A stretch of DNA of 64,000 nucleotides from the NCBI GenBank assembly GCA_963820105.1, contig CAWFYI010000003.1:12475-76474 (forward strand), written 5' to 3'. A model generated the notes under the pieces. The model was not told where the DNA came from and searched no databases. It saw only the letters and a list, made by a program, of their open reading frames with translations. Numbering within the stretch: the stretch's first letter is position 1; each line of letters begins with the position of its first letter. The position numbers and the translations under genes are program-made. Below, one piece after another: positions 1 to 64,000 of this stretch. Origin of the DNA: an uncultured Candidatus Saccharibacteria bacterium (GTDB lineage Bacteria; Patescibacteriota; Saccharimonadia; Saccharimonadales; UBA4665).

Positions 1-1002
1 GCTCTGCGCTCAAACCTTATAACTCTGCACGGCCTGCTCAGATTGATGATGGGCGGCGCGCAGGTCCAAATGGCCGGCGGTTCGGAGGCCTCGACGCCGG
101 CGCTTGCACCTTCTGAAGAAGCAGATCTGGATTCGGCGCTCATAGAGACCTACGCGCGCGCCGGCATCACCAACGACCCGCTGACGCACCAGAGCCGCCC
201 GCCGGCCATAGTGGACCTGTACGACACGTTGTTGCACATGGGCGGTACCGGTCCGACCCTGGCTCAGCGCCTGCGCAAATACACTACGGGCACGTTCGCG
301 GGCATCTTCTCGCAGCAGAGCAATATAGACATCAATAACCCTCTGGTGGTTTTCAACCTGCGCGACCTGGAGGATGAGCTCCGGCCCGTAGCCATGTACA
401 TAGTCCTGAACTACATCTGGAACAAGACCAAGAGCGATCAGAAACGCCGCATTCTGGTCGTGGACGAGGCCTGGCAACTTATGAAATACGAGGATTCGGC
501 TAACTTCCTATTCAGCCTGGCAAAGCGCGCGCGCAAGTACGATCTTGGAGTCACTACGATTTCACAAGACGTCGAAGACTTCATGGGTTCGCGCATGGGC
601 CGGGCCATCGTAGCTAACGCCAGCATGCAGTTCCTGCTCAAGCAATCGCCGTCCGCGGTAGACGTGCTAACCGATGTCTTCAAGCTTACCAGCGAAGAGC
701 ATAAACGTCTGAGTCAGTTCCCGGTCGGCCAGGGGCTTTTCTTTGCCGGGCAGAACCACGTCCACATCCAGATAGTCGCCAGCCCCACTGAAACCAGCCT
801 GATTACCACGAACCCTGACCAGGTCCGTCAAATCGAACAGGCCGCTGAGCGTCAACAGAGCGGCGAGTTCAATCAGGCTGAAGGCTCTATCGACCTTGAC
901 CAAGGCGCCCCGGGTCCGGGAGCCGCGGACCTCGACCAAGGATACGGCGGCAATGATTACGCGCAGCCCGGCGGCAATACAGCCGCCACACCTACCGAAT
1001 AG
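1..1002 (+). CDS. VirB4/TrsE/PrgJ-like type IV secretion ATPase, C-terminal part (5' end outside window)
   Basis: Frame 1 is open from nt 1 with no stop before the listed TTG at 43, so the gene is cut by the window edge. It has a Walker B-like ILVVDEAWQLMKY, then KRARKYDLGVTTISQDVEDF and MQFLLKQS, the typical C-terminal block of VirB4-family conjugation ATPases. The tail is acidic and Gly-rich. Confidence 0.75.
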   Translation, partial: ALRSNLITLHGLLRLMMGGAQVQMAGGSEASTPALAPSEEADLDSALIETYARAGITNDPLTHQSRPPAIVDLYDTLLHMGGTGPTLAQRLRKYTTGTFAGIFSQQSNIDINNPLVVFNLRDLEDELRPVAMYIVLNYIWNKTKSDQKRRILVVDEAWQLMKYEDSANFLFSLAKRARKYDLGVTTISQDVEDFMGSRMGRAIVANASMQFLLKQSPSAVDVLTDVFKLTSEEHKRLSQFPVGQGLFFAGQNHVHIQIVASPTETSLITTNPDQVRQIEQAAERQQSGEFNQAEGSIDLDQGAPGPGAADLDQGYGGNDYAQPGGNTAATPTE

Positions 1003-1041
1003 CGTATAATAAATCTATAAAGTGCTTTAGGTTAAACCAAC

Positions 1042-4000
1042 ATGGCTGAAACAGACATGCAATCGCCCGAGGAGAACAAGCCTGAACTAGGCAGGGACGC
1101 TTTGCGCCGTAGCGAAGGCATGGGCAGCCGCCGGCGCGGCAAGCGCCCAGATGCAAGGTCCAGATCCGGAAGAGGTGTGGGCGGGGGCGGCAGACAGCCT
1201 GACATAAGATCCAGATCCGGAAGAGGTGTGGGCGGGGGCGGCAGACAGCCTGACATAAGATCCAGATCCGGAAGAGGTATGCGTCAGCCTAGCCCCGGAG
1301 GTGGCGGATATGTTCCAAGCCCTTCGGAGCTAGAAGACGCCGAGGAGATGGCGAGTCTTTATAACGACAGCGACGACGACTCCCGCGGCCTGGCACGCGC
1401 GAAACGCATAATGCGATCACGGAGCCGCTTCCTAGCCAAGCACAAGAAAGGCTTCATCGTTTTCAGCACCTTCGGAAGCCTGAGCATCGGCAGCATAATA
1501 ATGCTGGCTAGCGTCTCCCAAGGACCACTGGAATTCATACATCTGGGCCAGTTGCTTGAAAGATTCCATTTTTCCAGCCTGGAAGACGCCCAGAACAACC
1601 GTCTGGTGAAAATCGCCCTCTATATCCATGATCCGACCAAGCCGCAGAATGCCCGCTTAGGTATAGCCGGCAACATTGCGGCCGACCATCTAGAATCTAA
1701 ATTGAACGAGGCCACAGGCCTTAAGTCCGAATATAACTCAGTCAGTGGCCGATCCGAGGGCTATTCGGTAATACACGACAACGAGAAGTTCAAGGGCAAG
1801 AATACGCCTCAGATAAAGGAGGAGTTGGCCCGCAGCTACGGCATAGATCCGGCATCTATCGAGTTATCCGTCAGTACGACCGGGGAACAAACCATCAAAT
1901 TCACTCCAGACCCGGGGGGCTGGAACTCCATCAAAAGATACCGCGCGCAGGTCAAGTTCAGCCGGACGCTACTGACCGAGGCGGGCTATAACAAACTTTC
2001 GACCCATGTGGGTTCGCGGGTGCTCGGAGCACGCGCCGGCTGGACGTTCCATCCCATCAGAGCTCTTGACAATGCCGCGCAGAACGCCGTGCTTGAAGGG
2101 GGCAAAAAGGGCCTGAATAAGCTCCGGGACAAGTTAAACAGCGAGGAGGCCACTTATGAAGCCGATGGCGCTACTACGAGGCCGGGAGGCGAACCGAAGG
2201 CTCAGGAAACGAAGGACGCCGCCGGCAATGACGTCCCGAACCCGCAAGGACAGGAGACTGCCCAGAGCACACAAGATATACAGAACAATGCCGATCAAGT
2301 CGACAACACAGATCCGCAATCGAAGGCCAAGTTCAGCGACTACTTAAACGCCAAGACGGTGGGAGCAGGCGCGGCCGGTTTTGGAGCCGGTATGCTTTGC
2401 TTGGCGCGCAACTTAAACTCCAGCGTTCCGCAAGAGAAGGATAAAAAGGTAAAGAGCCCGATGAGGCGCAAAGCGGGGAAGTTTGGTTTCGCCATACCGA
2501 GCCAAGCACAGAGCGGACAGGATATCGACGCGGTACAGCTTGGCGTCTACAAGGATCACGTGCTCGATACCAAGAATCCGGATACCGGCAGAGTAACGTC
2601 TACCTGGAACCAGGCCCGGAGCATACAGGCCGAACTTGGCCAGAACCTGACCGGCCCAGATTTGCCCAAAAGCCTTCAGGTATTTAACAACGAAAGCCCA
2701 TTTGCTTTCGTAGACAGTATACCGGGGCTAGGCCCGGTGTGCGGCGCGCTTGAGAGCGTGTTCGGGCAGGTGTTCAGCATAGTTACCGGGCCGGTCAGTT
2801 ATCTGGTATCCTCGGCAGTCCTGAAAGAAACGATTCCTATTCTGGTTGATTGGCTATCCGGCTCACCGATAAGCCCGGTAGCTTCCGGGGCCCTGTTCGG
2901 TAATATCGTCAACTACGGGGCCCGGCTTTCCGCCAATGATCTGGCCGCTGCCTTTGGTGCCGTACCGTTAAGCCCAGGCGCTTCGGTAATTCTAAAGAAC
3001 ACCGACGACACGCTTGATAGACAGGACTTCCAATCGAAAAGCGTCGCCTACAGGCTTTTCAACACCAGGGACAGCCGCTCGCTTGCCGGGCGTCTGATCG
3101 ACCAGCAGGACTTAACCGTGACGCCGAACATGGAAAACGTCGCCAGCGATCTTGCCGGTATCTTCAAGACGGCAATAACTATACCCGGCACGCTATTGGC
3201 CGGTACGGCACATGCCGACCCTATCACGCCTTACAACTATCATGGCCTTGAAAAGGTGGGCTTTAGCGCTAGTGAGCTGGGCGATTCCCGTTTCGACAAT
3301 CCTTTCAAGAACGCCTGTTACGTGGTCGGCTGCTCCAGCGCCCATATAAGTGGTATTCTTAACGATCCGGCCAAGTCCCAGACCTACATAGACAGAGCTC
3401 AGAAATGCTTCGGCGTGAACATCACTGATGACGGGGGTATGTGGAACATCGACAGCAAGACCCAAGCGGTCAACTTCGATGACACAAGCTACCCGACGAA
3501 CGACTGCAAGAGTTCCAGCCTGGACTGGCTGAGGATACGCTTCTGGCTGCTCGACACGCCTACGCTGGAAGGCTGGCTCTGCGGCGAGGACCTGGACCAA
3601 CAGTCCTGCCAGGACCTCGGCCTTGGCAATACCTCAAACGTTAATTCTACCGTCAACCCGGCAGCGGGCACCGCCCAACAAATAGCCCAGCAGATCCTGA
3701 ACAATCCCAACGTCACCTACGAATGCGGCTCATCGGCGCAAGACGACATCAAACTCGCGGCACAGGGCAAGCCCGGCACTGCCGGCGCTCCTATCAGCAA
3801 AGCCATACTTCAACTCATAGCCACCATCGGCCAGAGCCACAAGGTGTGCGTTTCGGCTCTTGAAAGCTACGGACAGGGCCATACTACGGGCTCATACCAC
3901 TACACCGGCGACGCCGTGGACTTCGGTAATCTGGACGGCGTCAGCATAACCGGCCGCAACGCGCCAGCCCTTACGATTATAAAAATAGCCGAGGATGTTC

Positions 4001-4146
4001 TACCAAACGGTTCGGAGTTCGGACAATGGCACGACCCCGGTACCGGTGCCTTATGCGGACCGGCGATATCATTCCCGGCCGGCTTCGACCAATTCGACGA
4101 CACTTGCGACCATCTGCACGTCCAGGTGCCTAGGGGCACGCCTTGA
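1042..4146 (+). CDS. 1034-aa membrane-anchored protein: N-terminal Arg/Gly repeat region, TM helix, long ectodomain, C-terminal LAS/M15 (VanY-like) zinc peptidase module
   Basis: Long uninterrupted ORF. The TM segment is GFIVFSTFGSLSIGSIIMLASV. The C-terminal motif SYHYTGDAVD fits SxHxxGxAxD (nt 3892-3921), and DHLH lies at nt 4108-4119, as in M15/VanY/L-Ala-D-Glu peptidases. The gene sits immediately after the VirB4-like gene. Confidence 0.8.
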   Translation: MAETDMQSPEENKPELGRDALRRSEGMGSRRRGKRPDARSRSGRGVGGGGRQPDIRSRSGRGVGGGGRQPDIRSRSGRGMRQPSPGGGGYVPSPSELEDAEEMASLYNDSDDDSRGLARAKRIMRSRSRFLAKHKKGFIVFSTFGSLSIGSIIMLASVSQGPLEFIHLGQLLERFHFSSLEDAQNNRLVKIALYIHDPTKPQNARLGIAGNIAADHLESKLNEATGLKSEYNSVSGRSEGYSVIHDNEKFKGKNTPQIKEELARSYGIDPASIELSVSTTGEQTIKFTPDPGGWNSIKRYRAQVKFSRTLLTEAGYNKLSTHVGSRVLGARAGWTFHPIRALDNAAQNAVLEGGKKGLNKLRDKLNSEEATYEADGATTRPGGEPKAQETKDAAGNDVPNPQGQETAQSTQDIQNNADQVDNTDPQSKAKFSDYLNAKTVGAGAAGFGAGMLCLARNLNSSVPQEKDKKVKSPMRRKAGKFGFAIPSQAQSGQDIDAVQLGVYKDHVLDTKNPDTGRVTSTWNQARSIQAELGQNLTGPDLPKSLQVFNNESPFAFVDSIPGLGPVCGALESVFGQVFSIVTGPVSYLVSSAVLKETIPILVDWLSGSPISPVASGALFGNIVNYGARLSANDLAAAFGAVPLSPGASVILKNTDDTLDRQDFQSKSVAYRLFNTRDSRSLAGRLIDQQDLTVTPNMENVASDLAGIFKTAITIPGTLLAGTAHADPITPYNYHGLEKVGFSASELGDSRFDNPFKNACYVVGCSSAHISGILNDPAKSQTYIDRAQKCFGVNITDDGGMWNIDSKTQAVNFDDTSYPTNDCKSSSLDWLRIRFWLLDTPTLEGWLCGEDLDQQSCQDLGLGNTSNVNSTVNPAAGTAQQIAQQILNNPNVTYECGSSAQDDIKLAAQGKPGTAGAPISKAILQLIATIGQSHKVCVSALESYGQGHTTGSYHYTGDAVDFGNLDGVSITGRNAPALTIIKIAEDVLPNGSEFGQWHDPGTGALCGPAISFPAGFDQFDDTCDHLHVQVPRGTP
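1159..1278 (+). repeat. Perfect 51-bp tandem repeat, 2.35 copies, in frame (17-aa unit RSRSGRGVGGGGRQPDI)
   Basis: Copies at 1159-1209 and 1210-1260 are identical. A third copy matches for 18 nt (1261-1278) before diverging. A degenerate partial copy lies just upstream. Confidence 0.95.
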
Positions 4147-6476
4147 AAAGCATGAGGTCGGTGGTAGCGCCGGCCGCCGGCTTATTACCAAGGGTGCTTT
4201 GCTTTCTACTTTTAACGATATTCTTAGCTTCTCAGCTGGGAGCGATAGCCGAGGCCGATATGCAACCCTACACGCAACCCCAGCTTTTCCAGGCAGGAGT
4301 AGGTTACTTCAATGTTGACGATTGCAGTCCCGGAGCCTCAGCCAGCGCCACGCCAAGCGCAGGCGGAGGAGGCGCGGGCGGCGGCCTAGTATGGCCCTTC
4401 GCCACCAAGAGTAGTTCTCAGTATAACCGGGTGGACGAGGGCTGGGACATCCAGGATAAACCCAGCGCCGACATCTACGCTATAGGGCCCGGCACCTTAG
4501 ACGTATACCTTAAGGATACTGGCAACTTTGGTGACGACTACCCTGTAGAACATATGGATAACGCCCTCGCGGCGTCGGCAGGCTTCGATACTAACTGGGT
4601 ATACTACGGGCATGTGCACATACTTCCCGGCTTGAAAGGAAAGCATGTGGATGCCGGCCAAAAAATTGCTACGGCCAATGGGCCGGGTGCCAGCATCCAC
4701 AATCCTGAGAATGGCTCCGGCGCGGACCCTGGCTGGTTGGAAATAGGCTTCGCTGTAGCCGGCACGGACCAACCTGTGGCTCATGCGACTGGCGAGGCCC
4801 CTAGTGCCGCCGGACAAAAAATGAAAGATTTGCTGCTTAGTGCACAGCCCAGTCCGGGCGCTGCTGTAGTTTCAAGTGCGCCGGGCACTCCATCCTGCGC
4901 CTGTACTTCAAGCGCTTCGTCTCTGGTAGGTAATGGCGATGAGGATAAAATATGGAATTACTTCAAGAGCAAGGGTCTTAGTGATGAACAGGCAGCCGGG
5001 GTTCTGGGCAATATAGCCGACGAAACGGGCAGCACGTGGGATCCCGAGATAGTCCAAGGCGGGGGACATTCCAGTACACAGCCAAAGACTGGCGGGGCGG
5101 ACGGTTGGGGATTGGTGCAGTGGACATATCCTTATCAGGATGTCAGTAAGCTTCTGCATGATAACCATGTAAGCGGAGCCCCGAATGAACTACAGACACA
5201 ATTGGACCTGATCTGGGCGCAAATGAACGGAACCAGCCCCACGGGTGTTAATAATATGGCTGGCGGGTTGAAGGGCATTAATGACGTTTCGCAAGCTGCC
5301 ACTTACTTTTCCGATAACTTCGAGGGTGGCGTGCCGGGAAGCCGGGTCAGCGATGCCCTTGATGCCTACGCCAAGTACAAGGGCACCGGAGGTGGATCCA
5401 CGGGTCCGACCAGTCCTTCGGGAGGCGGCAGTGTGACTACCAGCGATACGCTGAACGGCCACAAACTGCCTGCCACCGTCGGTGGCACCGGACTGGAAAG
5501 CTTCTTCTCGCATTACGCTCTTGGCACACCGGCCAACCAGAATGAAGACAACTACTATATCACCATGCGCTGGCGCTATGACAAATGGAACTGGAACGGA
5601 ACCTCGGTCCCTGGTCCGGAAAGCATAGGATTTTATCAGGGTCACCCTAAGGTCCTAGTTACTAATCCAAGAAACCATAAGAGCATCATAGCCATAGCAC
5701 TTGAGGCTGGTCCGGCACCGTGGACAGGAGTAGACCCTGCGTCTAACAATAACCCGAAGGAGGGCTGGACCAACCCGCAAGACGGTACACCGTCCCAGTA
5801 TAAGGGCAGGGTTTCCGGCTTCCCGCCCCCGGCTACTCATGCACTAGGAGCTATACAGACCACACCAAGCACGGGCGATAAGCTGGAGTACGCATGGGCG
5901 CCGGATCAGAACGCTACGCCTGGCCCCACGAACTTGTCGGTCGATAACGCGGGGGGGGCGGGCTGCGCCACTGCCGGGACTACCGGCAGTGGTAGCAATT
6001 CTGATATCGTCAGCGTGGCGAAGCAGGAGCTTGCGCTGGGATTAAAAGGCACCGGCCCTCTCAATAATGGTGGCCCTGTCTGTAAATACGAAGGCAGCGG
6101 GTGTTCGGAGCCATGGTGCGCCGACTTCGTAAGCTGGGTCTACAAGACAGCAGGCAAGCCGTTCACCGGCGGACATGATGGGGGATGGCGTCTATCTTTG
6201 GCAAGTGAGGTCACTGGATACTTTCTAAGCCGAAAGGGCCAGCCAGATATCGGGTATGGCACGCCGTCCGGCGGTGATAAGATGGAGCCGGGGTGGACTG
6301 TGAGTTTCAGCGGCTCAGAGCCAGGCGACAGGGGCATCGGCCATGTAGGTATAGTGGTCAAAGTTAACAGTGATGGTACATTTGATTATATCGATGGCAA
6401 CGGCGCGGGTGCGGGGGTTTCAGAAAATAAGCACATACAGATGAGTTCGGCTATAGATTGGGGAGGATACAAATGA
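4143..6476 (+). CDS. Secreted multi-module peptidoglycan hydrolase (LytM/M23-like + Phage_lysozyme2-like + RlpA/DPBB-like + CHAP)
   Basis: N-terminal signal/TM is LLPRVLCFLLLTIFLASQLGAIA. The LytM-like block is WVYYGHVHILPGLKGKHVDAGQKIATANG, with the first His motif degenerate. The lysozyme-like block is KIWNYFKSKGLSDEQAAGVLGNIADETGSTWDP...GWGLVQWTYP. The DPBB-like block is KVLVTNPRNHKSIIAIALEAGP. The CHAP block is EPWCADFVSWVYK ... GHVGIVVKV ... IDGNG. The TTG start at 4143 overlaps the upstream TGA (AGGGG sits 6 nt upstream); an alternative ATG is at 4152. Confidence 0.85.
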   Translation: MKSMRSVVAPAAGLLPRVLCFLLLTIFLASQLGAIAEADMQPYTQPQLFQAGVGYFNVDDCSPGASASATPSAGGGGAGGGLVWPFATKSSSQYNRVDEGWDIQDKPSADIYAIGPGTLDVYLKDTGNFGDDYPVEHMDNALAASAGFDTNWVYYGHVHILPGLKGKHVDAGQKIATANGPGASIHNPENGSGADPGWLEIGFAVAGTDQPVAHATGEAPSAAGQKMKDLLLSAQPSPGAAVVSSAPGTPSCACTSSASSLVGNGDEDKIWNYFKSKGLSDEQAAGVLGNIADETGSTWDPEIVQGGGHSSTQPKTGGADGWGLVQWTYPYQDVSKLLHDNHVSGAPNELQTQLDLIWAQMNGTSPTGVNNMAGGLKGINDVSQAATYFSDNFEGGVPGSRVSDALDAYAKYKGTGGGSTGPTSPSGGGSVTTSDTLNGHKLPATVGGTGLESFFSHYALGTPANQNEDNYYITMRWRYDKWNWNGTSVPGPESIGFYQGHPKVLVTNPRNHKSIIAIALEAGPAPWTGVDPASNNNPKEGWTNPQDGTPSQYKGRVSGFPPPATHALGAIQTTPSTGDKLEYAWAPDQNATPGPTNLSVDNAGGAGCATAGTTGSGSNSDIVSVAKQELALGLKGTGPLNNGGPVCKYEGSGCSEPWCADFVSWVYKTAGKPFTGGHDGGWRLSLASEVTGYFLSRKGQPDIGYGTPSGGDKMEPGWTVSFSGSEPGDRGIGHVGIVVKVNSDGTFDYIDGNGAGAGVSENKHIQMSSAIDWGGYK

Positions 6477-7774
6477 ACTCGAGAAAATATGTAATCAGCA
6501 TCGTAGTGTTTTGGATTATAGTCATACTTTTCTTTATAATCGCCAGTCTTCTACACCGGCATAAGCATGTCGATCTATATAGGGCTGCGCCGGGCGGCAC
6601 CAATATAGTGTTCCCGTACCTGGCCGGGTCGCATACCATAGACTACTTCACCGGCTCAAACTTCGCCGCATACGACACTAAAACCCAGACTACCAAGACC
6701 ATCAGCCCGCAGTTTATCTTGCCAACCGTAAGCCAAATGCGCTGGTCGAAAACCGGTGTATTATTTCAGGCGGGCGACTATTCGGCAACCGACAATCTCT
6801 ACCCGGCCCTGATCAAAAAAGGCTTGCCGATCAACGCCGAGTACTGGTGGTTTTATGATTTTGCAACCCAGAAACTCAATACGGTGCTGACGCCCAATCC
6901 TATTAATGGCGTCATGGACGCCTTTTGGAACAGTTCAGGTGATAACTACTGTTATATAGGCGAAGACGGGCGGCTTTACGTGTCTGATTTAACACACTCT
7001 GTCGGAAAGGTCGGATCCGATGCAAGAATCAAACAATTCAACGGCACGACCATAACCCTAGCCCAAGGATCTATGCTAAGACAAATAAGCACTGATGGTC
7101 ATTATGGTAAGACTTTTGTTGACGACAATTTACAGGATGCTTACGTATCTCCGGACGGCAAGACCATAGCATACGTATTGAACACCCACCCGGATTCCAG
7201 CAGTGTTGTTCCGGGCGATTTGTACAAGGTTGACCCCGCAACAGGAAAGTCGCACATGGTTCTTTCCGGGTTCAGCGGCGCAATGGCGGGTAGTGGTGGA
7301 AACCTTTATGCCGGGTATTCCGACAGTGATGGCAAAAATTATCTTCAGCTCTATCCCGAAAATGGAAAACCGATTGACTATTCCTTGGGTGCGTCTTTGA
7401 ACAGGGGTGATCTTATAAGCACGGTACTGCCTGTGAGCCCACGGCTTATATATGTGGTCTCAAAATCAACCAACCTGGTCGAGATAACGAACCAGGAAAA
7501 GCCTGTTTCAACTCCTGTAAGCTACAGGTATAAGATCCAGACCGATCTATATGAGAATGGGTTCGAGATACATTATGACCCCTATAAAAACACGTATGAG
7601 ATAGATATATCCGCCAATCCTTTCACTACATATCAGAACGCCGCCCTGGAATATATACGTGCCCAGCGAGTCGATCCAAATCAGATTAATATAATATGGC
7701 GAGGATACGAGGGTGTTAATACTACAAACCCTGCTGTAGACACTACGCCAATCAGCTCCATACCGCCAGCTTGA
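6473..7774 (+). CDS. Membrane-anchored exoprotein, beta-propeller/TolB-like repeats (hypothetical)
   Basis: ATG at 6473 forms an ATGA overlap with the upstream stop and is preceded by GGGAGG at 6461-6466. The ORF-track TTG at 6458 is less likely. N-terminal TM is YVISIVVFWIIVILFFIIASLL. It has a PD40-like motif YVSPDGKTIAYV and Gly/Asp-rich strand repeats. Confidence 0.6.
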   Translation: MNSRKYVISIVVFWIIVILFFIIASLLHRHKHVDLYRAAPGGTNIVFPYLAGSHTIDYFTGSNFAAYDTKTQTTKTISPQFILPTVSQMRWSKTGVLFQAGDYSATDNLYPALIKKGLPINAEYWWFYDFATQKLNTVLTPNPINGVMDAFWNSSGDNYCYIGEDGRLYVSDLTHSVGKVGSDARIKQFNGTTITLAQGSMLRQISTDGHYGKTFVDDNLQDAYVSPDGKTIAYVLNTHPDSSSVVPGDLYKVDPATGKSHMVLSGFSGAMAGSGGNLYAGYSDSDGKNYLQLYPENGKPIDYSLGASLNRGDLISTVLPVSPRLIYVVSKSTNLVEITNQEKPVSTPVSYRYKIQTDLYENGFEIHYDPYKNTYEIDISANPFTTYQNAALEYIRAQRVDPNQINIIWRGYEGVNTTNPAVDTTPISSIPPA

Positions 7775-7789
7775 TCCTAATATAACTTT

Positions 7790-8839
7790 TTACTTCAACG
7801 GAATGATATTCGTGCTTTCGGTGAAGTGGCCGACTACGGCGTCGGCGTCGGTGGTAGTTATGAACGTCTGGTACGGCGCCAGGTAGTCGGTCAGAGCATG
7901 GCGGCGTTTGCCGTCCAGCTCGCTGAATACATCGTCCAGTAAAAACAGCGGGGGTGTTCCGCGCAGTTCCTCGATGATCTTCAGCTCGATGATCTTCAGG
8001 GCCAGCACAGCGGTGCGGATTTCGCCGCGCGAGGCGGCTTCCTGCGCCGGTCGTCCATCGAACTCGGCGGCCAGGTCCTCGCGGTGCGGTCCAGCGCCAG
8101 TGAAGCCTCGCGCGCGGTCCAGTTCCAGCTCGTTTTCCAGTTCCTTTAGTAGCCTGGTCTCGTAGTTATCTGGCGTCCAGCGGCTCCGGTACTCCACCGT
8201 AAACTTCATTCTCGTGCCGGATAGTTTGCGATACAGTTTGGCGGCGTCTTGGTCCAGGCGTTCTGCTAGTTCGTGGCGGCACCGGACTATCTGCCCGGCT
8301 AGTTCGCTCAGGCGCACATCCCAGGGAAATATCCGGCTTTGTGTGCCGTGCTGTTTCAACAAACTGTTGCGCTGAGCCAGAGCTCGCCGGTATTTGCGCC
8401 TGAGCGCACCGTATCCAGGCATCGTTTGTTCAAGCATATCATCCAGGTAGTCCCGCCGGCGTTCCGGGCCGCCGGACAGCATGCGCAGGTCCTCCGGCTC
8501 AAACAACGCTGTAGGTAGTGTGTGTGGCTGGCTAAGACGCTTGTAAGTCTTTCCATCAAGCTCATAAACCTTGTTGCGTTCCGGTTCCAGGGTGAGCTTG
8601 ACTGTGCGCTGGCCGCCGTTGTCTATATGGGCGTCCAGGCGCGCCCAGGACTTATTGAACATGACCAATTCCTGGTCGCGTGCGCGGTACGAACCGCCGC
8701 GCGCCAGTACTAGAAGCGCCTCTAACAAATTTGTCTTGCCGCTGGCATTGGGGCCGACAATAATGTTTACTCCGCTACTAAGCTCGAACGACGAATCTCT
8801 ATAGGAGCGGAAATTCTGCAGCCTTATGTCCGTGATCAT
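7790..8839 (-). CDS. recF: DNA replication and repair protein RecF
   Basis: N-terminus is MITDIRLQNFRSY with Walker A GPNASGKTNLLEAL. C-terminus has LLDDVFSELD. It follows dnaN in the canonical dnaA-dnaN-recF order. Confidence 0.92.
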   Translation of the reverse strand: MITDIRLQNFRSYRDSSFELSSGVNIIVGPNASGKTNLLEALLVLARGGSYRARDQELVMFNKSWARLDAHIDNGGQRTVKLTLEPERNKVYELDGKTYKRLSQPHTLPTALFEPEDLRMLSGGPERRRDYLDDMLEQTMPGYGALRRKYRRALAQRNSLLKQHGTQSRIFPWDVRLSELAGQIVRCRHELAERLDQDAAKLYRKLSGTRMKFTVEYRSRWTPDNYETRLLKELENELELDRARGFTGAGPHREDLAAEFDGRPAQEAASRGEIRTAVLALKIIELKIIEELRGTPPLFLLDDVFSELDGKRRHALTDYLAPYQTFITTTDADAVVGHFTESTNIIPLK

Positions 8840-8856
8840 ACCGGTATTGTATATGC

Positions 8857-9948
8857 CTAGCTCTTCAGCGGCATAATAATATGCCTGTAGTCGTCATTGG
8901 CTGGGTCGTATATGAGCGTAGGCTCAAGTTTGCCATTGAACCCAAATACAACCTCTTCTCCGGTCAGAGCGCCTAGGGCATCGAGCAAGTAGCGTGAATT
9001 AAGTGTGATGCTGCCGTCGGCGGTTATTTTAGCGTCAGCGGTAGCGGTGTTCTTGCCAAGTTGGGAGGCAACAGAGCGTATGCTTAGGTTTTTGGCTGAT
9101 TTATCGAGTTCTATGGTCACGCTACCTGCGCTTTCGCGGGCAAACAAACTAGAAACCTTGGTCACGTTAATAAAATCGGCTTTTTTTAAAGTAGCTTTGG
9201 ATTTGAATGTATTGGGGATTAGTTTTTTATAATCAGGGTATTTTCCGTCCAGTAGGCGGGTTACCAACTCTATGTCGCCTACTTGGAAGAGTATTTGTTG
9301 TTCGTCGTGTGTTATTTTTACTTGGTCGTCCGTTTCGCCGAGCACCCTTAACAAGTCCTGCATGGCTGAAGCTGGTACAAGCAGGTGGATATTTTCTTTG
9401 TTTTTGCCCAGCCCCTTTTCCGCGAGGCGGTAGCTGTCTGTCGCAGCCATTGAAAGAGTGCCCTCTGCTGTTTGCAGAAGTACTCCTGTTAAAACTGGTC
9501 GTGTTTCGTCGGCTGAAGCCGCAAACACTACTTGTTGTAGGGCTTTTTTAAACTCGGGCCCGGGAACGCTCCATTTTTTGCCAGAGGAAATAGCTGGCAT
9601 AACTGGGAAATCATCGGCCATTATACCGTTTACCACGGATTTATATTGGTCAGTGGAAACATGAAGTTTGGTTTCTTGAAGGTCTAGCTCTATAACCCCT
9701 CCAGGAAGGCTGCTAACGAAATCCTGCATAAGCCGAGCGGGGACGGTGATAGACCCTTCTTCAGAAACTTTGGCGCCGATCAGATGGGTTATGGCTATAT
9801 CAAGGTTGGTAGCTGACAAACTCAATCGATTATTGCTGGTTTTTATCAAAACATTGGAGAGTATGGGGAGGGTGCCGCGGTTATTGGCGACTTTAGCCAC
9901 TGAGTTTAGTGCGCGATTGAGGTTTTCTTGTGTAACTTGTAGCTTCAT
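8857..9948 (-). CDS. dnaN: DNA polymerase III beta sliding clamp
   Basis: 363 aa. The N-terminus MKLQVTQENLNRALNSVAKVANNRGTLPILSNVLI is typical of DnaN, and the gene lies between dnaA and recF. Confidence 0.95.
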   Translation of the reverse strand: MKLQVTQENLNRALNSVAKVANNRGTLPILSNVLIKTSNNRLSLSATNLDIAITHLIGAKVSEEGSITVPARLMQDFVSSLPGGVIELDLQETKLHVSTDQYKSVVNGIMADDFPVMPAISSGKKWSVPGPEFKKALQQVVFAASADETRPVLTGVLLQTAEGTLSMAATDSYRLAEKGLGKNKENIHLLVPASAMQDLLRVLGETDDQVKITHDEQQILFQVGDIELVTRLLDGKYPDYKKLIPNTFKSKATLKKADFINVTKVSSLFARESAGSVTIELDKSAKNLSIRSVASQLGKNTATADAKITADGSITLNSRYLLDALGALTGEEVVFGFNGKLEPTLIYDPANDDYRHIIMPLKS

Positions 9949-10179
9949 TACAAACCCTTCTATTAATAACTAAATAAATTAAAAAACTTTGTTGTTATTA
10001 GGGTTGTGGAATGTGGGTAAAAAAACCGGCTCAACAGAGAGAAAACCCTGAAATTGCTTGTGGGAAAGGTTTGGTAAAGTGTGGGGAGAGAATTTGTATA
10101 ACTAACACCCGCTATAAAACCAGGCACAGTTTGTGCACAGTAACCCCCCACTAATACCACAGGATTTCCCCAGACGACA
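9949..10179. other. dnaA-dnaN intergenic region with AT-rich tract; possible second origin module or DNA-unwinding element
   Basis: A very AT-rich run lies at about 9961-9998 (tattaataactaaataaattaaaaaactttgttgttatta). There is one 1-mismatch DnaA box, TGTGGGTAA, at 10012-10020; other candidates have 2 or more mismatches. Confidence 0.3.
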
Positions 10180-11568
10180 TTAAGCATACAAATGCTCCTT
10201 GATTTCAGATATTGCCATGCGTAAAGACGCGTCGGCGCGAGCCTCACGGTCAATTTTGTCTACGGAATGAATAGCGGTCGTATGATCTTTACGGCCAAGC
10301 TCCCTGGCTATCTTCGGAAAACTTAATTTAAGTTCAGAACGCAATATATACATAGCAACCTGTCGCGGCACCACTATATCTTTGTCGCGCTTAGGGCCCA
10401 CTATATCCTCCATAGACACCTGGAAATGCCGCGCTGTACGCTCGATTATCTGCTTGGCGCTCAAGTGCTTAGGTCTGGTTTTGTTGACGCTCAGCAAGCT
10501 GGATGCGATGGCTAGTGTGGGTTCCAAACCGCGCATTTCACAATAAGCCAATAATTGGTTTAACGCCCCTTCTAATTCCCGGATATTGGTCTGCATACTA
10601 GTGGCCAAATATTCTACTACTTCATTGTCTAGCTCACTGTCGTGGTAGCCGGCTTTTGTCTGAACTATTGCACAACGCGTTTCAAAATCCGGCACCTGCA
10701 TATCAATCCCCATCCCCCCTGTAAAACGCGACTTGAGACGGTCTTCCAGGGTAGGAATGTTCTTCGGCGGCTTGTCGGCACTTAGGATTATTTGTTTGTT
10801 GGCCTCGTGCAAAGCGTTAAACGTATGAAAAAATTCTTCCTGGACCTTCTCTTTTCCAGCTATGAACTGTACATCATCCACGATTAGCACATCGGCGGTG
10901 CGGTAGTGCCTGGCAAAAGCAGCGGTCTTGCGAAAACGCAAAGCGTCTACAAACTCCTGCACGAATTGCTCGGTAGATATATAAAGCACCCTGGAGTCCG
11001 GGTTCCTGGCCGCAAGAGTATTACCCACAGCTTGGATTAAGTGGGTTTTTCCTATGCCCACGCCGCCATACAGGAAGAGGGGATTGTATTTGGCGCCAGG
11101 TTTCTGGGCTACTGACTGGCAGGCCGCGAACGCCAGCTCGTTCCCGTCGCCAACCACGAAATTATCGAAAGTATAGCGTTCGTTCAACCCCTGGCGGTAG
11201 GAGTGTCCTAAACCGTTGCCGGCACTGGCGGGAGTGTCCGGCTTGGGGGCCGCCTTAATCTCGGCTGCCGGCTCAACAACTTCTCTGTATTCAGAACGGC
11301 TCTTACTGGTTTGTGCCGAGACCGTGTACTCTATGTTGTTGACCGCGACACCATTTTTATCCAAGGTTTTGGTTATAAGATCGCCGTACTTACGCTCCAA
11401 TTGCTGTTTGATAAAGATATTGGGAACGCCCACTACCAGATTATCACCCTCGTGTTTGATAAGGTTCGTGTTTTTAAACCAGGTAACGTAATTGCCGTGT
11501 GAAACAGACAGCTCGATTTCTCCTAGAACAGTCTGCCATAAGACACCTGGCTGCATAGCACTCCCCAT
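10180..11568 (-). CDS. dnaA: Chromosomal replication initiator DnaA
   Basis: AAA+ Walker A is LYGGVGIGKTHLIQAVGN, Walker B is LIVDDVQF, and the C-terminal DNA-binding helix is GRKDHTTAIHSVDKI. Confidence 0.97.
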   Translation of the reverse strand: MGSAMQPGVLWQTVLGEIELSVSHGNYVTWFKNTNLIKHEGDNLVVGVPNIFIKQQLERKYGDLITKTLDKNGVAVNNIEYTVSAQTSKSRSEYREVVEPAAEIKAAPKPDTPASAGNGLGHSYRQGLNERYTFDNFVVGDGNELAFAACQSVAQKPGAKYNPLFLYGGVGIGKTHLIQAVGNTLAARNPDSRVLYISTEQFVQEFVDALRFRKTAAFARHYRTADVLIVDDVQFIAGKEKVQEEFFHTFNALHEANKQIILSADKPPKNIPTLEDRLKSRFTGGMGIDMQVPDFETRCAIVQTKAGYHDSELDNEVVEYLATSMQTNIRELEGALNQLLAYCEMRGLEPTLAIASSLLSVNKTRPKHLSAKQIIERTARHFQVSMEDIVGPKRDKDIVVPRQVAMYILRSELKLSFPKIARELGRKDHTTAIHSVDKIDREARADASLRMAISEIKEHLYA

Positions 11569-11607
11569 TTACTTTTCGTACTCTTAATATACGGAATCTA
11601 TCATAAG

Positions 11608-11732
11608 TTTTCCACAAAGAATCGACAAGCATAGGCGTAAAGGCCGGGAAAAACAGCACCAGAGGGAAAATTATACACAAGCCAAAATCACCCCAGTTAA
11701 ATTGTGGACAAAAGCCTTTATGTAGTGGATAA
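11608..11732. other. oriC candidate: cluster of four 1-mismatch DnaA boxes in the dnaA/rpmH divergent spacer
   Basis: The boxes are TTTTCCACA (11608-11616), TTATACACA (11671-11679), TGTGGACAA (11703-11711) and AGTGGATAA (11724-11732), compared with consensus TTATCCACA/TGTGGATAA. The spacer 11569-11852 separates divergently transcribed dnaA and rpmH. Confidence 0.6.
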
Positions 11733-11852
11733 CCCTCGACCGAAAGGCGGATAAACATTGTTAAAACCACACGCTGGCGGCCGATGGGTGCAACTCTTTA
11801 CATACAGGGGCAAAACAGCTATAGTCTTACAGATACGAACCGATAGGAATAT

Positions 11853-11990
11853 ATGCCGAAACGGACCCACCAGCCCAAGAAACGATCACGCGCCCGCGAG
11901 CACGGCTTTTTGAAACGCATGGCCACCAAGAGCGGCCGGAACGTCCTGAAGCGACGCCGCGACAAAAAGCGCGCCAAACTCTCTGCATGA
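11853..11990 (+). CDS. rpmH: 50S ribosomal protein L34 (below the ORF-track size cutoff)
   Basis: Hand translation gives [45 protein letters not shown] (45 aa), a good match to the L34 consensus. Its TGA overlaps the rnpA ATG (ATGA at 11987-11990). Confidence 0.93.
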
Positions 11991-12325
11991 TCGGACGCGC
12001 CCACCGGTTCCATGGACATAATGCGCTTAACGGCGTCTATCGCCGCGGCAGAACTGTCCGCGCCTCTTTAATGAGTCTGCGCATTGCCGCCCGTGATTCT
12101 AAAAAACCTTACCGCGTGGCGGTGGTGGTCAGCCGCAAGGTCAATAAATCGGCGGTGATACGCAACCGTATACGCAGACGCGTCTACGCGGCGGTTAGAA
12201 AGACTGCTACAGAAGTGAATCCGGGGACCGATCTGGTCTTCACCGTCTTCAGCGACAAGGTGAGGGAAGTACCGGCGGATGAACTGCAAGAAATAGTCGC
12301 CGGGCTGCTCGGCAAAGCCGCCTGA
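11987..12325 (+). CDS. rnpA: Ribonuclease P protein component
   Basis: A 112-aa basic protein with [33 protein letters not shown] (the RNR motif region), in the canonical position after rpmH. Confidence 0.85.
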
Positions 12326-12378
12326 TGCCGCTGGGTCCACCGCGGAACATCGGTCAAGCATGATATAGTAATAGGCAA

Positions 12379-13329
12379 ATGTTCACAACCCTGATCGTCC
12401 AACCGCTTTTTAACCTATTGGTGCTGATTTACGCGCTTCTGCCCGGCCATAACTTCGGCTTTGCCCTGGTAATTTTCACCATAATCATCCGTCTGATTCT
12501 GTGGCCATTGGTAAAAAAACAGCTGCACCAGGCTCGCGCTATGCGCGAACTTCAGCCGGAGATTAAGAAAGTCAAACAGGCTACCAAGGGCGACCGCCAG
12601 AAAGAATCCCAGATGCTCATGGAGCTGTACAAAGAGAAGGGCATCAACCCGATTGGTACCCTGCCCACGCTCATCGTACAGGTGGTAGTGCTGATAGGCC
12701 TCTACAGCGGTTTGCGCCGGATCATCGCCGACCCGCACAGTTTGATTAGTTTCTCGTACCCGGCAATCCAGCATATGGGCTGGATGCGGCATCTGGCGCA
12801 CGACATACATGCGTTCGACGACACGTTGTTCGGCTGGGTCGACTTGAGCCGCGCGGCCCTGACCAAAGGCATGCCCATCTACTGGCCGGCGATGCTCATC
12901 GTCTTGGGCAGTGCTATCGCCCAATTTTTCCAGGGCCGGCAGCTGATGCCAGCCGACAAAGAAAAGAAAGGCCTGCGCACCATCCTCAAACAGGCCAGCG
13001 GCGGCAACCAGGCCGACCAGTCCGAGATCAATGCCGCAGTAGGCCGCAGCACGATGTACTTGTTGCCGTTCATGATTTTCTTCTTCACGGTCAGCCTGGC
13101 CTCGGCACTAAGCCTGTACTGGCTGATAAGCGGCTTGGTGGCCTACATACAGCAAAGCATCATCCTGAACCGCGATGAAGAAGAGATGGAAGACATCGCC
13201 GACAAACCCACGGGCAAAAACGTTTCCAGCATTCCGGAAGCTGAAATCGTCGAGGTATTGGACAAGGCTTCCGCCAAGACGAAGAAATCTGCCAAGCGAA
13301 AGACCAGAAAACAGAGGCGCAAGAAATGA
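12379..13329 (+). CDS. yidC: Membrane protein insertase YidC (short, Gram-positive type)
   Basis: 316 aa and polytopic. It has FALVIFTIIIRLILWPLVKKQ and a Lys/Arg-rich C-terminal tail, and follows rnpA. Confidence 0.9.
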   Translation: MFTTLIVQPLFNLLVLIYALLPGHNFGFALVIFTIIIRLILWPLVKKQLHQARAMRELQPEIKKVKQATKGDRQKESQMLMELYKEKGINPIGTLPTLIVQVVVLIGLYSGLRRIIADPHSLISFSYPAIQHMGWMRHLAHDIHAFDDTLFGWVDLSRAALTKGMPIYWPAMLIVLGSAIAQFFQGRQLMPADKEKKGLRTILKQASGGNQADQSEINAAVGRSTMYLLPFMIFFFTVSLASALSLYWLISGLVAYIQQSIILNRDEEEMEDIADKPTGKNVSSIPEAEIVEVLDKASAKTKKSAKRKTRKQRRKK

Positions 13330-13826
13330 GCGACGCGGCGAACGATTCCATGGAAGAAGCCATTACCTACGCCAAGAAATATCTGGAAGACCTGCTGTCG
13401 TTCTTCGGCCTTAATACGGATGTCTACGCCACCAGCGACGACGAAGTCATCCAGCTGAACGTACCCAGCACGCACATGAACGGTTTCCTGATTGGTCAAC
13501 GCGGCGAGAGCATGCGCTCTTTGCAGTATCTGACCAGCACGGCGTTAAAAAACGCCGGTTACTTGAACAACCGCGTAAACGTCGACATTGCCGAATACAA
13601 GAAACAGCGGGCCGATCGCTTGCGTGACCGCGCGGAGGCCTGGGTGAAACAGGTTCAGGACAGTAGCGAGCCGATGGATTTGGAACCGATGAACGCCGCC
13701 GACCGCCGCGTGGTGCACAAACTGGCCGCGGAGTACGGGCTGACCAGCGAATCGGAGGGCGAGGGCCGCGACCGTCACATCGTTCTCAAACGCGAAGAAA
13801 GTGCCGCAACCGAGCCCGACAAATAA
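13326..13826 (+). CDS. jag: Jag/KhpB-like RNA-binding protein (KH + R3H domains)
   Basis: The R3H block is DRRVVHKLAAEYGLTSESEGEGRDRHIVLK. The start forms an ATGA overlap with the yidC stop, in the conserved yidC-jag pair. Confidence 0.8.
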   Translation: MSDAANDSMEEAITYAKKYLEDLLSFFGLNTDVYATSDDEVIQLNVPSTHMNGFLIGQRGESMRSLQYLTSTALKNAGYLNNRVNVDIAEYKKQRADRLRDRAEAWVKQVQDSSEPMDLEPMNAADRRVVHKLAAEYGLTSESEGEGRDRHIVLKREESAATEPDK

Positions 13827-13864
13827 AACTGATTGTGGTTGGCTCCGGACCCTGGCCGGTTCCG

Positions 13865-13907
13865 ATTAGGACGTTTTGCGTACGTTTTGAACGCAAAACG
13901 TCCTAAT
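13865..13907. terminator. Perfect 17-bp-stem hairpin between convergent genes (candidate bidirectional terminator)
   Basis: ATTAGGACGTTTTGCGT (13865-13881) pairs perfectly with ACGCAAAACGTCCTAAT (13891-13907) across a 9-nt loop. The right arm overlaps the stop codon (13903-13905) of the minus-strand glycosyltransferase. There is no long U tract on either side. Confidence 0.55.
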
Positions 13908-14997
13908 CGCCCAAGGCTTTCTTGTAGACGGCGAGGGTCTGTTCCGCCATGCGCTTCCAGGAGTAGTTCTTTACCTGGGCATGGCCTTTCTTTATGAGGC
14001 CGGCGCGCAGGTCCTTGTCGCTCAAGATCTCATCGATAGCAGTGGCCATGGCGGCCGTATCCTTAGGGTCGAAGTAATGCGCAGCGTCGCCGTAGACCTC
14101 GGGCAAACAGGTGGCATTGCTGGAAACCACAGGCGCGCCGTGGCACATGGCCTCTAACCCTGGCAGACCGAATCCTTCGCTCAAAGAAGGGAACACGTAA
14201 GCCTCGCAATTTTCATAAAGCCAGCGCAGCTCGCCGTCGCTCACGAAGCCGGGAAAATACAGGTTCTTTACGCCCTTCACGTAGGCGTTGTCCTCTATGC
14301 GTTGGTAATTGGCGTCGGTACGCCCGGCCATCACCAGCATAAGTTCAGGGTATTTGGCCTGAAGGGAAGCGAAGGCTTCTATCAGCCGCTCCAGATTCTT
14401 GTGCGGCGTAGGCCGGCCCACGTACATCAGGAACCGGCGGCCGGTGAGCTGTTTCATAGCCTTGGGCCGGTCGGTTATGGCGTCGGCCGCCTCGGGCGTC
14501 ACCGTAATCTTATCCCGCTGTACGCCGGTGAAACGCACCAAGTCATCGGCCACGAACTGAGATGGAACTATAAGTGCCGCGGACTTGTGAGCAGACCGCC
14601 ACACCACATACTTATAAATCTGTTGTTTGAAGGTAAAGATAGCGGAGTTCTTGGCGGGATTGGAAAAACGCATGGTGGTCAGATCGTGCACAGTCGTAAC
14701 CACGCGGCCGCGGTACCAGATAGGCTGGTGTACCATGCCGAAATGCACCAGATCCGCCCCTAACCCGTCCAGCTGTTTCTTGAAGCCGATCTGCTCCCCG
14801 AACCCGAATTCCTTGTGCGGACAGACGTGCTTGTTGAAGTTGGCATGTTCCGGATTCCAACTGGCGATATCGTTAGGCTTCAGCAGTACGATGTATTCGT
14901 GCTCGCGGTCAATCTCCTGTAAGTAGTGCAGGAGCCGCTCCATATAACGGCCGGTGCTGGTCCGCAGTTCGCGGGCGTCTATGACTATGCGCTTCAT
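13903..14997 (-). CDS. Glycosyltransferase, GT-B fold, family 4
   Basis: C-terminal EX7E region is FPSLSEGFGLPGLEAMCHGAPVVSSNATCLPEV. 364 aa. Confidence 0.85.
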   Translation of the reverse strand: MKRIVIDARELRTSTGRYMERLLHYLQEIDREHEYIVLLKPNDIASWNPEHANFNKHVCPHKEFGFGEQIGFKKQLDGLGADLVHFGMVHQPIWYRGRVVTTVHDLTTMRFSNPAKNSAIFTFKQQIYKYVVWRSAHKSAALIVPSQFVADDLVRFTGVQRDKITVTPEAADAITDRPKAMKQLTGRRFLMYVGRPTPHKNLERLIEAFASLQAKYPELMLVMAGRTDANYQRIEDNAYVKGVKNLYFPGFVSDGELRWLYENCEAYVFPSLSEGFGLPGLEAMCHGAPVVSSNATCLPEVYGDAAHYFDPKDTAAMATAIDEILSDKDLRAGLIKKGHAQVKNYSWKRMAEQTLAVYKKALGD

Positions 14998-15022
14998 GAG
15001 TCTATAATAACGCGCCGGGCTG

Positions 15023-16039
15023 ATGTTATACTACTCACAAGCTATGGGAAAACAAGCACTCATAACCGGAATTACCGGGCAGGACGGCTATCATCTGTCC
15101 GAACTTCTTCACGAGAAAGGCTACAAAGTCTACGGACTGATCCGCGGCCAGCATAACCCCAAACGTGGGCGCTTAGAGCAGGAGCAGCCCTATATAAAGC
15201 TCGTTGAAGGCGATCTGACCGACCCGACGTCCCTGATGAGAGCCTTGGAAATATCCAAGCCTGACGAGGTCTACAACCTTGCCGCCATAAGCCATGTAGG
15301 CTATTCGTTTAAGACCCCCCAGCTGGTGGCAGACGTCACCGGCAAGGGCGTACTGAACGTGCTGGAGGCCATCCGCCACACCGGCGGCACCAAATCCGTG
15401 CGCTTTTACCAGGCCTCTACGTCCGAGATGTTCGGCGGGCTGGATTACAACCGGCCGGGCAAAGGCTACGACGAAAACGCATTGTTCCACCCGCGCAGTC
15501 CTTACGGCGTAGCTAAGCTCTACGGCCACTGGATAACCAAGAACTACCGCGAAAGCTACGACATGCACGCTACCTCTGGCATTCTGTTCAATCATGAAGG
15601 TGAACGCCGCGGACTGGAGTTCGTGACGCGCAAGATCAGCAATGCCGTCGCGCGCATACATCTGGGCAAGCAGGATCACATAGAATTGGGCAACCTGGAC
15701 GCCAAACGTGACTGGGGCTATGCCGGCGACTACGTGGAAGGCATGTGGCGGATGTTGCAGCAGGAAAAGCCGGACGACTACGTGCTGGCCACCGGCGCGA
15801 CGCATTCCATCGAGGATTTCCTGGAACTAGCCTTCAAACAGATAGGGATTGACGACTGGAAGCCTTACGTCAAACAGAACCCGGCCTTCATGCGCCCATC
15901 CGAGGTAGACATACTGCTCGGTAACCCGGCCAAGGCCGAAAAAGTGCTGGGCTGGAAGCGCAAAGTCGACTTTGAAGGCCTGGTGAAGCTGATGGTCGAA
16001 TACGACATCGGCCTGGAATCGGCCACTAATCTGACCTAG
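15023..16039 (+). CDS. gmd: GDP-mannose 4,6-dehydratase
   Basis: Motifs are ALITGITGQDGYHLSELLHEKGYKVYGLIRG, YGVAKLYGHW and NHEGERRG. An alternative start, MGKQALITG, is at 15044. Confidence 0.92.
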   Translation: MLYYSQAMGKQALITGITGQDGYHLSELLHEKGYKVYGLIRGQHNPKRGRLEQEQPYIKLVEGDLTDPTSLMRALEISKPDEVYNLAAISHVGYSFKTPQLVADVTGKGVLNVLEAIRHTGGTKSVRFYQASTSEMFGGLDYNRPGKGYDENALFHPRSPYGVAKLYGHWITKNYRESYDMHATSGILFNHEGERRGLEFVTRKISNAVARIHLGKQDHIELGNLDAKRDWGYAGDYVEGMWRMLQQEKPDDYVLATGATHSIEDFLELAFKQIGIDDWKPYVKQNPAFMRPSEVDILLGNPAKAEKVLGWKRKVDFEGLVKLMVEYDIGLESATNLT

Positions 16040-16046
16040 GAACGAC

Positions 16047-16973
16047 TTAGCGGTCGCGCCAGTCGGCGATAACGTCTTCCAGGGTAGTTTCCAGAGAGAT
16101 CTGAGGCTTCCAGCCTGTGGCTTCCGTAAGCTTGGAGCTGTCGCCGTAAATCTCGGGCGCATCGGAGGGACGCATCTTCTCCGGGTCTTCCTTGAGCGGC
16201 GCCTTGGATCCGGCGGCCTTGAGCAGGCCTGACACCATATCATGGCCGCTTACGGCCTTGCCGGAGCAGACGTTATAAATTTCGCCGGCCTTGCTCTTTT
16301 CGAGCAGCAGGCGGTAGGCGCGGACGATGTCGCGCACGTCAGTGTAATCACGTTTGGCGTCCAGGTTGCCGACCAGCACCTCGGACTGCTTGCCCTGTTC
16401 GCAAGCGATAATCTGTTGGGCTACATCCGGTATCAAGAAGCCGGGATTCTGGCCAGGGCCGATGTGGTTAAACGGCCGGGCAATAACGCAGGAAAATCCC
16501 CGTAGACCGTAGTGCAGCGCCATCTGCTCCTGGCCGATCTTGCTCACGGCATAAGGCGACCCTGGGAAAACGTCTGATTTTTCAGTCAGGGGCAGGGGGG
16601 ATTTAGCGTCGTACAAGTTGCCGCTGCTGATGACTAGGAACTTAGGCTTGGCGCCCTGGGCGAGCGCGGCCTCGAACAGGTTTATCTCGATACCCACGTT
16701 GGTGGTTATATAAGTCAGAGGGTCGTCAAACGACGGGCCCACTGCAGCCAGCCCTGCCAAGTGTATTACGCCGTCTATGCCGCTAAAATCCAGCTTGGCC
16801 ACGGCTGTGGCATCGTTTAGGTCCAATACCATGTATTCCGAAACGTAAGGCGACTTTTTTTTGGCGCCGGCCGGGCCGCCTACACCGACCACGTTCACGC
16901 CGTTTTCGGACAATTCTTTCACTAAGTGCTGTCCGACGAAGCCATTGGCCCCCGTCACCAGGATTTTCTTCAT
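16047..16973 (-). CDS. NAD-dependent sugar epimerase/reductase; candidate GDP-4-keto-6-deoxy-D-mannose reductase (Rmd-like)
   Basis: Rossmann motif KILVTGANGFVGQHLVKEL and catalytic YxxxK in SPYAVSKIGQE. It is 308 aa and adjacent to gmd. The specific Rmd assignment is inferred from size and context only. Confidence 0.55.
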   Translation of the reverse strand: MKKILVTGANGFVGQHLVKELSENGVNVVGVGGPAGAKKKSPYVSEYMVLDLNDATAVAKLDFSGIDGVIHLAGLAAVGPSFDDPLTYITTNVGIEINLFEAALAQGAKPKFLVISSGNLYDAKSPLPLTEKSDVFPGSPYAVSKIGQEQMALHYGLRGFSCVIARPFNHIGPGQNPGFLIPDVAQQIIACEQGKQSEVLVGNLDAKRDYTDVRDIVRAYRLLLEKSKAGEIYNVCSGKAVSGHDMVSGLLKAAGSKAPLKEDPEKMRPSDAPEIYGDSSKLTEATGWKPQISLETTLEDVIADWRDR

Positions 16974-16983
16974 ACTAAGTAGA

Positions 16984-17706
16984 CTACAGTACTACAGGTT
17001 CCGCGCAAAGCAAGACAGGAAAATTATAGTATGGGTAAGTTTGGTTGGTAATCACGCGGTCCATGACATCGTAAACCATGTCCCTATAAGCCGGGTGATA
17101 CTCGCCCTCGGGAGCTTCCAGTATACTAAACGGATCCTCCCAACGAAGATCGTTATACTCATCGTTCGGTTCAACTCGAGAGTTAAACTCTGGTTCGGAA
17201 ACCGGCATAGCGAATAACGTAACTGCCTGATGAACGCCAGTTACTAACTCTCCCTTTTCATTCCAGCTGGCCGGCTGTTCCCGAGTATCCCATATGACAT
17301 CGTACTGGGTACCTACAGGCTGGAGACGATCCTTGGCCAAGGCGGCAATCTGGTCTCCCAACTCGCGCCCTATATTATGTGTGGCCGTTTCTACGTCCGT
17401 GTCACCAGCATACTTACGTCCGCCGATAACCCAGTCGCCCGGGTGGGGCTCCCGGTCTCTCCGACCGACCAATATACGGCCGGTGTCAGGGTCGTAAATA
17501 ATGACATCACACGTTTTAGCTACTATGCTGCTAAGCGTTTCACTATAAGCTTCCGTGCTGATGAACCGCTGGAATGACGGCCTCGTGCCGTCTTTAGACG
17601 TAACATACTCCCGGACAGTAAGAACGGTACCGGCAACCTGGGTAGGCGCGTAATCTACCGTTTTACCGGTCTGTTCGTCCATAACTCTTTGGCGTTCACC
17701 AGACAT
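16984..17706 (-). CDS. NUDIX-like hydrolase (partly degenerate Nudix box)
   Basis: GDWVIGGRKYAGDTDVETATHNIGRELGDQI fits Ex7RE, but the upstream Gly spacing and the EE pair are off consensus. Its position next to the GDP-sugar genes recalls gmm/wcaH. Confidence 0.5.
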   Translation of the reverse strand: MSGERQRVMDEQTGKTVDYAPTQVAGTVLTVREYVTSKDGTRPSFQRFISTEAYSETLSSIVAKTCDVIIYDPDTGRILVGRRDREPHPGDWVIGGRKYAGDTDVETATHNIGRELGDQIAALAKDRLQPVGTQYDVIWDTREQPASWNEKGELVTGVHQAVTLFAMPVSEPEFNSRVEPNDEYNDLRWEDPFSILEAPEGEYHPAYRDMVYDVMDRVITNQTYPYYNFPVLLCAEPVVL

Positions 17707-17801
17707 ATGTATATTTAAGCATAAAATGATTAAATAATCAATACCTGAGCGAAGAGGAGTTGATTGCTACAGTAGTGAAATAGGGGTAAAATAAGCTGAA
17801 C

Positions 17802-18614
17802 GTGCGTAAATTCGCCCAACGCTATCGGTACTCTATAATTCTGCTCAGGCAGCTGGTTAAGACCGACTTCAAACTGCGCTACCAAGGTTCGGTGCTGGGC
17901 TACGCTTGGTCGCTGCTACGACCCCTGTTCCTGTTCGTAATCCTGTACATCGTGTTCGGGGTGTTTCTAAAGGCCAAGGGCAACCCGCCGATCCCTCATT
18001 ACCCAGTCTATCTGCTGCTGGGCATTGTGCTGTGGAACTACTTCTCGGAAGTCACGGTGGGCAGTGTGGCGGCCATCGTTGGCAAGGGCGAGCTCCTGCG
18101 CAAGATCAACTTCCCCAAATACGTCATCATCCTGGCCGGCTCGTTCTCCGCGTTTATCAACCTGCTTATTAACTTCGTGGTGATAGCCATATTTATGTAC
18201 TTCGGCCATGTGGCGCTTACGTGGAACGCGCTGATTATGCTGCCGCTCATAGCGGAGCTTTTTATCCTGTCTGTCGCCCTGGCGTTCTTTTTAAGCGCGC
18301 TGTTCGTGAGGTTCCGCGACGTGACTTACATCTGGGAGGTCATCATGCAGGCGGCATTTTATGCCACGCCGATACTATATCCTTTGAGCATCATACCGGA
18401 CAAAGCGGCCAAAGTACTGTTGCTTAATCCAATGGCGCAGATTATCCAGGATGCCAGACATGTGCTGGTCACGCCGGCTTCCCAGACGATCTTTGATTTC
18501 TGGGGCGGCGACTATTTGATATGGGCGATTCCTCTGGGCATGACACTTATTATCGCGGTCCTGGGAGCGGTTTACTTCCGCAGTCAGTCCAAAAACTTCG
18601 CGGAGGAGGTGTAG
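17802..18614 (+). CDS. wzm: ABC-2 type polysaccharide/teichoic-acid export permease (Wzm/TagG-like)
   Basis: 270 aa with six predicted TM helices and a GTG start. Motif LLNPMAQIIQDARHVL. It is followed 1 nt later by the cognate ATPase. Confidence 0.85.
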   Translation: MRKFAQRYRYSIILLRQLVKTDFKLRYQGSVLGYAWSLLRPLFLFVILYIVFGVFLKAKGNPPIPHYPVYLLLGIVLWNYFSEVTVGSVAAIVGKGELLRKINFPKYVIILAGSFSAFINLLINFVVIAIFMYFGHVALTWNALIMLPLIAELFILSVALAFFLSALFVRFRDVTYIWEVIMQAAFYATPILYPLSIIPDKAAKVLLLNPMAQIIQDARHVLVTPASQTIFDFWGGDYLIWAIPLGMTLIIAVLGAVYFRSQSKNFAEEV

Positions 18615-18615
18615 C

Positions 18616-19848
18616 ATGCCGGACGAAGTAGTTATCCGCGCGGAAAAGGTCAGCAAGGACTTTGTGTTGCCGCACGAGAAAGTCAACTCGCTCAAAAGCC
18701 TGTTCACGGGCGCGGCCAAACGGCGCGGTCACAGGAAGAGCAAAGAGACCCAGCACGCCCTGCGCGACATCTCGTTCGAAATCAAAAAGGGCGAATTTTT
18801 CGGCATAGTCGGCCGCAACGGCAGCGGCAAGAGCACATTGCTGAAGATTCTGGCCGGAATCTACCAGCCTACGAAAGGCAAGGTCCACACCCGCGGCAAG
18901 CTGGTGCCGTTCATCGAGCTGGGCGTGGGCTTCAACCCGGAACTCACCGGCCGCGAGAACGTCTACCTGAACGGCGCTATGCTTGGCTTCTCGGAGAGGG
19001 AAGTAGAAGAGATGTACGACAGCATCGTGAAATTCGCGGAACTGGAACGCTTCATGGACCAGAAATTGAAGAACTACTCGTCCGGTATGCAGGTACGCCT
19101 GGCGTTTTCCATGGCCATCCGCGCCGAGGCCGACATCCTGCTCATAGACGAAGTCCTCGCCGTCGGCGACGCCGATTTCCAGAGGAAGTGTTATGACTAT
19201 TTTCGTAAACTTAAAAAAGAGAAAAAAACAGTCATCTTCGTAAGCCACGACATGAGCGCAATCAGGGGGTACTGTGACCGCGCGCTCATGATTGAAGACA
19301 GCGAAATCGTTTTCTCAGGAAGCGCTAACGACACCGCAAAAGAGTACACAAAGCTATTCATGCCCGAAGTTTATGCAGCTGATAAAAGGACAGAGCAAAA
19401 AGAAAATGCTAGAAAAACCAAAGCCAAAAAGTGGGGCGCTGGAGGTATAGATATTGTCAACCTCAGCATATCCAAACCAAGGTTTACTCAGAGTGACAAC
19501 GCTATAGAAGTAACCTACCAGATTAAGGCTACAGAAAGCTTCAAGGATGAAATAATCCCTGGGATAACTATAAGGGACGCAAGCGGTGAACCCATTTGCG
19601 GCACAAACACTAAAATAATTCACCCAGAAAAACGCTACTTCATAGGCGGCAACAGTGACAAAGTATTACGCATACGGTGGCATATTCCGAATATATTTAA
19701 CGGAGGTACATATACGATAGAACCTGCCGTACTGTCGGCAACTAATAATGATACATTGCAGTGGTGGGATGAAGCTGCGCGCTTCATTATTGTTAATGAC
19801 GAGAGCACCCCATACCCGGTAGCTCCGCACATCATCGCCGATATTTAG
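18616..19848 (+). CDS. wzt: ABC polysaccharide export ATPase with C-terminal carbohydrate-binding-type extension (Wzt/TagH-like)
   Basis: Walker A is GRNGSGKSTLLKILAG, signature is YSSGMQVRLAFSMA, Walker B is LLIDEVLAVGD. An extra ~150-aa beta-rich C-terminal domain (IDIVNLSI...IEVTYQIKA...GTYTIEPAV) resembles Wzt_C. Confidence 0.88.
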   Translation: MPDEVVIRAEKVSKDFVLPHEKVNSLKSLFTGAAKRRGHRKSKETQHALRDISFEIKKGEFFGIVGRNGSGKSTLLKILAGIYQPTKGKVHTRGKLVPFIELGVGFNPELTGRENVYLNGAMLGFSEREVEEMYDSIVKFAELERFMDQKLKNYSSGMQVRLAFSMAIRAEADILLIDEVLAVGDADFQRKCYDYFRKLKKEKKTVIFVSHDMSAIRGYCDRALMIEDSEIVFSGSANDTAKEYTKLFMPEVYAADKRTEQKENARKTKAKKWGAGGIDIVNLSISKPRFTQSDNAIEVTYQIKATESFKDEIIPGITIRDASGEPICGTNTKIIHPEKRYFIGGNSDKVLRIRWHIPNIFNGGTYTIEPAVLSATNNDTLQWWDEAARFIIVNDESTPYPVAPHIIADI

Positions 19849-21144
19849 TCACCTAGCCGTAATAACATCCATAATGCGGTTAGACGTTTCTTCCCAGGTG
19901 AAATTTGAAGCCTGTTTTTTGCCTAACGAAGCATACTTCTTGCGCAGTTTAGGATTAGACTCTAAGTCTTGTACGAATTTGACTATATCTAGGTAAGAAT
20001 CAGCATAAAGTGCAGCGCTTCCAGCAGCCTCGGCTATGGATGAATTTTTATATGTAATTACGGGCGTGCCATACTGCATCGCCTCCAACACAGGTAGACC
20101 GAAGCCCTCATACCTACTTGGGAACACAAATACCAACGCATTATTGTATAGCCAGTTTCGCTCCTGATCGGACACAAAACCTAAGTAAATTATATCGTCA
20201 GCATAAGAAGAATTTCTAAGAGCTAGTTGCGTGTCATGAACCGGAATAGATTCTGGACCACGCATTATATCACCAGCTAGCACTAGTTTAAGTTCATGGC
20301 CTTGCGCCCGCAAGTGATTAAACGCCATGACTAATTCGTCAAGCTTGCGACGATGATCTGCTCCGCCCACGAACAGCAGGAACTTTGTTGCTTCATCCAT
20401 TTTGAATGGGCGCTTCAAATATCCCCATGAAGTATCTATATATCGGTGCATCTCTGTCCTGGCATTGCCGATTGCTTCCTCAGGCCTGTTTACGCCCAGA
20501 GGAATAGTTACTATTTTTCTTCTGGAAGATCTAACGTATTTCAGAAAGTCCTTGCGCGTGGTTTCGGATATGGCTATTACCTTGTCAGACCGCGTGGCGT
20601 TGACGCGCAGTTTATGTATGTAGGACCAGCGGCGCAGAGAACAACGAACTGCGGCTTGGCGGGGCTGGCCACGTGACCTGGAGGTTTTATAATCCCATAG
20701 ATAATCTGAACCTAGTACGTAAGGTATTACGTCGTAGGCTATGAAGACCTTTTTCATACCCCAGCCTTTAGGTACGCCAATCATTTGATCAGTCTGCAGG
20801 AAGACGTCTATGCCTTTGACGTCATGTATCCTTGCATCTCCAAAGTAGAGGTATCGCAAGGACACCAGTTTATTTATAAACTTGACAATGAGGTTAAACT
20901 TACCCGGGAGTACAGGCCCAATTTTCTTCGGGTCTACTAGAGGTCTGACCACATAATTTATGTCGTTCAAATCAAAAAGCTCCAGAGGATCATCACGGTT
21001 CCCCTCTATGTAATAGAAAAAAACAAAGTCATGTTTCTTACGCAGATCGGGCGGGATATTATTTATGAAGTTTATGAGAGTATAGCCTATACCTCGCATA
21101 CGGTGAGAACCTTGCAACGATGACAAATCGAGGCCTATTGTCAT
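19849..21144 (-). CDS. Glycosyltransferase family 4
   Basis: Motif VFPSRYEGFGLPVLEAMQYGTPVITYKNSSIAEA. The preferred start, MTIGLDLSS at 21144, forms an ATGA overlap with the upstream stop. The ORF-track start at 21195 would overlap the upstream gene by 55 nt. Confidence 0.85.
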   Translation of the reverse strand: MTIGLDLSSLQGSHRMRGIGYTLINFINNIPPDLRKKHDFVFFYYIEGNRDDPLELFDLNDINYVVRPLVDPKKIGPVLPGKFNLIVKFINKLVSLRYLYFGDARIHDVKGIDVFLQTDQMIGVPKGWGMKKVFIAYDVIPYVLGSDYLWDYKTSRSRGQPRQAAVRCSLRRWSYIHKLRVNATRSDKVIAISETTRKDFLKYVRSSRRKIVTIPLGVNRPEEAIGNARTEMHRYIDTSWGYLKRPFKMDEATKFLLFVGGADHRRKLDELVMAFNHLRAQGHELKLVLAGDIMRGPESIPVHDTQLALRNSSYADDIIYLGFVSDQERNWLYNNALVFVFPSRYEGFGLPVLEAMQYGTPVITYKNSSIAEAAGSAALYADSYLDIVKFVQDLESNPKLRKKYASLGKKQASNFTWEETSNRIMDVITAR

Positions 21145-22310
21145 GATTTTACCTCTTGTGCCGCATCCATGATTACCTGAGCGCTTCGCTTCCAAGAAAA
21201 CTTTTCGGCCTGCCGCGGACCCTCTTCCAAGACCCTTTCTGAAATTCTTTCTATATTGCCAAGGGCTTCCTTCATGGTGCTTACAAGCAGACCGGGCTTG
21301 TCCACATCTATCAAAGTGCCAGCTGAGCCCACGGCTTCCGGCAGCGAAGAATTATTAGCGGCTATAACGGGCACCCCACATGCCAACGCCTCCAATGGAG
21401 GCATCCCAAATCCCTCGTAGTGGCTTGGGTATACAAGCAAGGAAGCTCCAGAAATAATGGCTGGCTTATCTTTGTCTGCGACATATTTTGACGGCCTAAT
21501 GATTTTGTAGCCTTCATTGACCTTTGAAATTACGTGATTAAATAAAGTTTCCGTCTTCCAGCCGCTCACACCTACTAGCAATAGTGCATATTTGTCCGTT
21601 ATGGTTTTTGGCAGCTCGCAGTACGCATCGACTAAGGCTTGCAAATTTTTACGTGGTTCAAGGTTAGAAAGAGCTAAAATATACTTGCCTCCGACCCCAT
21701 ATTTGTCGTTTATCCTTGCAATTTCTTTGGACGATCTTTTATAGAACAGTCCTGGATCGGCTGCAGGATAAGCTACGCTTACTTTGGACTCAGGCAGTTT
21801 GTAGAAATCTATTATTTCATGCTGGGCACTTCGTGATATAGTAACTATTTTTTTTGATTTACCTACTGATTTGCGAACGGATTTTGAAAGGAAGTTTGCA
21901 TTACCTTCATCTGAGTATTGGCGATGCAACTCAAAGGACAGATCATAAATTACAAGTACAGATTTACTGAATAACAATGGCATACCCACGAAGCGAGGGA
22001 ATATGTACACGCCCCTGCCACACAGCAAGTCGATGGGCGGAAGCTTGCCCCTATGCCACAAGGCTGCCACATAGCGGAATGGCAAAGGAAGTTTTTTACA
22101 TCTTATATGTTTGAATCCAAATTTTTTGAATTTCTTAACGGAATCGCGAGGGATAATGACCACTATCTCTGGAGCTTCAACCCCCTTATATTTGGACTCC
22201 TCTATAATTTCGTCAAAACCTCGCAACATGCCCAATATATACTGGCCGATACCACTAAAATGACCGTCGACCAGACCGAGGCCGTCAATATAAATAGGTT
22301 TTTGCTTCAT
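21141..22310 (-). CDS. Glycosyltransferase family 4
   Basis: Motif VYPSHYEGFGMPPLEALACGVPVIAANNSSLPEA. 389 aa. Confidence 0.85.
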   Translation of the reverse strand: MKQKPIYIDGLGLVDGHFSGIGQYILGMLRGFDEIIEESKYKGVEAPEIVVIIPRDSVKKFKKFGFKHIRCKKLPLPFRYVAALWHRGKLPPIDLLCGRGVYIFPRFVGMPLLFSKSVLVIYDLSFELHRQYSDEGNANFLSKSVRKSVGKSKKIVTISRSAQHEIIDFYKLPESKVSVAYPAADPGLFYKRSSKEIARINDKYGVGGKYILALSNLEPRKNLQALVDAYCELPKTITDKYALLLVGVSGWKTETLFNHVISKVNEGYKIIRPSKYVADKDKPAIISGASLLVYPSHYEGFGMPPLEALACGVPVIAANNSSLPEAVGSAGTLIDVDKPGLLVSTMKEALGNIERISERVLEEGPRQAEKFSWKRSAQVIMDAAQEVKS

Positions 22311-22355
22311 AGGCGATAAGCCTATTTTATCAGACTATAGGCCGGGTACGGGGCT

Positions 22356-24290
22356 CTAATTCGCTCCGGCTGTCGCAGTATTCCAGTACGGTCGGTTTGC
22401 ATTGTTATACAGCACCAGGTTGCCGTCCTGCTGTATGACCAGCCTAAGGCCAGGATAACCGGCGGTGTGGCTATACCATAGCGGGCGTCCATTATTGTCG
22501 TAGAGTACCAGGTTGCCATCCAATTGCATGGCCAGGAAAGACACTGACTTACCGTCAGTACCGGTTGACCACAACGCATGGGTAGGAGAGTACAAAACCA
22601 GATTACCGTCGGCCTGCATTATCAGATGGAAACGCCGATCAGCAGTATCTATGCTTTGGCCGGGATAGAGACGGGCCGCTGTTGCACCGGGCTTCAGTGA
22701 TGTATTCACGTAGGAAAGATGATCAGGATTATGAACCGTATAGCTTGCCCACAGGGCGGCGTTTGAGCTGCTGTAGACTACCATATTGCCATCTGTTTGC
22801 AGCACAAGCCTTGCACCGGAATTGCCCTCAGTCTGCGTACTCCACAAAGCCACGTTGTTTTGGTTATATAAAACCAAGTTGCCATCAGTCTGCATGACCA
22901 AGCGATTAGCGGAACTCCCCTGCGTCCCGGTTTCCCAAGAGATATTAAAATCTGAATACAGCACCAGATTGCCGTCGCTCTTGATGGTTAGGACAGACTG
23001 AGAGTCCGTTGATAACAATGAACTGCCTTTGTTAAGCGTCTGCCCGGATGTGAGGGTGGAGTTATTACTATTGTTTGCCGATCCTGTACTATTCACGTTC
23101 ACCGTCACGAAAAACCCCAGGTCATTAAGCCAGGTCTGGCCTTCGATTAGCGGATTGAAGTATTCGTTATAGGTGCCAGTAGTGCCGGGGGCCTGCATCT
23201 CAAACTGGAAAGTTCCCACATCTCCGGGAACGACCGAACTCTCGAGCAGCTGAGTCGGCCTGCTGTTGGACAGCCAATTTCCGTCAGCGAAACTGCTGGC
23301 CCGGTCCATCGGGCGCGAGGTGCCTAGATGCATGTTGGACTGGGTCCAAGTCTGGTAGCCTATATTTCTGGCTTTCAGCGTCATGTAAATCTTGCCCCCG
23401 GGCGCGACCGTAGGAGTTGCCGAGAACTGCTGTGTGCGACCGGCATCTGAATAGGCCCACTGGCCTTCATAGGCCCAGGCGTACGGCGTAGAAGTCTGGG
23501 TCGAGCCGAACCACAGCTGGAAGTAGTAAACGAAGTTATAACTGCCCGAATAGCCCGTCTCTGAGTACGGACCAACGTAGGGCGTGTAGCAGTAAAGCGA
23601 TGCTGTGGCGGCATTAGCTATAGTAATCGTCCTTGCCGAGCCACCGGAATTCGTGAAGGTTACCGTGTTGCCCGGGTAAAGCCCTGCCGAATAAAACCCT
23701 GCATGGGCGCTGGAGCAAGGGTAATTGTTGCCCGGGTGCCAGCTTAGCCAATCCGCATGATGAAGAGCGCCTTCGTAGTTATAGCGCAGTATCCAAGTGC
23801 CATTGTCTACTTGGCTGAAGAAACCCACATATCCGCTACAGGAGTTGTAGCCCATAGCGCAGTTTATCTGGGAAGCGGATGGAGAGGGGTCTGTTATAAG
23901 GGACTGTTCCTTTTCCAGCGTAGCGAGGATGCTGCGGGGACTGATTCCGTAAGCCTGCGCGGAGTCGAAGATTATCTGAGCTACCGATATGCGCTGGCCG
24001 CAGTGATGGTAATAGGGCGCAATGGTGGAGTCGCAAGCCTCTACGTCGGAGTAGCCTGCTATTCCGCCGTGCTCGCTGGACAGGAACGCCTGGATCTGAC
24101 TGGCATTCATGGAGCTGGTATTGGTGAACGTGGGATTGTCTATGAGATTGCTGGGGTTGTAACTGGGCGAAAAGGCATGGGCGCGCTGTAGCGGCAGCAT
24201 GATGCTGGCTGCCATCAGCAGAAATACAGACAACACCAGAAATGCAGCATTCTTTTTACTCAAACCGGTCCTAAGTGCTGAAACTAACAT
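22356..24290 (-). CDS. Secreted protein: lysozyme-like N-domain + NBR1-type Ig-like domain + two tandem bulb-type (monocot mannose-binding, MMBL) lectin domains
   Basis: Signal peptide is FLVLSVFLLMAASIMLPLQRAHA. The N-domain has QIIFDSAQAYGISPRSILATLEKEQSL. The Ig-like block is GGKIYMTLKARNIGYQTWTQ...GDVGTFQFEMQAP. Six QxDxNxVxY-type motifs occur in the last 232 aa (nt 22356-23054): KSDGNLVLY, QTDGNLVLY, QTDGNMVVY, QADGNLVLY, QLDGNLVLY, QQDGNLVLY. Confidence 0.8.
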   Translation of the reverse strand: MLVSALRTGLSKKNAAFLVLSVFLLMAASIMLPLQRAHAFSPSYNPSNLIDNPTFTNTSSMNASQIQAFLSSEHGGIAGYSDVEACDSTIAPYYHHCGQRISVAQIIFDSAQAYGISPRSILATLEKEQSLITDPSPSASQINCAMGYNSCSGYVGFFSQVDNGTWILRYNYEGALHHADWLSWHPGNNYPCSSAHAGFYSAGLYPGNTVTFTNSGGSARTITIANAATASLYCYTPYVGPYSETGYSGSYNFVYYFQLWFGSTQTSTPYAWAYEGQWAYSDAGRTQQFSATPTVAPGGKIYMTLKARNIGYQTWTQSNMHLGTSRPMDRASSFADGNWLSNSRPTQLLESSVVPGDVGTFQFEMQAPGTTGTYNEYFNPLIEGQTWLNDLGFFVTVNVNSTGSANNSNNSTLTSGQTLNKGSSLLSTDSQSVLTIKSDGNLVLYSDFNISWETGTQGSSANRLVMQTDGNLVLYNQNNVALWSTQTEGNSGARLVLQTDGNMVVYSSSNAALWASYTVHNPDHLSYVNTSLKPGATAARLYPGQSIDTADRRFHLIMQADGNLVLYSPTHALWSTGTDGKSVSFLAMQLDGNLVLYDNNGRPLWYSHTAGYPGLRLVIQQDGNLVLYNNANRPYWNTATAGAN

Positions 24291-24828
24291 TGATTTCCAC
24301 TATGTCCTCTTCCGCGCCATTACTTGGGTTAGGGTAGTATACCTCTAATTTTCCGCTATTTGAATGCGGGGTGAACTTAAGTATGCCAGAGAATTTTCCA
24401 TCAACTACCTTAAGATTACCTTGAGCTATCAGACCTACCGAGTTGTCCTTAAGGATGAACTGGACGCTGCTGACCTTAGCCAAACCGCTCAGCGTGTCGC
24501 CAGAGCGCACCGTAGTGTTGGGCGAAGGTAGCTGAAGCGTGATGTTGCCGGAAGTTGACAAGACCCACTGGGACGATGGCGGCAGTGTGCCGCTGGTCTT
24601 TCCATTCTGGTCCACCACGCCACCGTCGCGGTTTCCATTCGTGACCGTGGATTCAGGCACCTTGTGCGGCGTAGGCTTGGACGTCGTGCCGGTGACTTTG
24701 CTTTTACTCTTGCTGGCAGCAAGGTTAGGGTTTGAGTTGTGGTTATGATAAATCCAAGCTCCGCCGGCCACCAACACAATCAGTAGGCCTAAGAGAACCT
24801 TCTTGCTTAAAAAACTGCGCTTGCTCAT
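24271..24828 (-). CDS. Small membrane-anchored exoprotein with C-terminal Ig-like (Gmad2-like) domain (hypothetical)
   Basis: N-terminal TM is VLLGLLIVLVAGGAWIY, followed by a Ser/Thr/Lys-rich linker and a beta-rich C-terminus (ITLQLPSPNTTVRSGDTLSGLAK...KLEVYYPNPSNG). It overlaps the lectin gene start by 20 nt on the same strand. Confidence 0.55.
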   Translation of the reverse strand: MSKRSFLSKKVLLGLLIVLVAGGAWIYHNHNSNPNLAASKSKSKVTGTTSKPTPHKVPESTVTNGNRDGGVVDQNGKTSGTLPPSSQWVLSTSGNITLQLPSPNTTVRSGDTLSGLAKVSSVQFILKDNSVGLIAQGNLKVVDGKFSGILKFTPHSNSGKLEVYYPNPSNGAEEDIVEINVSFST

Positions 24829-24981
24829 ATTTTTATTTTATTCCGTCCACACACATAATACCATAAAGTTTAAGAAATTGACAAGCGCACACATCTGTTA
24901 AAAATTGCAAGACAACGTTAAATGAAAGATTGGTCTGTCCATATTTCTTTTCACGCACCGCGGCAGTATAGAATATACGTA

Positions 24982-27111
24982 ATGGATAAATCCAAATATC
25001 GGCCTTCTGTATTGAGGTTTTGGCTCTCCAAGGGCTGGGTGCAGTGGCTTCTGGCGGCCGTATTCTTCTTTTTTGCTTCCTGGTTCTTCATGGGCAGTGC
25101 CATCAATAATTGTTCGACCACCACGACCGCTTTGGGAAGTGATAGCACAGGCGGCTTAGCGTGGATGCAGTGGGCTGGCGGTAACGACCTGAGCTGGGGG
25201 CATACGGACAAAAGCAACTATCCTTACGGGGAAAATCTTAATCAACCGCAGAATATAACCTCAGCCCTGTTAATTTTTATATATAAAGTATTCGCCTCGT
25301 TAACTACACCTATATGCGGGCTCAACCTTTTAGAGCTACTGGGCTACATGTCAACCGGGCTGGTAATGTACGGACTGATCAGATGGTTGCTGAAACGCAA
25401 TGACATCGCGGTGTTCGCGGGGTTTGCCGCCACGTTCGTGCCTTTCCATCTTGTAAATGCCCAAAGTCACATCAATTACATATACGGGAGCACGTTTATA
25501 GGTGTGATATGGGCTTACCTGTGGCTCATAAGCAGGCCTACTTATAAAAGGGCGTTGGTATTAGGCGCGGTCAGCGCGATTGGATTCTACTTTGATGGTT
25601 ATTTTATATTTATCACCGGGGTCCTGCTTGCCGGCCTGTTTGCGTCTTCGTTCATATACGACCTGCTTAGATCGCTACTAGGCCACACCAATTCCGTCGC
25701 CATATGGAGGGAGGCCTTGCACAGAGCCAAGTATCTGGTGGTTGCAGGGCTTTCTTTAGGCTTGCTGCTGGCTCCAATACTAATTACTTACGAAAAGCAC
25801 GGTGCGGCTATAAATTACTCCTTGGCCACCGGCAGAAGTAAGGTAAAATCAGAAACCGAGCTATATGGGGTTAAGCCGATTGAGTTCGTACTCCCCAGCT
25901 ATAACAGCGCGTTGATGCCACCGGGCTACCCCAAATGGCGGGAGACCAAACTGCACGGCTCCAACTTTTCGGAGGCCACCTTATATATAGGTTACACGGT
26001 AATGATCCTGGCACTTATCAGCATCGCCGGCGTTTTTTACTGGAAACACAGACGCACTAAAGCGCAAAACATACCTTACGTTCACCTGGTATTCACGGCC
26101 GCTTTCACTTTCCTTGTTTGCTTGCTACTGTCGCTGCCGGCCGAAGTCACATTGTTTGGCAGACAGTTTCAGACCCCAGTGAACACATTAACTGATCTGA
26201 CGAGCGCATGGCGGACTCTGTCCCGGATGTTCCTGGCAATCGACCCTTTAATGATCGTTTTGGCAAGTTTGGGGCTGTATATTATTACTAAAAACAGGCC
26301 AAAGGCCGTACGCCTTGCCATCGTTATGATTTGCGGTCTATTGCTCTTCTTTGAATATTTACCGTGGCCGCTGCATGCCAATGGCGACCTGTACAAGGAC
26401 GCTCCGTCTACCTATAGACACTTGCGCAGGGATCACAACGTTAAACTAGTAGCTGAGTACCCGTTTGCCAGCTTTGTTGACACCCCGGAAATATTTACCT
26501 ACCAGCCGGTGGACAACAAGACCTTATTGAATGCTAGCACCTCTGTTATTTCGAGAGGTCCTTTCGATGCCAGCATCGCCGGGTTGAACGACCCTCAGAC
26601 CCTGGGTGTGCTGAAGCGCCTAGATGTGGACGTAATATTGGCGCATGGCTTCAGTTCCGACAATCCCGATTTAGTGACTTACTACCAAGCGCACAATACG
26701 CACCCCAACAACAAGACCGTGGCCGCTGACGCGCTGTATTCCTACACCATTCGCGACCCTGTAACGCCTCGAGACGCGTCGTTAATTATTAAGAAAGGTT
26801 ATGAATCGCTATCAGTCGACAACTATCAGATCAGTCATCGTTATGTAACCAATAAGGCGACCATGGGCATAGGCTCGGTAAATTACAGCCCCCTGGCTAA
26901 AAACTATGACGTACGCTTTGAAGTTGCCAGCATCTGTCCGGTTAACGCTCATGTCACAGTCATGCAATTTGGCAAGGTCTTATGGTCCGGCTCGGCCGGG
27001 GAACAACCTGTGCCTATAAATCTGGCTGTGGCCAGTAAAGACTTTTATGTGCAAACCGCTTACTGCTCAATTGGCATCACAAACATGAGTGCAGATCCCC
27101 TATCACCGTAG
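24982..27111 (+). CDS. Large polytopic membrane protein with extracytoplasmic C-terminal domain (GT-C/YfhO-like, putative)
   Basis: There are more than 10 hydrophobic helices in the first ~480 aa, then a ~230-aa soluble C-terminal domain. The preferred start is MDKSKYRPS at 24982 (ORF track gives 24922). The assignment rests on topology and context only. Confidence 0.5.
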   Translation: MDKSKYRPSVLRFWLSKGWVQWLLAAVFFFFASWFFMGSAINNCSTTTTALGSDSTGGLAWMQWAGGNDLSWGHTDKSNYPYGENLNQPQNITSALLIFIYKVFASLTTPICGLNLLELLGYMSTGLVMYGLIRWLLKRNDIAVFAGFAATFVPFHLVNAQSHINYIYGSTFIGVIWAYLWLISRPTYKRALVLGAVSAIGFYFDGYFIFITGVLLAGLFASSFIYDLLRSLLGHTNSVAIWREALHRAKYLVVAGLSLGLLLAPILITYEKHGAAINYSLATGRSKVKSETELYGVKPIEFVLPSYNSALMPPGYPKWRETKLHGSNFSEATLYIGYTVMILALISIAGVFYWKHRRTKAQNIPYVHLVFTAAFTFLVCLLLSLPAEVTLFGRQFQTPVNTLTDLTSAWRTLSRMFLAIDPLMIVLASLGLYIITKNRPKAVRLAIVMICGLLLFFEYLPWPLHANGDLYKDAPSTYRHLRRDHNVKLVAEYPFASFVDTPEIFTYQPVDNKTLLNASTSVISRGPFDASIAGLNDPQTLGVLKRLDVDVILAHGFSSDNPDLVTYYQAHNTHPNNKTVAADALYSYTIRDPVTPRDASLIIKKGYESLSVDNYQISHRYVTNKATMGIGSVNYSPLAKNYDVRFEVASICPVNAHVTVMQFGKVLWSGSAGEQPVPINLAVASKDFYVQTAYCSIGITNMSADPLSP

Positions 27112-27164
27112 GTACTATAGGGACATAGATGATATAGTACGTAAAACGGCGGCATTTAAGTTAG

Positions 27165-28286
27165 ATGATTATTGTTATTTATGGCACGACAGGCGAACTT
27201 ATAAAACTTTTGCCTCTGCTCAAGTCTACAGACCCCCGGTCTTACCTCACAATTTGCACCTACCAACAGCCAGAACAACTAAAGGAACTTTTTAAATCCA
27301 CCGGCTTGCCGGCGCCCGATATCAAGATAGGGCAATCCGAAGACGCATCTGACTTAAAAAAATTCAGCTCAATTCCACTATGGTTTTTGCGCGTATGGAT
27401 CGGGTTTTTTAAAAACAGGCGGGCAATTAAGAAAGCAGTAACAGCCGACAGTAAGCACAAAAGTCTGGTTGTGGTGCACGGCGATACTTTCACGACCTTG
27501 TCCGGCTCCATCATGGGCAAACTACTGCGACTGCCGGTAGCTCATGTAGAGGCCGGCTTGCGTAGCCACAATTGGCGCCACCCGTTTCCGGAAGAAATAA
27601 ATCGCATTTGTACCTCTAAAATCGCCCGGCTTCATTTCGCGCCTGGAGACAAACCGGTGGAGAACCTGCGTCGCGAGCATACAAAGGGTCGGATAGTGAA
27701 TACTCGGTACAACACGGTGCTGGACAGTTTAAGATTAGCCAACGATGCCGACAGCGATGCCGAACGCGGACTGCCGAGCAGGTATTGCCTGGTATCCATA
27801 CACCGCAATGAGCTCCTGGCCCAGCCCAAAGAGGTTAAGCAAATATTATCTCGGATACGCACTTTCGCTGACATCATACCCATAGTCTTTGTAGATCACC
27901 CCATTACCAAAGAACGTATACACAGCCTGAGCTTTGACGATATATTAAAATCCGAAAAAATTGTCCGCCTGCCCAAACAAAACTACTTCGACTTCATACG
28001 ACTGCTCGCCAAGGCTGACTGCGTCATAACGGACAGCGGCGGCTTGCAAGAGGAAGCGGCTTACTTGGGCACGCCGTGCCTGGTTCATCGTAAAGCTACC
28101 GAACGCAACGAAGGCCTGGATGCCAACGTGGTTCTTTCGAAGTATGATCCTAAAAGGGTCGAAGCCTTCTGCGCTGGCTATGAAAGTTACAGGAGAAAGG
28201 CTATAGCCGGCAGCATAAGCCCCACCAAAACCGTACTTTCTGAGCTGGAGCGCTTAGGCTATTTGGATTTTTTGGCTACTATGTAG
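27165..28286 (+). CDS. wecB: UDP-N-acetylglucosamine 2-epimerase (non-hydrolysing type)
   Basis: Motifs are VVVHGDTFTTL, VAHVEAGLRSHNWRHPFPEEINR and VITDSGGLQEEAAYLGTPCLV. Confidence 0.85.
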   Translation: MIIVIYGTTGELIKLLPLLKSTDPRSYLTICTYQQPEQLKELFKSTGLPAPDIKIGQSEDASDLKKFSSIPLWFLRVWIGFFKNRRAIKKAVTADSKHKSLVVVHGDTFTTLSGSIMGKLLRLPVAHVEAGLRSHNWRHPFPEEINRICTSKIARLHFAPGDKPVENLRREHTKGRIVNTRYNTVLDSLRLANDADSDAERGLPSRYCLVSIHRNELLAQPKEVKQILSRIRTFADIIPIVFVDHPITKERIHSLSFDDILKSEKIVRLPKQNYFDFIRLLAKADCVITDSGGLQEEAAYLGTPCLVHRKATERNEGLDANVVLSKYDPKRVEAFCAGYESYRRKAIAGSISPTKTVLSELERLGYLDFLATM

Positions 28287-29206
28287 AGCGGACGATTCTG
28301 GGTTTCGTTATGAATACTTTCTGTGTAGAGCGCTAGCAGCCACTGGCAAATCAGCACTAATCCCACTAGAAAGCTCAGGAAGAGCGCCAATATAGCAGTG
28401 CCTGTTATATTTAGATCTAAAGGATCGTTGAACACGTAGTTTTCCAAGAACAAAAATATACCGAGGCAGGCCGACACAATGGTTACGATGAAGCCCAGAA
28501 AGCCGGTGATTTGCAACGGTTTGGTCGATTGCGAGGTAAATGAATGCAGTGCAAGCCTGACCAGCTTTCTAAAATTGTAAGCGGGTTGACCGCTGTGGCG
28601 CTCCGGTGACACAAACCCCACATAAGCCCTTTTAAAGCCTAGCCAATCAATAAGGCCGCGCGTAATCCGACTGCGCTCAGTAAGTTTGTTGAACTCTTCA
28701 ACCACCTTGCGGTCCATAAGCCTGAAGTCAGTAGCGCCCGCAATCGTATCGCCGCTCAAGAAATTCAGGGCTACATAATGCAGCTTGGACCCGTAGCGTT
28801 TTACAAGGCCTTCTTTTTTGTTTTGCTTACGTACGCCCACTACCACGTCAAAACCCTTGCGCCATTCGGCCAAAAAATCCTTTATTACTCCGACGGGATG
28901 TTGCCCGTCGGCATCCATGATGACAACCGCGTCCCCCTTGGCTTGGGCCAAGCCGGCGCTGGTGGCCGCTTCCTTGCCAAAGTTACGAGACAGGCTTATA
29001 TAGTGGACATAAGCATCTTTGGCGACCAGGGACTCTATAATCTTCAAGGAATCGTCATAGCTGCCGTCGTCCACAAAAATAATTTCATAACGAGCAGCAT
29101 TGTGATTTTCGAAAAATTCCTTGATCTTGGAATACAGCCATTCAAGGTTGCTATCTTCGTTATGTACGGGTATGACCAGACTGATCAAGGGCTTTTTAGG
29201 GCGCAT
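28259..29206 (-). CDS. GT2 polyprenyl-phosphate glycosyltransferase (GtrB/CsbB/ArnC architecture)
   Basis: Motifs are SLVIPVHNEDSNL, IFVDDGSYDDS and VIMDADGQHP, plus two C-terminal TM helices. Its 3' end overlaps the wecB 3' end by 28 nt (convergent). Confidence 0.8.
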   Translation of the reverse strand: MRPKKPLISLVIPVHNEDSNLEWLYSKIKEFFENHNAARYEIIFVDDGSYDDSLKIIESLVAKDAYVHYISLSRNFGKEAATSAGLAQAKGDAVVIMDADGQHPVGVIKDFLAEWRKGFDVVVGVRKQNKKEGLVKRYGSKLHYVALNFLSGDTIAGATDFRLMDRKVVEEFNKLTERSRITRGLIDWLGFKRAYVGFVSPERHSGQPAYNFRKLVRLALHSFTSQSTKPLQITGFLGFIVTIVSACLGIFLFLENYVFNDPLDLNITGTAILALFLSFLVGLVLICQWLLALYTESIHNETQNRPLYIVAKKSK

Positions 29207-29247
29207 ATACTAACCTCTTCCTCATGACATGATAGTACATTTCTTAT

Positions 29248-30312
29248 ATGATAGGTAAGATAATGCCCAAAAAACCGACTTCTTTCAACCAGTCGCCGGC
29301 CAGTTTGTCCGTTGTGATTCCTGCTTATAACGCAGCCGCGTGGTTGCCGCTTTCAGTGCCCAAAATCGCCAAAGCAATCAAGGTTGCAGGGATCAGCAAG
29401 GCCGAAATCATTGTGGTTGACGATGGGTCTACTGATGACACTTCCGCGGCGGCCCACTCGCTGAAGCTGGACTACCCTGTGAAGGTAATTTCACAAAAAA
29501 ACGGCGGCCGGTTCCTGGCTCGTTGTGCAGGAGCGGACGCCGCACGTTACGAGTACATACTTTTCATAGACACCAGAGTTTTCATAAACAAGAATTCCCT
29601 TCGCTACATCGCGGAGCAAATGAAATCCAAGCCGGAAGCCTCGGTCTGGAGTAGCCACGTAATAATAGACAAGAGCGGCAATCCTTATGCCAGATTCTGG
29701 GAGGCTGTCACATTCATTTCGTGGAGAAAATATTTCGCTCACCCCCGCGACTGCTCATATGGTATTGCCGAATTTGATCACTATCCAAAGGGCACCACGT
29801 GTTTCTTCGCCCCAAAAAAAATTATCCTTGAGGCTAACGAGTGGTTCAAGCAAAATACGCGCGGCGCCAAAGCCTCCAATGACGATACCCTGCTTATAAG
29901 ACACATAGCCGAGAAGAATCGCATAAACTTGAGCCCGAATTTCTCGTGCACCTACCATGCCCGCTCGGGATTGAACCAATTTTCCAAACACGCTTATCAT
30001 CGAGGTAAAGTCTTCGTGGACGGTTTCCTGCGCCGAGACGGCAATCGGTTCTTTTGGCCGCTGGTGGCGTTTCTGGTGCTGTCGATCATCGTGCCCGTTT
30101 TCCTGATTATATGTACGCAATATATAGGCCCGGCGCTCTTGCTGCTGGCCGCCGCCTGGGCGCTTGAATTTTTAGTGGCTTTGGCTCTGCGGGTTCCGGG
30201 CAAGGATGCACTCAGCCTGTTCGTTCTTAGCCCGCTGTTCGCCGTGGTATACGGCCTAGGAATCTGGGTCGCCGTGTTTGACATCTACGTACGCCGGGCA
30301 CGCCCCGTTTGA
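29248..30312 (+). CDS. GT2 glycosyltransferase with C-terminal TM helices
   Basis: Motifs are SVVIPAYNAAAWL and IVVDDGSTDDT, with hydrophobic C-terminal helices (FWPLVAFLVLSIIVPVFLII...). Confidence 0.75.
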   Translation: MIGKIMPKKPTSFNQSPASLSVVIPAYNAAAWLPLSVPKIAKAIKVAGISKAEIIVVDDGSTDDTSAAAHSLKLDYPVKVISQKNGGRFLARCAGADAARYEYILFIDTRVFINKNSLRYIAEQMKSKPEASVWSSHVIIDKSGNPYARFWEAVTFISWRKYFAHPRDCSYGIAEFDHYPKGTTCFFAPKKIILEANEWFKQNTRGAKASNDDTLLIRHIAEKNRINLSPNFSCTYHARSGLNQFSKHAYHRGKVFVDGFLRRDGNRFFWPLVAFLVLSIIVPVFLIICTQYIGPALLLLAAAWALEFLVALALRVPGKDALSLFVLSPLFAVVYGLGIWVAVFDIYVRRARPV

Positions 30313-31547
30313 AAATAGGGCAATCTGGCCAACAGCCAATAAGCCGCGAAACCTAACAGCAGGGAAGCCCAAAGCAGTCTTATCATCTGGAGCGGCGTGT
30401 CAGCGAAAATTGGAGGCAGGGTAGTACAGCTCAACAGGCTAGAGCCAGCCAGAAGCGCCGCTTTGCGCTGTCTGGTAACCAGCAGATAAAAAGCGTAAAG
30501 GGCCAGAGCCACTAAGGTTAACTGGTACAGAGTTGCGAATATCAGCAGGTTGCCCTGTCCTCCGAAACTGTTTCCAAGCAGAATCTTGGTCAAATAGTTC
30601 CTTAGGACCAGCTCCACTACCACGGCGCCGAAAGTTATGGCTCCAAGTAATTTGTACGCCGTTCCCAAAACGCGCCGGTTAATCGAGGAATCGCCAATCC
30701 TGATTTCAGGCATAACTATCCATATCAGCAGGAAGCCCAGGAAGTAGAGAGCGTTACTTAGCACGCTGATCCCGCTATAAACTCCGGCTTCGCTCGGGCC
30801 GAACAGGATTTTCGCTAATGAGATATCGAAGTTCTGCAGAAAACTTAAAGCACCGACTACCAGTAAGCATTCCAGGAAGTATTTTCTCATATCAAACAGG
30901 AACCTTTTCTCCGCCGGGTCGCTTTTAGAGAAAACTGAAGCCAGACCGGGCAATTTTATACCCCCAGGCGTGAAGCGTACGACCAACAGCCCAACCAGAG
31001 TGCCAGCCAAAAGGCCCAGAAGGCCGCCAGCCGTACCTAAGGCCGCGGCCAATAGGGCGCCGAACACTAGTTTGCCTGCGCTAGCCGATACGTTGAAACT
31101 CCCGACCCTGATCATCTCTTTGTTGCCCTGCAAATAGCCGGTCCAAATGATGCTCGGCACGGACGTCAGCAAGATGAGGCCGAGGATTATGAAATAACCC
31201 GGGTTTTCGATTTTTAACAGATGATTCAGGTAAGGCGAGGCTATCAGGAACAGTACAGTCACAGCCAGGAAGAACAGTATCAGGTTTTTCTGTATGATCT
31301 GGGCGTGGCTTCGGGCCTTTTCCTCGGACTGTGATTTTACAAGGTATATAGAGATGACATTGAATGCCAACAAAAGGCCCAGCAACTGATTGGAAAATGC
31401 TACGATAACGGCGAAATCACCGAACTGCTCGGTAGTTAGGATGCGCGCCAGTACAGGGTATAAGGCGTAGGCTAACAAAGCGCCCGCCAAGGACAAACCG
31501 GTGAACAAACCGGAACGAACATAAAAATTGGGCAACTTGGCTCGCAT
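30285..31547 (-). CDS. wzx: Polysaccharide flippase (Wzx/MOP superfamily)
   Basis: 420 aa with about 12 TM helices and no soluble domain. The N-terminus LFTGLSLAGALLAYALYPVLARILTTEQFGDF is typical of oligosaccharide flippases. It shows a 28-nt convergent overlap with the GT2 gene. Confidence 0.7.
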   Translation of the reverse strand: MRAKLPNFYVRSGLFTGLSLAGALLAYALYPVLARILTTEQFGDFAVIVAFSNQLLGLLLAFNVISIYLVKSQSEEKARSHAQIIQKNLILFFLAVTVLFLIASPYLNHLLKIENPGYFIILGLILLTSVPSIIWTGYLQGNKEMIRVGSFNVSASAGKLVFGALLAAALGTAGGLLGLLAGTLVGLLVVRFTPGGIKLPGLASVFSKSDPAEKRFLFDMRKYFLECLLVVGALSFLQNFDISLAKILFGPSEAGVYSGISVLSNALYFLGFLLIWIVMPEIRIGDSSINRRVLGTAYKLLGAITFGAVVVELVLRNYLTKILLGNSFGGQGNLLIFATLYQLTLVALALYAFYLLVTRQRKAALLAGSSLLSCTTLPPIFADTPLQMIRLLWASLLLGFAAYWLLARLPYFQTGRARRT

Positions 31548-31632
31548 CAGCTATCAATAATAGTTGAGATTAGCCACTGAGCCAAGCTGGAGCCAGTGTG
31601 CCAGCCTGCTTCAAGTAAGCTACAATACGGTG

Positions 31633-32775
31633 ATGAAGATTAAGGAATCAACCTTCACAATTGTCACGAACGGCTTCGCGGACGGTCCGGCGCAACCCCT
31701 ACGGGACTATTTGCTGGAGCATAAAGCCAAACAGCTTATCATGGTTAACCACCCACTGGTGGCGGAGGGCGGCAACAAGCACATCATTACCATATATGAA
31801 CATGGGAAAATGAAAAGCCAGAAAAGTTACCGTCTGCCCAACAAGCCGCCCTATACCTTCGCGTTCGACCCCTTCGTGCCGCTAAAACTGCCTGCGACCA
31901 CGGCCTGGTTCGGGTTTAACAACCTGGCCGCCCAGCGGGGCCTGCGCCGCAAACAGCGCGGGAAAGCGCAAAAAGTATATTACTGGGCGGTTGATTTCGT
32001 GCCGAATCGGTTTGGCAATAATATACTCACCAAGGTCTATAACAATGTAGACAAAAAGGTCAGTCTAAATGCCGATGCGCGCATTGAACTGTCCGAAGCC
32101 GCGCTTAACGGGCGGACAAAATACCTGCGACTAAACGAAAAAGATATAGCTCTGGGCATTGTGGCGCCGATGGGCACTTGGCTGGACCGTACCCCCAAAG
32201 CCGGGCCGGAGGCCTGGCGGCGTAAAAAAGTCGTTTACCTGGGCCATCTTGTAGAACGCCAAGGAGTAGCGACGCTCATCCGCGCCCTGAAGCTGGTTAT
32301 AAAAAAAGATCCCGACGTAACAGCCGAAATTATCGGCGACGGACCGGAAGCCGAAGCTTTAAGAAAGCTGGCCAAAGAACTTGGCATAGCTAAACAAGTT
32401 ACGTTCCACGGTTTTGTTAAAGACCACAAAGATGTTGAGTCCATACTGGCCAGGGGAACAGTGGCGGCCGCGCCGTACGTCAAGGACGAAACCAATTTTA
32501 CTCAGTTCGCGGACCCCGGCAAGCTCAAAGCCTATCTGGGTGCGAACCTGCCCATCGTGCTTACAGATGTACCGCCAAATGCTCGCGACCTGGAGCGCGC
32601 CGGGCCGGCAGTTGTCGTTAAAGACAGTCCGGAAGCTGTGGCTGAAGGCCTGGAAAGCCTGCTGTCCGATAAAAAAGCCTGGCTGAAAGCCCACGCCGCA
32701 GCCGTTAAACTGGCCAATGAATTTGACTGGAGCAATATCTTAAAAACTACTCTCAAAAAACTAGGCTTTGAATAA
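31633..32775 (+). CDS. Glycosyltransferase, GT-B fold (family 4-like)
   Basis: The C-terminal half has VVYLGHLVERQGV...IIGDGPEAEALRKLAKELG...AAAPYVKDE...GKLKAYLGANLPIV. The preferred ATG is at 31633 (MKIKESTF); the ORF-track TTG at 31564 leaves almost no divergent promoter space. Confidence 0.7.
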   Translation: MKIKESTFTIVTNGFADGPAQPLRDYLLEHKAKQLIMVNHPLVAEGGNKHIITIYEHGKMKSQKSYRLPNKPPYTFAFDPFVPLKLPATTAWFGFNNLAAQRGLRRKQRGKAQKVYYWAVDFVPNRFGNNILTKVYNNVDKKVSLNADARIELSEAALNGRTKYLRLNEKDIALGIVAPMGTWLDRTPKAGPEAWRRKKVVYLGHLVERQGVATLIRALKLVIKKDPDVTAEIIGDGPEAEALRKLAKELGIAKQVTFHGFVKDHKDVESILARGTVAAAPYVKDETNFTQFADPGKLKAYLGANLPIVLTDVPPNARDLERAGPAVVVKDSPEAVAEGLESLLSDKKAWLKAHAAAVKLANEFDWSNILKTTLKKLGFE

Positions 32776-34418
<1,643 letters not shown>

Positions 34419-34480
34419 TTAAGACTGGGCTCAAGCCACCGCTGTACCCACTATCTGGATTAATTTGTTAATATATCAGG

Positions 34481-35815
34481 ATGAAGATTGCGGTTGTAGG
34501 AACAGGCTATGTCGGTTTGGTGACCGGAACCTGCTTCGCCGAAGCGGGTAATGACGTGATTTGCGTGGATATCGACGAAGCGAAGGTCGCCAAAATGAAA
34601 AGAGGCGAAGTGCCGATTTATGAGCCTGGCTTAGACACGATTTTCGCGCGCAACATCACGGAGGATAGACTGGCTTTCACCACTAACCTAGCTGAGGCTG
34701 TCAAGAAGGCGGAAGTGATATTCCTGGCCTTACCGACACCGCCGAACGATGATGGCTCGGCGGATCTTTCTTACGTAATGGGCGTGGCCGGCCAGCTTGG
34801 CAAGCTGCTGGACCATTACTGCGTCGTCGTAGACAAAAGTACCGTGCCCGTAGGTACGGCCGACAAAGTCGTCGAAGCCATAAATGCCAACGCCAACGCC
34901 AAGATAGATGTTGTTTCAAACCCGGAGTTCCTGCGCGAAGGCTTCGCCGTGAACGACTTTATGAAGCCCGACCGCGTTGTGATCGGTACCGCCTCGGCCA
35001 AGGCGCGCGCTGTCATGAAGAAGCTTTATGATTCGTTCGTTAATGATCCTAGCCAAATAATATTCATGGACGAACGGTCGGCTGAAATGACCAAGTACGC
35101 AGCTAACTCGTTCCTGGCTACCAAGATAAGCTTCATGAACGAAATAGCGAATCTTTGTGAGCGCGTGGGAGCTAATGTAGATGCTGTTCGCTTAGGCATA
35201 GGTGCCGATGACCGTATCGGCAGGAAATTTCTGTTCGCTGGCATCGGCTATGGCGGCAGCTGTTTCCCGAAGGATGTCGTCGCCTTGCACAATATCGCCC
35301 TGGAAAACGACTATGATTTCAAAATCATGCAGGCTGTGGGTGAGGTTAACAAAAGCCAGAAATTGACATTGACTAATAAGATCAAGACCTACTACGACGG
35401 CAAACTGAAGGACAAAAGATTTGCGCTGTGGGGGCTGGCCTTCAAGCCCGATACGGACGACATACGCGAAGCCCCGGCGCTGACCATCATCGACCAACTG
35501 GTGAAGGATGGGGCGTCTATCGTAGCTTACGACCCCGAAGCTACTGAAAACGTACGCAGACTTTACGGCGGCGCTAAGTCACTAAGCTTCGCTAAAGATA
35601 TGTATGAAGCCCTGGATGGCGCCGACAGCTTGCTTATAGCTACCGAATGGTCGGAGTTCCACTCACCTGATTTTGGGAAAATGAAACGCCTGCTCAAGAC
35701 TCCGGTCATATTCGATGGCCGCAATGTTTACGAACCTGAGGAAATGAACAAACTTGGTTTTTATTATGAGAGCGTAGGAAGGGCCGCAGTATCCGGCAAA
35801 GGCGGCAAGAAATGA
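34481..35815 (+). CDS. ugd: UDP-glucose 6-dehydrogenase
   Basis: Motifs are [43 protein letters not shown] and [17 protein letters not shown]. Confidence 0.93.
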
Positions 35816-36753
35816 GCCGGATCCTGGTGACCGGCGGGGCGGGTTTCATCGGCTCCCATCTTTGCAAGCGCCTGCTGACCGACGGACACCAAGTAATCTG
35901 TGCAGATAATTTTTTTACCGGTAGCAAGCGAAACATCCAAGACCTGGAAAACAACAAGGATTTTGAGTTGCTCCAGCATGATGTGACCGAGCCGTTGAAT
36001 ATAAAAGTCGACTTTATATACAACTTAGCTTGTCCCGCCTCGCCGCCGCGTTACCAGTTCGACCCAGTTAAGACCATCAAAACCAGCGTACTTGGTGCCA
36101 TTAATATGTTGGAACTGGCTAAGAAATTAAATGTGCGCGTGTTTCAAGCCTCGACCAGTGAAGTCTACGGAGATCCTGAAGTCCACCCCCAGCCTGAAAG
36201 CTACTGGGGTAGAGTAAACCCCATCGGTATCCGTTCGTGCTACGATGAAGGCAAGCGTTGTGCCGAGACACTGTTCTTTGATTATCATCGGCAGGACAAG
36301 GTCGACATCCGGGTCGTGCGCATCTTCAATACCTACGGACCCAACATGGATCCAGGCGACGGCCGCGTAGTTTCCAACTTTATCGTGCAAGCCGTGCAGG
36401 ATAAGGACATAACCGTTTATGGTGACGGCTCACAGACCCGTAGCTTTCAGTACATCGATGACCTAATCGAAGGCATGGTCAGGATGATGGATAACAGGGA
36501 CGACTTTACTGGACCGGTCAACCTCGGCAATCCGGACGAGTTCACTATAAAACAGCTGGCCGAAGAGGTGCTCAAACTCATTCCCGGCAGTAAAAGCAAG
36601 ATCGTATATGAAGATCTGCCACAGGATGACCCCAGACAGCGCCAGCCGGATATAACGCTGGCGAAAAAGAAACTCGGTTGGCAGCCGGAAGTCGTTTTAG
36701 AAGATGGGTTGGTCGAAACTATCGGATACTTCAAGAAGCTATTGAAGGTATAA
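35812..36753 (+). CDS. uxs: UDP-glucuronate decarboxylase (UDP-xylose synthase)
   Basis: Motifs are [52 protein letters not shown] and RIFNTYGP. The start forms an ATGA overlap with the ugd stop. Confidence 0.9.
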
Positions 36754-36756
36754 GAC

Positions 36757-38808
36757 ATGCGGGACCGTCTTTATAATTTCTTAAGAACGGCGCCCTTCGT
36801 GGTGCCGGCGGCTTTCGTGGGCTTTGGCGTGCCTGCTATGGCTCTGCTTCTGCTCGGCGCGTTCAAGACCTGGCTGGTCCTGCTGCTTGGGCTGGCAGGG
36901 GCGGCTTTGGCGTCCGTTGTAGCGGCCCGCCACAGCGCCGGGCTTAAACTGCCCGGGAGCGCGAGGGAACAGCGGCTCGTGGGCCTGGTCGTTCTATTGT
37001 TCCTGCTGGCGTGGACGGGGATTAACTTTAGGTACTCGGCGCAGGACATAATCGTTACCCGTGACCCTGCCATATATTCCGTTACCGGCGAATGGCTTAA
37101 GAATCACGATAACCTGGACATCAGGGCATCCGCTCCGCTAGTCCATGATCCGGGCGTGACGGCTGATTCGGCGGGCTTTGCTTCCTTGCCCGGGCATCCG
37201 GACAGGTTGTACGCGCAGGGCGTGCATCTGCTGCCCGCTTTGCTGGGCATGGCCGGCAGGCTGGGCGGTACGGCGTTCATGCTGCACATTAACGCCGTGA
37301 TAGGCGGCCTGGCACTGCTGGCTTTCTATGGCCTGGCAGCTTGCTTCGTGCGGCCGCGCTGGGCTTTGTTCGCGGTGGTGGCCCTGGGTCTCAGTCTGCC
37401 CATGATTTTCTTTTCGCGCGATACGTACAGCGAGCCGCTCGGTCTGTTGCTGACCATGGGCGCGCTGGCCCTGGTGTGGGCCGCGCAGACCAGGTCTTCG
37501 TCCAGAATCTGGCTCCTGGCCGGATTGGCCGCGGGCGCAGGCACTCTGGCAAGGGCAGATGCTTACTTGATAGTGGCCGCGTTGACGGCGTTCGCCATGA
37601 CCAGGCTTTGCTTCGCGGCCGCGAAGCAGCGCGGCCGGATAATCAAAGAGAGTCTATGGTTCGCACTGGGCATGGCCGCGACCACGTTGCTCGGTTGGCT
37701 GGACCTTACGATGCTATCGACCAATTATTACCATGACCTGAGACGGCAGATAATTAAGGAGCTCCTGCTTATTGTCTTGATAATAGCCGCCGGCATCGCG
37801 GTTACGGCGGTTTCCTGGAGAACCGATTTGCTCAAGAAACTAATACGCGGCACGCGCAAGTGGTATAAACCGCTCATCATTGCGGCCGCCGTCCTGCTCA
37901 GCATCTTTTTCCTGAGCCGTCCGCTGTGGTACGAGGGGCACGTGGTGGTGCCGAACGGTCTGATCGCTTCATTGCAGGCCGCCAAAGGCCATGCCGTGGA
38001 GCCTACCAGGAGCTACGCCGAGATGTCGGCCTATTGGGTTATATGGTACATCGGCCCGGTGCTCGCGCTGGCTGCTCTTATCGGCCTGACCATGTCCGCT
38101 TTGGATCTGACCGGCAAGCGGCCGCGGCAGACGTTATTGCCGCCGGTGCTGGTGGTGGCCGGCATCGCTTTCGTCTACCTGCTCAGCCCGGACGTCTCGC
38201 CTGATCAGGTCTGGGCTTCCAGAAGGTTCCTGCCGGTGGTTTTTCCCGGATTCTGTCTGTTCGCTGTCATAGCGACCGAACATTACTGGCGGCGCTATCT
38301 TGGCTCGTACAAGGCTGCAATACAGCTCACCGCCGCCGCCCTGCTGATGCTCGTAGTGCTTCTGCAGTCGTTTTACTATATTAAGCCCTCTTTGCGCGTC
38401 AAAGCTTACGCGTCGGAGGTAGAGCACATAAATAAGGTATGCGCGGCCTTGCCTGATCATGCCGCAGTATTCCTGACAGGCAGTGAAGCATTTAATATGG
38501 GCCAGACAATCAGAACTTTCTGCAAAGTGCCGGCAGTCAGGATTCTGTACGCGGACGCCACCAGCTTCCGTATGGAAGCACGTACGGCCGCCAACAATAA
38601 GCTTACCCCCATAGTTGTTACGGCAACCGGCGCCGACGGTAATGCCAGCAGCATACTGGCCGGCCAGCTTCACATGACCCTGGTAGACCGTGCTGAATAT
38701 CAGGAACTGTCGCGCAGACTTTATCATCCGCCCCGGCAGATGGCGCATCTGGCACAGACAGTCCTGGCGGGCCGCTTGCAGCCTGACGGCTCGGTGACGC
38801 CGTTATAG
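36757..38808 (+). CDS. Large polytopic membrane protein, GT-C-like (ArnT/PMT-type topology), putative glycosyltransferase
   Basis: 683 aa with about 12 or more TM helices, rich in Ala/Leu/Gly. The first loop is RYSAQDIIVTRDPAIYSVTGEW and the C-terminal domain is soluble. It starts 4 nt after the uxs stop. It is visibly GC-richer than its neighbours. The function is inferred from topology and context. Confidence 0.5.
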   Translation: MRDRLYNFLRTAPFVVPAAFVGFGVPAMALLLLGAFKTWLVLLLGLAGAALASVVAARHSAGLKLPGSAREQRLVGLVVLLFLLAWTGINFRYSAQDIIVTRDPAIYSVTGEWLKNHDNLDIRASAPLVHDPGVTADSAGFASLPGHPDRLYAQGVHLLPALLGMAGRLGGTAFMLHINAVIGGLALLAFYGLAACFVRPRWALFAVVALGLSLPMIFFSRDTYSEPLGLLLTMGALALVWAAQTRSSSRIWLLAGLAAGAGTLARADAYLIVAALTAFAMTRLCFAAAKQRGRIIKESLWFALGMAATTLLGWLDLTMLSTNYYHDLRRQIIKELLLIVLIIAAGIAVTAVSWRTDLLKKLIRGTRKWYKPLIIAAAVLLSIFFLSRPLWYEGHVVVPNGLIASLQAAKGHAVEPTRSYAEMSAYWVIWYIGPVLALAALIGLTMSALDLTGKRPRQTLLPPVLVVAGIAFVYLLSPDVSPDQVWASRRFLPVVFPGFCLFAVIATEHYWRRYLGSYKAAIQLTAAALLMLVVLLQSFYYIKPSLRVKAYASEVEHINKVCAALPDHAAVFLTGSEAFNMGQTIRTFCKVPAVRILYADATSFRMEARTAANNKLTPIVVTATGADGNASSILAGQLHMTLVDRAEYQELSRRLYHPPRQMAHLAQTVLAGRLQPDGSVTPL

Positions 38809-38857
38809 GCCGCTCCAAGGTGGCAGATGGCGGCCGTTTTTGCTAATATAGGGCTAC

Positions 38858-39892
38858 ATGATAGTCGTAATAATCGCGGGCGGATCCGGTACCCGTCTTT
38901 GGCCGCTCTCAACCCATAATTATCCGAAACACCTGTTGCGGCTGACCAACGAGCGAAGCCTGCTGCAGAACACTCTAGGCAGGGTAAGCAAGCTCACGGA
39001 CCCAGAACGGATATTCGTAGTATCCGAGGCCTCGCACTCTGACCACGTGGTCGAACAGTTATCCGATATACCCCAGGAAAACATACTGGTAGAACCTGCG
39101 CGGCGCGGCACTGCCTCGTGCTTCCTGTTGGCCATGGATGCCATCAAAAAGCGGGGCCTGGATGACCAAGCGATATTCTTTCTGTGGTCCGATCATATCG
39201 TGCGGGACCAGCGCGGTTTCGCGAACACGGCCGCATTGGCCGCAGAGTTGGCGGAAGACACCCGCAAGATCGTATTCGTCGGCATCGAACCGACATATCC
39301 GACCACCGGTCTGGGCTACATGGAAAAGGGCGACCGGCTCCGTAACGGCTTCAAAAACGCTTTCGAACTGAAGAAATTCGTTGAAAAACCAGACAAGAAA
39401 ACCGCCGCGCACTACTTCAAGAGCGGCGACTACCTCTGGAACACGGGCTATCTGGTGGCAACCATGAAGACCTTGGAGCGCGAAATTGAACAACACTCAG
39501 CGCGCCTATGGAAAGATTACCGGGCGCTGCGAAAAAGTAAGGATCCTGCCGAAACTTACCTGGGCTTCGAATCCGAGCCGATCGACAAGGCTCTGTCCGA
39601 ACGCGTAAAAGACGGCTTGGTAGTGCCCGGATCGTTCGACTGGCTGGATATCGGTTCGTTCCACGACCTGCACGGCATCAGCGACCAGGACGACGACGGC
39701 AACTACTTAAGCGGCGACAACATCGAGCTGGAACAGGTGGCAAATAGCTACGTGCGTAACGAACAAGGCCTGCCGGTGGCAGTGATTGGCCTGGACAACG
39801 TGGCGGTAGTGGCTACCGAGCACGGCATCCTGGTGACCAACAAGACTTACGCCCAAAAGGTCGGCGAAATCAGCAAGCGGTTCAAGAAATAG
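38858..39892 (+). CDS. manC: Mannose-1-phosphate guanylyltransferase (nucleotidyltransferase domain only)
   Basis: N-terminus is MIVVIIAGGSGTRLWPLS, with the GIEPTYPTTGLGY block. 344 aa with no PMI/cupin extension. Confidence 0.85.
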   Translation: MIVVIIAGGSGTRLWPLSTHNYPKHLLRLTNERSLLQNTLGRVSKLTDPERIFVVSEASHSDHVVEQLSDIPQENILVEPARRGTASCFLLAMDAIKKRGLDDQAIFFLWSDHIVRDQRGFANTAALAAELAEDTRKIVFVGIEPTYPTTGLGYMEKGDRLRNGFKNAFELKKFVEKPDKKTAAHYFKSGDYLWNTGYLVATMKTLEREIEQHSARLWKDYRALRKSKDPAETYLGFESEPIDKALSERVKDGLVVPGSFDWLDIGSFHDLHGISDQDDDGNYLSGDNIELEQVANSYVRNEQGLPVAVIGLDNVAVVATEHGILVTNKTYAQKVGEISKRFKK

Positions 39893-39897
39893 CCCGG

Positions 39898-41328
39898 CTA
39901 GCCGTCGAGAGCTTCTATATTGGCATTGATCGATGATTTCCAGTCTATTTCTGGGAATTCATGGAGGACGCCGTTGATAGTCTTCCTTAGTTCTTCGTAG
40001 CCCGTAGTATCACGGGCCTCGAATTTGATGGTCAGGTAAGGACCGTTCTGTGAATAGCGCACTACGAACATGGCGTCTGGCAGGTCCAGACGGATGCCAT
40101 CACCGGCGCGCTCATCGCTTATGACCTCGGCCTTTGGGTATAGCTTCTGTAGTTTCGGCGCCAGCTTGTCTACTACATCCCGCTTATCGTCATCCGAACA
40201 ATAAACCTTGATTTCAGGGCTTGATTCGTAGTGCGGCAGGTCGGCGACCAGCTCGGATAGTTTCTTGCCTGAACGATCGATGGTCTGAAGAAGGCGCAGG
40301 GTAGAGTACAGGCCGTCGTCGTGGTTGTAGAAATCGGCAGAAAAGAAAAAGTGGCCGGACAACTCACCGATGAAAGCAGCCTTGACCTCTTGGTTCTTTT
40401 TCTTCAGGAAGGAGTGGCCGGTACGCCACATGAAGGGTTTGCCGCCATGTTCAACAATGGTTTCCGGGACGACCTTTGAACATAAGGTGTTGAACATTAT
40501 TTTGGAGCCGGGATGATCCTGCAAGACGCCTATAGCTAGCAGGGCAACCAGCACATCGTTCCAGATGATATTTCCGGCTTCGTCGACGATGCCTATGCGG
40601 TCACCATCGGCGTCATAAGTGAAGCCGATGTCTGCCTTGCTTTCCAGGACCTCGTCGCGTAGGCGCTCCACCACCTGTGTCTCGGTAGGGTCGGCGACGC
40701 CCATAGGGAAGGTCGGATCTACTTTGGTATTGTATTCGATTACTTCGCAACCAGCCTGTTTCAGAAACGCTGGGGCGATATCCCCGGCTGTTGTACAGCT
40801 TGGGTCGACTACGACCTTAAAGCGCTTCTTTATCGGCAACCGCTTGATTATATCTGCGTAGTAAGCCGGCCTGATGTCTTCATCTTTTAGCTGACCCTGT
40901 TTAGCCCCTTTGTCATAATCTTCCTCCTGGATCAGGCGGCACAGCTCCTGCATGCCCTCGGTCACCAAGGTTTCCGAGTAGTCGTTCGCGAACTTGAAAC
41001 CGTTGAAGGCAGGCGGGTTATGGGAAGCGCTCACATAAACTCCGGCCGGGGTCTTCAGATGGTACTGCGACCAATAAAACATACCGACCAGCTGCATGCC
41101 GATGTCAGTAACGTCAATGCCGGCCCACCTTAAACCCTTAATAAGTTCCTGACTATACTCCGGCCCGGTCTCGCGCGAGTCACGCCCGACGACTGCAGAC
41201 TTCTTACCCCGGCGTGTCAGATAAGTGCCGTAGGCTTTGCCTATGTGGAGCGCTAACTCAGGGCTTAGATCCTTGCCGACCAGACCTCTTAGGTCGTAGC
41301 CGCGGAATAACTGGGTATTTACCTTCAT
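39898..41328 (-). CDS. manB: Phosphomannomutase/phosphoglucomutase
   Basis: The active-site Ser loop is SASHNPPAFNGFKF, the metal loop is FTYDADGDRIGIVD, and the sugar loop is GELSGHFFF. Confidence 0.88.
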   Translation of the reverse strand: MKVNTQLFRGYDLRGLVGKDLSPELALHIGKAYGTYLTRRGKKSAVVGRDSRETGPEYSQELIKGLRWAGIDVTDIGMQLVGMFYWSQYHLKTPAGVYVSASHNPPAFNGFKFANDYSETLVTEGMQELCRLIQEEDYDKGAKQGQLKDEDIRPAYYADIIKRLPIKKRFKVVVDPSCTTAGDIAPAFLKQAGCEVIEYNTKVDPTFPMGVADPTETQVVERLRDEVLESKADIGFTYDADGDRIGIVDEAGNIIWNDVLVALLAIGVLQDHPGSKIMFNTLCSKVVPETIVEHGGKPFMWRTGHSFLKKKNQEVKAAFIGELSGHFFFSADFYNHDDGLYSTLRLLQTIDRSGKKLSELVADLPHYESSPEIKVYCSDDDKRDVVDKLAPKLQKLYPKAEVISDERAGDGIRLDLPDAMFVVRYSQNGPYLTIKFEARDTTGYEELRKTINGVLHEFPEIDWKSSINANIEALDG

Positions 41329-41412
41329 GAAATCTCCTTAATCTAAACCATTATAACGCCTTTTTCGGGCGTCTAATCTTTATTTAATGCCTGACGCATA
41401 TAGTAGTGGCTT

Positions 41413-41811
41413 ATGATGGCAGACCTTCAAGCGTTTGATGATTGGAATGACAAGAAAAAACGACTGCACGCTAGCCGGCCGAATATATTGTTTAAGGAAG
41501 GGCAGATCTGGTGGTGCTCCCTGGGCGTTAACGTAGGAGAAGAAGTTCTTGGCAAAGGCCCGATGTATTTACGGCCGGCTATCGTACTGCGCAAGGTAAC
41601 GCACACCTCGTGTGTAGTTATCCCGACTACGACCCAAGCAAAATACGGATCTTGGTATTATCCACTTGAAATTAATAACCTGAAGCGCTGGGCAATGATG
41701 CACCAGATACGCTATATCTCCAGTAAAAGATTACGCAACCGGGAGTCCACCATTCCTAGTGTTGATTTCAGGGCACTAAAAAAGGCCTTAGTGAAATTCT
41801 ACGGCCTTTAG
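41413..41811 (+). CDS. PemK/MazF-like toxin-fold protein, no adjacent antitoxin ORF
   Basis: KEGQIWWCSLGVNVGEEVLGKGPMYLRPAIVLRKVTHTSCVVIPTTTQ follows the G-x-E...RP-x-(I/V)VL...(V/I)(I/V)P-x-T pattern of MazF/PemK-type proteins. The flanking spacers (84 and 109 bp) contain no plausible small ORF. Confidence 0.5.
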   Translation: MMADLQAFDDWNDKKKRLHASRPNILFKEGQIWWCSLGVNVGEEVLGKGPMYLRPAIVLRKVTHTSCVVIPTTTQAKYGSWYYPLEINNLKRWAMMHQIRYISSKRLRNRESTIPSVDFRALKKALVKFYGL

Positions 41812-41920
41812 TTTTGCGATGATCACCGGACGTTGCCATCCGGATCGGTGGGTATTCCCAAATGTAATTAGATTCTAACAAATAATTATGCTGACGTCAA
41901 TCTGTTAATAAGGTTTTAAT

Positions 41921-43747
<1,827 letters not shown>

Positions 43748-43751
43748 TTAC

Positions 43752-44906
43752 TTAAGACCTTTCGGATAAACGTTCATTGATGTAGTTTCGCATATTTTCC
43801 TTGAAAGCCGCTATGGAAAAGTCGTCCGCGGTCTTGGCTATGGCCGTATGGTCGAATGTTTTATTGACCGCCGCTTCCAAGGTTTCGGCAAGCTGTTTGA
43901 CGGTCTGACGCTCGAAGAACAGCCCTGTTTTGCCCTCGGACACGTAATCCAGGGCGCCGCCTTTATTATAGGCGATTACCGGTGTTCCCGCAGCCAAGGC
44001 CTCGACCGCCACGATTCCGAAGTCGTCCATGTTGGGCATTATATAGCCTATGGCGGACTGGAAATGTCCTGCCATCTCCATATCGTTAGTGTTGGTCAGA
44101 AAGGTCACGCTGCGCCCGGCCAGCTTCTCCAGCCGTTTGTGGTCCGGCCCGTCGCCGATTACCACCAAAGGCACCTTGAGTTCGTTGCAGGCCTCTATCG
44201 CCAGGTCAAACCGCTTGTATGGCGTCTGGCGGCCTGCTACCACGAAGCCGTGGCGCAGCGGCGGCTTGACGTTGCCAGGCAGACTGAAGCGAGCGGTCTC
44301 TACCGGAGGAAAGATTACGTCTGAATCCCGTTTGTAGTAGCGCTTGATCATAGTCTGGGTGTGAGAGGAGTTGGCTATGAAATAGTCGGGACGTTTGGCG
44401 GCGCGCCGGTCCCAGCGCTTCAGCGGTCCGGACAGAATCGTTAAACCCAGACGGGCCGCCCAGTTGAGCCCCCGGGGAAAGCCGGGATTCTCCATGTATT
44501 CATCCTGTCTTATCCAGTAATAATGCGTAGGCGAATGGCAGTAGCAGATATGCAGCGTGTCTTTGCCTGTATGCACGCCCTTGGCTTCGGCGCCGCTGGA
44601 TGACAGCACCAGATCATATCCGCTCAGATCCAAGCGGCTGAACTCGCGGGCTCTTAGCAGGGGCAGGAACTTCTTCAAGCGGGGGGAGAGAGTCTGTAGC
44701 TTGGTGGTACGTACGTCGGCGTCTTTGAACCAATCGATGGCGCTTGGATCGTACTGGGAGGTGTAAATGGGCGCTTCGGGGTACATCTTGTGCAGCTCCA
44801 GTACCACGCGCTCAGCACCGCCTATACCGGTCAGCCAGTCACAGACGATGGCTACTTTCAGCTTGCCCGGCTTGCGTGCCGGCCCGGCTTTGACCTTTTT
44901 GCTCAT
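43752..44906 (-). CDS. Glycosyltransferase family 4
   Basis: Motifs are KVAIVCDWLTGIGGAERV and IMPNMDDFGIVAVEALAAGTPVIAYNKGGALDYV. Confidence 0.85.
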   Translation of the reverse strand: MSKKVKAGPARKPGKLKVAIVCDWLTGIGGAERVVLELHKMYPEAPIYTSQYDPSAIDWFKDADVRTTKLQTLSPRLKKFLPLLRAREFSRLDLSGYDLVLSSSGAEAKGVHTGKDTLHICYCHSPTHYYWIRQDEYMENPGFPRGLNWAARLGLTILSGPLKRWDRRAAKRPDYFIANSSHTQTMIKRYYKRDSDVIFPPVETARFSLPGNVKPPLRHGFVVAGRQTPYKRFDLAIEACNELKVPLVVIGDGPDHKRLEKLAGRSVTFLTNTNDMEMAGHFQSAIGYIMPNMDDFGIVAVEALAAGTPVIAYNKGGALDYVSEGKTGLFFERQTVKQLAETLEAAVNKTFDHTAIAKTADDFSIAAFKENMRNYINERLSERS

Positions 44907-46348
44907 CCGCGGGTACCCTTGTGGAACAATACTACCCAGAACGTTTTGGCGATTATGACCGCGTCGCCCCAGAAGCTCCAGTTCTGCACATAGTATAGAT
45001 CCAGTTTGCGCCGTTCGGTGAAACTCAGGTCGCTGACCCCGGAAATCTGCGCAAGGCCGGTCATGCCCGATTTTACGCTCAGGATAAGATTCTTCTGTTC
45101 GGATTTATCTAGTTCGTAAGGCACCAGCGCTCTGGGGCCGACCAGACTGATGTCAGCTTTGACCACGTTGAAGAGTTGGGGCAGTTCATCCAGGCTGGTG
45201 CGGCGCAGGAAATGTCCTATGGCGGTCACGCGCGGGTCGCGTTCCAGATGATCGCCGGCGGCCCGGTATTCTTTGCCGAGTTCCGGACGCCCCATCTTGC
45301 GAAAGGCCTCTTCCGGTTCCATGCCGCTGTAACCGGGTTTATGCGTACGGAACTTGAAAACTCGTACAGGGGTATTGAAACGGCTCAGGCGGGTCTGCTG
45401 GAAGAATACCGGGCCGCCGTCAGACAGTTTCACGGCGACGGCTATGACCAGCATGAACGGCGACGCTACAGCCAGGAACAAACCGCCCAGGAACAGATCG
45501 GTCAATCGCTTAACCACCCGGCCCCAACCGATGAGCGCCGTCTGATGCACGGCGATTATCGGTATGGTGTGGAACAGATCTACTTCTATGTTGCCGACGA
45601 ACAGCTCGCTGTTGCCGGGAACGAAGCGGTAAGCGGCGTGATTCTCCTGGGCGTAAGTCAGGATTTCGTCGTTGTTTTCGCCGGCGGCGTAAAGCTCGGT
45701 CTGGATTATGGTATGCAGCGGGCGTCCCTTCAGATGATCGATGGCTTCGGAGAAGCTTTTGTACTCGCGGTATGAATCGTAGTGGTGCCTGAGCTTGTGG
45801 CGCACTCCGCCCACGACCCCGGCGACCTTATAGCCGGTGATATTCGTATTTCCCAGGGCGTCGAGCAGGCGCTGGGTGGTCTTGGTATCGCCTACCAGCA
45901 GTACGTTATTGATGCCGAAACCGTAGCTGAACAGCTGGCGTCTAAGCCCGCGGGCCAGCGTGCGCTCGGCCAGCACCAGGAAAAATGCCAGGCCGAAGCC
46001 GTACACGGTGACCAACCGCGCCGGGAAGATTACGACGTCTGTCATGTAGCTGTAGCTGATGACGAACAGGATACCGATGAAGCAGCCGATGAGCAGGCGC
46101 CCAAGCTCGCTGAACCGCTTGTCATAAAACCGCGAGTTATACAGGCCCAGCAGGCCGAAGATCAATATCCAGAACGGCAGCAAGCTCACAACCGTTTCCA
46201 AGTAATTGAAAGCGTGGACATGGGCGCTAATCGGCGTGTGACTGATGGTCACGCGCAGTATATACGCTATACTGAAAGCAAGGGTGATGGCTAGCGCATC
46301 GCCAATAATTAAAGCAAAGTTGTAAATAACTGAAGCATTATTCTTCAT
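44903..46348 (-). CDS. Polyprenyl-phosphate hexose-1-phosphate transferase (WbaP/large PGT family initiating enzyme)
   Basis: It has N-terminal TM helices and a C-terminal bacterial sugar-transferase domain: LDELPQLFNVVKADISLVGPRALVPYE, KSGMTGLAQISG, DLYYVQNWSFWGD. Confidence 0.88.
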   Translation of the reverse strand: MKNNASVIYNFALIIGDALAITLAFSIAYILRVTISHTPISAHVHAFNYLETVVSLLPFWILIFGLLGLYNSRFYDKRFSELGRLLIGCFIGILFVISYSYMTDVVIFPARLVTVYGFGLAFFLVLAERTLARGLRRQLFSYGFGINNVLLVGDTKTTQRLLDALGNTNITGYKVAGVVGGVRHKLRHHYDSYREYKSFSEAIDHLKGRPLHTIIQTELYAAGENNDEILTYAQENHAAYRFVPGNSELFVGNIEVDLFHTIPIIAVHQTALIGWGRVVKRLTDLFLGGLFLAVASPFMLVIAVAVKLSDGGPVFFQQTRLSRFNTPVRVFKFRTHKPGYSGMEPEEAFRKMGRPELGKEYRAAGDHLERDPRVTAIGHFLRRTSLDELPQLFNVVKADISLVGPRALVPYELDKSEQKNLILSVKSGMTGLAQISGVSDLSFTERRKLDLYYVQNWSFWGDAVIIAKTFWVVLFHKGTRG

Positions 46349-46406
46349 GGAGGTCTTTCAATTTCCGGATGTTAGCCCGTGAAAGGCTATACTAAATTGT
46401 AGCATT

Positions 46407-47747
46407 ATGAAGATATCCGCGTTGAAGTATACCGTCCTGTCGTGGGTAAGCATATTTACTATGCTGATCCTGATGCTCATGCCGTTCCACGCCTTGCTGA
46501 CAGTATGGGGCTCCAGTCTGATCGGTCACTACACCGCGCTCCGGCTCTGGAAGGAAGTGCTGCTGGCTTTAAGCGTGGCCGGGGTGCTATACCTGTTACT
46601 TACCGATCACAAGATCCGCACCCATACGCTTTCGCGCCGGCTGGTCTGGCTGATATTGGCTTACATTCTACTGAATGTTATCTGGGGTCTGCTGGCGCTC
46701 AATCAACATGACGTCACGGCCAAGGCATTAGGCTACGGTCTGATAGTAAATCTTAGGTATCTGATCTTTTTCCTCGTTACCTGGTCTGTCGCGCTTCGCA
46801 TGTCGCGTCTGCGTTCGCACTGGCAGTGGATGGTTTACTGGCCGGCCATGGGCGTGGCAGCCTTCGGACTGCTGCAGATCTTTATCCTGCCGCATGACTT
46901 CCTGCGGCATTTCGGCTACGGCACGCACACCATACCGGCCGTAGAGACCATCAACCATAATTCCCGCTATGTGCGTACCGCTTCAACGCTCAGGGGAGCG
47001 AACCCGCTGGGCGCTTATCTGCTCATACCAATAAGCCTGCTGTCCGTGCTGTTGCTGAGCCCCAAACGCCGCACCTGGCTACAGGCCGGTTTCCTGACCG
47101 GGTTATTGGTGGTATTGTTCTTCAGCTTCTCACGCAGCGCCTGGGTCGGCGCCCTCTTAACCATCTGTGTAGTCCTGTTATTCAGTGTGCGCACCCGCGC
47201 CAGCCGGCGCGCCACCGTAGGAATAATCGCCGGTCTTATCATATTGGCGGCGGGTCTGACGGCCGTGTTCCACCGCAGCCCCAAGTTTGAAAATTTCATC
47301 TTTCATACGCAGACACACTCGGAGGTCAAGACCACCTCTAACGAAAATCACCTGATGGCTTTGAAGAAGAACGGCAAGGACATATGGCGCCAGCCGCTGG
47401 GCCGCGGACCCGGCACTGCCGGCCCGGCCAGCATCTATAACGCGGGCCACCAGCCGCGTATCGCCGAGAATTATTTCGTACAGGTCGCGCAGGAAACGGG
47501 GTGGCTGGGCTTCGGCCTGCTTGCCCTTATTAATTTCGGCATTGGCTATCTGCTGTGGCTGAGGCGGGACGACCCCCTGGCGCTCAGCCTCTTCGCCAGC
47601 CTTATCGGCCTGACTTTCATCAATCTGTTATCGCATGCCTGGGCTGATGACACGCTGGCGTACGTCTGGTGGGGTCTGGCAGGCGTGGCCATGGCGCCGG
47701 ACCGCAAGGCGGAAGCGGTCGAAAAAGCCGGTGAGAAAGATGGCTAA
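46407..47747 (+). CDS. O-antigen ligase/polymerase family membrane protein (Wzy_C-type)
   Basis: 446 aa and polytopic. It has FFSFSRSAWVGALLT followed by an extracytoplasmic loop with conserved His/Arg (FHTQTHSE...RGPGTAG). Confidence 0.72.
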   Translation: MKISALKYTVLSWVSIFTMLILMLMPFHALLTVWGSSLIGHYTALRLWKEVLLALSVAGVLYLLLTDHKIRTHTLSRRLVWLILAYILLNVIWGLLALNQHDVTAKALGYGLIVNLRYLIFFLVTWSVALRMSRLRSHWQWMVYWPAMGVAAFGLLQIFILPHDFLRHFGYGTHTIPAVETINHNSRYVRTASTLRGANPLGAYLLIPISLLSVLLLSPKRRTWLQAGFLTGLLVVLFFSFSRSAWVGALLTICVVLLFSVRTRASRRATVGIIAGLIILAAGLTAVFHRSPKFENFIFHTQTHSEVKTTSNENHLMALKKNGKDIWRQPLGRGPGTAGPASIYNAGHQPRIAENYFVQVAQETGWLGFGLLALINFGIGYLLWLRRDDPLALSLFASLIGLTFINLLSHAWADDTLAYVWWGLAGVAMAPDRKAEAVEKAGEKDG

Positions 47748-48021
47748 GATCTGCCCGGAACTGCGGTTCTTCAAATATCTGGCCGGCGGCAATCTGTATT
47801 TCCGGAACGCTCGCAAAGAGTCCAAAAATGACGGCTACATACGATATATTAAGCTAGAAAGGACTAACTATATGCACGCGGGAAAATCTTGCAGACGCTA
47901 ATCAATTCAACGGCCAACTTCGTTAATTGCAATGCTATAACTGACTCGCTAATTATTAAGCTTTTGAATTATGTCTGTGCCAGCCCTTTAGATTTTTATG
48001 GAAATTTTTATAATAATTTGA

Positions 48022-48360
48022 ATGAGCGATTTCGGGGTGTTAAAGCAGCTGGGACTGAACCAAAGCGACATCAGTTGTTATGTATGCCTGATTGAACAAG
48101 GTCCGGCAACGGCACAGGGGTTATCCAAGAGGCTTAGGATGTCGCCAACCAATCTATACGCGGTACTGGAAAAGTTGTCAGATCAGGGTTTCATTGATGC
48201 ATTCAAGCTGACCACCGCACCGGCATTGTTCAGAGCCAAACGATTGGACAGAGCGCTTAGCGCGAACTACATGCACCGTCGGCACCTGGTGCTGCCACTG
48301 TGCCACGAATTGAATATTCCATCGCCGCCTGCGTTGCCGCCGCGCTGCTGGCAACAGTGA
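48022..48360 (+). CDS. TrmB-like winged-helix transcriptional regulator (small)
   Basis: LKQLGLNQSDISCYVCLIEQGPATAQGLSKRLRMSPTNLYAVLEKLSDQGFI matches the TrmB N-terminal wHTH pattern. Confidence 0.55.
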   Translation: MSDFGVLKQLGLNQSDISCYVCLIEQGPATAQGLSKRLRMSPTNLYAVLEKLSDQGFIDAFKLTTAPALFRAKRLDRALSANYMHRRHLVLPLCHELNIPSPPALPPRCWQQ

Positions 48361-48383
48361 ACTAATAGTGGCATAATGCTAAT

Positions 48384-48866
48384 GTGAACGAAAAGCAAAC
48401 ATCCGAAGGCAAGACCATAAGGCCGACCAAGAAGCAAAAGGAATTGCTCGGCTTCATAGAATCATTTATCAGCGAACACGGTTATAGCCCGAGCTACCGT
48501 GAAATCATGGCGGGGCTGAATTATACATCGGTGGCGACGGTTTCGCTGCATGTAAATAATCTTATAAAGCGCGGGCACTTGGCCAAGCGTGATCACTCGG
48601 CCCGTTCGCTGGAAATCGTCAAACAAGGCGAGAGCAAGGAGCCCACGAAAATTACCTCCAACCAGATAGCTCCAGGAGAGGAGAAGTGGCTGATCGAGAA
48701 GGTTGAGCACGCTTTCAAACAGGTCGAGGGCAGCGGCAGGCCGGACGATGACAATTTGGATAATCTGCAGATCCTGCTGGGAGCGTTAAAAGTTCTGGGC
48801 CTGGACGGCGCTTCGCAGAGTTTCGCGCCGCGGCTGACCGCGCTGAAACAGCGCCAGTCATCTTAG
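48384..48866 (+). CDS. LexA-N-terminal-domain-like DNA-binding protein lacking the S24 peptidase domain
   Basis: KKQKELLGFIESFISEHGYSPSYREIMAGLNYTSVATVSLHVNNLIKRGHLAKRDHSARSLEI matches the LexA DNA-binding domain. The C-terminal 80 aa show no GDSM / Ser-Lys dyad motifs. GTG start. Confidence 0.6.
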   Translation: MNEKQTSEGKTIRPTKKQKELLGFIESFISEHGYSPSYREIMAGLNYTSVATVSLHVNNLIKRGHLAKRDHSARSLEIVKQGESKEPTKITSNQIAPGEEKWLIEKVEHAFKQVEGSGRPDDDNLDNLQILLGALKVLGLDGASQSFAPRLTALKQRQSS

Positions 48867-48892
48867 CCGGGCGGCAGTTGTCCATATCACAA

Positions 48893-48921
48893 TTGACAGC
48901 CTGCAATTTTGGTCGTACTAT
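48893..48921 (+). promoter_or_regulatory. Sigma-70-like promoter for the riboswitch operon
   Basis: TTGACA (48893-48898), a 17-nt spacer, then TACTAT (48916-48921). Confidence 0.45.
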
Positions 48922-48927
48922 CAGACA

Positions 48928-49082
48928 CGCTATATGCGTTTTGCAATAGAGCATTACGCGTTTGGGGAAGAAGGGTGAAATTCCCTCACTGTGCCGCAAC
49001 TGTGAAAGTCAGATGACCAAATAGCGATTAATCGAATCGAAACCTTCGAGCAAAGGTCCTGACGGTCTCACAACTGTATCCC
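48928..49082 (+). promoter_or_regulatory. Cobalamin (B12) riboswitch aptamer
   Basis: The core at 48964-49018, GGGGAAGAAGGGTGAAATTCCCTCACTGTGCCGCAACTGTGAAAGTCAGATGACC, matches the conserved GGGAA...GGTGAAAxTCC...CCGCxACTGT core and a B12-box-like AGTCAGATGACC. It lies in a 248-bp 5' leader. This was not verified with a covariance model. Confidence 0.65.
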
Positions 49083-49120
49083 CCTCCGCTTGGAATGTTT
49101 CAGTCGGAGGATTTTTGTTT
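49083..49120 (+). terminator. Expression-platform hairpin + U tract; the stem also sequesters the Shine-Dalgarno sequence
   Basis: CCTCCG (49083-49088) pairs with CGGAGG (49105-49110), followed by TTTTTGTTTT (49112-49120). GGAGG is the only SD-like element before the TTG start at 49115. Confidence 0.55.
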
Positions 49121-49753
49121 TCCAGGCTCAAACAACACATTCCAGTCTTCGCGCCGCTTGGCGCCGGCCTGCTAATTATTACTTTGATAACCATTATGGG
49201 CGGCCTGTGGCAGTATAAATATCAACTTGACCACTCATCCAGCCCTTACTCGCCGGCCTTAATCGCGCGCAATACCAAAATCACCGGTGAATCCGGTATC
49301 CCGCGACAGGCTGGCACCCAAAACGTATCGCCGGGCAACGGCAGCGTTCTGTCAGGCAGTACGAATACTGTAAAATCGAATACCTACAACACTGACTGGA
49401 CAGCCTCTGCGAGCAGTCCGGGCAGTGCCCAAGCCGCTTCGAGTACCTCGTCTGGCTCCGCGATCGTAGCTGTATCGTTAAGCGTTAACGGCAGCTACGC
49501 GGGCAAGGTTACACTCCTCAGCTCCGGCAACCAGTGCGACGTATTAAGCAAGGCCCGCAGTGAAGGCGTCATCAATTATCTGGATATGCGTTATGACCCG
49601 CAAAATAAGTCCTATGCAGTTTACGTCATCAATAATATTGGGGATAGCAACTCAGTCTGGTGGACTTATACAGTTAACGGCGGATGGGTACCCGGATGTA
49701 GCAGTACCCCTGTACACAACAATGATTCAGTGAACTGGCAGTACATAAAATGA
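49115..49753 (+). CDS. Membrane-anchored protein with C-terminal DUF4430-type (transcobalamin beta-domain-like) module
   Basis: N-terminal TM is PLGAGLLIITLITIMGGLW, followed by a Ser-rich linker. The C-terminal ~95 aa are VAVSLSVNG...CDVLSKARSEGVINYLDM...YVINNIGDSNSVWWTYTVNGGWVPGCSSTPVHNNDSVNWQY. The TTG start lies in the U tract; an alternative ATG at 49196 would truncate the TM helix. Confidence 0.7.
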   Translation: MFSRLKQHIPVFAPLGAGLLIITLITIMGGLWQYKYQLDHSSSPYSPALIARNTKITGESGIPRQAGTQNVSPGNGSVLSGSTNTVKSNTYNTDWTASASSPGSAQAASSTSSGSAIVAVSLSVNGSYAGKVTLLSSGNQCDVLSKARSEGVINYLDMRYDPQNKSYAVYVINNIGDSNSVWWTYTVNGGWVPGCSSTPVHNNDSVNWQYIK

Positions 49754-49765
49754 TAAGGAGCAACG

Positions 49766-51046
49766 ATGTCTAGACTACTGATTAAGAGAGCGCTGGTAGG
49801 TACGATAGCGGTGATAATGTTCGCGGCGCAGATGCCACTGACCGCTCTGGCCGCGACGGACCAAGCGGCCCTGTCCGCCGCCCAAGCAGGGGTTAATTAT
49901 CTGGGAGCCAATCAGAATGCCGATGGGAGCATCTCGGGTAGCTTCGGTGGGACGAGTGATTGGGCGGTCATGGCTATCCAAGCTGACGGGAAACAGGCCG
50001 CCGCATTCAGTAATGGCGGCGCCTCAGCGCTAGATTTCATGAAGACGGACGTGCCCGGTCCGGCATCGGCGGCCACGGACGTGGAACGCAAGATTATTGC
50101 TATCGCGGCTGCCGGTCAGGACAGCAAAACTTTCGGCGGCTTTGACTACGACTCCGCGCTTGCCGGCTATCATGCCGGTCAACAGATCGGTGATCCGACT
50201 TTGCTGACTGATGACATGTTCGGTGTGATTGCGGCCGACGCGTCCAAAGATTCGGCACTGTATAGCACAGCGCAGGACGGACTTGACTATCTATTGGCTC
50301 ATCAAGGGACTGACGGCGGCTTCAGCTATACCACTAACAGCTGCGCCTACTGCGGAAGCGACAGCAGCGACACCGCCGCCGCTATCATAGCCATGCAGGC
50401 AGCGATATCCATTGGGTTGTCGAACACGAATCTTACGAGCGATGAAGCCAAAGCCACGGCTTATTTATTGAATACGCAGCAGCCGGATGGGGGCTTCGGG
50501 GCCGATATCTACAGCGCGTCGGATGGCGATTCGACCGCTTGGGGCTTAATGGCGCTGAATAGCGCCGGTGACGCCGCTGGCACCCAGGCGCTGGCGGCAC
50601 GTGACTGGCTTATTAATAACCAGAATGCCGATGGCGGCTTCAGCTACGGCGCCTATGGTATTACTGCCAGCGACACCTACACGACGGCACATGCCATCAT
50701 CGCAATCCTTGGCACGACGTGGCTGTTACAACCCAGCCCCATTCACGGTTCGCCGCCCCCGCCCACAGTGACCCCGCCTTCACAGGCAACGCCAGCCAAC
50801 CAGCCTGTCATCGGCACGCATACAACTACGTATACGACGCCGGCCGATACTCCAGACACAAGTCCTGCGCCCCAAGTGAAGGCGGCCAGTACGCCCAAAC
50901 CATCCAGCGGTAAAACGGTCGGCCCGAAGTTTGCCGGCGCAGGGAAGACCAGCTCACACAACATTTACTTTGCCGTCTTACTTGGTATCATTGCAGTAAT
51001 GTGGTTCGCATTCGAACCGCGGAAAAACAGGAGAGGTAAAATATGA
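49766..51046 (+). CDS. Surface protein with prenyltransferase/terpene-cyclase-like alpha/alpha-toroid repeats, Pro-rich stalk and C-terminal TM anchor
   Basis: It has a signal peptide (AVIMFAAQMPLTALAAT). Repeated motifs are NADGSISGSFGG, TDGGFSYTT, QPDGGFGAD and NADGGFSYGAY, spaced about 45-60 aa apart. The linker PPPPTVTPPSQATPANQP precedes a C-terminal helix IYFAVLLGIIAVMWFAF and basic tail. Confidence 0.7.
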   Translation: MSRLLIKRALVGTIAVIMFAAQMPLTALAATDQAALSAAQAGVNYLGANQNADGSISGSFGGTSDWAVMAIQADGKQAAAFSNGGASALDFMKTDVPGPASAATDVERKIIAIAAAGQDSKTFGGFDYDSALAGYHAGQQIGDPTLLTDDMFGVIAADASKDSALYSTAQDGLDYLLAHQGTDGGFSYTTNSCAYCGSDSSDTAAAIIAMQAAISIGLSNTNLTSDEAKATAYLLNTQQPDGGFGADIYSASDGDSTAWGLMALNSAGDAAGTQALAARDWLINNQNADGGFSYGAYGITASDTYTTAHAIIAILGTTWLLQPSPIHGSPPPPTVTPPSQATPANQPVIGTHTTTYTTPADTPDTSPAPQVKAASTPKPSSGKTVGPKFAGAGKTSSHNIYFAVLLGIIAVMWFAFEPRKNRRGKI

Positions 51047-51666
51047 AAACCAACCTAACCCAAAATACTAAGATGGGCGTTGCCCTGACCATAGTCTTCA
51101 GCGCGGTCTTGATGCGTCTGGTGCCGCACATACCGAACTTCGCACCCGTGACTGCCGCGGCGCTGTTCGGCGCGGCCTATCTGCCTAGACGCTACGCGTT
51201 GCTGATGCCGTTGCTGATAATGGCCATAAGCGATTACGCATTGCTCTATATCAGCCCGTTCGGACACCCGGTGCTTAACCTCAGCCACTTACAACCCTTG
51301 AGCGCGATGCTCAGCGGTACCACAGCGTGGGTATGGGGAAGCTTCATGATCAGCGGACTGCTGGGCCTGTCGCTACGCAAGAATCCCGGTGCCCTCCGGA
51401 TTGGCGGCACAAGCCTGCTGGCCTCCGCGCAATTTTTTCTGATAACGAATTTTGGCGTGTGGGCGGCGGGCGCGTACGCGCGGGACTGGTCAGGTCTGGT
51501 TGCCAGCTATGCCGCCGGGTTGCCATTCCTAAGATGGACAATGCTAGGCGACTTGTTCTATACCGCCTGCTTCTTCGGTCTCTACGCGCTGGTACTTAAC
51601 CCCGAAGGGTTTTCACTGCGTCTGTCGCGTCTCAGGCGTCGCCAGGCTACTCAAATACGAACATGA
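51043..51666 (+). CDS. Six-TM membrane protein, DUF6580-like putative transporter
   Basis: Motifs are RLVPHIPNFAPVTAAALFGAAYL, IMAISDYALLY and QFFLITNFGVWAAGAY. The start forms an ATGA overlap with the upstream stop. Confidence 0.6.
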   Translation: MKTNLTQNTKMGVALTIVFSAVLMRLVPHIPNFAPVTAAALFGAAYLPRRYALLMPLLIMAISDYALLYISPFGHPVLNLSHLQPLSAMLSGTTAWVWGSFMISGLLGLSLRKNPGALRIGGTSLLASAQFFLITNFGVWAAGAYARDWSGLVASYAAGLPFLRWTMLGDLFYTACFFGLYALVLNPEGFSLRLSRLRRRQATQIRT

Positions 51667-52265
51667 AGACGCCGGCCCGGATAGGTATTTACGCTGGTAC
51701 GTTTGACCCGGTGCATAGTGGGCATGTTGCTTTCGCCTTGCAGGCACTGAAAGCGGCTGATCTGGAGAAGGTCTGCTTCCTGCCGGAGCGCAGGCCGCGC
51801 CACAAGCTGCAGGTCGAGCATTTCGGGCACCGCGCGGCTATGCTGGCGCGGGCGCTCAAACCCCATCCGCGGCTGGAGCTACTGGAGCTTGAAGATTCGA
51901 ATTTCAATGTTAGCCGTACCCTGCCGAAACTTAAGAAGCGTCTCCCGGATAGCGAGCTTGTATTCCTGTTCGGTTCGGACGTTGTGCAGGGCCTCGCGGA
52001 CTGGCCCGGCGCCGGCCGCTTCTTAGAAAACGCCGAACTTGTCATAGGCATACGGTCGCGCGACAGGCGAAGCGGCTTGCGCAAGGTCATCGAGGCCTGG
52101 CCGGCGCAGCCTAAGTCCGTGACCATGTTCGACAGCTACGCGCCGGCCGTATCATCCGGTATAGTCCGCGAGGCCCTGCGCGGCGGCAAGGGAACGGCAC
52201 CCGGCCTGCTTTCCAGCGTGGAACGCTACAGCGACCGCCACTGGCTGTACGTTTCTATAACCTAA
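51663..52265 (+). CDS. nadD: Nicotinate/nicotinamide-nucleotide adenylyltransferase
   Basis: IGIYAGTFDPVHSGHVAFALQA carries the HxGH motif; CFLPERRPRHK and the late SSGIVRE block follow. The start forms an ATGA overlap with the upstream gene. Confidence 0.8.
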   Translation: MKTPARIGIYAGTFDPVHSGHVAFALQALKAADLEKVCFLPERRPRHKLQVEHFGHRAAMLARALKPHPRLELLELEDSNFNVSRTLPKLKKRLPDSELVFLFGSDVVQGLADWPGAGRFLENAELVIGIRSRDRRSGLRKVIEAWPAQPKSVTMFDSYAPAVSSGIVREALRGGKGTAPGLLSSVERYSDRHWLYVSIT

Positions 52266-52273
52266 TCTTGGGG

Positions 52274-52939
52274 CTAACCCTGTTTCTTGGCAATCTCGGC
52301 ATTGATGATTTTCTCTACCGCGCTAACGCCGGTGGAATAGGGCAGATCTATTTTTTTGCCGTCCAGGAAGAACGTCGGCGTGCCCTGTATCTTGAGCTTG
52401 TCGCCCTCGGCCATGTCGGCGTTGATCAAATCGTTGACCTTGCTGCTCTGATAGTCGGACTTAAACTTATCGGCGCTCAGACCGACCTGCTTAGCGAAAT
52501 TGACGAAGTACTTGTTAAGCGGATCACTGCTGGCTACCCAACCCGATTTGCCGCTTGGATCCTGGTTATCGTACAGCGCGTCATGCATCTGCCAGAATTT
52601 GCCCTGTATGGCCGCCGCTTCGGCCGCGCGGGCGCCCGCGAAAGCATTCTGGTGGATCTGGGTAAGCGGAAAGTTGCGGAACTGGAAGTAAATCTGATCG
52701 TTCAGATCGGCTGCGACCTGTTTGATTACGGGATAAGCGGCGCCGCAGTAGGGACACTCGTAGTCGCCGTACTCTACCAGTTTCACACCGGACTTACCTT
52801 TGCCCTCGACATGCTGCGTCAACTTACTGCCGCCGCCCGAGGAGCTGGGAGCATTGGCTTTCTTATTGCCGGTCAATAAGAAGATGCCGGCGAACACCAG
52901 CACCACTATGACTATAACCCCCCAGAACTGTTTAGACAT
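52274..52939 (-). CDS. DsbA-family thiol:disulfide oxidoreductase, membrane-anchored
   Basis: N-terminal TM is FWGVIVIVVLVFAGIFLL. CxxC lies in YGDYECPYCGAAYP, and the cis-Pro region is IQGTPTFFLDG. Confidence 0.8.
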   Translation of the reverse strand: MSKQFWGVIVIVVLVFAGIFLLTGNKKANAPSSSGGGSKLTQHVEGKGKSGVKLVEYGDYECPYCGAAYPVIKQVAADLNDQIYFQFRNFPLTQIHQNAFAGARAAEAAAIQGKFWQMHDALYDNQDPSGKSGWVASSDPLNKYFVNFAKQVGLSADKFKSDYQSSKVNDLINADMAEGDKLKIQGTPTFFLDGKKIDLPYSTGVSAVEKIINAEIAKKQG

Positions 52940-53023
52940 GTGACCTCCGAATTACCATTTGGTTAAAGTATACATTACCCCGCTGTTTTGCAATCAACCG
53001 GAGTCAGTATAAGCTAAAGTAGC

Positions 53024-54085
53024 ATGAGAAATATCATCTATGCCGCAATATTCCTGCTGCTTTCGCTGGGCGGCGTGGTAGTGCGCAAAACCTATTTTCG
53101 CCTGCCGGTCCGCGAGTTGAAACGCCGCGCCGAAAAACACGATAAGACCGCCCGCATCATGTACAGGGCAGTGGCCTATGGCAACAGTCTGCGCGGTCTG
53201 CTATGGCTGTACATAGGCCTGACCGCCGCCGCCGGCATGATACTGTTAGCGCGCGAACTGCACATATGGGTCAGTCTGCTCATAGTCGGTCCGTTACTCT
53301 GGATAGCCTTTTCGCTGGTGCCAGCTAGCCGTACTACCAAAGTCGGCACCTGGCTTACCGTTATGCTTACTCCGCCCATAGCCTGGCTGCTCAATTACGT
53401 ACATCCATTACTTAGCCGCGGCGCGGAGACGGTCGAGCGACGTTACACCGCTCCCGACCACACCAGGCTGTTTGAACGTGACGACCTGGTGCGCCTGCTT
53501 GAGAGGCAAAAGGAGCAGGACGACAGCCGCTTCACCGAAGAGGAACTGGAAATCGCCATCCGGGCCCTGAGCTTCGATGATTATCTAGTTGCCGACGTGA
53601 TGATTCCGCGCAAGAAAACCAAGACCGTGCTGGCCGGCGATACCCTGGGCCCAGTGCTTATCAACGAACTGCATGAAGCCGGTCAGGAACAGGCTCTGGT
53701 GCGGGAAAAGGCCAAGGGCCCGTTCGTCGGCACCATCCGCTTCAGCCAGCTGGGAATAGAGAGCAAGGGCCACGTCCGCGACATCATGCAGCCCACCGTT
53801 TACTATGTGCACGAGAACGACACTTTGGGCGAGGCCTTGCACGCCTTTTTTACCACCAACCATCCGGTATTCGTGGTAGTGAACAGCGTTGAAGAGCATG
53901 TCGGCATGATCAGCGTGGAGGATATCATGCGCCAGCTCATAGGTCACGTTCCGGGCGATGAGTTCGATCAATACGCCGATCCGGAAGCCGTGGCTGCCCG
54001 CCATCCGGCCGTGCGAAAAAAGCGAAGCGATGCCAAGCCGTCCGATGAAACCCCTGTTAAAACAGATGAGGAAGTGGTAGAATAG
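53024..54085 (+). CDS. CNNM/DUF21-type membrane protein with CBS-domain pair
   Basis: There are four N-terminal TM helices and two CBS motifs (ADVMIPRKKT...GTIRFSQL; VRDIMQPTVYYV...GMISVEDIMRQL). No CorC_HlyC C-terminal domain is evident. Confidence 0.7.
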   Translation: MRNIIYAAIFLLLSLGGVVVRKTYFRLPVRELKRRAEKHDKTARIMYRAVAYGNSLRGLLWLYIGLTAAAGMILLARELHIWVSLLIVGPLLWIAFSLVPASRTTKVGTWLTVMLTPPIAWLLNYVHPLLSRGAETVERRYTAPDHTRLFERDDLVRLLERQKEQDDSRFTEEELEIAIRALSFDDYLVADVMIPRKKTKTVLAGDTLGPVLINELHEAGQEQALVREKAKGPFVGTIRFSQLGIESKGHVRDIMQPTVYYVHENDTLGEALHAFFTTNHPVFVVVNSVEEHVGMISVEDIMRQLIGHVPGDEFDQYADPEAVAARHPAVRKKRSDAKPSDETPVKTDEEVVE

Positions 54086-54091
54086 TCTCTC

Positions 54092-55402
54092 ATGAGAACC
54101 CTTAGCAGTGATCTGAAGGATCACACCGGCAAGTCCGTAAGCATCGAGGGCTGGCTGCACAAGAAACGCCTGCTGGGCGGTCTGACGTTCATCAACGTCC
54201 GCGACCGCCGCGGCCTGGTCCAGGTCGTCATCCAGGACAAGGACGAGGTTGAGAAGCTGCGCGGCCTGCAGATCGGCACCGTGCTGGCCGTGGAAGGCAA
54301 AGTCGTGGAAGAGACGCGGGCGCCGGGGGGCGCCGAACTTCATGATGCTAAGGTCACGGTCATGGTCCCGGTCACGGACGAGCCGCCCATAGAGATTGAC
54401 AAACCGCTCAGCCACAAACCAGACAACCTGGACACGCTGTTTGAACACCGCGTGCTAGGCCTGCGCAACCTGCAGGAACGCGCCGTGTTCGAAATCCAAT
54501 CCACGCTCTGCGCTGCCATCCGCGGCTACTTCGACGAGAACGGCTTCACCGAGATTCATTCGCCCAAACTGCTGGCCGAACCGACGGAAGGCGGTGCCGA
54601 AGTCTTCAAGCTGGATTATTTCGGCAAGGTAGCCACGCTGGCTCAAAGCCCGCAGTTCTACAAACAGATGATGGTCGGCGCGTTTGAGCGTGCCTACGAA
54701 ATCGCGCCGGTCTACCGCGCGGAGCCAAGCGCCACCACCCGCCATATGACGGAATACACCTCGGTCGACGGCGAGATGGGCTTCATAACCCTGAAAGACC
54801 TGGAACATTTCCTAAGCGGCCTGCTGAAGGCTGCCGTCGACGCGGCCTGGACCAAACACGAGCCGGAACTCAAGCGCTGGAACGCTACAAAACCTACGCT
54901 TCCGGCCGAAATTCCCGTTCTGACCATGGCGGAGATCCACGAAAAATACAGCAAGGCCGCTGGCGAGGACACCGTAGGCGAGAAGGACTTGCGGCCGGAC
55001 GAGGAGCGCTGGATCTGCGAATACGCCAAGAAGAACCTAGGTTCCGAAGCTGTGTTCGTCAGCGAATGGCCGGCCAGCGAAATGAAGTTCTACCACAAAG
55101 CTAACGAAAAGAATCCCAAGATTGCCGACCGTATCGATTTGCTTTTCCGCGGCGTCGAAATCACCACCGGTAGCATGCGCGAAAACCGCTACGACGTCCT
55201 GGTCAAACAACTCGAGCAATTAGCCAAAGGCGACCCTAATGATCCGGGCTTCTCGCCGTTGCTCACTGCGATGCGCTACGGCATGCCGCAGCACGGCGGC
55301 TTCGGTCTGGGGCTTGAGCGCCTGACCGAAAAAATCATCGGCTTCAATAACGTCAAGGAAGCCACCCTCTTCCCGCGCGACATCAACCGCCTCACACCCT
55401 AA
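54092..55402 (+). CDS. aspS: Aspartate--tRNA ligase, archaeal/eukaryote-like type 2 (possibly non-discriminating)
   Basis: 436 aa. The OB-fold N-terminus is IEGWLHKKRLLGGLTFINVRDRRGLVQVVI. Class II motif 2 is YRAEPSATTRHMTEYTSVDGEM and motif 3 is GGFGLGLERL. AsnRS cannot be fully excluded by eye. Confidence 0.78.
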   Translation: MRTLSSDLKDHTGKSVSIEGWLHKKRLLGGLTFINVRDRRGLVQVVIQDKDEVEKLRGLQIGTVLAVEGKVVEETRAPGGAELHDAKVTVMVPVTDEPPIEIDKPLSHKPDNLDTLFEHRVLGLRNLQERAVFEIQSTLCAAIRGYFDENGFTEIHSPKLLAEPTEGGAEVFKLDYFGKVATLAQSPQFYKQMMVGAFERAYEIAPVYRAEPSATTRHMTEYTSVDGEMGFITLKDLEHFLSGLLKAAVDAAWTKHEPELKRWNATKPTLPAEIPVLTMAEIHEKYSKAAGEDTVGEKDLRPDEERWICEYAKKNLGSEAVFVSEWPASEMKFYHKANEKNPKIADRIDLLFRGVEITTGSMRENRYDVLVKQLEQLAKGDPNDPGFSPLLTAMRYGMPQHGGFGLGLERLTEKIIGFNNVKEATLFPRDINRLTP

Positions 55403-56007
55403 ACTTCAGGCATCAAGAAAAAGTCAGGAACCCGCTGTCCTATGACTTCGCCGTCGAAGCGCGTGCGGTTCGCGTACACGAGCCAAGAGGTAAGAATTTC
55501 CCCGTAATGTTCCATTATTCGAAAGTCATCGGCATATTCCCGGGCGCACTCCAAAGAGGTAATGCCTGCATCAAATTCTTCTTCTGCCAACAGCCGCCGG
55601 GCTATGTCAGGTTTAGTGGGCATGTCAATGACTTCCTCCCAGGCTCCAAGATCAGTATAGCCGCGGGTTGCCGCCACTAGCCCAAGACTGCGCGGCTCTC
55701 TTATGCCGTTACGGACTATCAGTGCCAGGTTGCGCGTAGGCCATACGAAAGATTCGGCTACAAACACCTCGCGGGGGTAACGTTCGGTGACAACGTCTAC
55801 CTCGCCGTGGGCACTGCACTGCACCAGTAACGAATTAGGCTCAGTGCGGACGTGTTCAAGCCCCTCGCCGGCAAAATCATCGACCAGCTTCAACTCTGCT
55901 AATTGTTGCAATCCCTGGAACTCAATGTAAGCTTGGGTCGCGGCTTGGTGGCAGGTGCCGTCAGGGCCCAGCGTATAAAATGTAGGGTTTGGCAGTATAT
56001 CAGCCAT
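55399..56007 (-). CDS. Hypothetical protein, prephenate-dehydratase (PDT)-fold-like, no ACT domain
   Basis: FYTLGPDGTCHQAATQAY resembles the PDT N-terminal GPxGT motif. ILTSWLVYAN sits where PDTs carry the TRF motif. The similarity is weak and judged by eye only. Confidence 0.4.
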   Translation of the reverse strand: MADILPNPTFYTLGPDGTCHQAATQAYIEFQGLQQLAELKLVDDFAGEGLEHVRTEPNSLLVQCSAHGEVDVVTERYPREVFVAESFVWPTRNLALIVRNGIREPRSLGLVAATRGYTDLGAWEEVIDMPTKPDIARRLLAEEEFDAGITSLECAREYADDFRIMEHYGEILTSWLVYANRTRFDGEVIGQRVPDFFLMPEV

Positions 56008-56096
56008 TGTAATTTTATACCATAATTTTTTATAAAAAAACAGCGCGCTAGATAGGCGGATAGGTTTTTGGTAGACTTAAAGGCGCGAGTAAGCTT

Positions 56097-56720
56097 ATGC
56101 ATATTGGAAAGAAAGATGAACCGGAAAAGAGTCCAGAGCGTGAAGCTCTGGAGCGTCAGGTCGATGCCATGATGGATCCGAAACTGCCCGACGGCGCCGC
56201 GTCCGATACGTCGGCGTTAAACGTTCCCCCTTCAGCTTTAGCCATAGAGCAGCCTGCGCCCAAGCCTGCCAAAAAGGCCGGTCTTGCCAAAACCGCTCCG
56301 GAATTGCCTTCGGCAGGGAAGAAAATCCCAGTCAGTGACGCGTCTGCCAAGCCTTTGTCTATCGACAAACTCGATCAACTGACAGAACGCATAGTCGCAG
56401 GCGACAAGGAGCCGGAACCTTTGGCAACGACAGAACCCGAGGAGCCCGACATCACGGAGCAAAGCGCCGATCTGGATAATTCCCGTACCGATGAAGCGGT
56501 CGACGACATCGTCGCCCATGAAGGCGACGTCATGCTGGCGGTGGCTGACGCGAAGGTCGCCGAACGCGAACGCCAGGCGGAAACAGCTTCCGGCAAGAAG
56601 AAATCCCATGGCGGTTTCCGTGTCGTCTTCTGGTTCCTGATAGCCTTGATGGCTCTCTTGGCAATCGCCATATCCGTACTTGTGGTTACCGGCGGCAATC
56701 CCAGCTTGCCTAAGCTTTAA
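56097..56720 (+). CDS. Acidic, low-complexity protein with C-terminal TM anchor (hypothetical)
   Basis: It is Pro/Ala/Glu-rich with a C-terminal helix FRVVFWFLIALMALLAIAISVLVV. It overlaps the convergent downstream gene by 11 nt. Confidence 0.45.
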   Translation: MHIGKKDEPEKSPEREALERQVDAMMDPKLPDGAASDTSALNVPPSALAIEQPAPKPAKKAGLAKTAPELPSAGKKIPVSDASAKPLSIDKLDQLTERIVAGDKEPEPLATTEPEEPDITEQSADLDNSRTDEAVDDIVAHEGDVMLAVADAKVAERERQAETASGKKKSHGGFRVVFWFLIALMALLAIAISVLVVTGGNPSLPKL

Positions 56721-57624
56721 GTTTTTTGCCCGGCAAGTGTCTGCGCAGCGTTACTATCGCCATCCGCCCATCGGTATGCAGCGAACCGCTGATCACACGG
56801 TTTATCAGGCGGTAGGGCTCGCCCAGTTTTATCATCTGCACTTTACCAGCCAGTTTTTCCGCTTTCAACTGCGTGACCATAAGCTCGCGCTCCTTATTGG
56901 TATCCGGGTCTATCATGTGCGTAAGCTGCAGATTATGACGGATAAAGTTTACCCCGACATCCAGTGATGCCGCGCCTACCCAAAGAAGATTATCGCCGTA
57001 CACCCGGTTCCGGCGGTGGTGCCAATGTATGGTATGCACGGCGAGCGGCCGCTTATCTTCATAAGTCGTCGCCCAGAACCTTACGTGATGCCGGCTGCCG
57101 CCTTGCACGCCTTCGACCGGAATCTGAAACGCGATGTCCTGTTTGCGCCCGAACAGATAAAGACTGCTGACCGGCGCGTTCGGATAACTCCAGTCATAGA
57201 CGGCGCTTAACATTTCCCGGATGTTGTTGCGCACGCTTCGCGGGTCGGCCACGTGCCAGCCGGATTGCTCCATGACATTGATGAGCTGGCGGCGGGTACC
57301 TATGATGCCTACGTTCAACGGGTCGGAAGCGAACCCGTCGGGCGTAACGCAATATAAGGGCAGATGGCCGGCCGGCCGAAAAATGCGCCACAAGCGTATG
57401 ACCGCCGGTATCAGTACGTAGGCGCCCAACGCGTAAGTTACGATTATAGCCAGGCTGAGCGGCAAGCGCCGGTGAAAGTACGGATAAATATTCCGCACGG
57501 AAAAATAAGCGATGATTATGCCGGGTATAAGCACCGTGAAACGTTTGACCAGGCGAAGCAGATATTGAGCCATCAGTCTATTATCATACAACGGACGTGC
57601 ATGGTTTACGACAATGACAGACAA
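56710..57624 (-). CDS. LssY_C-like domain membrane protein (hypothetical)
   Basis: There are two N-terminal TM helices, then DPLNVGIIGTRRQLINVMEQSGWHVAD ... LFGRKQDIAFQ ... GSRHHVRFW, the pattern of LssY C-terminal domains. Confidence 0.5.
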   Translation of the reverse strand: MSVIVVNHARPLYDNRLMAQYLLRLVKRFTVLIPGIIIAYFSVRNIYPYFHRRLPLSLAIIVTYALGAYVLIPAVIRLWRIFRPAGHLPLYCVTPDGFASDPLNVGIIGTRRQLINVMEQSGWHVADPRSVRNNIREMLSAVYDWSYPNAPVSSLYLFGRKQDIAFQIPVEGVQGGSRHHVRFWATTYEDKRPLAVHTIHWHHRRNRVYGDNLLWVGAASLDVGVNFIRHNLQLTHMIDPDTNKERELMVTQLKAEKLAGKVQMIKLGEPYRLINRVISGSLHTDGRMAIVTLRRHLPGKKLKA

Positions 57625-57657
57625 TGACTGGTTAACTCTTATGGTATTCTAATTATT

Positions 57658-57900
57658 ATGGAAGAGAAGACTATGGACATCAGGCCGGCACCGCCGGCTG
57701 ATGCCGCCGCTAGCCATCCGGCCCCGGCTAAAGAAGTACCCACAGAAGCACTCAAAGACGCGCCAAAGAACAAAGACAATCAGCCGGCTGTACCCAAACA
57801 GCGCGGCAGCAATGTCAGCCTGGCGATCGCGGCCACCGTTGTCATAGTCCTTAGCCTGGCAACCTTGGCAACCTATGCCTTCATAAAGACACGCAGCTAA
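57658..57900 (+). CDS. Small Pro/Ala-rich protein with C-terminal TM helix (hypothetical)
   Basis: 80 aa with C-terminal helix LAIAATVVIVLSLATLATYAF. There is no clear SD sequence. The antisense ORF (57649-57909) looks like noise. Confidence 0.3.
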   Translation: MEEKTMDIRPAPPADAAASHPAPAKEVPTEALKDAPKNKDNQPAVPKQRGSNVSLAIAATVVIVLSLATLATYAFIKTRS

Positions 57901-57939
57901 TAAAGACACGCAGCTAACCCTTGCGCTACACTATAAGGC

Positions 57940-58497
57940 ATGTATGAACATGCGAACGGTCGTCTTCGGGAGCCGAGCGCCATCGGCGTGATTCCGACCG
58001 ACACCGTCTATGGAGTCGTGGCGCGTGCTGGCGATAAGGAAGCTGTGAACCGTCTATACGCGCTGAAAAAGCGCGACACTAAACCCGGAACGCTGATTGC
58101 CAACGACATCAGCCAGCTGGAAGGGCTGGGTCTGAAGCGCCGCTATCTTACAGCCGTTGAACAGTTCTGGCCCGGCGCCGTTAGCGTAGTCGTCCCCACG
58201 TCCGATCCGGCCCTTGAGTACCTGCACCGGGGAAAGATGAGTCTGGCCGTACGCGTTCCCAAGCATAAGGAGCTACAGGCCCTGCTTAAAAAAACCGGAC
58301 CGCTTCTGACCAGCAGCGCCAATCACCCGGGCAAGCCCGTGGCAACCACCGTAGCCGAGGCCAAGCAATATTTCGGCGACCAGGTCGACTTCTACGCTGA
58401 TGGCGGCGACTTATCCCGGCGTAAGCCGTCTACTGTCATACGCATCGTCGACGATGCCATCGAAGTATTGCGCCCAGGCGCTGTCAAGCTTCCCTAA
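57940..58497 (+). CDS. tsaC: L-threonylcarbamoyladenylate synthase (YrdC/TsaC type)
   Basis: Motifs are VIPTDTVYGVVARAGDKEAVNRLYALKKRDTKPGTLI and LLTSSANHPGKP. 185 aa, a single YrdC domain. Confidence 0.85.
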   Translation: MYEHANGRLREPSAIGVIPTDTVYGVVARAGDKEAVNRLYALKKRDTKPGTLIANDISQLEGLGLKRRYLTAVEQFWPGAVSVVVPTSDPALEYLHRGKMSLAVRVPKHKELQALLKKTGPLLTSSANHPGKPVATTVAEAKQYFGDQVDFYADGGDLSRRKPSTVIRIVDDAIEVLRPGAVKLP

Positions 58498-58658
58498 TAG
58501 TAGCAGTATAGTATCCGTGTAGTGTCATGCTACTGAATTGCGCCCTGACGTTATATGATATATTGAATAACTCAATCTGTTATGTATATGATATATCATA
58601 TATCACGATATCACCAGGTCACATGAGGTATTTACTACGGTACCAGTCATAATAACAG

Positions 58659-58667
58659 TGCTACAAT
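58659..58667 (+). promoter_or_regulatory. Extended -10 element (TGcTACAAT) positioned for a leaderless transcript of the MazG-like gene
   Basis: TG at 58659-58660 and TACAAT at 58662-58667. The ATG at 58674 is 7 nt downstream of the -10 end, and no SD-like sequence lies in between. Confidence 0.35.
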
Positions 58668-58673
58668 ACAGCC

Positions 58674-59006
58674 ATGCAATTTAATGAATATCAGAAAAAA
58701 GCGCTGACCACGGTTATATCGGATGGCAATGAGTTTAATGACCTGCTTCACTGGGTGTTGGGCATAAACGGCGAAGCCGGCGAAGTCGCAGAAAAGGTGA
58801 AAAAAATCATCCGCGACAAAGGCGGAAAAGTGTCGGCGGCCGACAAAAAGGAGCTTGGCAAAGAGATTGGCGACGTACTCTGGTACCTGGCAGTCTTTGC
58901 CCATCACTTAGGCATAAAGTTCGACGACGTGGCCGACGCCAACCTGAATAAACTGGCTGATCGCCACAAACGCGGCGTCCTCGGCGGTGCCGGCGACAAC
59001 CGCTAA
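58674..59006 (+). CDS. MazG-like nucleoside triphosphate pyrophosphohydrolase (single-domain)
   Basis: Motifs are LLHWVLGINGEAGEVAEKVKKIIRD, ELGKEIGDVLWYLAVFAHHLGI and ANLNKLADRHKRG. Confidence 0.8.
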   Translation: MQFNEYQKKALTTVISDGNEFNDLLHWVLGINGEAGEVAEKVKKIIRDKGGKVSAADKKELGKEIGDVLWYLAVFAHHLGIKFDDVADANLNKLADRHKRGVLGGAGDNR

Positions 59007-59062
59007 GATGTACGAGATAGCCGCAGGCAAGACCTATGCCGAATCCGAATACGGCTGGAAAG

Positions 59063-59797
59063 CTAAAGATCGAATTCCATTATGAGGGCCTTGTGGTCCG
59101 AAACCAGTTCGTCTGACACCCTGAAGCTCCGCGTCTTCACGGCTTCGTTCACGAATATATAATCGCAGACCGTGTTCATCGCGCTGAGCGGACTGTAGGT
59201 GCGTTTCAAACCGTTTTCCAGGGATAGGTTAGTGAGCTCTTCGTTGATCAGGGACAGCGATTTGCTGGTAGGGGACAGGTTGAAATCGCCGCACAGAATG
59301 ACAGGGCCTTTAAGTTTCCGGACCACGTCGGCTACTATACGCATCTGCCGCATGGTTTCGTCGTTGCCTTTCTTGGTACCGACGATGTGATATCCGTGGT
59401 GGTTCAGGATATTTAGCGTTTTGCCTTTGACCTTAACGGAGGATACTTGGAGGTTCCGTATGTTGCCGCCGTCGCGTTCGACGTCGAAGTTATCTATATA
59501 TTCCCGGTATGTGAAGATAGTTCCGGTCGAATCAAAAGGCGGCTTGCTTAAGGTGGCGTTGCCGTAGCTGAGCTTACGTTCCATATAACGCGCCGAATAG
59601 GTAGGGGACATAAACTTGTGACCCAGGCCAGCCTCATCTTTGATCTCGTCCAGCGTAGCGAAGAATTTATAACCCGACCGCCCCTGCATGTCGTTGACTT
59701 CCTGCATGCATACGAAATCCGGCTTTTCGGCCTTCAGGAAATCTATAATCTGCTGGCCCAGCTTTCCGCCCCATATGTTGGCCTGTATGATTTTCAC
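59063..59797 (-). CDS. Endonuclease/exonuclease/phosphatase (EEP) family protein
   Basis: GTG start. Motifs are IIQANIWGG, KPDFVCMQEV, ILCGDFNLSP and the C-terminal SDHKALIMEF. Confidence 0.8.
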   Translation of the reverse strand: MKIIQANIWGGKLGQQIIDFLKAEKPDFVCMQEVNDMQGRSGYKFFATLDEIKDEAGLGHKFMSPTYSARYMERKLSYGNATLSKPPFDSTGTIFTYREYIDNFDVERDGGNIRNLQVSSVKVKGKTLNILNHHGYHIVGTKKGNDETMRQMRIVADVVRKLKGPVILCGDFNLSPTSKSLSLINEELTNLSLENGLKRTYSPLSAMNTVCDYIFVNEAVKTRSFRVSDELVSDHKALIMEFDL

Positions 59798-61080
59798 GGT
59801 ACGAACTCATTTCTTAGCCAATCGTCCAGGCTGCCGCCTCCGCCGCCGGCCATGCATACCACCATGTCGCCGGCGTCCAGATGTTTTTGGATGGTCCTCT
59901 TCAATTCTGAGTCGCGTTCCATCGGCGCGGCTATGGAGGGGTCGTCTAAGCGCGAGATCAACTCGGTAGGTGTAATGACGCGTTGGTCAGGGTTCTCGCG
60001 CGCCAGGTAGCTGGGGATCCAGTACAGTTTGCCGGCTCCGTCGAAGCAGTCCTTGTAATCGCCGGCGATGTAGTGCTGGCGCCTGTCGGTCAGCGGCTCG
60101 TAGACGATGATGAGTTTCTGTCCGGTCCGGGCCGCCATCTCGCTGGCAACGCTCATGGCGCCGCGGATCTTTTCCGGCGTATGCGCGTAGTCGCTGTATA
60201 GGTTGGGTATTATCTTTTCCATGCGCCTGGAGAGGCCCGGGAAGCGGTTGGCGGCTTCCAACAGTTTTGTGATAGGGATGTCTGCGGCGCGGTGCACGGC
60301 ATTCACGGCCAGCCAGGCGTCCAGCCGGTTGTACGCGCCGAGCAGGGCAATCTTTCCGACGTGCGGATCATCACTCCTGAGTATCTCCACGCCGCCCCCG
60401 GCCGCGAGCCCCAGATAACCGGCATCTTCTTCCCAAATGTACGTATGCTTGGACTGGGTGATGAACTCGCGGAAGGCCGCCTGGTAGTCCTCACGCGTAG
60501 GAAATATTTCGTGATGGTCCCAGCTAACGCCTGTGACCAGACTGATGGCCGGCTCGTAGGACAGGAAATTGCGGTCGAACTCGTCGGCTTCATAGACGAA
60601 GAATTTGCCCTTAGAGTCGTATTCCCCCATTTCGGCGAACGACGTCTTTGCCGGCAGAAGGTAGCTCACCGGATGGTTCAGCTGCTTGAAGAGCCAGGTG
60701 ACCAGAGCCGTAGTAGTGGTTTTGCCGTGCGTGCCGGTTATGGCGATCATGCTTAAACTCTTTTCTTTGAGTATCCGGTTCAGCAGCTCGTCGCGTTTGG
60801 AGACCTTGATGCCCTGTCCGCGGCAGAAGAGCAGTTCCGGGTGGTCATCCGGCAGGGCGGAGCTATGAACGAACCAATCGATCGGGTGCTTGGCATGGAC
60901 CCCGGCTATACCCTCATACGACTGTCCGACCCGAACGTCCTTGATACCGTGCTTTGCCAGATAGGTTAGGTACTGGGAATCCTGCTGATCGGAGCCGGAA
61001 ACCTCGTAGCCGGCCTGTCTGGCCACCTGGGCGAGCGGACCTATGCCGGCGCCGCCTATCCCCGAGAAGTAAACATGCAT
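59794..61080 (-). CDS. murC: Mur ligase, UDP-N-acetylmuramate--L-alanine ligase-like
   Basis: Motifs are MHVYFSGIGGAGIGPLAQVARQAGYEVSGSD, IAITGTHGKTTTTAL and YSDYAHTPEKI. The start is taken at 61080 (ATG CAT GTT TAC) rather than 61137. Mpl cannot be excluded by eye. Confidence 0.75.
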   Translation of the reverse strand: MHVYFSGIGGAGIGPLAQVARQAGYEVSGSDQQDSQYLTYLAKHGIKDVRVGQSYEGIAGVHAKHPIDWFVHSSALPDDHPELLFCRGQGIKVSKRDELLNRILKEKSLSMIAITGTHGKTTTTALVTWLFKQLNHPVSYLLPAKTSFAEMGEYDSKGKFFVYEADEFDRNFLSYEPAISLVTGVSWDHHEIFPTREDYQAAFREFITQSKHTYIWEEDAGYLGLAAGGGVEILRSDDPHVGKIALLGAYNRLDAWLAVNAVHRAADIPITKLLEAANRFPGLSRRMEKIIPNLYSDYAHTPEKIRGAMSVASEMAARTGQKLIIVYEPLTDRRQHYIAGDYKDCFDGAGKLYWIPSYLARENPDQRVITPTELISRLDDPSIAAPMERDSELKRTIQKHLDAGDMVVCMAGGGGGSLDDWLRNEFVP

Positions 61081-61135
61081 TCTTTCATTATAGAATATGC
61101 CCGCCGTTAAACGGCAGGTATAATCGAACATAAGC

Positions 61136-61747
61136 ATGTACGAACGACATCTTCACCGCCTATGGACCAGGATCCGCCGGATCGGACCGTGGTATTTCCT
61201 GGTTCTGGCGGTAGTTAGCACGGCCGTATGCGTATTCGCGCTGCGGGCCAACAACCAGCACATGATCAAACTGCGCCAAGCCGTCTATGACGCCGACAAG
61301 AACAACACAGGCGTCCAGCAACCGCTGAAGGACCTGCAGTCCTACGTGACCACCCACATGAATACGGACCTGAGCGCCGGCAATACGTCGGTCTATCCGC
61401 CTATACAGCTGCAATACACCTATAACCGGCTGGTGCAGCTCCAGCAGCAGCAACTCCAGCAGCAAAATACATCCGTGTACAGCGAGGCTCAGGCTCATTG
61501 CGAAGCGCTGAACCATACCGACTTCTCCGGGCATAACCGGGTACCTTGTATCGAACAGTACGTAGAGAGCCACGGCGGCAAGCCGGCGCCCGCTATTCCT
61601 GAAGCGCTATACGAATTTTCTTTCGCCAGCCCTAAGTGGTCGCCCGACTTGGCCGGCTGGGCCATGGCAGTAGCCGGACTAAGCGGCCTGCTCTTCGCTA
61701 TAACATTCGCGGCTGAGCGCTGGACCCGCCACCACCGAAACCGTTAG
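61136..61747 (+). CDS. Hypothetical membrane protein (N- and C-terminal TM helices, Gln-rich coil)
   Basis: The TM helices are WYFLVLAVVSTAVCVFAL and AMAVAGLSGLLFAITFAA, with a central LVQLQQQQLQQQ. Confidence 0.5.
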   Translation: MYERHLHRLWTRIRRIGPWYFLVLAVVSTAVCVFALRANNQHMIKLRQAVYDADKNNTGVQQPLKDLQSYVTTHMNTDLSAGNTSVYPPIQLQYTYNRLVQLQQQQLQQQNTSVYSEAQAHCEALNHTDFSGHNRVPCIEQYVESHGGKPAPAIPEALYEFSFASPKWSPDLAGWAMAVAGLSGLLFAITFAAERWTRHHRNR

Positions 61748-61761
61748 GTTAGCTGAAACCC

Positions 61762-62424
61762 CTAAGGGTTGGAAGAACCGGAGTTAGCTTTCTGAGCGTT
61801 GCTACCGCTGTTGGTGCTGGCGCTGCTGCTCTGGTCTACACACTTCTGACCGTTCGGATTCTGCTTCTGGAAAGTCGAGACCGCCTTAGCTACTTGGCCG
61901 CCGTCCTGAAGGTTCTCCCAGAAGGTTACCTGGCTGCTGTTTATGACCATCTGATCGTATGGCTCGTGCAGTTCGCAGCCCAACTTAACCAGAGTGACAT
62001 TACTGCCCGAATTGCTGTTTGAGCCACTGGAAGAGTCTGACGAACCGCTATTAGCAGTCTGAAGATAGTAGATATTCGTTACTCTGAAGTACTTGTCATT
62101 CAGGCTCTTTATGTGTCCGAAGTAGACCTGCCCGGTGTTCAGGAAGATCGCCTGCAGCTTGTTCGTGTCTACGTATTTGCTCTCTGCCTTTACGTTGTTA
62201 TTGCTGGAAAATAGCAGGACTATGACCGCCCCGATCAAGATTGCGATCACCGCCGCCAGCGCGACCGTGAGGGTGCGCATTAACTCGCCCCTTCGGGAGT
62301 CGCCACTCTTATGCTTACTGCTTGGGTTCTTGTTTTCACGCTGACTGGGACCGTTTCCAAGCGATGAATCTCGCGAAACCGGTGCAGAAGCAGGTGATTG
62401 CGCGTTGCGGTTAGAAAAATCCAT
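61762..62424 (-). CDS. Hypothetical membrane-anchored Ser-rich exoprotein
   Basis: The TM is LTVALAAVIAILIGAVIVLLF. The ectodomain has FRVTNIYYLQ...VTLVKLGCELHEP and a Ser-rich tail. Confidence 0.5.
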   Translation of the reverse strand: MDFSNRNAQSPASAPVSRDSSLGNGPSQRENKNPSSKHKSGDSRRGELMRTLTVALAAVIAILIGAVIVLLFSSNNNVKAESKYVDTNKLQAIFLNTGQVYFGHIKSLNDKYFRVTNIYYLQTANSGSSDSSSGSNSNSGSNVTLVKLGCELHEPYDQMVINSSQVTFWENLQDGGQVAKAVSTFQKQNPNGQKCVDQSSSASTNSGSNAQKANSGSSNP

Positions 62425-62533
62425 TGTTTCCTCTATTACACCTATCCATTATTTTTATGCTTACCGACCCAGTGTAATACAAGCGCCTTTGCTAAAGCAA
62501 GGTTAAGAATAGCGACCGATAAGGCACAGGGGC

Positions 62534-62563
62534 TTGACAAAAGAAAACCCACCAGAGTATCTT
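62534..62563 (+). promoter_or_regulatory. Sigma-70-like promoter upstream of the small basic protein gene
   Basis: TTGACA (62534-62539), an 18-nt spacer, then TATCTT (62558-62563). SD GGGAG (62591-62595) lies 6 nt before the ATG at 62602. Confidence 0.4.
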
Positions 62564-62601
62564 AGGGGTACGTTACTAATTGTTAAGAGAGGGAGACTTC
62601 A

Positions 62602-62799
62602 ATGGCATACAAGCACACTAACTCTAAAGGCGTTACTTATTACCTGAACTCCAAGGACGTCACACTCCGCGGCGGCAAGAAGCAGACTATCTACTACTTC
62701 AGCAAGGACAGCCGTCCTGAGGCTACAGATCTGCCATCAGGTATGGAAGTAAATGAAAACCCGCGCAACGGTTTCCTGACCGTCAAGCGCTCCAAGTAA
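62602..62799 (+). CDS. Small basic protein (65 aa, hypothetical)
   Basis: It is a stand-alone unit with promoter-like elements, a strong SD and a clean intrinsic terminator. The sequence MAYKHTNSKGVTYYLNSKDVTLRGGKKQTIYYFSKD is Lys/Tyr-rich. Confidence 0.6.
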   Translation: MAYKHTNSKGVTYYLNSKDVTLRGGKKQTIYYFSKDSRPEATDLPSGMEVNENPRNGFLTVKRSK

Positions 62800-62823
62800 G
62801 TCTCGCCTTACTTACTTAGCACG

Positions 62824-62850
62824 CCCGGTCCTTCGTTGGACCGGGTTTTT
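62824..62850 (+). terminator. Rho-independent terminator
   Basis: CCCGGTCC (62824-62831), loop TTCGTT, GGACCGGG (62838-62845), then TTTTT (62846-62850). Confidence 0.8.
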
Positions 62851-62864
62851 GCTATAGTAGAGCA

Positions 62865-63626
62865 ATGCCCGAGATTATCCTAAAGGTGAAGAATCTCAAG
62901 AAACTGTACGACGGCAAGCCGGCCGTGGACGGTATTTCATTTGAAGTTAAAAAAGGCGAAGTGTTCGGCATACTCGGTCCTAACGGCGCTGGCAAGACCA
63001 CCACGCTTGAAATGATCGAGACCCTGCGCGAGATCGACGGCGGACAAGCGACAGTCGCCGGCATCAACGTAGCCGAACAGCCCAATGTTATTAAACAGGT
63101 TATCGGCGTCCAGCCGCAGACGCCGGCTTTCCAAGACAAGCAGAAGCTGTCGGAAATTATCGAGATGTTCGCGGCGGCTTACGGCGAGAAGGTCGATCCC
63201 AAGGAGTTCCTTGACGACGTACAGCTCGGCGACAAGGCCGGCAGTTTCCCCGAACAACTATCCGGCGGCCAGCGCCAGCGCCTCAGCATCGCCACGGCTT
63301 TGGTGCACAGCCCGAAAGTTTTCTTTCTGGACGAGCCGACCACCGGGCTCGACCCCCAGGCCCGCCGCAACCTCTGGGAGCTGATCGAAGAAGTGCGCGA
63401 CCGTGGCGTCACCATCATCCTGACCACGCATTACATGGAAGAAGCCGAACAGCTCTGCGACCGCGTCGCAATTATGGATAATGGCAAGATTATAGCGCTC
63501 GACACGCCCAAGAAACTGGTAAAGCAATTGCTGGATCGCGGTTTCACCAAGAAGCAGGAGGTTGAACAGGCCGATCTCGAGGACGTCTTCATAGACTTGA
63601 CGGGCAAGGGGCTGAAAGAAGGTTAG
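62865..63626 (+). CDS. ABC transporter ATP-binding protein (ABC-2/DrrA-like exporter subfamily)
   Basis: Walker A is GPNGAGKTTTLEMI, signature is LSGGQRQRLSIA, Walker B is FFLDEPTTGLD, and the H-loop is TTHYMEEA. Confidence 0.9.
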   Translation: MPEIILKVKNLKKLYDGKPAVDGISFEVKKGEVFGILGPNGAGKTTTLEMIETLREIDGGQATVAGINVAEQPNVIKQVIGVQPQTPAFQDKQKLSEIIEMFAAAYGEKVDPKEFLDDVQLGDKAGSFPEQLSGGQRQRLSIATALVHSPKVFFLDEPTTGLDPQARRNLWELIEEVRDRGVTIILTTHYMEEAEQLCDRVAIMDNGKIIALDTPKKLVKQLLDRGFTKKQEVEQADLEDVFIDLTGKGLKEG

Positions 63627-63627
63627 C

Positions 63628-64000
63628 ATGACTATCAGGCAGCAGCTGCGCACCGTAGCCGTCTTTACCAAGCTCAACACCCGCCGCTTTTTCCGCGACC
63701 GTCTGGCCCAGTTCTTCAGCATTTTATTTCCGCTCATATTCCTGTTCGTGTTCGGCAGTTTCAGCAGCGGCAACAACAACGTGTCTTTCAAAGTCGCTCT
63801 GCTTGACCAGTCCCAGACGGCGTTCTCCAAACAGTTCGTGACCCAGTTGGAATCAAGCAAATCATCTTTCAAGGTGCAGAAAGACATCACCGCCATGGCC
63901 GAAGCCAAGGACAAGATGAGCAAAAGCCAGATTGACGGCATCATAACCTTGCCGAAAGATTTTGGTGCGGTGCAGCCGGGTCAAGCGTATCCATCCGGCC
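63628..64000 (+). CDS. ABC-2 type transporter permease, N-terminal part (3' end outside window)
   Basis: The ATG at 63628 lies 1 nt after the ATPase stop, and the frame stays open to the window end. Translation gives MTIRQQLRTVAVFTKLNTRRFFRDRLAQFFSILFPLIFLFVFG, a first TM helix followed by a large external loop. Confidence 0.7.
   Translation, partial: MTIRQQLRTVAVFTKLNTRRFFRDRLAQFFSILFPLIFLFVFGSFSSGNNNVSFKVALLDQSQTAFSKQFVTQLESSKSSFKVQKDITAMAEAKDKMSKSQIDGIITLPKDFGAVQPGQAYPSG

Follow-up and report, generated by a model that had tools for sequence, protein, structure and literature searches.

Introduction

[quoted passage not shown] Two genes lying 3' of its virB4, the "peptidase" SEML1_0007 and the "lysozyme" SEML1_0006, are essential by Tn-seq (PMC10633639, Tables S1 and S2). 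SEML1_0007 has 1113 aa, of which residues 951 to 1105 are assigned to the ECOD Hedgehog/DD-peptidase group with a probability of 0.993, and SEML1_0006 (643 aa) combines glucosaminidase, Phage_lysozyme2, and cysteine proteinase domains (PMC10633639). Peptidase and lysozyme homologues directly 3' of virB4 probably take the VirB1 role, and the T4SS of Saccharibacteria is positioned beside dnaA (PMC12102498); publications on this group already describe the arrangement "peptidase plus lysozyme directly after virB4" next to dnaA.

PrgK of the Enterococcus faecalis plasmid pCF10, a DELTA-class VirB1-like hydrolase, is predicted to expose three domains outside the cell, namely LytM, SLT/muramidase, and CHAP; its LytM domain is degenerate, the muramidase occupies the middle, and LytM and CHAP regulate PrgK, in which E573 is catalytically important and C766 and H828 are catalytic (PMC11323569). 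Here, we analyze a locus of the same kind in a 64,000-nucleotide stretch of DNA (the window).

Results

Gene order and system identity

The region very probably represents the downstream end of a chromosomal, origin-proximal T4SS of a Saccharimonadales (Patescibacteria) bacterium and equals the SEML1_0004-0019 system (Table 1). By its profile matches, the truncated ATPase belongs to the Gram-positive VirB4 proteins of the CD1110/MPF-FATA type (NCBIfam conju_CD1110, E 5.8e-43; TraC-F-type, 1e-31; VirB4_CagE, 7e-17; Pfam P-loop_TraG, E 2.4e-15); the scores fall under the full-length cut-offs because the window holds only a fragment. Related Saccharimonadales contigs share the order pilins, TrbL_3 (TrbL/VirB6-like), PrgI, TraC/TrsD-like, VirB4, an approximately 1000-aa protein, hydrolase, an approximately 440-aa protein, recF, dnaN, and dnaA, and the upstream PrgI, TrsD-like, VirB6-like, and pilin array genes were seen in the relative L018. 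The VirB4 identity and these homologous loci bear out the T4SS module proposed in a sequence-only reading of the window. The cluster adjoins recF-dnaN-dnaA (Pfam SMC_N, DNA_pol3_beta, and Bac_DnaA) in every related locus examined (L001, L002, L003, L017, and L018), and neither a relaxase nor a coupling protein was found nearby in related loci. The order with VirB4 and PrgI is kept across relatives whose homologues of the 1034-aa protein share just 39 to 58% identity.

The two coupled genes that had been noticed 3' of the VirB4-like ATPase are real in their open reading frames, coordinates, and 4-nt overlaps (TTGA at 4143-4146 and ATGA at 6473-6476, each with an SD-like G-rich run on its 5' side), and both encode envelope proteins with peptidoglycan-hydrolase-type domains, as had been claimed. 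The overlaps on a single strand are consistent with one operon that includes virB4. For the 433-aa gene that follows, the ORF list has a TTG start at 6458 (438 aa); the ATG at 6473, 6 nt 3' of the GGGGAGG run, is the more likely start. Genes of 433 to 442 aa occupy the equivalent position in L001, L002, L003, and L018, and the protein has no Pfam, NCBIfam, or PHROG match except PD40 at E 0.05.

Table 1. Features of the T4SS locus and its chromosomal neighbors, in window coordinates
Feature	Positions	Strand	Basis
VirB4-type T4SS ATPase, C-terminal 333 aa; gene cut by window edge	1..1002	+	NCBIfam, Pfam
1034-aa membrane-anchored protein; positional counterpart of SEML1_0007	1042..4146	+	ORF
Arg/Gly-rich N terminus of 1034-aa protein, probably cytoplasmic and disordered	1042..1452	+	Composition, pLDDT <35
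TM helix of 1034-aa protein, aa 138-156 (FIVFSTFGSLSIGSIIMLA), basic residues before it	1453..1509	+	Kyte-Doolittle
Putative LAS-type (Hedgehog/DD-peptidase type) zinc peptidase domain, aa 871-1034	3652..4143	+	Motifs, weak profile matches
777-aa exported multidomain peptidoglycan hydrolase, PrgK-type VirB1 analogue; positional counterpart of SEML1_0006	4143..6476	+	ORF, Pfam, Foldseek
Signal peptide or signal anchor; helix aa 18-36, possible AIA/EA cleavage site	4143..4256	+	Kyte-Doolittle 2.32
M23/LytM-fold domain, aa 80-240, noncanonical active site	4380..4862	+	Foldseek, profile match
Phage_lysozyme2 (phi29 gp13/PrgK "MUR"-type) muramidase domain, putative catalytic E294	4926..5387	+	PF18013
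Domain X, aa 431-602, probably RlpA-like double-psi beta-barrel (DPBB) with roughly 25-aa insertion	5433..5948	+	Weak concordant matches
CHAP amidase/peptidase domain, C659 and H734	6060..6473	+	PF05257
Conserved cluster gene, 433 aa, N-terminal TM helix	6473..7774	+	ATGA overlap, GGGGAGG run
recF, dnaN, dnaA (conserved chromosomal anchor of the cluster; context)	7790..11568	-	ORF translations

The 1034-aa protein and its C-terminal domain

Homologues of the 1034-aa protein (13, all from Saccharimonadales or Patescibacteria metagenomes, with the above identity extending over about 850 aa) lie between virB4 and the lysozyme gene in every locus examined. The N terminus is encoded in part by a tandem repeat of 51 bp × 2.4 at 1155-1278 (TRF: period 51, 98% matches), places the peptide RSRSGRG at aa 39, 56, and 73, and is not conserved in alignment A1 of the family. 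The TM helix (Kyte-Doolittle 1.96, 19-residue window) is the sole segment above 1.6, and weaker Gly/Ala-rich hydrophobic stretches occur at aa 437-455 and 563-602. With moderate confidence, which extends to the whole mechanism proposed below, we regard the protein as a clade-specific T4SS component made of a cytoplasmic tail, an anchor, and a large conserved ectodomain. The body has no Pfam, NCBIfam, or PDB match, and because it resembles nothing known, Tn916 Orf15 and the PDB included, a structural role for it is a guess.

The C-terminal domain is probably a LAS-type zinc peptidase, judging from its motifs. SYHYTGDAVD (aa 951-960) and DHLHV (aa 1023-1027) supply H953-x6-D960 and H1024-x-H1026, and the H, G, A, D, and HxH residues are invariant across 16 sequences (alignments A5 and A7). 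Comparison by hhalign gave P 0.013 against Escherichia coli MepK (M15A), covering the helix, the S-x-x strand, and the H..G.A.DF region, and P 0.0014 against an SHH-N sequence entered by hand; the hhalign probabilities against LAS peptidases are low (3 to 18%). Pfam HH_signal was matched at E 0.14 in one of nine family members, and the domain itself has no Pfam (M15 families included), NCBIfam, or PDB profile match. The AF2 model has pLDDT values of 65 to 90 over the domain, and a Foldseek search with the full-length model found nothing. In the relatives P0058 and P0059, two PG_binding_1 repeats precede the LAS-like domain. The LAS/M15 assignment of the sequence-only reading thus stands on the invariant H-x6-D and H-x-H motifs contained in the signature that it had quoted, the weak hhalign matches, and the SEML1_0007 annotation, whereas Pfam, NCBIfam, and PDB profile searches did not return it.

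Modules of the 777-aa hydrolase

The TTG start of the 777-aa open reading frame overlaps the upstream stop codon, with the ATG at 4152 as an alternative; the AF2 model places a helix at aa 15-29. One robust module is Phage_lysozyme2 (PF18013, named for phage tail lysozymes), which was matched over the Pfam cut-off (E 1.1e-21, aa 268-402), is modeled with pLDDT >90, and has as its top Foldseek match 3csr, the phi29 gp13 lysozyme domain (E 1.8e-4, TMt 0.65). CHAP is robust too (PF05257, E 7.7e-11, aa 655-753; 42.8 bits versus a cut-off of 26): PWCADFVSW (aa 657-665) and GHVGIVV (aa 733-739) are present, WCADFVSW and GIGHVGI are kept in seven relatives, and phmmer matched the CHAP region of 5t1q around GHVGIV.

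The M23/LytM fold was recovered by Foldseek (LytM, ShyA, lysostaphin, EnvC, and DipM at E 4e-4 to 2e-3) and by profile comparison with PDB 9gy1 (E 2.9e-6; RVDqGWD aligned to RMHNGID), with a Pfam match under the cut-off (E 0.015). In the active site, D98-x3-D102 stands for HxxxD, YGH157VH159 is kept, and G-W-L-E (aa 197-200) stands for HxH; D19, D23, H78, H80, and E121 (domain numbering) are invariant in 14 relatives (alignment A3), and the alignment to E. coli MepM ends short of the MepM HLH motif. Because HxxxD is replaced by DxxxD and HxH is missing, the module is probably noncatalytic, as in PrgK.

Domain X belongs to a family of at least 226 clusters at 50% identity; searches of Pfam and the PDB with its close family returned no match. 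The top PDB match of a broader profile (A6) was the DPBB protein PA4485 (4avr, E 0.15), with two collinear motifs aligned; of 26 members, two matched Pfam DPBB_1 (best E 0.03) and one matched kiwellin, and hhalign against E. coli RlpA gave P 6.5e-4 over ARITNLANGRMIVVRINDRGP...RVISLSRAAADRL, with E521 at the place of the Asp in RlpA NDRGP. These matches suggest that domain X, modeled with pLDDT 26 to 46, is probably an RlpA-like DPBB.

Of the modules listed for this protein by the sequence-only reading, Phage_lysozyme2 and CHAP are robust and retain catalytic residues, M23 holds as a fold but not as a canonical active site, and DPBB is weakly matched. Its count of five peptidoglycan-cleaving modules in the two proteins is too high, because LAS and DPBB are weakly matched and the M23 motifs are noncanonical; of the five, two stand firm, two others are probable, and the last is probably noncatalytic.

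Module exchange among relatives

Among close relatives, both proteins have exchanged hydrolase modules within an otherwise fixed cluster, a modestly new observation. Most members of the 1034-aa family end in a LAS-like domain, P0040 in a CHAP-like one, and P0045-47 in an M23-like one. In the partner hydrolase, Phage_lysozyme2 is surrounded by changing sets of M23-like, DPBB, CHAP, Amidase_2, Amidase_3, SGNH esterase, GH3, glucosaminidase, 3D, and beta-lactamase-like modules. The SGNH esterase modules would suit the removal of wall O-acetyl groups.

Discussion

Proposed mechanism and alternatives

Gene identity, synteny, domain content, and the presence or absence of catalytic motifs are documented here or in the literature; enzymatic activities, their regulation, and the wall that is cut we infer as follows. 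The 777-aa protein would be the system's VirB1-type wall hydrolase on the PrgK plan, Sec exported or anchored. Cutting would probably be performed by its phi29-gp13-type muramidase module. On one side of this module lies the degenerate LytM module, for which binding or regulation is predicted in place of cleavage, and on the other lies CHAP, separated from the muramidase by the extra RlpA-like barrel. The terminal LAS-type peptidase of the 1034-aa protein would cut stem peptides or cross-links, and both proteins would open a local peptidoglycan gap for passage of the T4SS channel and a VirB2-like pilus. System identity and mechanism joined, we consider this explanation likely.

A more tentative possibility, the one raised by the sequence-only reading, is that the hydrolases act on host peptidoglycan at the contact site, which would give the pilus or channel access to the host membrane; this would apply above all to the distal peptidase of the 1034-aa ectodomain, with a module set tuned to the host wall chemotype, and is compatible with self-wall remodeling. 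Epibiotic growth requires the T4SS counterparts, and no relaxase or coupling protein lies nearby, two points that suggest a host-directed function; the exchange of modules within an otherwise conserved cluster is compatible with it as well. However, essentiality, known from the Se counterparts only, cannot tell a self from a host target because Se ML1 grows only in co-culture, autolysins and phage lysins commonly shuffle modules too, and in Gram-positive T4SSs the substrate of PrgK-type hydrolases is the wall of the donor itself (PMC11323569).

Several lytic modules in one protein pair might also be expected of secreted antibacterial effectors or toxins that kill competitors or the host without belonging to the secretion machine; peptidoglycan hydrolase toxins are among the cargo of some T4SSs, for example in Xanthomonas. 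This is very improbable: both proteins have Sec-type N-terminal signal or anchor helices and not T4SS C-terminal signals, the 1034-aa protein is anchored in the membrane and contains a conserved 700-aa nonenzymatic body, no small immunity-like gene is conserved beside the pair, and essentiality of the Se ML1 counterparts is unexpected for toxins. Finally, dnaA-dnaN-recF is a housekeeping neighborhood, and division autolysins contain M23, CHAP, and RlpA-like domains, so that the pair could be growth or division autolysins placed near the T4SS at the origin by chance. The 4-nt overlaps in a single-strand operon with virB4, the order with VirB4 and PrgI conserved among divergent relatives, and an architecture and position that fit PrgK and Tn916 Orf14 make this most improbable.

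Comparison with known systems

By gene order and published annotation, the Se ML1 cluster agrees with the window locus, and the two organisms share phylum and class. The common order, at an equivalent chromosomal position, is VirB4 (SEML1_0008), a protein of approximately 1000 to 1100 aa with a C-terminal Hedgehog/DD-peptidase-type domain, a hydrolase with Phage_lysozyme2 and a Cys-peptidase, small exported proteins, and then recF-dnaN-dnaA. The hydrolases differ in module content (M23-like, Lysozyme2, DPBB-like, and CHAP here; glucosaminidase, Lysozyme2, and Cys proteinase in SEML1_0006), and two smaller essential genes, SEML1_0005 and SEML1_0004, stand in Se ML1 where one 433-aa gene stands here.

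In pCF10, PrgK directly follows VirB4 (PrgJ, annotated in the CD1110 family, as is VirB4 here), and a CD1110-type VirB4 follows PrgI in both systems. The same Pfam scan of PrgK returned M23 (E 0.017, under the cut-off), Phage_lysozyme2, and CHAP, in the order of the 777-aa protein, and BLASTP between the two, whose sequences are remotely similar (E 0.001, 26% identity over the lysozyme domain), equates E294 with PrgK E573 and H734 with PrgK H828; the degenerate LytM site is likewise common to both. The earlier statement that PrgK has one or two catalytic domains is therefore wrong, three being predicted (PMC11323569) and three Pfam modules found by our scan, and the view of the arsenal as unusual fails, given that PrgK has an equal Pfam string and that the pair after virB4 is published (PMC10633639, PMC12102498). 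At its N terminus, PrgK has a cytoplasmic domain of roughly 400 aa, together with a TM helix, whereas the 777-aa protein has a signal/anchor helix only and an extra DPBB-like module between lysozyme and CHAP. Here, moreover, the 1034-aa gene sits between virB4 and the hydrolase, and the locus is chromosomal, not plasmid-borne, with no relaxase or coupling protein near its relatives; in a tblastn search of PLSDB, the 777-aa protein matched one record, on a nonmobilizable plasmid.

Tn916/ICEBs1-type elements share the order of a VirB4 (Orf16), a large membrane protein (Orf15), and a lysozyme/C40 hydrolase (Orf14; ConE-ConG-CwlT in ICEBs1), and a small conjugation protein follows the bifunctional wall hydrolase in Tn916, an order alike to that here. 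No homology between the 1034-aa family and Orf15 was detected (hhalign P 0.07, 14 residues aligned), and the family differs in having one clear TM helix, not many, and its own terminal peptidase domain. The phi29 gp13 tail lysin pairs the same gp13-type lysozyme with an M23 fold in reversed domain order; its M23 domain is described as an active endopeptidase, unlike the module here, which lacks the zinc-binding motifs, and no phage context was found within the window. LAS metallopeptidases (MEROPS M15: MepK/YcbK, VanX/VanY, and the Streptomyces zinc D-Ala-D-Ala carboxypeptidase; Hedgehog N-terminal domain) have H-x6-D and H-x-H in common with the domain here, and their S-x-H-x-x-G-x-A-x-D is resembled by the local HYxGxAVDF. 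The N-terminal PG_binding_1 repeats of the relatives recall the architecture of the Streptomyces enzyme. Unlike the LAS enzymes, the domain here is fused to an approximately 870-aa T4SS-associated protein (tail, anchor, and approximately 700-aa ectodomain). The system is of a kind already described, and the two wall-cutting proteins follow a known design in a version that is new and specific to the lineage.

Gene organization beside the replication origin

Positions 1-7774 of the window are occupied by four ORFs, all on the same strand, which form the end of a type IV secretion system (T4SS) cluster. A gap of 39 nt lies between the ORF of the VirB4 fragment and the gene of the 1034-aa protein, which is joined to the 777-aa gene by a TTGA overlap (4143-4146; an alternative ATG start of the 777-aa gene is found at 4152). 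The 777-aa gene and the last cluster ORF are in turn joined by an ATGA overlap at 6473-6476; the start of the last ORF is therefore most likely at 6473, giving a product of 433 aa. Because recF, dnaN, and dnaA lie directly downstream, with rnpA on the plus strand after dnaA, the T4SS region abuts the replication origin. The cluster is also located beside dnaA-dnaN-recF in five homologous loci from related genomes (L001, L002, L003, L017, and L018) and in Southlakia epibionticum ML1 (Se ML1).

Open reading frames of the T4SS cluster and the adjacent replication genes
Feature	Position	Strand	Remark
VirB4 fragment ORF	left edge to 1002		enters from window edge
1034-aa ORF	1042-4146
777-aa ORF	4143-6476
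Last cluster ORF	6458-7774		438 aa as called
recF	7790-8839	minus	directly after cluster
dnaN	8857-9948	minus
dnaA	10180-11568	minus

The 433-aa gene (6473-7774) keeps its position in L001, L002, L003, and L018, where the products have 433 to 442 aa, and its product carries an N-terminal transmembrane helix. It has no match in Pfam, NCBIfam, or PHROG except PD40 at an E value of 0.05. In Se ML1 the same slot is taken by two smaller essential genes, encoding one PEGA domain protein and one prealbumin-like protein (PMC10633639). The G+C content varies from 45% to 58% across 2-kb blocks of the window; it is 57% in the three large genes of the T4SS end (1-6000), whereas it is 49 to 51% at 6001-12000, where the final gene of the cluster is followed by recF, dnaN, and dnaA. 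ARAGORN found no tRNA or tmRNA genes in the whole 64-kb window.

Identity of the secretion system

The ATPase fragment (333 aa) has its best NCBIfam match in conju_CD1110 (E value of 5.8e-43), followed by TraC, Mbov_0397, and VirB4_CagE, and matches P-loop_TraG in Pfam (E value of 2e-15). From these profiles it is identified as a VirB4 of the monoderm CD1110/MPF-FATA type. An FtsK/HerA-type ATPase, the alternative named in the sequence-only reading, is rejected, since the top NCBIfam matches all belong to VirB4/TraC families. With this VirB4 match and hydrolase domains encoded directly downstream, the left edge of the window is indeed the tail of a T4SS equipped with wall hydrolases, as that reading had claimed.

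The window begins inside virB4, and the gene content upstream was inferred from homologous loci. The search of genome contigs returned 8 loci, none of them from a cultivated Saccharibacterium, and the homologues of both large proteins all come from Saccharimonadales or Patescibacteria metagenomes. The clearest locus, L018, lies on a 917-kb contig and contains five T4SS_pilin genes, TrbL_3 (941 aa), a 236-aa gene, PrgI, a TraC-like gene, VirB4 (658 aa), a 1042-aa homologue of the 1034-aa protein, and an 839-aa hydrolase, followed by genes of 189 aa and 439 aa and by recF, dnaN, dnaA, rnpA, yidC, and jag. The core gene order recurs in L001, L002, L003, and L017; PrgI and the TraC-like gene are found upstream in L002 and L003, and L018 has the full upstream set. 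When plasmids were searched with the 777-aa protein (tblastn), one weak match was obtained, on a non-mobilizable plasmid. The window very probably represents an environmental member of the published chromosomal T4SS of Patescibacteria/Saccharimonadia, of the type described in Se ML1.

Two features of the collected loci deserve separate mention. Beyond dnaA, L003 carries a second T4SS-like set at 17501-21845 (TrbC/T4SS_pilin, TrbL_3, PrgI, TraC-like, VirB4), unlike the window and the other relatives, in which the far side of dnaA is rnpA-yidC-jag; the first VirB4 of L003 is split into small ORFs by frameshifts or long-read assembly errors. L009 and L014 (DATNAB010000103.1 and DATNAB010000031.1) encode homologues of the 1034-aa protein and a hydrolase partner at 52 to 58% identity, and their source metagenome-assembled genome (MAG) is labeled “Verrucomicrobiia bacterium”; they probably reflect binning contamination of this public MAG.

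Modules of the 777-aa protein

The sequence-only reading had described the 777-aa protein as a string of LytM-like, Phage_lysozyme2-like, RlpA/DPBB-like, and CHAP modules, all cleaving peptidoglycan; the ORFs and motifs that it quoted are all in place. The sole hydrophobic helix (residues 18 to 36, KD 2.32) is predicted to be a signal peptide or signal anchor. The full-length AlphaFold2 (AF2) model has a pLDDT of 57, with the regions of the CHAP module and of residues 431 to 602 (the X domain) unusable.

Two modules are clear. Residues 268 to 402 match Phage_lysozyme2 (Pfam E value of 1e-21) and are modeled with pLDDT above 90, the closest structure in Foldseek being the lysozyme domain of phi29 gp13 (3csr). 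Residues 655 to 753 match CHAP (PF05257) with an E value of 8e-11 and 42.8 bits against a gathering cut-off of 26; both C659, within a WCADFVSW motif conserved in relatives, and H734 are present. For the LytM-like module, only the fold could be upheld. Pfam places M23 at residues 98 to 182 with an E value of 0.015, below the cut-off, but a profile of 14 relatives matches the M23 peptidase 9gy1 (E value of 3e-6), and the AF2 model of the module (pLDDT 55 to 89) retrieves LytM, ShyA, lysostaphin, EnvC, and DipM in Foldseek (E values of about 4e-4 to 2e-3), so that residues ~80 to 240 are assigned an M23/LytM fold from profile and model. The YxH motif is kept (YGH157VH159); D98-E-G-W-D102, however, stands in place of HxxxD (RVDqGWD aligned with RMHNGID of 9gy1), and P-G-W-L-E is found where HxH is expected, leaving no histidine in the third motif. 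D98-x3-D102 and G-W-L-E are both invariant across the 14 relatives. Since HxxxD and HxH are absent, the module is predicted to be a non-catalytic LytM domain with a binding or regulatory role.

The X domain is more difficult to place. A profile of its close family has no match in Pfam or PDB, a PHROG search with all four segments found no match, and Pfam has no model of the family. An exhaustive profile search yielded at least 226 clusters at 50% identity, in which the distant members lack an insertion of ~25 residues and follow the pattern KKVIVTNPxNGKxVVAxVxExGPAxWTGRVSGLSPEAMxALGA. The top PDB match of this broader profile is the DPBB protein PA4485 (4avr), at a nonsignificant E value of 0.15 with two collinear motifs aligned; Pfam DPBB_1 is found in 2 of 26 members (E value of 0.03) and kiwellin, which is also a DPBB family, in 1 of 26. 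Aligned with Escherichia coli RlpA by hhalign, X gives a P value of 6.5e-4 over the barrel core and places E521 opposite the Asp of NDRGP, a position that is Glu in the window and Asp in some distant members. The AF2 model of this region has pLDDT 26 to 46. Thus, the RlpA/DPBB-like call of the sequence-only reading gains several weak profile matches and no significant database match; an RlpA/DPBB-like barrel is probable but not proven. The family includes proteins P0067 to P0212; in its distant members, the X domain is located C-terminal to Amidase_2 or subtilase S8, or N-terminal to Peptidase_C39_2. The family is a candidate for a new curated, DPBB-like, wall-associated domain family.

The 1034-aa membrane protein

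The 1034-aa protein has an Arg/Gly-rich N terminus (AF2 pLDDT below 35) and one clear transmembrane helix (residues 138 to 156). Its coding sequence includes a tandem repeat of 51 bp at 1155-1278 (2.4 copies, 98% matches), which encodes RSRSGRGVGGGGRQPDI repeats in this probably cytoplasmic tail; the tails of homologues are unrelated low-complexity sequences of other lengths. The body of ~700 aa is conserved at 39 to 58% identity in 12 relatives and has no match in Pfam, NCBIfam, or PDB, also when the whole-family profile is searched against PDB. The full-length AF2 model has a pLDDT of 46, and Foldseek with this low-confidence model retrieved only noise from PDB and BFVD.

The last ~165 residues vary among relatives. 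In most of them, and in the window, the C-terminal domain contains invariant H-x6-D and C-x-H-x-H motifs; H953, D960, H1024, and H1026 are invariant across 16 aligned sequences. The domain is CHAP-like in P0040 (E value of 0.005) and M23-like in P0045 to P0047 (E value of 0.002), of which P0046 is named an M23 metallopeptidase by NCBI. A zinc peptidase of the LAS class had been proposed for the window’s domain. Pfam, NCBIfam, PHROG, and PDB profile searches returned no significant match for it; HH_signal appears in 1 of 9 members at an E value of 0.14. By hhalign it aligns with E. coli MepK (P value of 0.013, spanning a helix, a strand, and the H..G.A.DF region) and with the Sonic hedgehog N-domain (P value of 0.0014, for an approximate hedgehog sequence). 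It is modeled with pLDDT 65 to 90, within the full-length model that gave no Foldseek match, and stand-alone relatives have two PG_binding_1 repeats before it. The Hedgehog/DD-peptidase fold published, from DPAM, for SEML1_0007, which is the Se ML1 counterpart by position only, agrees with LAS. Taken together, these alignments and motifs make an LAS-type peptidase the likely identity of the domain.

Module exchange among relatives

Among close relatives, both slots exchange their hydrolase modules, and the remainder of the cluster does not vary. In the partner gene, various modules surround a nearly constant Phage_lysozyme2 core: M23-like, DPBB, and CHAP in the window; an Amidase_3 or beta-lactamase-like module with DPBB and CHAP in P0003 and P0005; SGNH esterase with DPBB in P0011 and L013; SGNH, GH3, and M23-like in L011; glucosaminidase with CHAP in L012, as in Se ML1; and a second Lysozyme2 copy with Amidase_2 in P0012. 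P0025, the hydrolase of L018, has 3D, Amidase_2, and M23-like modules without Lysozyme2. A literature search found no published analysis of module variation at these two slots, and we regard the exchange as a modestly new observation.

Such variation fits selection by variable target walls, but autolysins and phage lysins in general also shuffle their modules often. A more far-reaching proposal sees in the two genes a fast-reshuffling hydrolase cassette that occupies a fixed position in an otherwise conserved, essential T4SS. The 1034-aa family provides an LAS, CHAP, or M23 tip, and the partner provides M23-like, DPBB, CHAP, amidase, SGNH esterase, GH3, or glucosaminidase modules around a constant muramidase; this set would be adapted to the wall chemistry of the particular host. 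We consider this proposal unlikely. If it is true, Saccharibacteria host range would depend in part on the cassette, through its action on the host wall at the site of contact. Should module variation follow host wall type, it would open a concrete, testable route to understanding host specificity in ultrasmall epibionts; otherwise, the locus is just one more instance of a known gene cluster.

Proposed mechanism

Given the observed gene order and coupling, the domain content, and the catalytic motifs present or absent, together with the essentiality of the Se ML1 counterparts, we lean toward the following mechanism. The 777-aa protein would be exported, and its gp13/PrgK-type muramidase would cut glycan strands. 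The degenerate LytM module, like the CHAP and DPBB modules, may bind peptidoglycan, modulate the muramidase, or add secondary cleavages; barrels of the RlpA type have peptide-free glycan as their substrate. The 1034-aa protein, anchored in the membrane, would keep its putative zinc peptidase close to the machine, and both proteins would jointly make a local gap through which the T4SS channel and a VirB2-like pilus could pass. The idea that the enzymes breach a host cell wall, put forward in the sequence-only reading, is compatible with this mechanism.

Comparison with known conjugation and Saccharibacteria systems

The window resembles the Orf16-Orf15-Orf14 module of Tn916 in the order of VirB4, large membrane protein, and lysozyme/C40 hydrolase. 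A reading of the 1034-aa protein as a VirB6/ConG/Orf15 homologue was rejected at the sensitivity of hhalign, which detected no homology between its family and Tn916 Orf15.

A closer parallel is PrgK of the Enterococcus faecalis plasmid pCF10, the gene of which directly follows those of PrgI and a CD1110-type VirB4 and is named “phage tail tip lysozyme” in RefSeq. With the identical Pfam library, PrgK contains M23 (residues 427 to 496; E value of 0.017, below the cut-off), Phage_lysozyme2 (544 to 719; E value of 3e-29), and CHAP (757 to 847; E value of 7e-21), a succession shared with the 777-aa protein. The two lysozyme modules align in BLASTP (E value of 0.001), with E294 of the window opposite E573 of PrgK, and CHAP H734 opposite H828. 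Sun et al. [quoted passage not shown] The degenerate LytM active site is thus a further likeness. The 777-aa protein differs in its extra module (residues 431 to 602) and in the absence of a long cytoplasmic N-terminal domain, having ~17 residues before its helix; the neighboring 1034-aa protein instead has a 137-aa cytoplasmic tail and a transmembrane helix. By domain content, we assign the 777-aa protein as a PrgK-plan hydrolase with an added putative barrel, minus the long cytoplasmic domain. Because PrgK is a three-domain protein in our Pfam scan and is listed as a three-domain “DELTA-class” VirB1 in a 2025 T4SS nomenclature review, the sequence-only reading, which cited PrgK and TcpG, was wrong to take one or two catalytic domains as its baseline.

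The nearest precedent at the level of the cluster is the essential T4SS of Se ML1 (SEML1_0006-0019) described by Wang et al. 2023 (PMC10633639); in that genome, dnaA (0001), dnaN (0002), and recF (0003) are followed by two small exported proteins (0004 and 0005; Tables S1 and S2). SEML1_0006 (643 aa) contains glucosaminidase, Phage_lysozyme2, and an ECOD cysteine proteinase domain; in SEML1_0007 (1113 aa), residues 951 to 1105 are assigned to ECOD Hedgehog/DD-peptidase with a reported probability of 0.993, and its Foldseek neighbors include “Peptidase M15B” and “Peptidase M23” (PMC10633639). SEML1_0008 is VirB4 and 0010 a PrgI-family protein, and the cluster also encodes VirB6-like proteins and a pilin array; SEML1_0004-0010 were scored essential (ES) by Tn-seq, and essentiality for epibiotic growth is established for Se ML1 only (PMC10633639). 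In a survey of this system across Patescibacteria, Quinonero-Coronel et al. 2025 (PMC12102498) found its VirB4 to group beside the MPF-FATA class of monoderms and noted proximity to dnaA and a lack of relaxases. As in Se ML1, a large peptidase-bearing protein and a lysozyme-bearing hydrolase directly follow virB4 in the window. An arsenal of this kind had been called unusual, a view that does not survive the precedents of PrgK and the published Saccharibacteria cluster. The window extends the system to an environmental lineage whose VirB1 slot is occupied by a PrgK-like protein carrying one more module, a putative barrel, and the locus belongs to a known kind of T4SS cluster, for which PrgK and the Se ML1 cluster are the precedents.

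Follow-up and report, generated by a model that had tools for sequence, protein, structure and literature searches.

A secreted tandem bulb-lectin protein with a candidate wall-hydrolase domain in a predicted D-rhamnose glycan locus of Saccharibacteria

Almost nothing has been characterised of the envelopes of the ultrasmall Saccharibacteria and of other epibionts of the CPR, although the way in which their surface is built, remodeled and displayed bears directly on attachment to the host. A direct precedent for the gene studied here is EpaU of E. faecalis, a GH25 autolysin that is encoded in the epa rhamnopolysaccharide locus and whose strain-variable C-terminal domain binds the cell's own polysaccharide (PMC13343894). 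The likeness lies in a secreted wall enzyme encoded among the biosynthesis genes for a rhamnose wall polysaccharide and in its layout, a conserved N-terminal catalytic domain (putative in our protein) followed by a varying C-terminal binding domain. The two differ in their parts. EpaU has a GH25 catalytic fold, whereas our protein has an unclassified, possibly lysozyme-like helical domain; its binding module is unrelated and contains no MMBL (bulb-lectin) domain; and its polymer is an L-rhamnan with teichoic-acid-like decorations, as against a GDP-D-rhamnose-derived glycan here. Activity and binding were demonstrated experimentally for EpaU, whereas we infer both.

A second point of comparison is the LlpA/pyocin L1 group of lectin-like bacteriocins of Pseudomonas, which share with our protein a homologous tandem of MMBL (B_lectin) domains. 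Genes of the same kinds (gmd, rmd, wzm, wzt and GT4 genes) direct the synthesis of their known ligand, D-rhamnan. Binding of D-rhamnan by an MMBL tandem is documented for pyocin L1 and the common polysaccharide antigen, CPA (PMC3916391). LlpAs are proteins of ∼250–280 aa that comprise nothing but lectin domains followed by a hairpin or peptide at the C-terminus; conservation of their sugar motifs is concentrated in the C-domain, the motifs elsewhere being mostly degenerate, they target BamA, and their genes are sporadic accessory genes (PMC6240691). The 644-aa protein described here, in contrast, is the product of a syntenic core gene of a monoderm-type lineage and has six conserved motif positions. 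MMBL domains fused to a wall-directed module are also known from Gram-positive-type bacteria, namely in albusin B of Ruminococcus albus (B_lectin plus peptidase M15) and in the LysM-MMBL lectin 4oit. Their partners differ from ours (an M15 peptidase and LysM, respectively), each has a single lectin domain, and, as far as we found, the literature reports no link between either and a glycan-biosynthesis locus.

The lectin-fusion gene and its surroundings

The window is a 64,000-nucleotide stretch from an uncultured Candidatus Saccharibacteria bacterium (GCA_963820105.1 CAWFYI010000003.1:12475-76474). The lectin-fusion gene occupies 22356..24290 on the minus strand, exactly as an earlier note on this DNA had placed it, and encodes a predicted secreted protein of 644 aa with a signal peptide, an N-terminal domain (hereafter the N-domain), an Ig-like domain and two MMBL domains. 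The predicted Sec signal peptide (aa 1–39; 24174..24290, minus strand) has, in a hydropathy scan, a hydrophobic core at aa 13–37 followed by a signal-peptidase-I-type site between AHA and FSP. An A-x-A followed by F or L is kept at this position in the orthologue alignment; cleavage would fall after AHA, and both observations support the secretion that had been claimed for the protein. The C-terminus carries no sortase or other anchoring motif.

One database protein (P0001) is 100% identical to the 644-aa product, and more than 120 full-length orthologues share 40%–85% identity with it, all from Saccharimonadales/Patescibacteria MAGs and all annotated as "hypothetical." The architecture is therefore a conserved family and not a one-off. 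The earlier note did not recognise this combination of domains as a described family, and we likewise found no Pfam or NCBIfam model and no paper for it; it is, however, a large and conserved family and no isolated oddity.

The genes around it form what we identify as a conserved D-rhamnose glycan locus in Saccharibacteria. A gmd gene (15023-16039, plus strand) scores 396.6 bits on TIGR01472 (cut-off 415), and next to it lies an SDR gene (16047-16973, minus strand) whose product has Rmd proteins as its best PDB matches (6x3b at 3.6e-55 and 2pk3 at 9.4e-54; the next match is at 8e-38). We rejected Fcl (GDP-L-fucose) for this second SDR, which reaches 67 of 500 bits on that model; by its sequence matches, the gene formerly called "rmd-like" is a true Rmd relative. 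These are followed by a gene for a NUDIX protein resembling GDP-mannose mannosyl hydrolase (16984-17706, minus strand; weak NUDIX and Gmm matches) and by wzm (ABC-2 permease) and wzt (ATPase with a Wzt_C carbohydrate-binding domain) at 17802..19848 on the plus strand. Two GT4 genes lie directly downstream from the lectin-fusion gene on the same minus strand (19849..22310): after a 46-nt gap comes the gene at 21141-22310, which overlaps the one at 19849-21195. A third GT4 gene (13903..14997, minus strand) is kept in loci L001, L002, L009 and L011 at 51%–66% identity. The window thus holds gmd, Rmd, Wzm/Wzt and three GT4 genes, the set expected of a D-rhamnose glycan locus such as the Pseudomonas CPA cluster, and the neighborhood that had been reported (gmd, an rmd-like gene, wzm and wzt plus two same-strand GT4 genes) is present in full. 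From the gene assignments, gmd and rmd are predicted to supply GDP-D-rhamnose, and wzm/wzt to provide ABC-transporter-dependent export of the glycan.

The two downstream GT4 genes are probably co-transcribed with the lectin-fusion gene. A weak consensus scan, which performed no better than on shuffled sequence, gave no terminator-like site on the minus strand between 24828 and 20866 and placed the best minus-strand promoter-like site at 24884-24855, upstream of the gene that precedes the lectin fusion. That gene (24271..24828, minus strand) encodes a 185-aa protein with an N-terminal membrane anchor, a Ser/Thr/Pro/Lys-rich linker and a beta-rich domain of ∼100 aa with a weak Gmad2 Ig-like match (0.028), and its stop overlaps the ATG of the lectin fusion by 20 nt. 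Most Saccharibacteria loci have a homologue of it 1–28 nt upstream of their N-domain gene, regardless of which C-terminal module the latter encodes. On its other side, a divergent gene (24922..27111, plus strand) encodes a 729-aa membrane protein with at least nine TM helices and a ∼245-aa extracytoplasmic C-terminal part. Relatives of the latter occupy the same position in L001, L002 and L008 (54%–60% identity by BLAST) or lie 4–6 kb away in L007 and L020 (40%–60% identity), and a membrane protein of similar size fills the slot in L003 and L006. Searches of Pfam, NCBIfam and PDB sequences gave no significant match for either the 729-aa or the 185-aa protein.

We inspected five orthologue loci gene by gene. 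Four contain the full glycan block, and the fifth keeps the GT4, wzt and wzm genes and lacks gmd/rmd. The order small protein–lectin–GT4–GT4–wzt–wzm–rmd–gmd–GT4 is kept in orthologues at only 50%–66% identity. The earlier note had named a missing linkage of homologues to rhamnose/mannose glycan loci as grounds for dismissal; the linkage is there. Since gene order is generally conserved in Saccharibacteria, however, synteny alone is weak evidence.

Lectin and Ig-like domains

MMBL domain 1 (aa 406–520; 22731..23075, minus strand) carries motifs at aa 437 (KSDGNLVLY), 467 and 498, and domain 2 (aa 539–644; 22359..22676, minus strand) carries canonical motifs at aa 559, 589 and 620. A regex scan counts five canonical QxDxNxVxY motifs (aa 467, 498, 559, 589 and 620) besides KSDGNLVLY, in which K replaces Q, and all six positions fall in nt 22407-22982, which agrees with the tandem and nearly intact set of sugar sites described earlier. 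Shuffling the protein produced one or more QxDxNxVxY motifs in only two out of 20,000 shuffles. The C-terminal region scores 69.2 bits on Pfam B_lectin (PF01453), well above the gathering cut-off of 32.4 that had been proposed as a check, in three stretches; orthologues score 47–113 bits. In phmmer searches of PDB sequences, the best solved match of domain 1 was the M. smegmatis LysM-MMBL lectin 4oit (1.4e-21); other matches were garlic and snowdrop lectins, pyocin L1/L2 and putidacin L1, the last of which (3m7h) aligns over aa 406–636 (8e-19). Similarity to solved MMBL lectins at E values of 1e-19 to 1e-21 implies a beta-prism II fold for the lectin domains.

Across 34 orthologues, the canonical motif is present at sites 1, 2 and 3 of domain 1 in 23, 34 and 32 sequences, and at sites 4, 5 and 6 of domain 2 in 33, 34 and 34. 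Six Trp residues, evenly spaced and three per domain (W452, W483 and W514; W574, W605 and W636), are invariant. As judged from this alignment, the predicted sugar sites are under purifying selection, because sites 2–6 are canonical in 32–34 of the 34 orthologues and the six Trp do not vary.

The tandem architecture raises the question of a bacteriocin of LlpA type, that is, a toxin that would dock on D-rhamnan and kill related bacteria. Similarity to putidacin L1 and pyocin L1/L2 (E 1e-16 to 1e-18), a partial match to the NCBIfam model LLB_putidacin and the known LlpA receptor sugar, D-rhamnose (PMC3916391), all speak for it. The LLB_putidacin match (NF033557), however, reaches only 183.9 bits against a curated cut-off of 275 and is broken into four partial stretches, and the C-terminal extension is absent: putidacin L1 residues 248–276 have no counterpart, the tail beyond the last sugar motif being only 13–16 residues long, with 16 in our protein. 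The ∼400-aa N-terminal enzyme/Ig part, conversely, is missing from LlpAs, which act on BamA of diderm cells (PMC6240691). Our gene belongs to the conserved core and keeps its synteny, unlike a sporadic accessory gene, and a glycan of the receptor type appears to be made by the producer itself. To our knowledge, BamA is not to be expected in Saccharibacteria or in their monoderm Actinobacterial hosts. We consider this reading very improbable and no longer follow the LlpA analogy of the earlier note as a mechanism.

Between the N-domain and the lectins lies an Ig-like beta-sandwich (aa 271–405; 23076..23480, minus strand). Its own score on Pfam N_BRCA1_IG (PF16158) is 25.2 bits, under the cut-off of 28, although the model is found in 22 out of 22 family members (best 2e-8), some orthologues exceed 28 bits, and the top Foldseek match of a confident structure model is 4ole (E 6e-6, TMt 0.75), with the FW domain of ILRUN (6vhi) at TMt 0.78. 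By family matches and model, the domain is of the NBR1/ILRUN "FW" type, as proposed before. Foldseek also returned a weak resemblance to the Wzt carbohydrate-binding domains 5hno and 6o14.

An enzyme-like N-domain family

The mostly helical N-domain (aa 39–270; 23481..24176, minus strand) is a candidate lysozyme-superfamily glycosidase, an assignment that comes from AlphaFold and Foldseek. It defines a large unannotated enzyme-like family in glycan loci across two phyla: we found 4,802 cluster representatives at E≤1e-3, with no Pfam model, and the domain extends to further CPR lineages and to Actinomycetes in culture. Its fusion partners vary (MMBL, DUF5648, ricin-B, FG-GAP, LGFP and SpoIID), and its family signatures are LQKEQSLxT, AMGYGCPD, ATAxLYxYTP[HY] and GN[YR]NF. 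In our protein, the LEKEQSL motif (aa 125–131; 23898..23918, minus strand) contains K127 and E128, which are invariant across phyla, and the YCYTPY motif (aa 233–238; 23577..23594, minus strand) contains Y233, Y235, T236 and P237, invariant in the cross-phylum alignment. E128 does not vary in alignments of 34, 22, 20 and 40 sequences, and helix 80-91 of the model ends at it, making it a candidate catalytic acid.

Sequence profiles did not place the domain. Pfam and NCBIfam searches with the 644-aa protein and Pfam searches with 22 and 40 members gave nothing significant for it, and profiles of 22 and 40 N-domain sequences had zero matches among all PDB sequences. Pfam SLT_4 matched sporadically (four out of 22 and one out of 40 members, E about 0.006–0.008). 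An hhalign comparison of the 40-sequence profile with the GH73 domain of E. coli FlgJ (a single sequence) was not significant (probability 0.11); the sole segment of this non-significant alignment ends at the FlgJ Glu in LILAQAALE.

Because a Foldseek search with a two-domain model was swamped by the Ig domain, we modeled the N-domain separately (pLDDT 87.5, pTM 0.90). Its top neighbors, at E 0.04–1, are GH73 autolysins, goose-type lysozyme, MltC, phage tail lysins and SLT proteins. Peptidoglycan hydrolases account for 12 of the 16 best PDB fold matches (AtlE, Acp, LytB, GEWL and SagB) and for most of the named matches among the best 20 in BFVD (tail lysins, GH73, SLT and GEWL-like), all of them sub-threshold (E 0.04–1.6, best 0.04–0.17; TM 0.2–0.37). 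Weakly but consistently, the model places the N-domain, tentatively, among lysozyme-like peptidoglycan hydrolases. The SLT/lysozyme-like label given earlier to the LATLEKEQSL block is weakly supported, by consistent, sub-threshold fold matches and not by sequence profiles. The GH73/GH23 enzymes (AtlE, LytB, Acp, FlgJ, MltC and goose-type lysozyme) are its closest structural neighbors, again below threshold. As far as the model goes, it would share with them a helical fold, an invariant Glu predicted to end a helix and, before that Glu, a segment of the type YG-[IV]-x-P-x-x-[IL]-L-A; the N-domain differs from them in its own signatures, in a TM of about 0.3 and in the lack of a detected sequence-profile relationship.

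An N-domain with no significant match to any characterised enzyme could also be a part of the glycan pathway that leaves peptidoglycan alone: it might trim, release, organize or scaffold the exported polysaccharide, or the whole protein might serve a purely structural purpose at the surface, attached there through its lectins. The tight and wide association of the N-domain with Wzm/Wzt loci in two phyla fits this idea, as does the likeness, though weak, of the Ig domain to Wzt carbohydrate-binding domains (5hno, 6o14). Yet the N-domain stays constant while the glycan chemistry (D-Rha, L-Rha and Man pathways) and the module change, which is better explained by an invariant substrate such as peptidoglycan than by the variable polymer; its fold matches are consistently peptidoglycan hydrolases; a fusion to SpoIID exists; and the invariant Glu, Tyr and Thr look catalytic. 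On balance, we think a non-muralytic role unlikely.

Binding modules and locus sugar chemistry

The slot of the lectin fusion is filled by other modules in other loci, for example, DUF5648 alongside RmlA and RmlC/D, and FG-GAP alongside PMM/ManC and a 2-epimerase. We compared modules and sugar genes (scored within ±10 kb) in 45 loci from a sample of the best 80 of at least 583 in GTDB representatives. The gmd/rmd pair was found in nine out of 17 MMBL loci versus one out of 28 non-MMBL loci (p=2e-4), and rmlA in zero out of 17 versus 10 out of 28 (p=0.007). Among the individual loci, two evaluable MMBL loci, L006 and L013, have no gmd/rmd within 10 kb, and the non-MMBL locus L045 has weak gmd/rmd-like genes. 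In a simple neighbor-joining tree of the N-domain (209 columns), MMBL together with GMD/RMD occurs on three backbones, each grouping most closely with non-MMBL, rml-linked relatives (bootstrap 1.00, 1.00 and 0.87–0.90). On this simple tree, we rejected a single clade as the source of the association for two or more additional N-domain backbones. The module at the C-terminus co-varies with the sugar pathway of the locus, which gives a testable rule: the binding module tracks locus sugar chemistry.

Our preferred reading, to which we give about even credence, is that the protein is a wall-remodeling hydrolase docked by its lectins on the producer's own D-rhamnose glycan, in the manner of EpaU. 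After Sec export and removal of the signal peptide, the enzyme would be secreted and held non-covalently on the wall. The two bulb-lectin domains would present six sites of the mannose/rhamnose type, of which five are canonical in our protein, and these would bind the D-rhamnose-containing glycan of the locus itself, built from GDP-D-rhamnose (Gmd/Rmd), assembled by the GT4 enzymes and exported via Wzm/Wzt. So docked, the N-domain would cleave the glycan strands of peptidoglycan in wall remodeling, growth or cell separation, with the FW-type Ig domain as a spacer and the membrane-anchored 185-aa protein as a tethering or regulatory partner of the enzyme.

Genomic association suggests the glycan of the locus itself as the ligand; of the three functions that the earlier note had entertained, binding of the cell's own glycan (surface retention) is now favored because the C-terminal module changes together with the nucleotide-sugar genes of the locus. 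Since mannose, too, is bound by MMBL sites, the ligand could contain mannose and belong either to the producer or to a host. The N-domain is a putative muralytic glycosidase: a conserved N-domain with variable binding modules argues for an invariant substrate such as peptidoglycan, and the LGFP and SpoIID fusions point to the wall. The 185-aa protein is a presumptive partner.

The same modules might instead be turned outward. The lectins could bind mannose/rhamnose wall glycans of an Actinobacterial host, the N-domain would open the host wall for attachment or feeding, and the 185-aa protein, co-translated with the enzyme, would protect the producer or hold the enzyme on it in an immunity-like role. 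The Saccharibacteria in cultivation all live as epibionts on Actinobacteria, and host binding by TM7x is strongly inhibited by soluble rhamnose, the responsible lectin not having been identified (PMC11623550). Variable modules (MMBL, ricin, DUF5648, FG-GAP and LGFP) are typical of host-range determinants, the tightly coupled small membrane protein resembles one half of an effector-immunity pair, and the lectin's best PDB match is an Actinobacterial MMBL lectin (4oit). A host-directed weapon or adhesin does not, however, predict that the module should co-vary with the nucleotide-sugar genes of the producer, nor that the N-domain gene should occur in wall-glycan loci of free-living Actinomycetes, and the gene appears to share an operon with GT4 genes of glycan biosynthesis. 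Cultured, free-living Actinomycetes likewise have the N-domain gene next to wzm/wzt or rml genes, a setting that speaks for a housekeeping function in the wall and not for an epibiont-specific weapon. We therefore regard the outward-directed function as improbable, and continue with self-docking.

If the rule of module and sugar holds, the lectin modules could serve as glycan-specific probes for cells that cannot be cultured alone, the N-domain would add a new candidate family of hydrolases to CAZy-type classifications, and the EpaU paradigm, an autolysin both encoded in and docked by a wall-polysaccharide locus, would reach CPR bacteria. A wider proposal, which we advance tentatively and with clearly less confidence than self-docking in this one protein, is that the N-domain is a new glycoside-hydrolase-like family, standard in monoderm-type Wzm/Wzt loci, whose swappable lectins form a "lectin code" matching the cell's own glycan. 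Such a code, if true, would let the surface sugar chemistry of uncultivated epibionts be predicted from sequence. Finally, we noted that the modules concerned comprise MMBL, ricin-B, DUF5648, FG-GAP and LGFP as well as several unknown folds.

A bulb-lectin tandem in a predicted D-rhamnose locus

The minus-strand ORF at 22356-24290 of the window encodes a 644-aa protein whose last ∼240 residues hold six sugar-site motifs, five of them canonical QxDxNxVxY (aa 467, 498, 559, 589, and 620) and the one at aa 437 reading KSDGNLVLY. Shuffling the protein 20,000 times produced at least one QxDxNxVxY motif in only two cases. The Pfam bulb-lectin (B_lectin, or MMBL) model scored 69.2 bits (cut-off 32.4), and the best solved lectin match to this region among PDB sequences was the LysM-MMBL lectin of M. 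smegmatis (4oit, 1.4e-21). Garlic and snowdrop lectins and pyocins L1 and L2 also aligned, and putidacin L1 (3m7h) did so across aa 406-636 (8e-19). These results bear out the ORF and lectin motifs described in an earlier note. The sites appear functional: across 34 orthologues, sites 2-6 keep the canonical form in 32-34 and none of the six lectin Trp varies; in the Pseudomonas bacteriocin LlpA, sugar motifs outside the C-domain are largely degenerate (PMC6240691). The lectin part is a bona fide MMBL tandem, homologous to LlpA but outside the LlpA family.

The gene is embedded in a glycan block comprising a GT4 gene (13903-14997, -), gmd (15023-16039, +; 396.6 bits on TIGR01472, cut-off 415), rmd (16047-16973, -), wzm (17802-18614, +), wzt with a Wzt_C domain (18616-19848, +), and two further GT4 genes (19849-21195, -, and 21141-22310, -), the latter 46 nt downstream of the lectin gene. 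Between rmd and wzm lies a NUDIX gene (16984-17706, -) weakly like GDP-mannose mannosyl hydrolase (Gmm/WcaH), with a counterpart in two of the compared loci (L003 and L016). The second SDR of the block, by its PDB matches (6x3b, 3.6e-55; 2pk3, 9.4e-54; next match, 8e-38), is clearly an Rmd relative. Its assignment as Fcl was ruled out (67 of 500 bits). Having gmd and rmd together with wzm/wzt, the locus encodes GDP-D-rhamnose synthesis and ABC-transporter-dependent export, and the gene context agrees with the earlier description. Pseudomonas builds its common polysaccharide antigen, which serves MMBL bacteriocins as receptor, with the same gene set (PMC3916391). An LlpA-type bacteriocin is essentially excluded: the protein scores 183.9 bits against the NCBIfam LLB_putidacin cut-off of 275, has no counterpart of the LlpA C-terminal extension, and is conserved among many orthologues, and LlpA kills through BamA of diderm cells (PMC6240691).

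Gene order (membrane protein, small protein, lectin protein, GT4, GT4, wzt, wzm, rmd, gmd, GT4) is kept in orthologue loci from three unrelated assemblies at 50%-66% identity. Consensus scans fit one transcription unit, yet no better than shuffles. The small protein (24271-24828, -; 185 aa), whose stop overlaps the lectin-gene ATG by 20 nt, has a membrane anchor, a Ser/Thr/Pro/Lys-rich linker, and a ∼100-aa beta-rich domain (weak Gmad2 match). In most Saccharibacteria loci (including L001 and L006-L039) a homologue precedes the N-domain gene by 1-28 nt, irrespective of the C-terminal module, and the 185-aa protein is probably a functional partner of the N-domain protein, as tether, regulator, or inhibitor. 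The G+C content falls to 44.8% at 20001-22000, over two GT4 genes, against 49%-58% elsewhere in the window, a dip typical of exchangeable glycan genes.

A widespread N-terminal domain

The protein begins with a Sec signal-peptide pattern (hydrophobic core at aa 13-37, then AHA|FSP) and ends 16 residues past the last lectin motif. No wall-sorting signal was found at this C-terminus, and surface retention would therefore need the lectins or a partner. An AlphaFold model of aa 39-405 was confident (pLDDT 84.4, pTM 0.81), with a mostly helical N-domain (aa 39-270) followed by a beta-sandwich (aa 271-405). The latter is an NBR1/ILRUN "FW"-type Ig domain, in support of the NBR1-type assignment made earlier: Foldseek returned 4ole (E 6e-6, TMt 0.75) and 6vhi (TMt 0.78), and N_BRCA1_IG (Pfam) matched 22 of 22 family members, the 644-aa protein itself scoring 25.2 against a cut-off of 28.

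The N-domain had no match in Pfam and NCBIfam searches with the 644-aa protein, none in Pfam searches with 22 and 40 members beyond sporadic SLT_4 (E ∼0.007), and none when its HMM profiles were run against all PDB sequences. Modeled alone, it folded confidently (pLDDT 87.5, pTM 0.90), and Foldseek found no significant neighbor in PDB or BFVD. Both sub-threshold top lists were strikingly uniform in kind: GH73 autolysins (AtlE, Acp, LytB, SagB), goose-type lysozyme, MltC, and EtgA in PDB (E 0.17-5), and phage tail lysins, GH73 glucosaminidases, and SLT/GEWL-like proteins in BFVD (E 0.04-1.6, probability up to 0.97). An alignment of 40 sequences, drawn from Saccharibacteria, other CPR lineages, Caldisericaceae, and cultured Actinomycetes, had invariant K127, E128, G147, Q160, T229, Y233, Y235, T236, P237, and G249, with the signatures LQKEQSLxT, AMGYGCPD, ATAxLYxYTP[HY], and GN[YR]NF. 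A helix of the model ends at E128; lysozyme-like folds typically carry their catalytic acid at a helix end. An hhalign comparison with the E. coli FlgJ GH73 domain was not significant (probability 0.11), its sole aligned segment ending at the FlgJ Glu within LILAQAALE, which faces E128. The most likely identity, which we hold to be fairly probable, is a putative lysozyme-superfamily glycosidase; the lysozyme-like character proposed earlier agrees with sub-threshold but consistent fold matches and has no sequence-profile match behind it.

More than 120 full-length orthologues (40%-85% identity), all unnamed, come from Saccharimonadales/Patescibacteria MAGs, the longer relatives carrying extra B_lectin domains. 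The N-domain alone is far more widespread, with 2,548 matches in an indexed search and, in an exhaustive search, 4,802 cluster representatives (50% identity) at E ≤ 1e-3 and 2,539 at ≤ 1e-30. Its C-terminal partners include DUF5648 (the commonest), ricin-B, FG-GAP/VCBS, LGFP, FIMAH, several folds without a Pfam model, and, in one Gaiellales MAG, SpoIID (PF08486, 1e-10; 1,277 aa, locus L040, 826-4659, +), encoded 127 nt from a wzm-like gene. Wall hydrolases usually pair a conserved domain with interchangeable modules that bind carbohydrates or the wall. Three or four tandem N-domain copies occur per polypeptide in the relatives P0241, P0242, and P0243 (824-1,116 aa).

GTDB representative genomes hold at least 583 N-domain loci, including isolates of Microbacterium, Cellulomonas, Agromyces, Salinibacterium, and Trujillonella. 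In cultured Actinomycetes (loci L046, L052, L058, L059, L064, L071, L072, L082, and L083) the gene often adjoins wzm/wzt or rmlA/rmlCD: it lies 49 nt from wzt in Cellulomonas L071 and beside wzm/wzt or rml genes in Microbacterium L052, L059, and L072. This arrangement in free-living organisms argues for a housekeeping wall function, and these culturable organisms are where the function of the family could be tested. Conceivably, the N-domain has passed between Saccharibacteria and the phylum of their hosts. The family is new, with no Pfam model and no published description found, and so is the regularity with which it resides in the Wzm/Wzt loci of CPR bacteria and Actinomycetes.

Co-variation of binding module and sugar pathway

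N-domain proteins ending in a module other than MMBL occupy the same slot, preceded by the small-protein gene and within a few kilobases of wzm/wzt, but their loci have other sugar genes. A DUF5648 form occurs in a locus with RmlA and an RmlC/RmlD fusion, an FG-GAP form in one with PMM/ManC and UDP-GlcNAc 2-epimerase. We classified 87 loci by BLAST against reference proteins (true gmd, ≥60% identity; rmd, ≥50%), the locus sample being the best 80 of at least 583, with ±10-kb flanks. Among MMBL-type loci, gmd and/or rmd lay within 10 kb in nine of 17 and rmlA in none of 17; most of the others had incomplete flanks, and L006 and L013 were evaluable and lacked gmd/rmd within 10 kb. Non-MMBL loci with the same slot had weak gmd/rmd-like genes in one of 28 (L045) and rmlA in 10 of 28 (Fisher, gmd/rmd P = 2e-4, rmlA P = 0.007, the counts being confounded by relatedness).

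Because of this confounding, we mapped the traits on a simple NJ tree of the N-domain (209 columns). MMBL together with GMD/RMD fell on three backbones: the main clade (including the window), L001/L020, and L002. L001/L020 are nearer the rmlA-linked non-MMBL L018 (71% identity) than the window (59%), and L002 is nearer L004 and L005 (59%-61%) than any MMBL form (34%-36%), both with bootstrap 1.00; support for L006/L023 versus the ricin-type, rmlA-linked L019 was moderate (0.87-0.90). More than once, therefore, a switch of binding module went together with a switch of sugar pathway, a co-variation that is new.

Such co-variation is expected if the C-terminal module recognizes the glycan of its own locus, and not if it targets a host glycan. 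It bears against a muralytic effector that the lectins would guide to the host, anchored or neutralized by the 185-aa protein, a reading we regard as less likely; in its favor, rhamnose inhibits TM7x attachment, for which the lectin responsible is yet to be named (PMC11623550). We favor a lectin module that would recognize the glycan its own locus produces. That the N-domain stays constant while sugar chemistry differs between loci suggests a substrate common to all, most simply peptidoglycan, on which the domain would act. A non-muralytic role in processing or organizing the exported glycan gains from the weakness of the enzyme assignment and seems to us similarly unlikely.

A muralytic protein bound to its own glycan would resemble EpaU of E. 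faecalis, a GH25 autolysin whose gene belongs to the epa rhamnopolysaccharide cluster. The wall-binding domain at the EpaU C-terminus "varies greatly among strains" and attaches to the polysaccharide of the strain that makes it; efficient peptidoglycan cleavage depends on this attachment (PMC13343894). EpaU is a direct experimental precedent for an autolysin docked on the polysaccharide of its own locus, whereas here we infer both activity and binding. Such locus-encoded autolysins are already known, as are fusions of MMBL to wall modules (the M. smegmatis LysM-MMBL lectin, and albusin B, which joins B_lectin to peptidase M15; PMC6240691); an MMBL tandem as presumed wall-polysaccharide anchor in a D-rhamnose locus would be new.

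Surroundings of the locus

A divergent gene (24922-27111, +) encodes a 729-aa membrane protein with homologues at L001 7171-9303 and L002 7236-9362, conserved at ∼710-730 aa, with at least nine TM helices and a large extracytoplasmic C-terminal part. It had no match in Pfam, NCBIfam, or PDB sequences; its topology is reminiscent, as a guess, of GT-C-type or polymer-ligase-type enzymes. The genes dnaN, dnaA, and yidC (7790-13329) immediately precede the glycan block, so the locus sits beside a probable replication origin; yidC adjoins the block in L001 too. A second glycan cluster (27165-34415) adjoins the D-rhamnose block and holds genes for UDP-GlcNAc 2-epimerase, two GT2, a Wzx-type flippase (Polysacc_synt), GT4, a methyltransferase, and an epimerase; alongside Wzm/Wzt export, the genome seems to have a Wzx-dependent pathway. 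Finally, an AdoCbl-II (cobalamin) riboswitch aptamer lies at 48951-49027 (+; 47.5 bits against a gathering threshold of 36.5, full model covered), and the presence of such a B12 riboswitch in the reduced genome of an epibiont may be noteworthy.

Follow-up and report, generated by a model that had tools for sequence, protein, structure and literature searches.

A candidate B12-scavenging operon in a Saccharimonadales (CPR) genome raises the question of how its surface proteins might capture cobalamin and which component might then move the corrinoid across the membrane. The operon occupies positions 48893-52265 (+ strand) of a 64 kb window, as we call the whole stretch of DNA analyzed, and comprises the following features.

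48893..48921, + strand: predicted sigma-70-type promoter, TTGACA-17-TACTAT (consensus match)
48951..49027, + strand: AdoCbl-II class cobalamin riboswitch aptamer, RF01689 (covariance-model match)
49043..49056, + strand: near-invariant CCTTCGAGCAAAGG element, candidate antiterminator or kissing-loop partner (leader alignment)
49083..49121, + strand: predicted expression platform, a CCTCCG...CGGAGG hairpin and then a T-run (folding and alignment)
49115..49753, + strand: ORF1, membrane-anchored DUF4430/SLBB protein, predicted extracellular B12 binder (TTG start, 212 aa)
49766..51046, + strand: ORF2, secreted alpha/alpha-toroid protein, predicted partner of ORF1 (426 aa)
51043..51666, + strand: ORF3, DUF6580 six-helix membrane protein, predicted cobalamin translocator (207 aa)
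51663..52265, + strand: nadD, nicotinate-nucleotide adenylyltransferase (CTP_transf_like match, NadD models, overlap read directly)

A first-pass annotation had recognized the riboswitch and the three surface or membrane genes that follow it, and this observation is confirmed as a whole. Its interpretation is borne out in part: the link to B12 holds, the transcobalamin likeness of ORF2 does not, and the claim of novelty goes too far. We consider it probable that the operon is repressed by cobalamin, that ORF1 and ORF2 capture B12, and that the DUF6580 protein imports the corrinoid, either alone or with a distant ECF module. As judged from sequence, the reading of the cassette as one for B12 uptake is well supported.

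The three genes had been described as translationally coupled. This applies to ORF2 and ORF3, which are joined by an ATGA overlap; ORF1 and ORF2 do not overlap and are separated by a 12-nt gap with an AAGGAG SD. A further ATGA overlap, read directly, joins ORF3 to a fourth gene, nadD, which had been overlooked. The nadD product matches CTP_transf_like at 60.5 bits (Pfam), and its best NCBIfam models are NadD equivalogs, under their cutoffs (for TIGR00482, 99.6 bits vs 112.45). In L081, the only other genome checked, the cassette is followed by a hydrolase gene rather than nadD, and nadD appears to be a passenger of the operon in the present genome alone.

The protein scan of the window covered 46 of the 57 ORFs that were 90 aa or longer. 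Among these 46 proteins there were no Btu proteins, in agreement with the reported lack of BtuCDF and BtuB, and no ECF S or T components, B12-dependent enzymes, or adenosyltransferases. The sole ABC parts among them were a Wzm/Wzt pair (17802-19848, with Wzt at 18616-19848) and an ABC ATPase (62865-63626), the partners of which run off the window.

The riboswitch leader

The promoter proposed in the first-pass annotation agrees with the consensus at 10 of 12 positions, a consensus match only, and ends 30 nt upstream of the riboswitch aptamer. In the Rfam search, RF01689, a member of clan CL00101, matched 48951-49027 on the + strand with 47.5 bits (E 2.3e-8; gathering score 36.5) and over its full length (model positions 1-81 of 81). 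The match encloses the core claimed earlier (48964-49018) and is the only Rfam match across the 64 kb window. In an alignment of 10 Saccharibacteria leaders, the riboswitch core is unchanged and the P-stem pairs show compensatory changes, including double changes in 5 of 19 predicted pairs. A riboswitch lies at the equivalent position in 8 of the 10 Saccharibacteria loci having enough upstream DNA (L001, L003, L005, L006, L007, L009, L012, and L013); it is also found upstream of the cassette in L018 and L081, and sub-threshold matches occupy the equivalent place in L014, L015, and L016. The leader can be taken as a bona fide cobalamin riboswitch. The AdoCbl-II class reportedly prefers aquo- and methyl-cobalamin and acts via a kissing loop.

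The CCTTCGAGCAAAGG element downstream of the aptamer is kept in 9 of the 10 aligned leaders. According to RNAalifold, its TTCGAGC segment pairs with GCTTGRA in the 5' arm of the downstream hairpin, and the element may act as an antiterminator or kissing-loop partner. The platform hairpin is present in both the MFE and centroid folds, and its region contains an SD, GGAGG (49106-49110), and the TTG start codon of ORF1 (49115). Seven of the ten leaders preserve the arms of the hairpin (CCTCCG...GGAGG) together with the T-run and TTG codon; an eighth (L081) retains only the 3' GGAGG and the T-run, and the loop-proximal stem is variable. Because of its bulges, the hairpin was missed by a generic terminator scan. 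Like class-II RF01689 riboswitches, the leader combines a full-length aptamer above the gathering score with a platform that involves the ribosome-binding site. It differs from them in that the platform also resembles an intrinsic terminator, with the TTG start codon inside its T-run.

The paired surface proteins

ORF1 had been annotated as an anchored protein ending in a DUF4430 domain. It carries one N-terminal hydrophobic anchor (residues 7-33), followed by a Ser/Thr/Ala/Gly-rich linker of ~80 residues, and its TTG start is supported because the MF N-terminus is conserved. Its own C-terminal match to DUF4430 (PF14478; residues 160-211) reaches 22.4 bits (E 1.7e-4), below the Pfam cutoff of 23.8. 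PF14478 is carried by most of 70 ORF1 homologs, and syntenic DUF4430 genes score above the cutoff (48.0 bits at L072, 43.5 at L036, and 31.9 at L035). Cys141 does not vary, and Cys195 is almost invariant. When the PDB was searched with a profile of the ORF1 family, no match was obtained. As had been stated, transcobalamin-type proteins have DUF4430 as their C-terminal (beta) domain (PMC4350170; PMC1796856), and ORF1 is predicted to be an extracellular B12 binder.

The architecture assigned to ORF2 was found as described: the protein has a signal peptide, four QxxDGG(F/I) repeats, and then a Pro/Thr stalk that leads to a TM helix at the C-terminus (397-418), and it exceeds the Pfam cutoffs for Prenyltrans (PF00432; 33.7 bits vs 26.5) and SQHop_cyclase_C (PF13243; 33.1 bits vs 26.1). 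In the AF2 model, pLDDT is above 94 over residues 31-330, residues ~335-397 are disordered, and residues 398-416 form a helix. A search against PF01122, the eukaryotic cobalamin-binder family, had been suggested; this family was absent from the Pfam matches of ORF2 up to E 1, and a PDB profile search returned terpene cyclases, not transcobalamin. The suggested structural similarity to transcobalamin and intrinsic factor fared no better, as the top Foldseek matches were terpene cyclases (TMq 0.50-0.52), with rat transcobalamin (8ixu) at rank 41 (TMq 0.45) and intrinsic factor (3kq4) at rank 48, no better than glycosidase toroids. In both sequence and modeled fold, the nearest relatives of ORF2 are the type II terpene cyclases and the prenyltransferases, which it resembles more than it does transcobalamin.

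These closest relatives, together with the missing PF01122 match, could point to a different role for ORF2, namely that of an extracytoplasmic enzyme or binding protein, of the terpene-cyclase, prenyltransferase, or thioester-domain type, that acts on envelope components, merely travels with the DUF4430-DUF6580 pair, and does not bind B12. Many lineages, furthermore, have the DUF4430-DUF6580 pair and no toroid, which implies that the core function can do without one. However, the DxDD general-acid motif of class II cyclases is absent throughout ORF2, in which the sole DD lies in LLTDDMF (residue 149), and a secreted, stalk-mounted site is implausible for isoprenoid chemistry. Where present, the toroid always has the B12-linked genes on either side and is under the riboswitch, and natural single-chain fusions with an N-terminal toroid and a C-terminal DUF4430 domain are known (P0239, P0231, P0240, and P0238; see also PMC1796856). 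Since the two are adjacent in ~25 loci and fused in these proteins and in the L028 ORF, the toroid and DUF4430 appear functionally linked. A role for ORF2 outside B12 binding is, in our judgment, improbable.

The pairing of a DUF4430/SLBB beta domain with an alpha/alpha toroid is shared with transcobalamin, intrinsic factor, and haptocorrin and with a bacterial SLBB clade. Whereas transcobalamin, intrinsic factor, and haptocorrin hold both domains in one chain, toroid first, the domains here are two separate, individually anchored proteins, and the ORF2 toroid is of the prenyltransferase/terpene-cyclase repeat type. For bacterial SLBB proteins that are transcobalamin-like and have toroid partners, a role in B12 scavenging was predicted (Burroughs 2007, PMC1796856); they are secreted or anchored, often toroid-fused, and assigned this role in organisms unable to make B12 (PMC1796856). 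The published neighborhoods of this clade hold CbiO/CbiQ-like genes (PMC1796856), whereas the neighbor here is DUF6580. In L. sakei, lsa1839/1840 are a split pair of alpha and beta proteins next to an ECF transporter (bioRxiv 10.1101/864751), and the separate toroid ("alpha") and transcobalamin beta-domain-like protein of the lsa1836-1840 operon correspond to the ORF2/ORF1 split. The capture module, with its transcobalamin-like proteins, toroid partners, and split arrangement, is thus already described, in Burroughs 2007, for L. sakei lsa1839/1840, and apparently for CbrUVT. The novelty claimed for a split capture module was overstated, since PMC1796856 (2007) and bioRxiv 10.1101/864751 came earlier.

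DUF6580 and its neighbors across phyla

ORF3 had been called a DUF6580-like protein with six TM helices, and both parts of this description hold. PF20221, a family with 5,332 representatives at 50% clustering, matches it with 156.8 bits (cutoff 27; E 7e-46), and the AF2 model (pLDDT 91.3) contains six TM helices (7-25, 34-46, 54-67, 94-109, 117-141, and 149-185) and a C-terminal helix. The conserved DUF6580 residues are R25, P28, H29, N32, D64, N136, W140, and D170; the single cysteine of ORF3, Cys176, is non-conserved.

A synteny survey was made of 83 DUF6580 loci, 82 of which were scanned for riboswitches. In 54 of the 83 loci, DUF6580 has a DUF4430 gene directly upstream; a toroid gene stands between the two in 24, and L028 has the toroid and DUF4430 fused. 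Of the 82 scanned loci, 32 carry cobalamin-clan riboswitches; a gene for an NrdJ-type (B12-dependent) reductase is found upstream in 23 of the loci, and one for a PduO-type adenosyltransferase downstream in 13. Levybacteria and other CPR genomes show the arrangement NrdJ, riboswitch, DUF4430, DUF6580, PduO; at L035, NrdJ_Z scores 580 bits vs a cutoff of 400 and PduO_Nterm 189.6 vs 108. A Dehalococcoidia locus has the order Cobalamin riboswitch (99.9 bits), nrdAB, DUF4430, DUF6580. In the diderm locus L075, a riboswitch, a TonB-dependent receptor (best model TonB-B12), and DUF6580 follow one another, and the same three are adjacent in L079 and L076; riboswitch-controlled BtuB-like receptors adjoin DUF6580 in Acidobacteriota, Omnitrophota, and Formosa. 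By comparative genomics, the predicted cassette as a whole, and DUF6580 above all, is linked to B12. About 20 of the 83 loci, mostly from Acidobacteria and Bacteroidales, are without a B12 signal, and some family members may not need to carry B12.

The CPR gene order matches that of the L. delbrueckii nrdJ-cbrS-cbrT-pduO cluster, which served to predict CbrT (PMC5997447), with DUF6580 in the place of CbrT. As in CbrT/CbrUVT of Firmicutes, a small six-helix membrane component accompanies extracytoplasmic accessory proteins and in some genomes shares a cluster with nrdJ and pduO. Unlike in those systems, the host belongs to the CPR, no linked EcfA/A'/T genes emerged when the 83 loci were probed with one ATPase domain, and the membrane component is DUF6580, which has no significant match to an S-component family of Pfam or to any NCBIfam model or PDB sequence.

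The position of DUF6580 within nrdJ-...-pduO clusters leaves room for a rather unlikely alternative in which capture proceeds as proposed and DUF6580 is a very divergent group-II ECF S-component that uses a shared EcfA/A'/T module encoded elsewhere. On this view, an ordinary ECF-CbrUVT-type transporter would be at work, its S subunit having gone unrecognized. ORF3 fits the S-component format (about 20 kDa, six transmembrane helices), and the ECF S-components PanT, RibU, and FolT are its only Foldseek matches with TM >0.4 (TM 0.41-0.47, statistically weak at E 0.7-2.6). Among 66 diverse DUF6580 members, ECF_trnsprt and ECF-ribofla_trS are the commonest secondary Pfam matches, and weak PF12822/PF07155 matches (E about 1e-3) occur in 6; group-II S-components are, moreover, normally unlinked to their ECF module (PMC5997447). 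Conversely, ORF3 itself has no S-component match in Pfam or NCBIfam, and PDB profile searches with DUF6580 returned no solved S-component, CbrT, or BtuM. With one Wzt-type ATPase domain as the probe, an ABC ATPase was directly beside DUF6580 in 0 of 83 loci, and the nearest matches were at a distance of 2 kb in L018, on the opposite strand, and of 5 kb in L049. No EcfT/CbiQ-type protein occurs among the 46 scanned proteins of the window, in which the ABC ATPases are Wzt and that at 62865-63626. Diderm DUF6580 also pairs with BtuB-like receptors, like the ECF-independent BtuM. The earlier statement that no recognizable ECF-CbrT lies in the locus is accurate by sequence and has to be qualified by the weak S-component-like signal of DUF6580.

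BtuM of Thiobacillus denitrificans, an S-component-like protein of ~22 kDa, is a proposed ECF-independent B12 importer found through co-localization with btuB (PMC6072759), and the same logic applies to the DUF6580 relatives that adjoin BtuB-like receptors. It differs from DUF6580 in having no sequence similarity to it (three DUF6580 queries against the PDB returned no BtuM chain) and in its cobalt-ligating cysteine, which has no conserved DUF6580 counterpart. Besides its predicted transport role, BtuM shows decyanase activity (PMC6072759), a precedent for DUF6580 being a corrinoid-processing protein or a membrane receptor or anchor and no translocator. A related proposal is that the cassette imports another tetrapyrrole, such as heme: deletion of the L. 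sakei lsa1836-1840 operon, a homologous system, was reported to reduce heme uptake (bioRxiv 10.1101/864751), an observation that speaks against the B12 reading, and roughly a quarter of DUF6580 loci are without B12 context. Cobalamin riboswitches, NrdJ, PduO, and BtuB-like receptors, however, specifically accompany DUF6580. Family-specific probes noted no other candidate translocator among the immediate neighbors of the cassette in CPR loci; MFS genes are present as flanking genes, upstream in L081 and, on the opposite strand, downstream in L036. Both proposals appear highly unlikely.

A proposed route for corrinoid capture and import

From the identity of the riboswitch and of the domains, the topology of the proteins, and the cross-phylum linkage of the genes, the following route of B12 capture and import may be drawn. 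At high cellular B12, the AdoCbl-II riboswitch would bind B12, and the conserved hairpin would form, hiding the ribosome-binding site, with the TTG start held in the T-run. Transcription and/or translation of the operon would thereby be switched off, and at low B12 the operon would be expressed. The essential nadD gene, translationally coupled downstream, is awkward for a tightly B12-repressed operon. ORF1, tethered by its N-terminal anchor and long Ser-rich linker, would present the DUF4430/SLBB domain, the same domain as the B12-contacting beta half of transcobalamin. ORF2, tethered by its C-terminal anchor and Pro/Thr stalk, would present the alpha/alpha toroid, which, together with ORF1, probably encloses the ligand in the manner of the two transcobalamin domains. 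We infer that the captured corrinoid is then handed to ORF3, which would move it across the membrane either alone, as proposed for BtuM, or with an ECF module encoded elsewhere.

The first-pass annotation had regarded the locus as an uncharacterized capture and uptake route. The capture half of this claim was anticipated by the published systems; the new point seems to be that DUF6580, for which we found no literature, stands where the ECF component CbrT normally does. DUF6580 is likely a B12 importer, so far undescribed, that is used by many bacteria.

Leader and gene organization of the operon

Identical and near-identical proteins carry source names that place the window in a Candidatus Saccharimonadales (CPR/TM7) genome. 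The operon opens with a promoter-like site and a riboswitch-bearing leader, followed by four genes. Its features, in window coordinates, are as follows.

48893–48921, + strand: promoter-like TTGACA-17-TACTAT, matching 10/12 consensus positions
48951–49027, + strand: AdoCbl-II cobalamin riboswitch (RF01689), full model matched at 47.5 bits (gathering score 36.5; E = 2.3e-8)
49083–49110, + strand: hairpin CCTCCG...CGGAGG, followed by a T-run, with the Shine-Dalgarno sequence GGAGG in its 3' arm
49115–49753, + strand: ORF1, DUF4430 protein with an N-terminal anchor (residues 7–33), a Ser-rich linker of ~80 residues and a C-terminal DUF4430 domain
49766–51046, + strand: ORF2, toroid protein with a signal peptide, an alpha/alpha toroid and, after a disordered Pro/Thr stalk, a TM helix at the C-terminus
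51043–51666, + strand: ORF3, DUF6580 protein (156.8 bits), modeled with six TM helices at pLDDT 91.3
51663–52265, + strand: nadD, an essential NAD-synthesis gene, overlapping the DUF6580 stop codon by ATGA

The first-pass annotation had placed a cobalamin riboswitch in the leader, and the Rfam scan bore this out, with the RF01689 match (47.5 bits vs. 36.5) being the sole Rfam hit across the 64 kb window. A chance match was ruled out, as the score exceeds the gathering score and the aptamer core is invariant across an alignment of ten Saccharibacteria leaders. Within the same alignment, the CCTTCGAGCAAAGG element is near-invariant, and the hairpin, the T-run and the TTG start codon of ORF1, which sits within that T-run, are retained in most leaders. 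In the RNAalifold structure, TTCGAGC base-pairs with the hairpin's 5' arm, making the element a candidate antiterminator in an inferred switching mechanism. The stability of the whole leader, judged by minimum free energy, is ordinary (z = -0.23), and thus thermodynamic stability alone lends no support; the riboswitch call is instead based on the covariance-model score and on conservation. Directly 5' of the riboswitch promoter, at 48022–48866, are two small regulator genes, one encoding a 112-aa HTH protein that resembles TrmB/MarR and the other a 160-aa protein with the LexA DNA-binding domain only, lacking the peptidase domain.

Three translationally coupled genes had been proposed to follow the leader. 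Reading the junctions directly showed an ATGA overlap between ORF2 and ORF3, whereas 12 nt, holding an AAGGAG Shine-Dalgarno sequence, lie between ORF1 and ORF2, and the fourth gene, nadD, had been omitted. Since ORF3 and nadD also share an ATGA overlap, nadD looks to be co-transcribed with the B12-repressed operon. Conservation of nadD within the system was ruled out, as a different downstream gene was found in the one other genome checked. A promoter-like site inside ORF2 (50964–50991) might give B12-independent expression. Convergent to the operon lies a gene for a DsbA-like thioredoxin (52274–52939).

Elsewhere in the window, recF, dnaN and dnaA are grouped at 7790–11568 on the minus strand, so that the origin region of chromosomal replication probably falls within the window. 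The segment at 43–7774 encodes a TraG-like P-loop protein, then a 1034-aa ORF without a Pfam match, a 777-aa protein in which a phage-tail-lysozyme domain is combined with a CHAP domain, and an orphan ORF of 438 aa; it may serve in host attack or in a process resembling type IV secretion. At 13903–47747 lies a very large cluster for surface polysaccharides. Alongside many glycosyltransferases of the GT4 and GT2 families, it holds an ABC exporter (Wzm/Wzt), Wzy-like ligase and flippase genes, a protein with a B_lectin domain (22356–24290) and two large ORFs without Pfam matches (24922–27111 and 36757–38808).

The surface proteins and the transcobalamin comparison

The DUF4430 domain of ORF1 scores slightly below the Pfam cutoff (22.4 vs. 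23.8 bits); most ORF1 orthologs pass that cutoff, and the syntenic counterparts of ORF1 score 32–48 bits. Searching ORF1 against PDB sequences gave no meaningful match. For ORF2, the toroid was modeled with confidence (pLDDT > 94 for residues 31–330), and its sequence profile matches terpene cyclases (E = 4e-23 in a PDB search). An active class II terpene cyclase was ruled out, as ORF2 is a secreted protein in which the DxDD motif is missing. Both surface proteins carry conserved cysteines, namely Cys141 (invariant) and Cys195 (nearly invariant) in ORF1 and a CxxC motif, Cys193/Cys196, lying within the family consensus CxxCGSDSNDTAAA in ORF2. These residues likely form extracytoplasmic disulfides or a metal site.

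The first-pass annotation had compared ORF1 and ORF2 with the two halves of transcobalamin. The analogy stands for the DUF4430 part, whereas for the toroid it is generic only. ORF2 has no PF01122 match in a Pfam search, and transcobalamin was not among the PDB matches of its family profile, all of which were terpene cyclases or prenyltransferases. Likewise, Foldseek placed single-domain terpene cyclases at the top (TMq 0.50–0.52), with rat transcobalamin at rank 41 and intrinsic factor at rank 48, amid glycosidase toroids. ORF2 therefore resembles transcobalamin at the level of fold class only.

Nor is a split transcobalamin a new idea. Burroughs et al. defined a bacterial transcobalamin-like SLBB clade in 2007, whose members are located at the surface and are fused to alpha/alpha toroids in either order (PMC1796856). 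Their operons contain CbiO/CbiQ-like genes and occur in organisms lacking B12 synthesis, and B12 scavenging was predicted (PMC1796856). The CbrUVT nomenclature of Rodionov is in current use, and L. sakei homologs have been tied to heme uptake (bioRxiv 10.1101/864751). The capture module, consisting of DUF4430 and the toroid, is thus already known. Natural fusions of the two domains argue that they cooperate (PMC1796856). A tblastn search of PLSDB plasmids for a Firmicutes CbrUVT locus, with one fused homolog, P0239, as query, gave no match. In a Paceibacterota MAG (locus L028, 1090–2991), a single ORF directly 5' of DUF6580 matches both DUF4430 and toroid HMMs and is, on these matches, a natural toroid/DUF4430 fusion in syntenic position.

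DUF6580 and its neighborhood across phyla

The DUF6580 family comprises 5,332 representatives at 50% clustering, and NCBI names its protein merely a "putative transport protein". No papers on DUF6580 were found, and no earlier link between this family and B12 emerged from the literature on DUF6580, DUF4430, B12 enzymes of Saccharibacteria/Patescibacteria or alternative transporter names. To place the family in context, DUF6580 loci (80 from GTDB genomes and two from assemblies) were mapped with family HMMs and Rfam. DUF4430 lies directly 5' of DUF6580 in 54/83 loci, with a toroid between the two in 24; an NrdJ-type ribonucleotide reductase is found upstream in 23 loci and the adenosyltransferase PduO downstream in 13. 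A cobalamin-clan riboswitch was detected in 32 of the 82 loci scanned.

Three arrangements recur. Pattern A, that of Saccharibacteria and their relatives, runs from the riboswitch through DUF4430 and the toroid to DUF6580. Pattern B, which many CPR genomes besides those of Levybacteria and Woesebacteria share, consists of NrdJ, riboswitch, DUF4430, DUF6580 and PduO in this order; at one such locus (L035), the reductase is an adenosylcobalamin-dependent enzyme (TIGR02504, 580 bits vs. a cutoff of 400) and the downstream gene a PduO-type adenosyltransferase (189.6 bits vs. 108). In pattern C, found in diderm lineages, DUF4430 is absent and a riboswitch-controlled TonB-dependent receptor, for which TonB-B12/BtuB is the best model, adjoins DUF6580 (L075, L079 and L076). 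A Dehalococcoidia locus carries a Cobalamin riboswitch (99.9 bits), then nrdAB, DUF4430 and DUF6580. Pattern B matches the nrdJ-cbrS-cbrT-pduO cluster from which CbrT was predicted, and later proven, to be a B12 transporter, with DUF6580 occupying the place of CbrT (PMC5997447). Similarly, pattern C matches the logic behind the discovery of BtuM, i.e., co-localization with btuB (PMC6072759).

Conversely, ~20 loci, mostly from Acidobacteria and Bacteroidales, lack a B12 context, and the DUF6580 family may therefore not share one function. A second B12 riboswitch lies directly 3' of the DUF6580-PduO genes in L024 (7169–7246), L026 (7099–7167) and L050 (7089–7213); that of L024 precedes a 560-aa ORF (7335–9017) without a Pfam/NCBIfam match, which is a further, predicted B12-regulated gene as yet unannotated. 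At L077 (4523–5952), a Cobalamin riboswitch (77.9 bits) is followed by a 455-aa ORF, again without a Pfam/NCBIfam match, and then DUF6580; this ORF may be a different, unrecognized capture protein. CPR-type cassettes also appear in MAGs labeled "uncultured Gammaproteobacteria" (L014, L016, L018, L021, L026, L029, L030, L034, L041, L045, L049, L050 and L061, of which L021 is a complete chromosome of 915 kb), and these labels are probably wrong. Unrelated Rfam matches near DUF6580 were a DUF3800-II RNA (L016, 5761–5827, 68.1 bits) and a SAM riboswitch barely above its gathering score (L030, 4587–4719, 44.8 bits).

Neither ORF3 nor the family profiles A1, A4 and A6 gave a meaningful match to PDB sequences, so that no relationship of DUF6580 to CbrT or BtuM is detectable by sequence. 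With Foldseek, the only matches at TM 0.41–0.47 were PanT, RibU and FolT, with E-values that are not significant, and among 66 diverse DUF6580 members the commonest secondary Pfam matches were ECF_trnsprt and ECF-ribofla_trS (best E ~1.5e-3). These model and profile comparisons suggest a weak but consistent resemblance to ECF S-components. No locus has an ABC ATPase directly beside DUF6580, the nearest probe matches being 2 and 5 kb away. Among the 46 window proteins scanned, no ECF T component or B12-dependent enzyme was found, and the two ABC ATPases are Wzt and an unassigned one (62865–63626). Eight residues are invariant across the family (R25, P28, H29, N32, D64, N136, W140 and D170) and are candidate functional residues.

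A proposed route for corrinoid uptake

A role for the cassette in B12 uptake, as predicted from gene linkage across phyla, is well supported. The operon would be expressed when B12 is low, and corrinoid would be captured at the cell surface by the SLBB/DUF4430 domain of ORF1, probably with the ORF2 toroid, on long flexible tethers. DUF6580 would then carry it over the membrane, either by itself or together with an ECF module encoded at a distance. As many lineages possess only the DUF4430-DUF6580 pair, the toroid appears to be an add-on rather than a core component. The part that may be new is DUF6580, as a putative cobalamin translocator. Beyond this, we tentatively entertain, with somewhat less than even confidence, the broader proposal that DUF6580 is an unrecognized, ECF-module-independent family of cobalamin importers and the main B12 route in Patescibacteria/CPR and scattered Chloroflexi, Acidobacteriota, Omnitrophota and Bacteroidota, fed by membrane-tethered transcobalamin-like proteins in monoderm-type envelopes or by BtuB-like receptors in diderms.

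Saccharibacteria and other CPR bacteria are obligate scavengers whose cofactor uptake is mostly uncharted, and many B12-requiring bacteria lack any known B12 transporter. Six kinds of neighbor (riboswitches, BtuB-like receptors, DUF4430, toroid proteins, NrdJ and PduO) connect DUF6580 with B12, making it a directly testable candidate. These findings also add to the bacterial ancestry of the transcobalamin architecture a split form, outside Firmicutes, that is tethered to the membrane. If the proposal is true, B12 dependency and cross-feeding could be predicted better for microbiomes.
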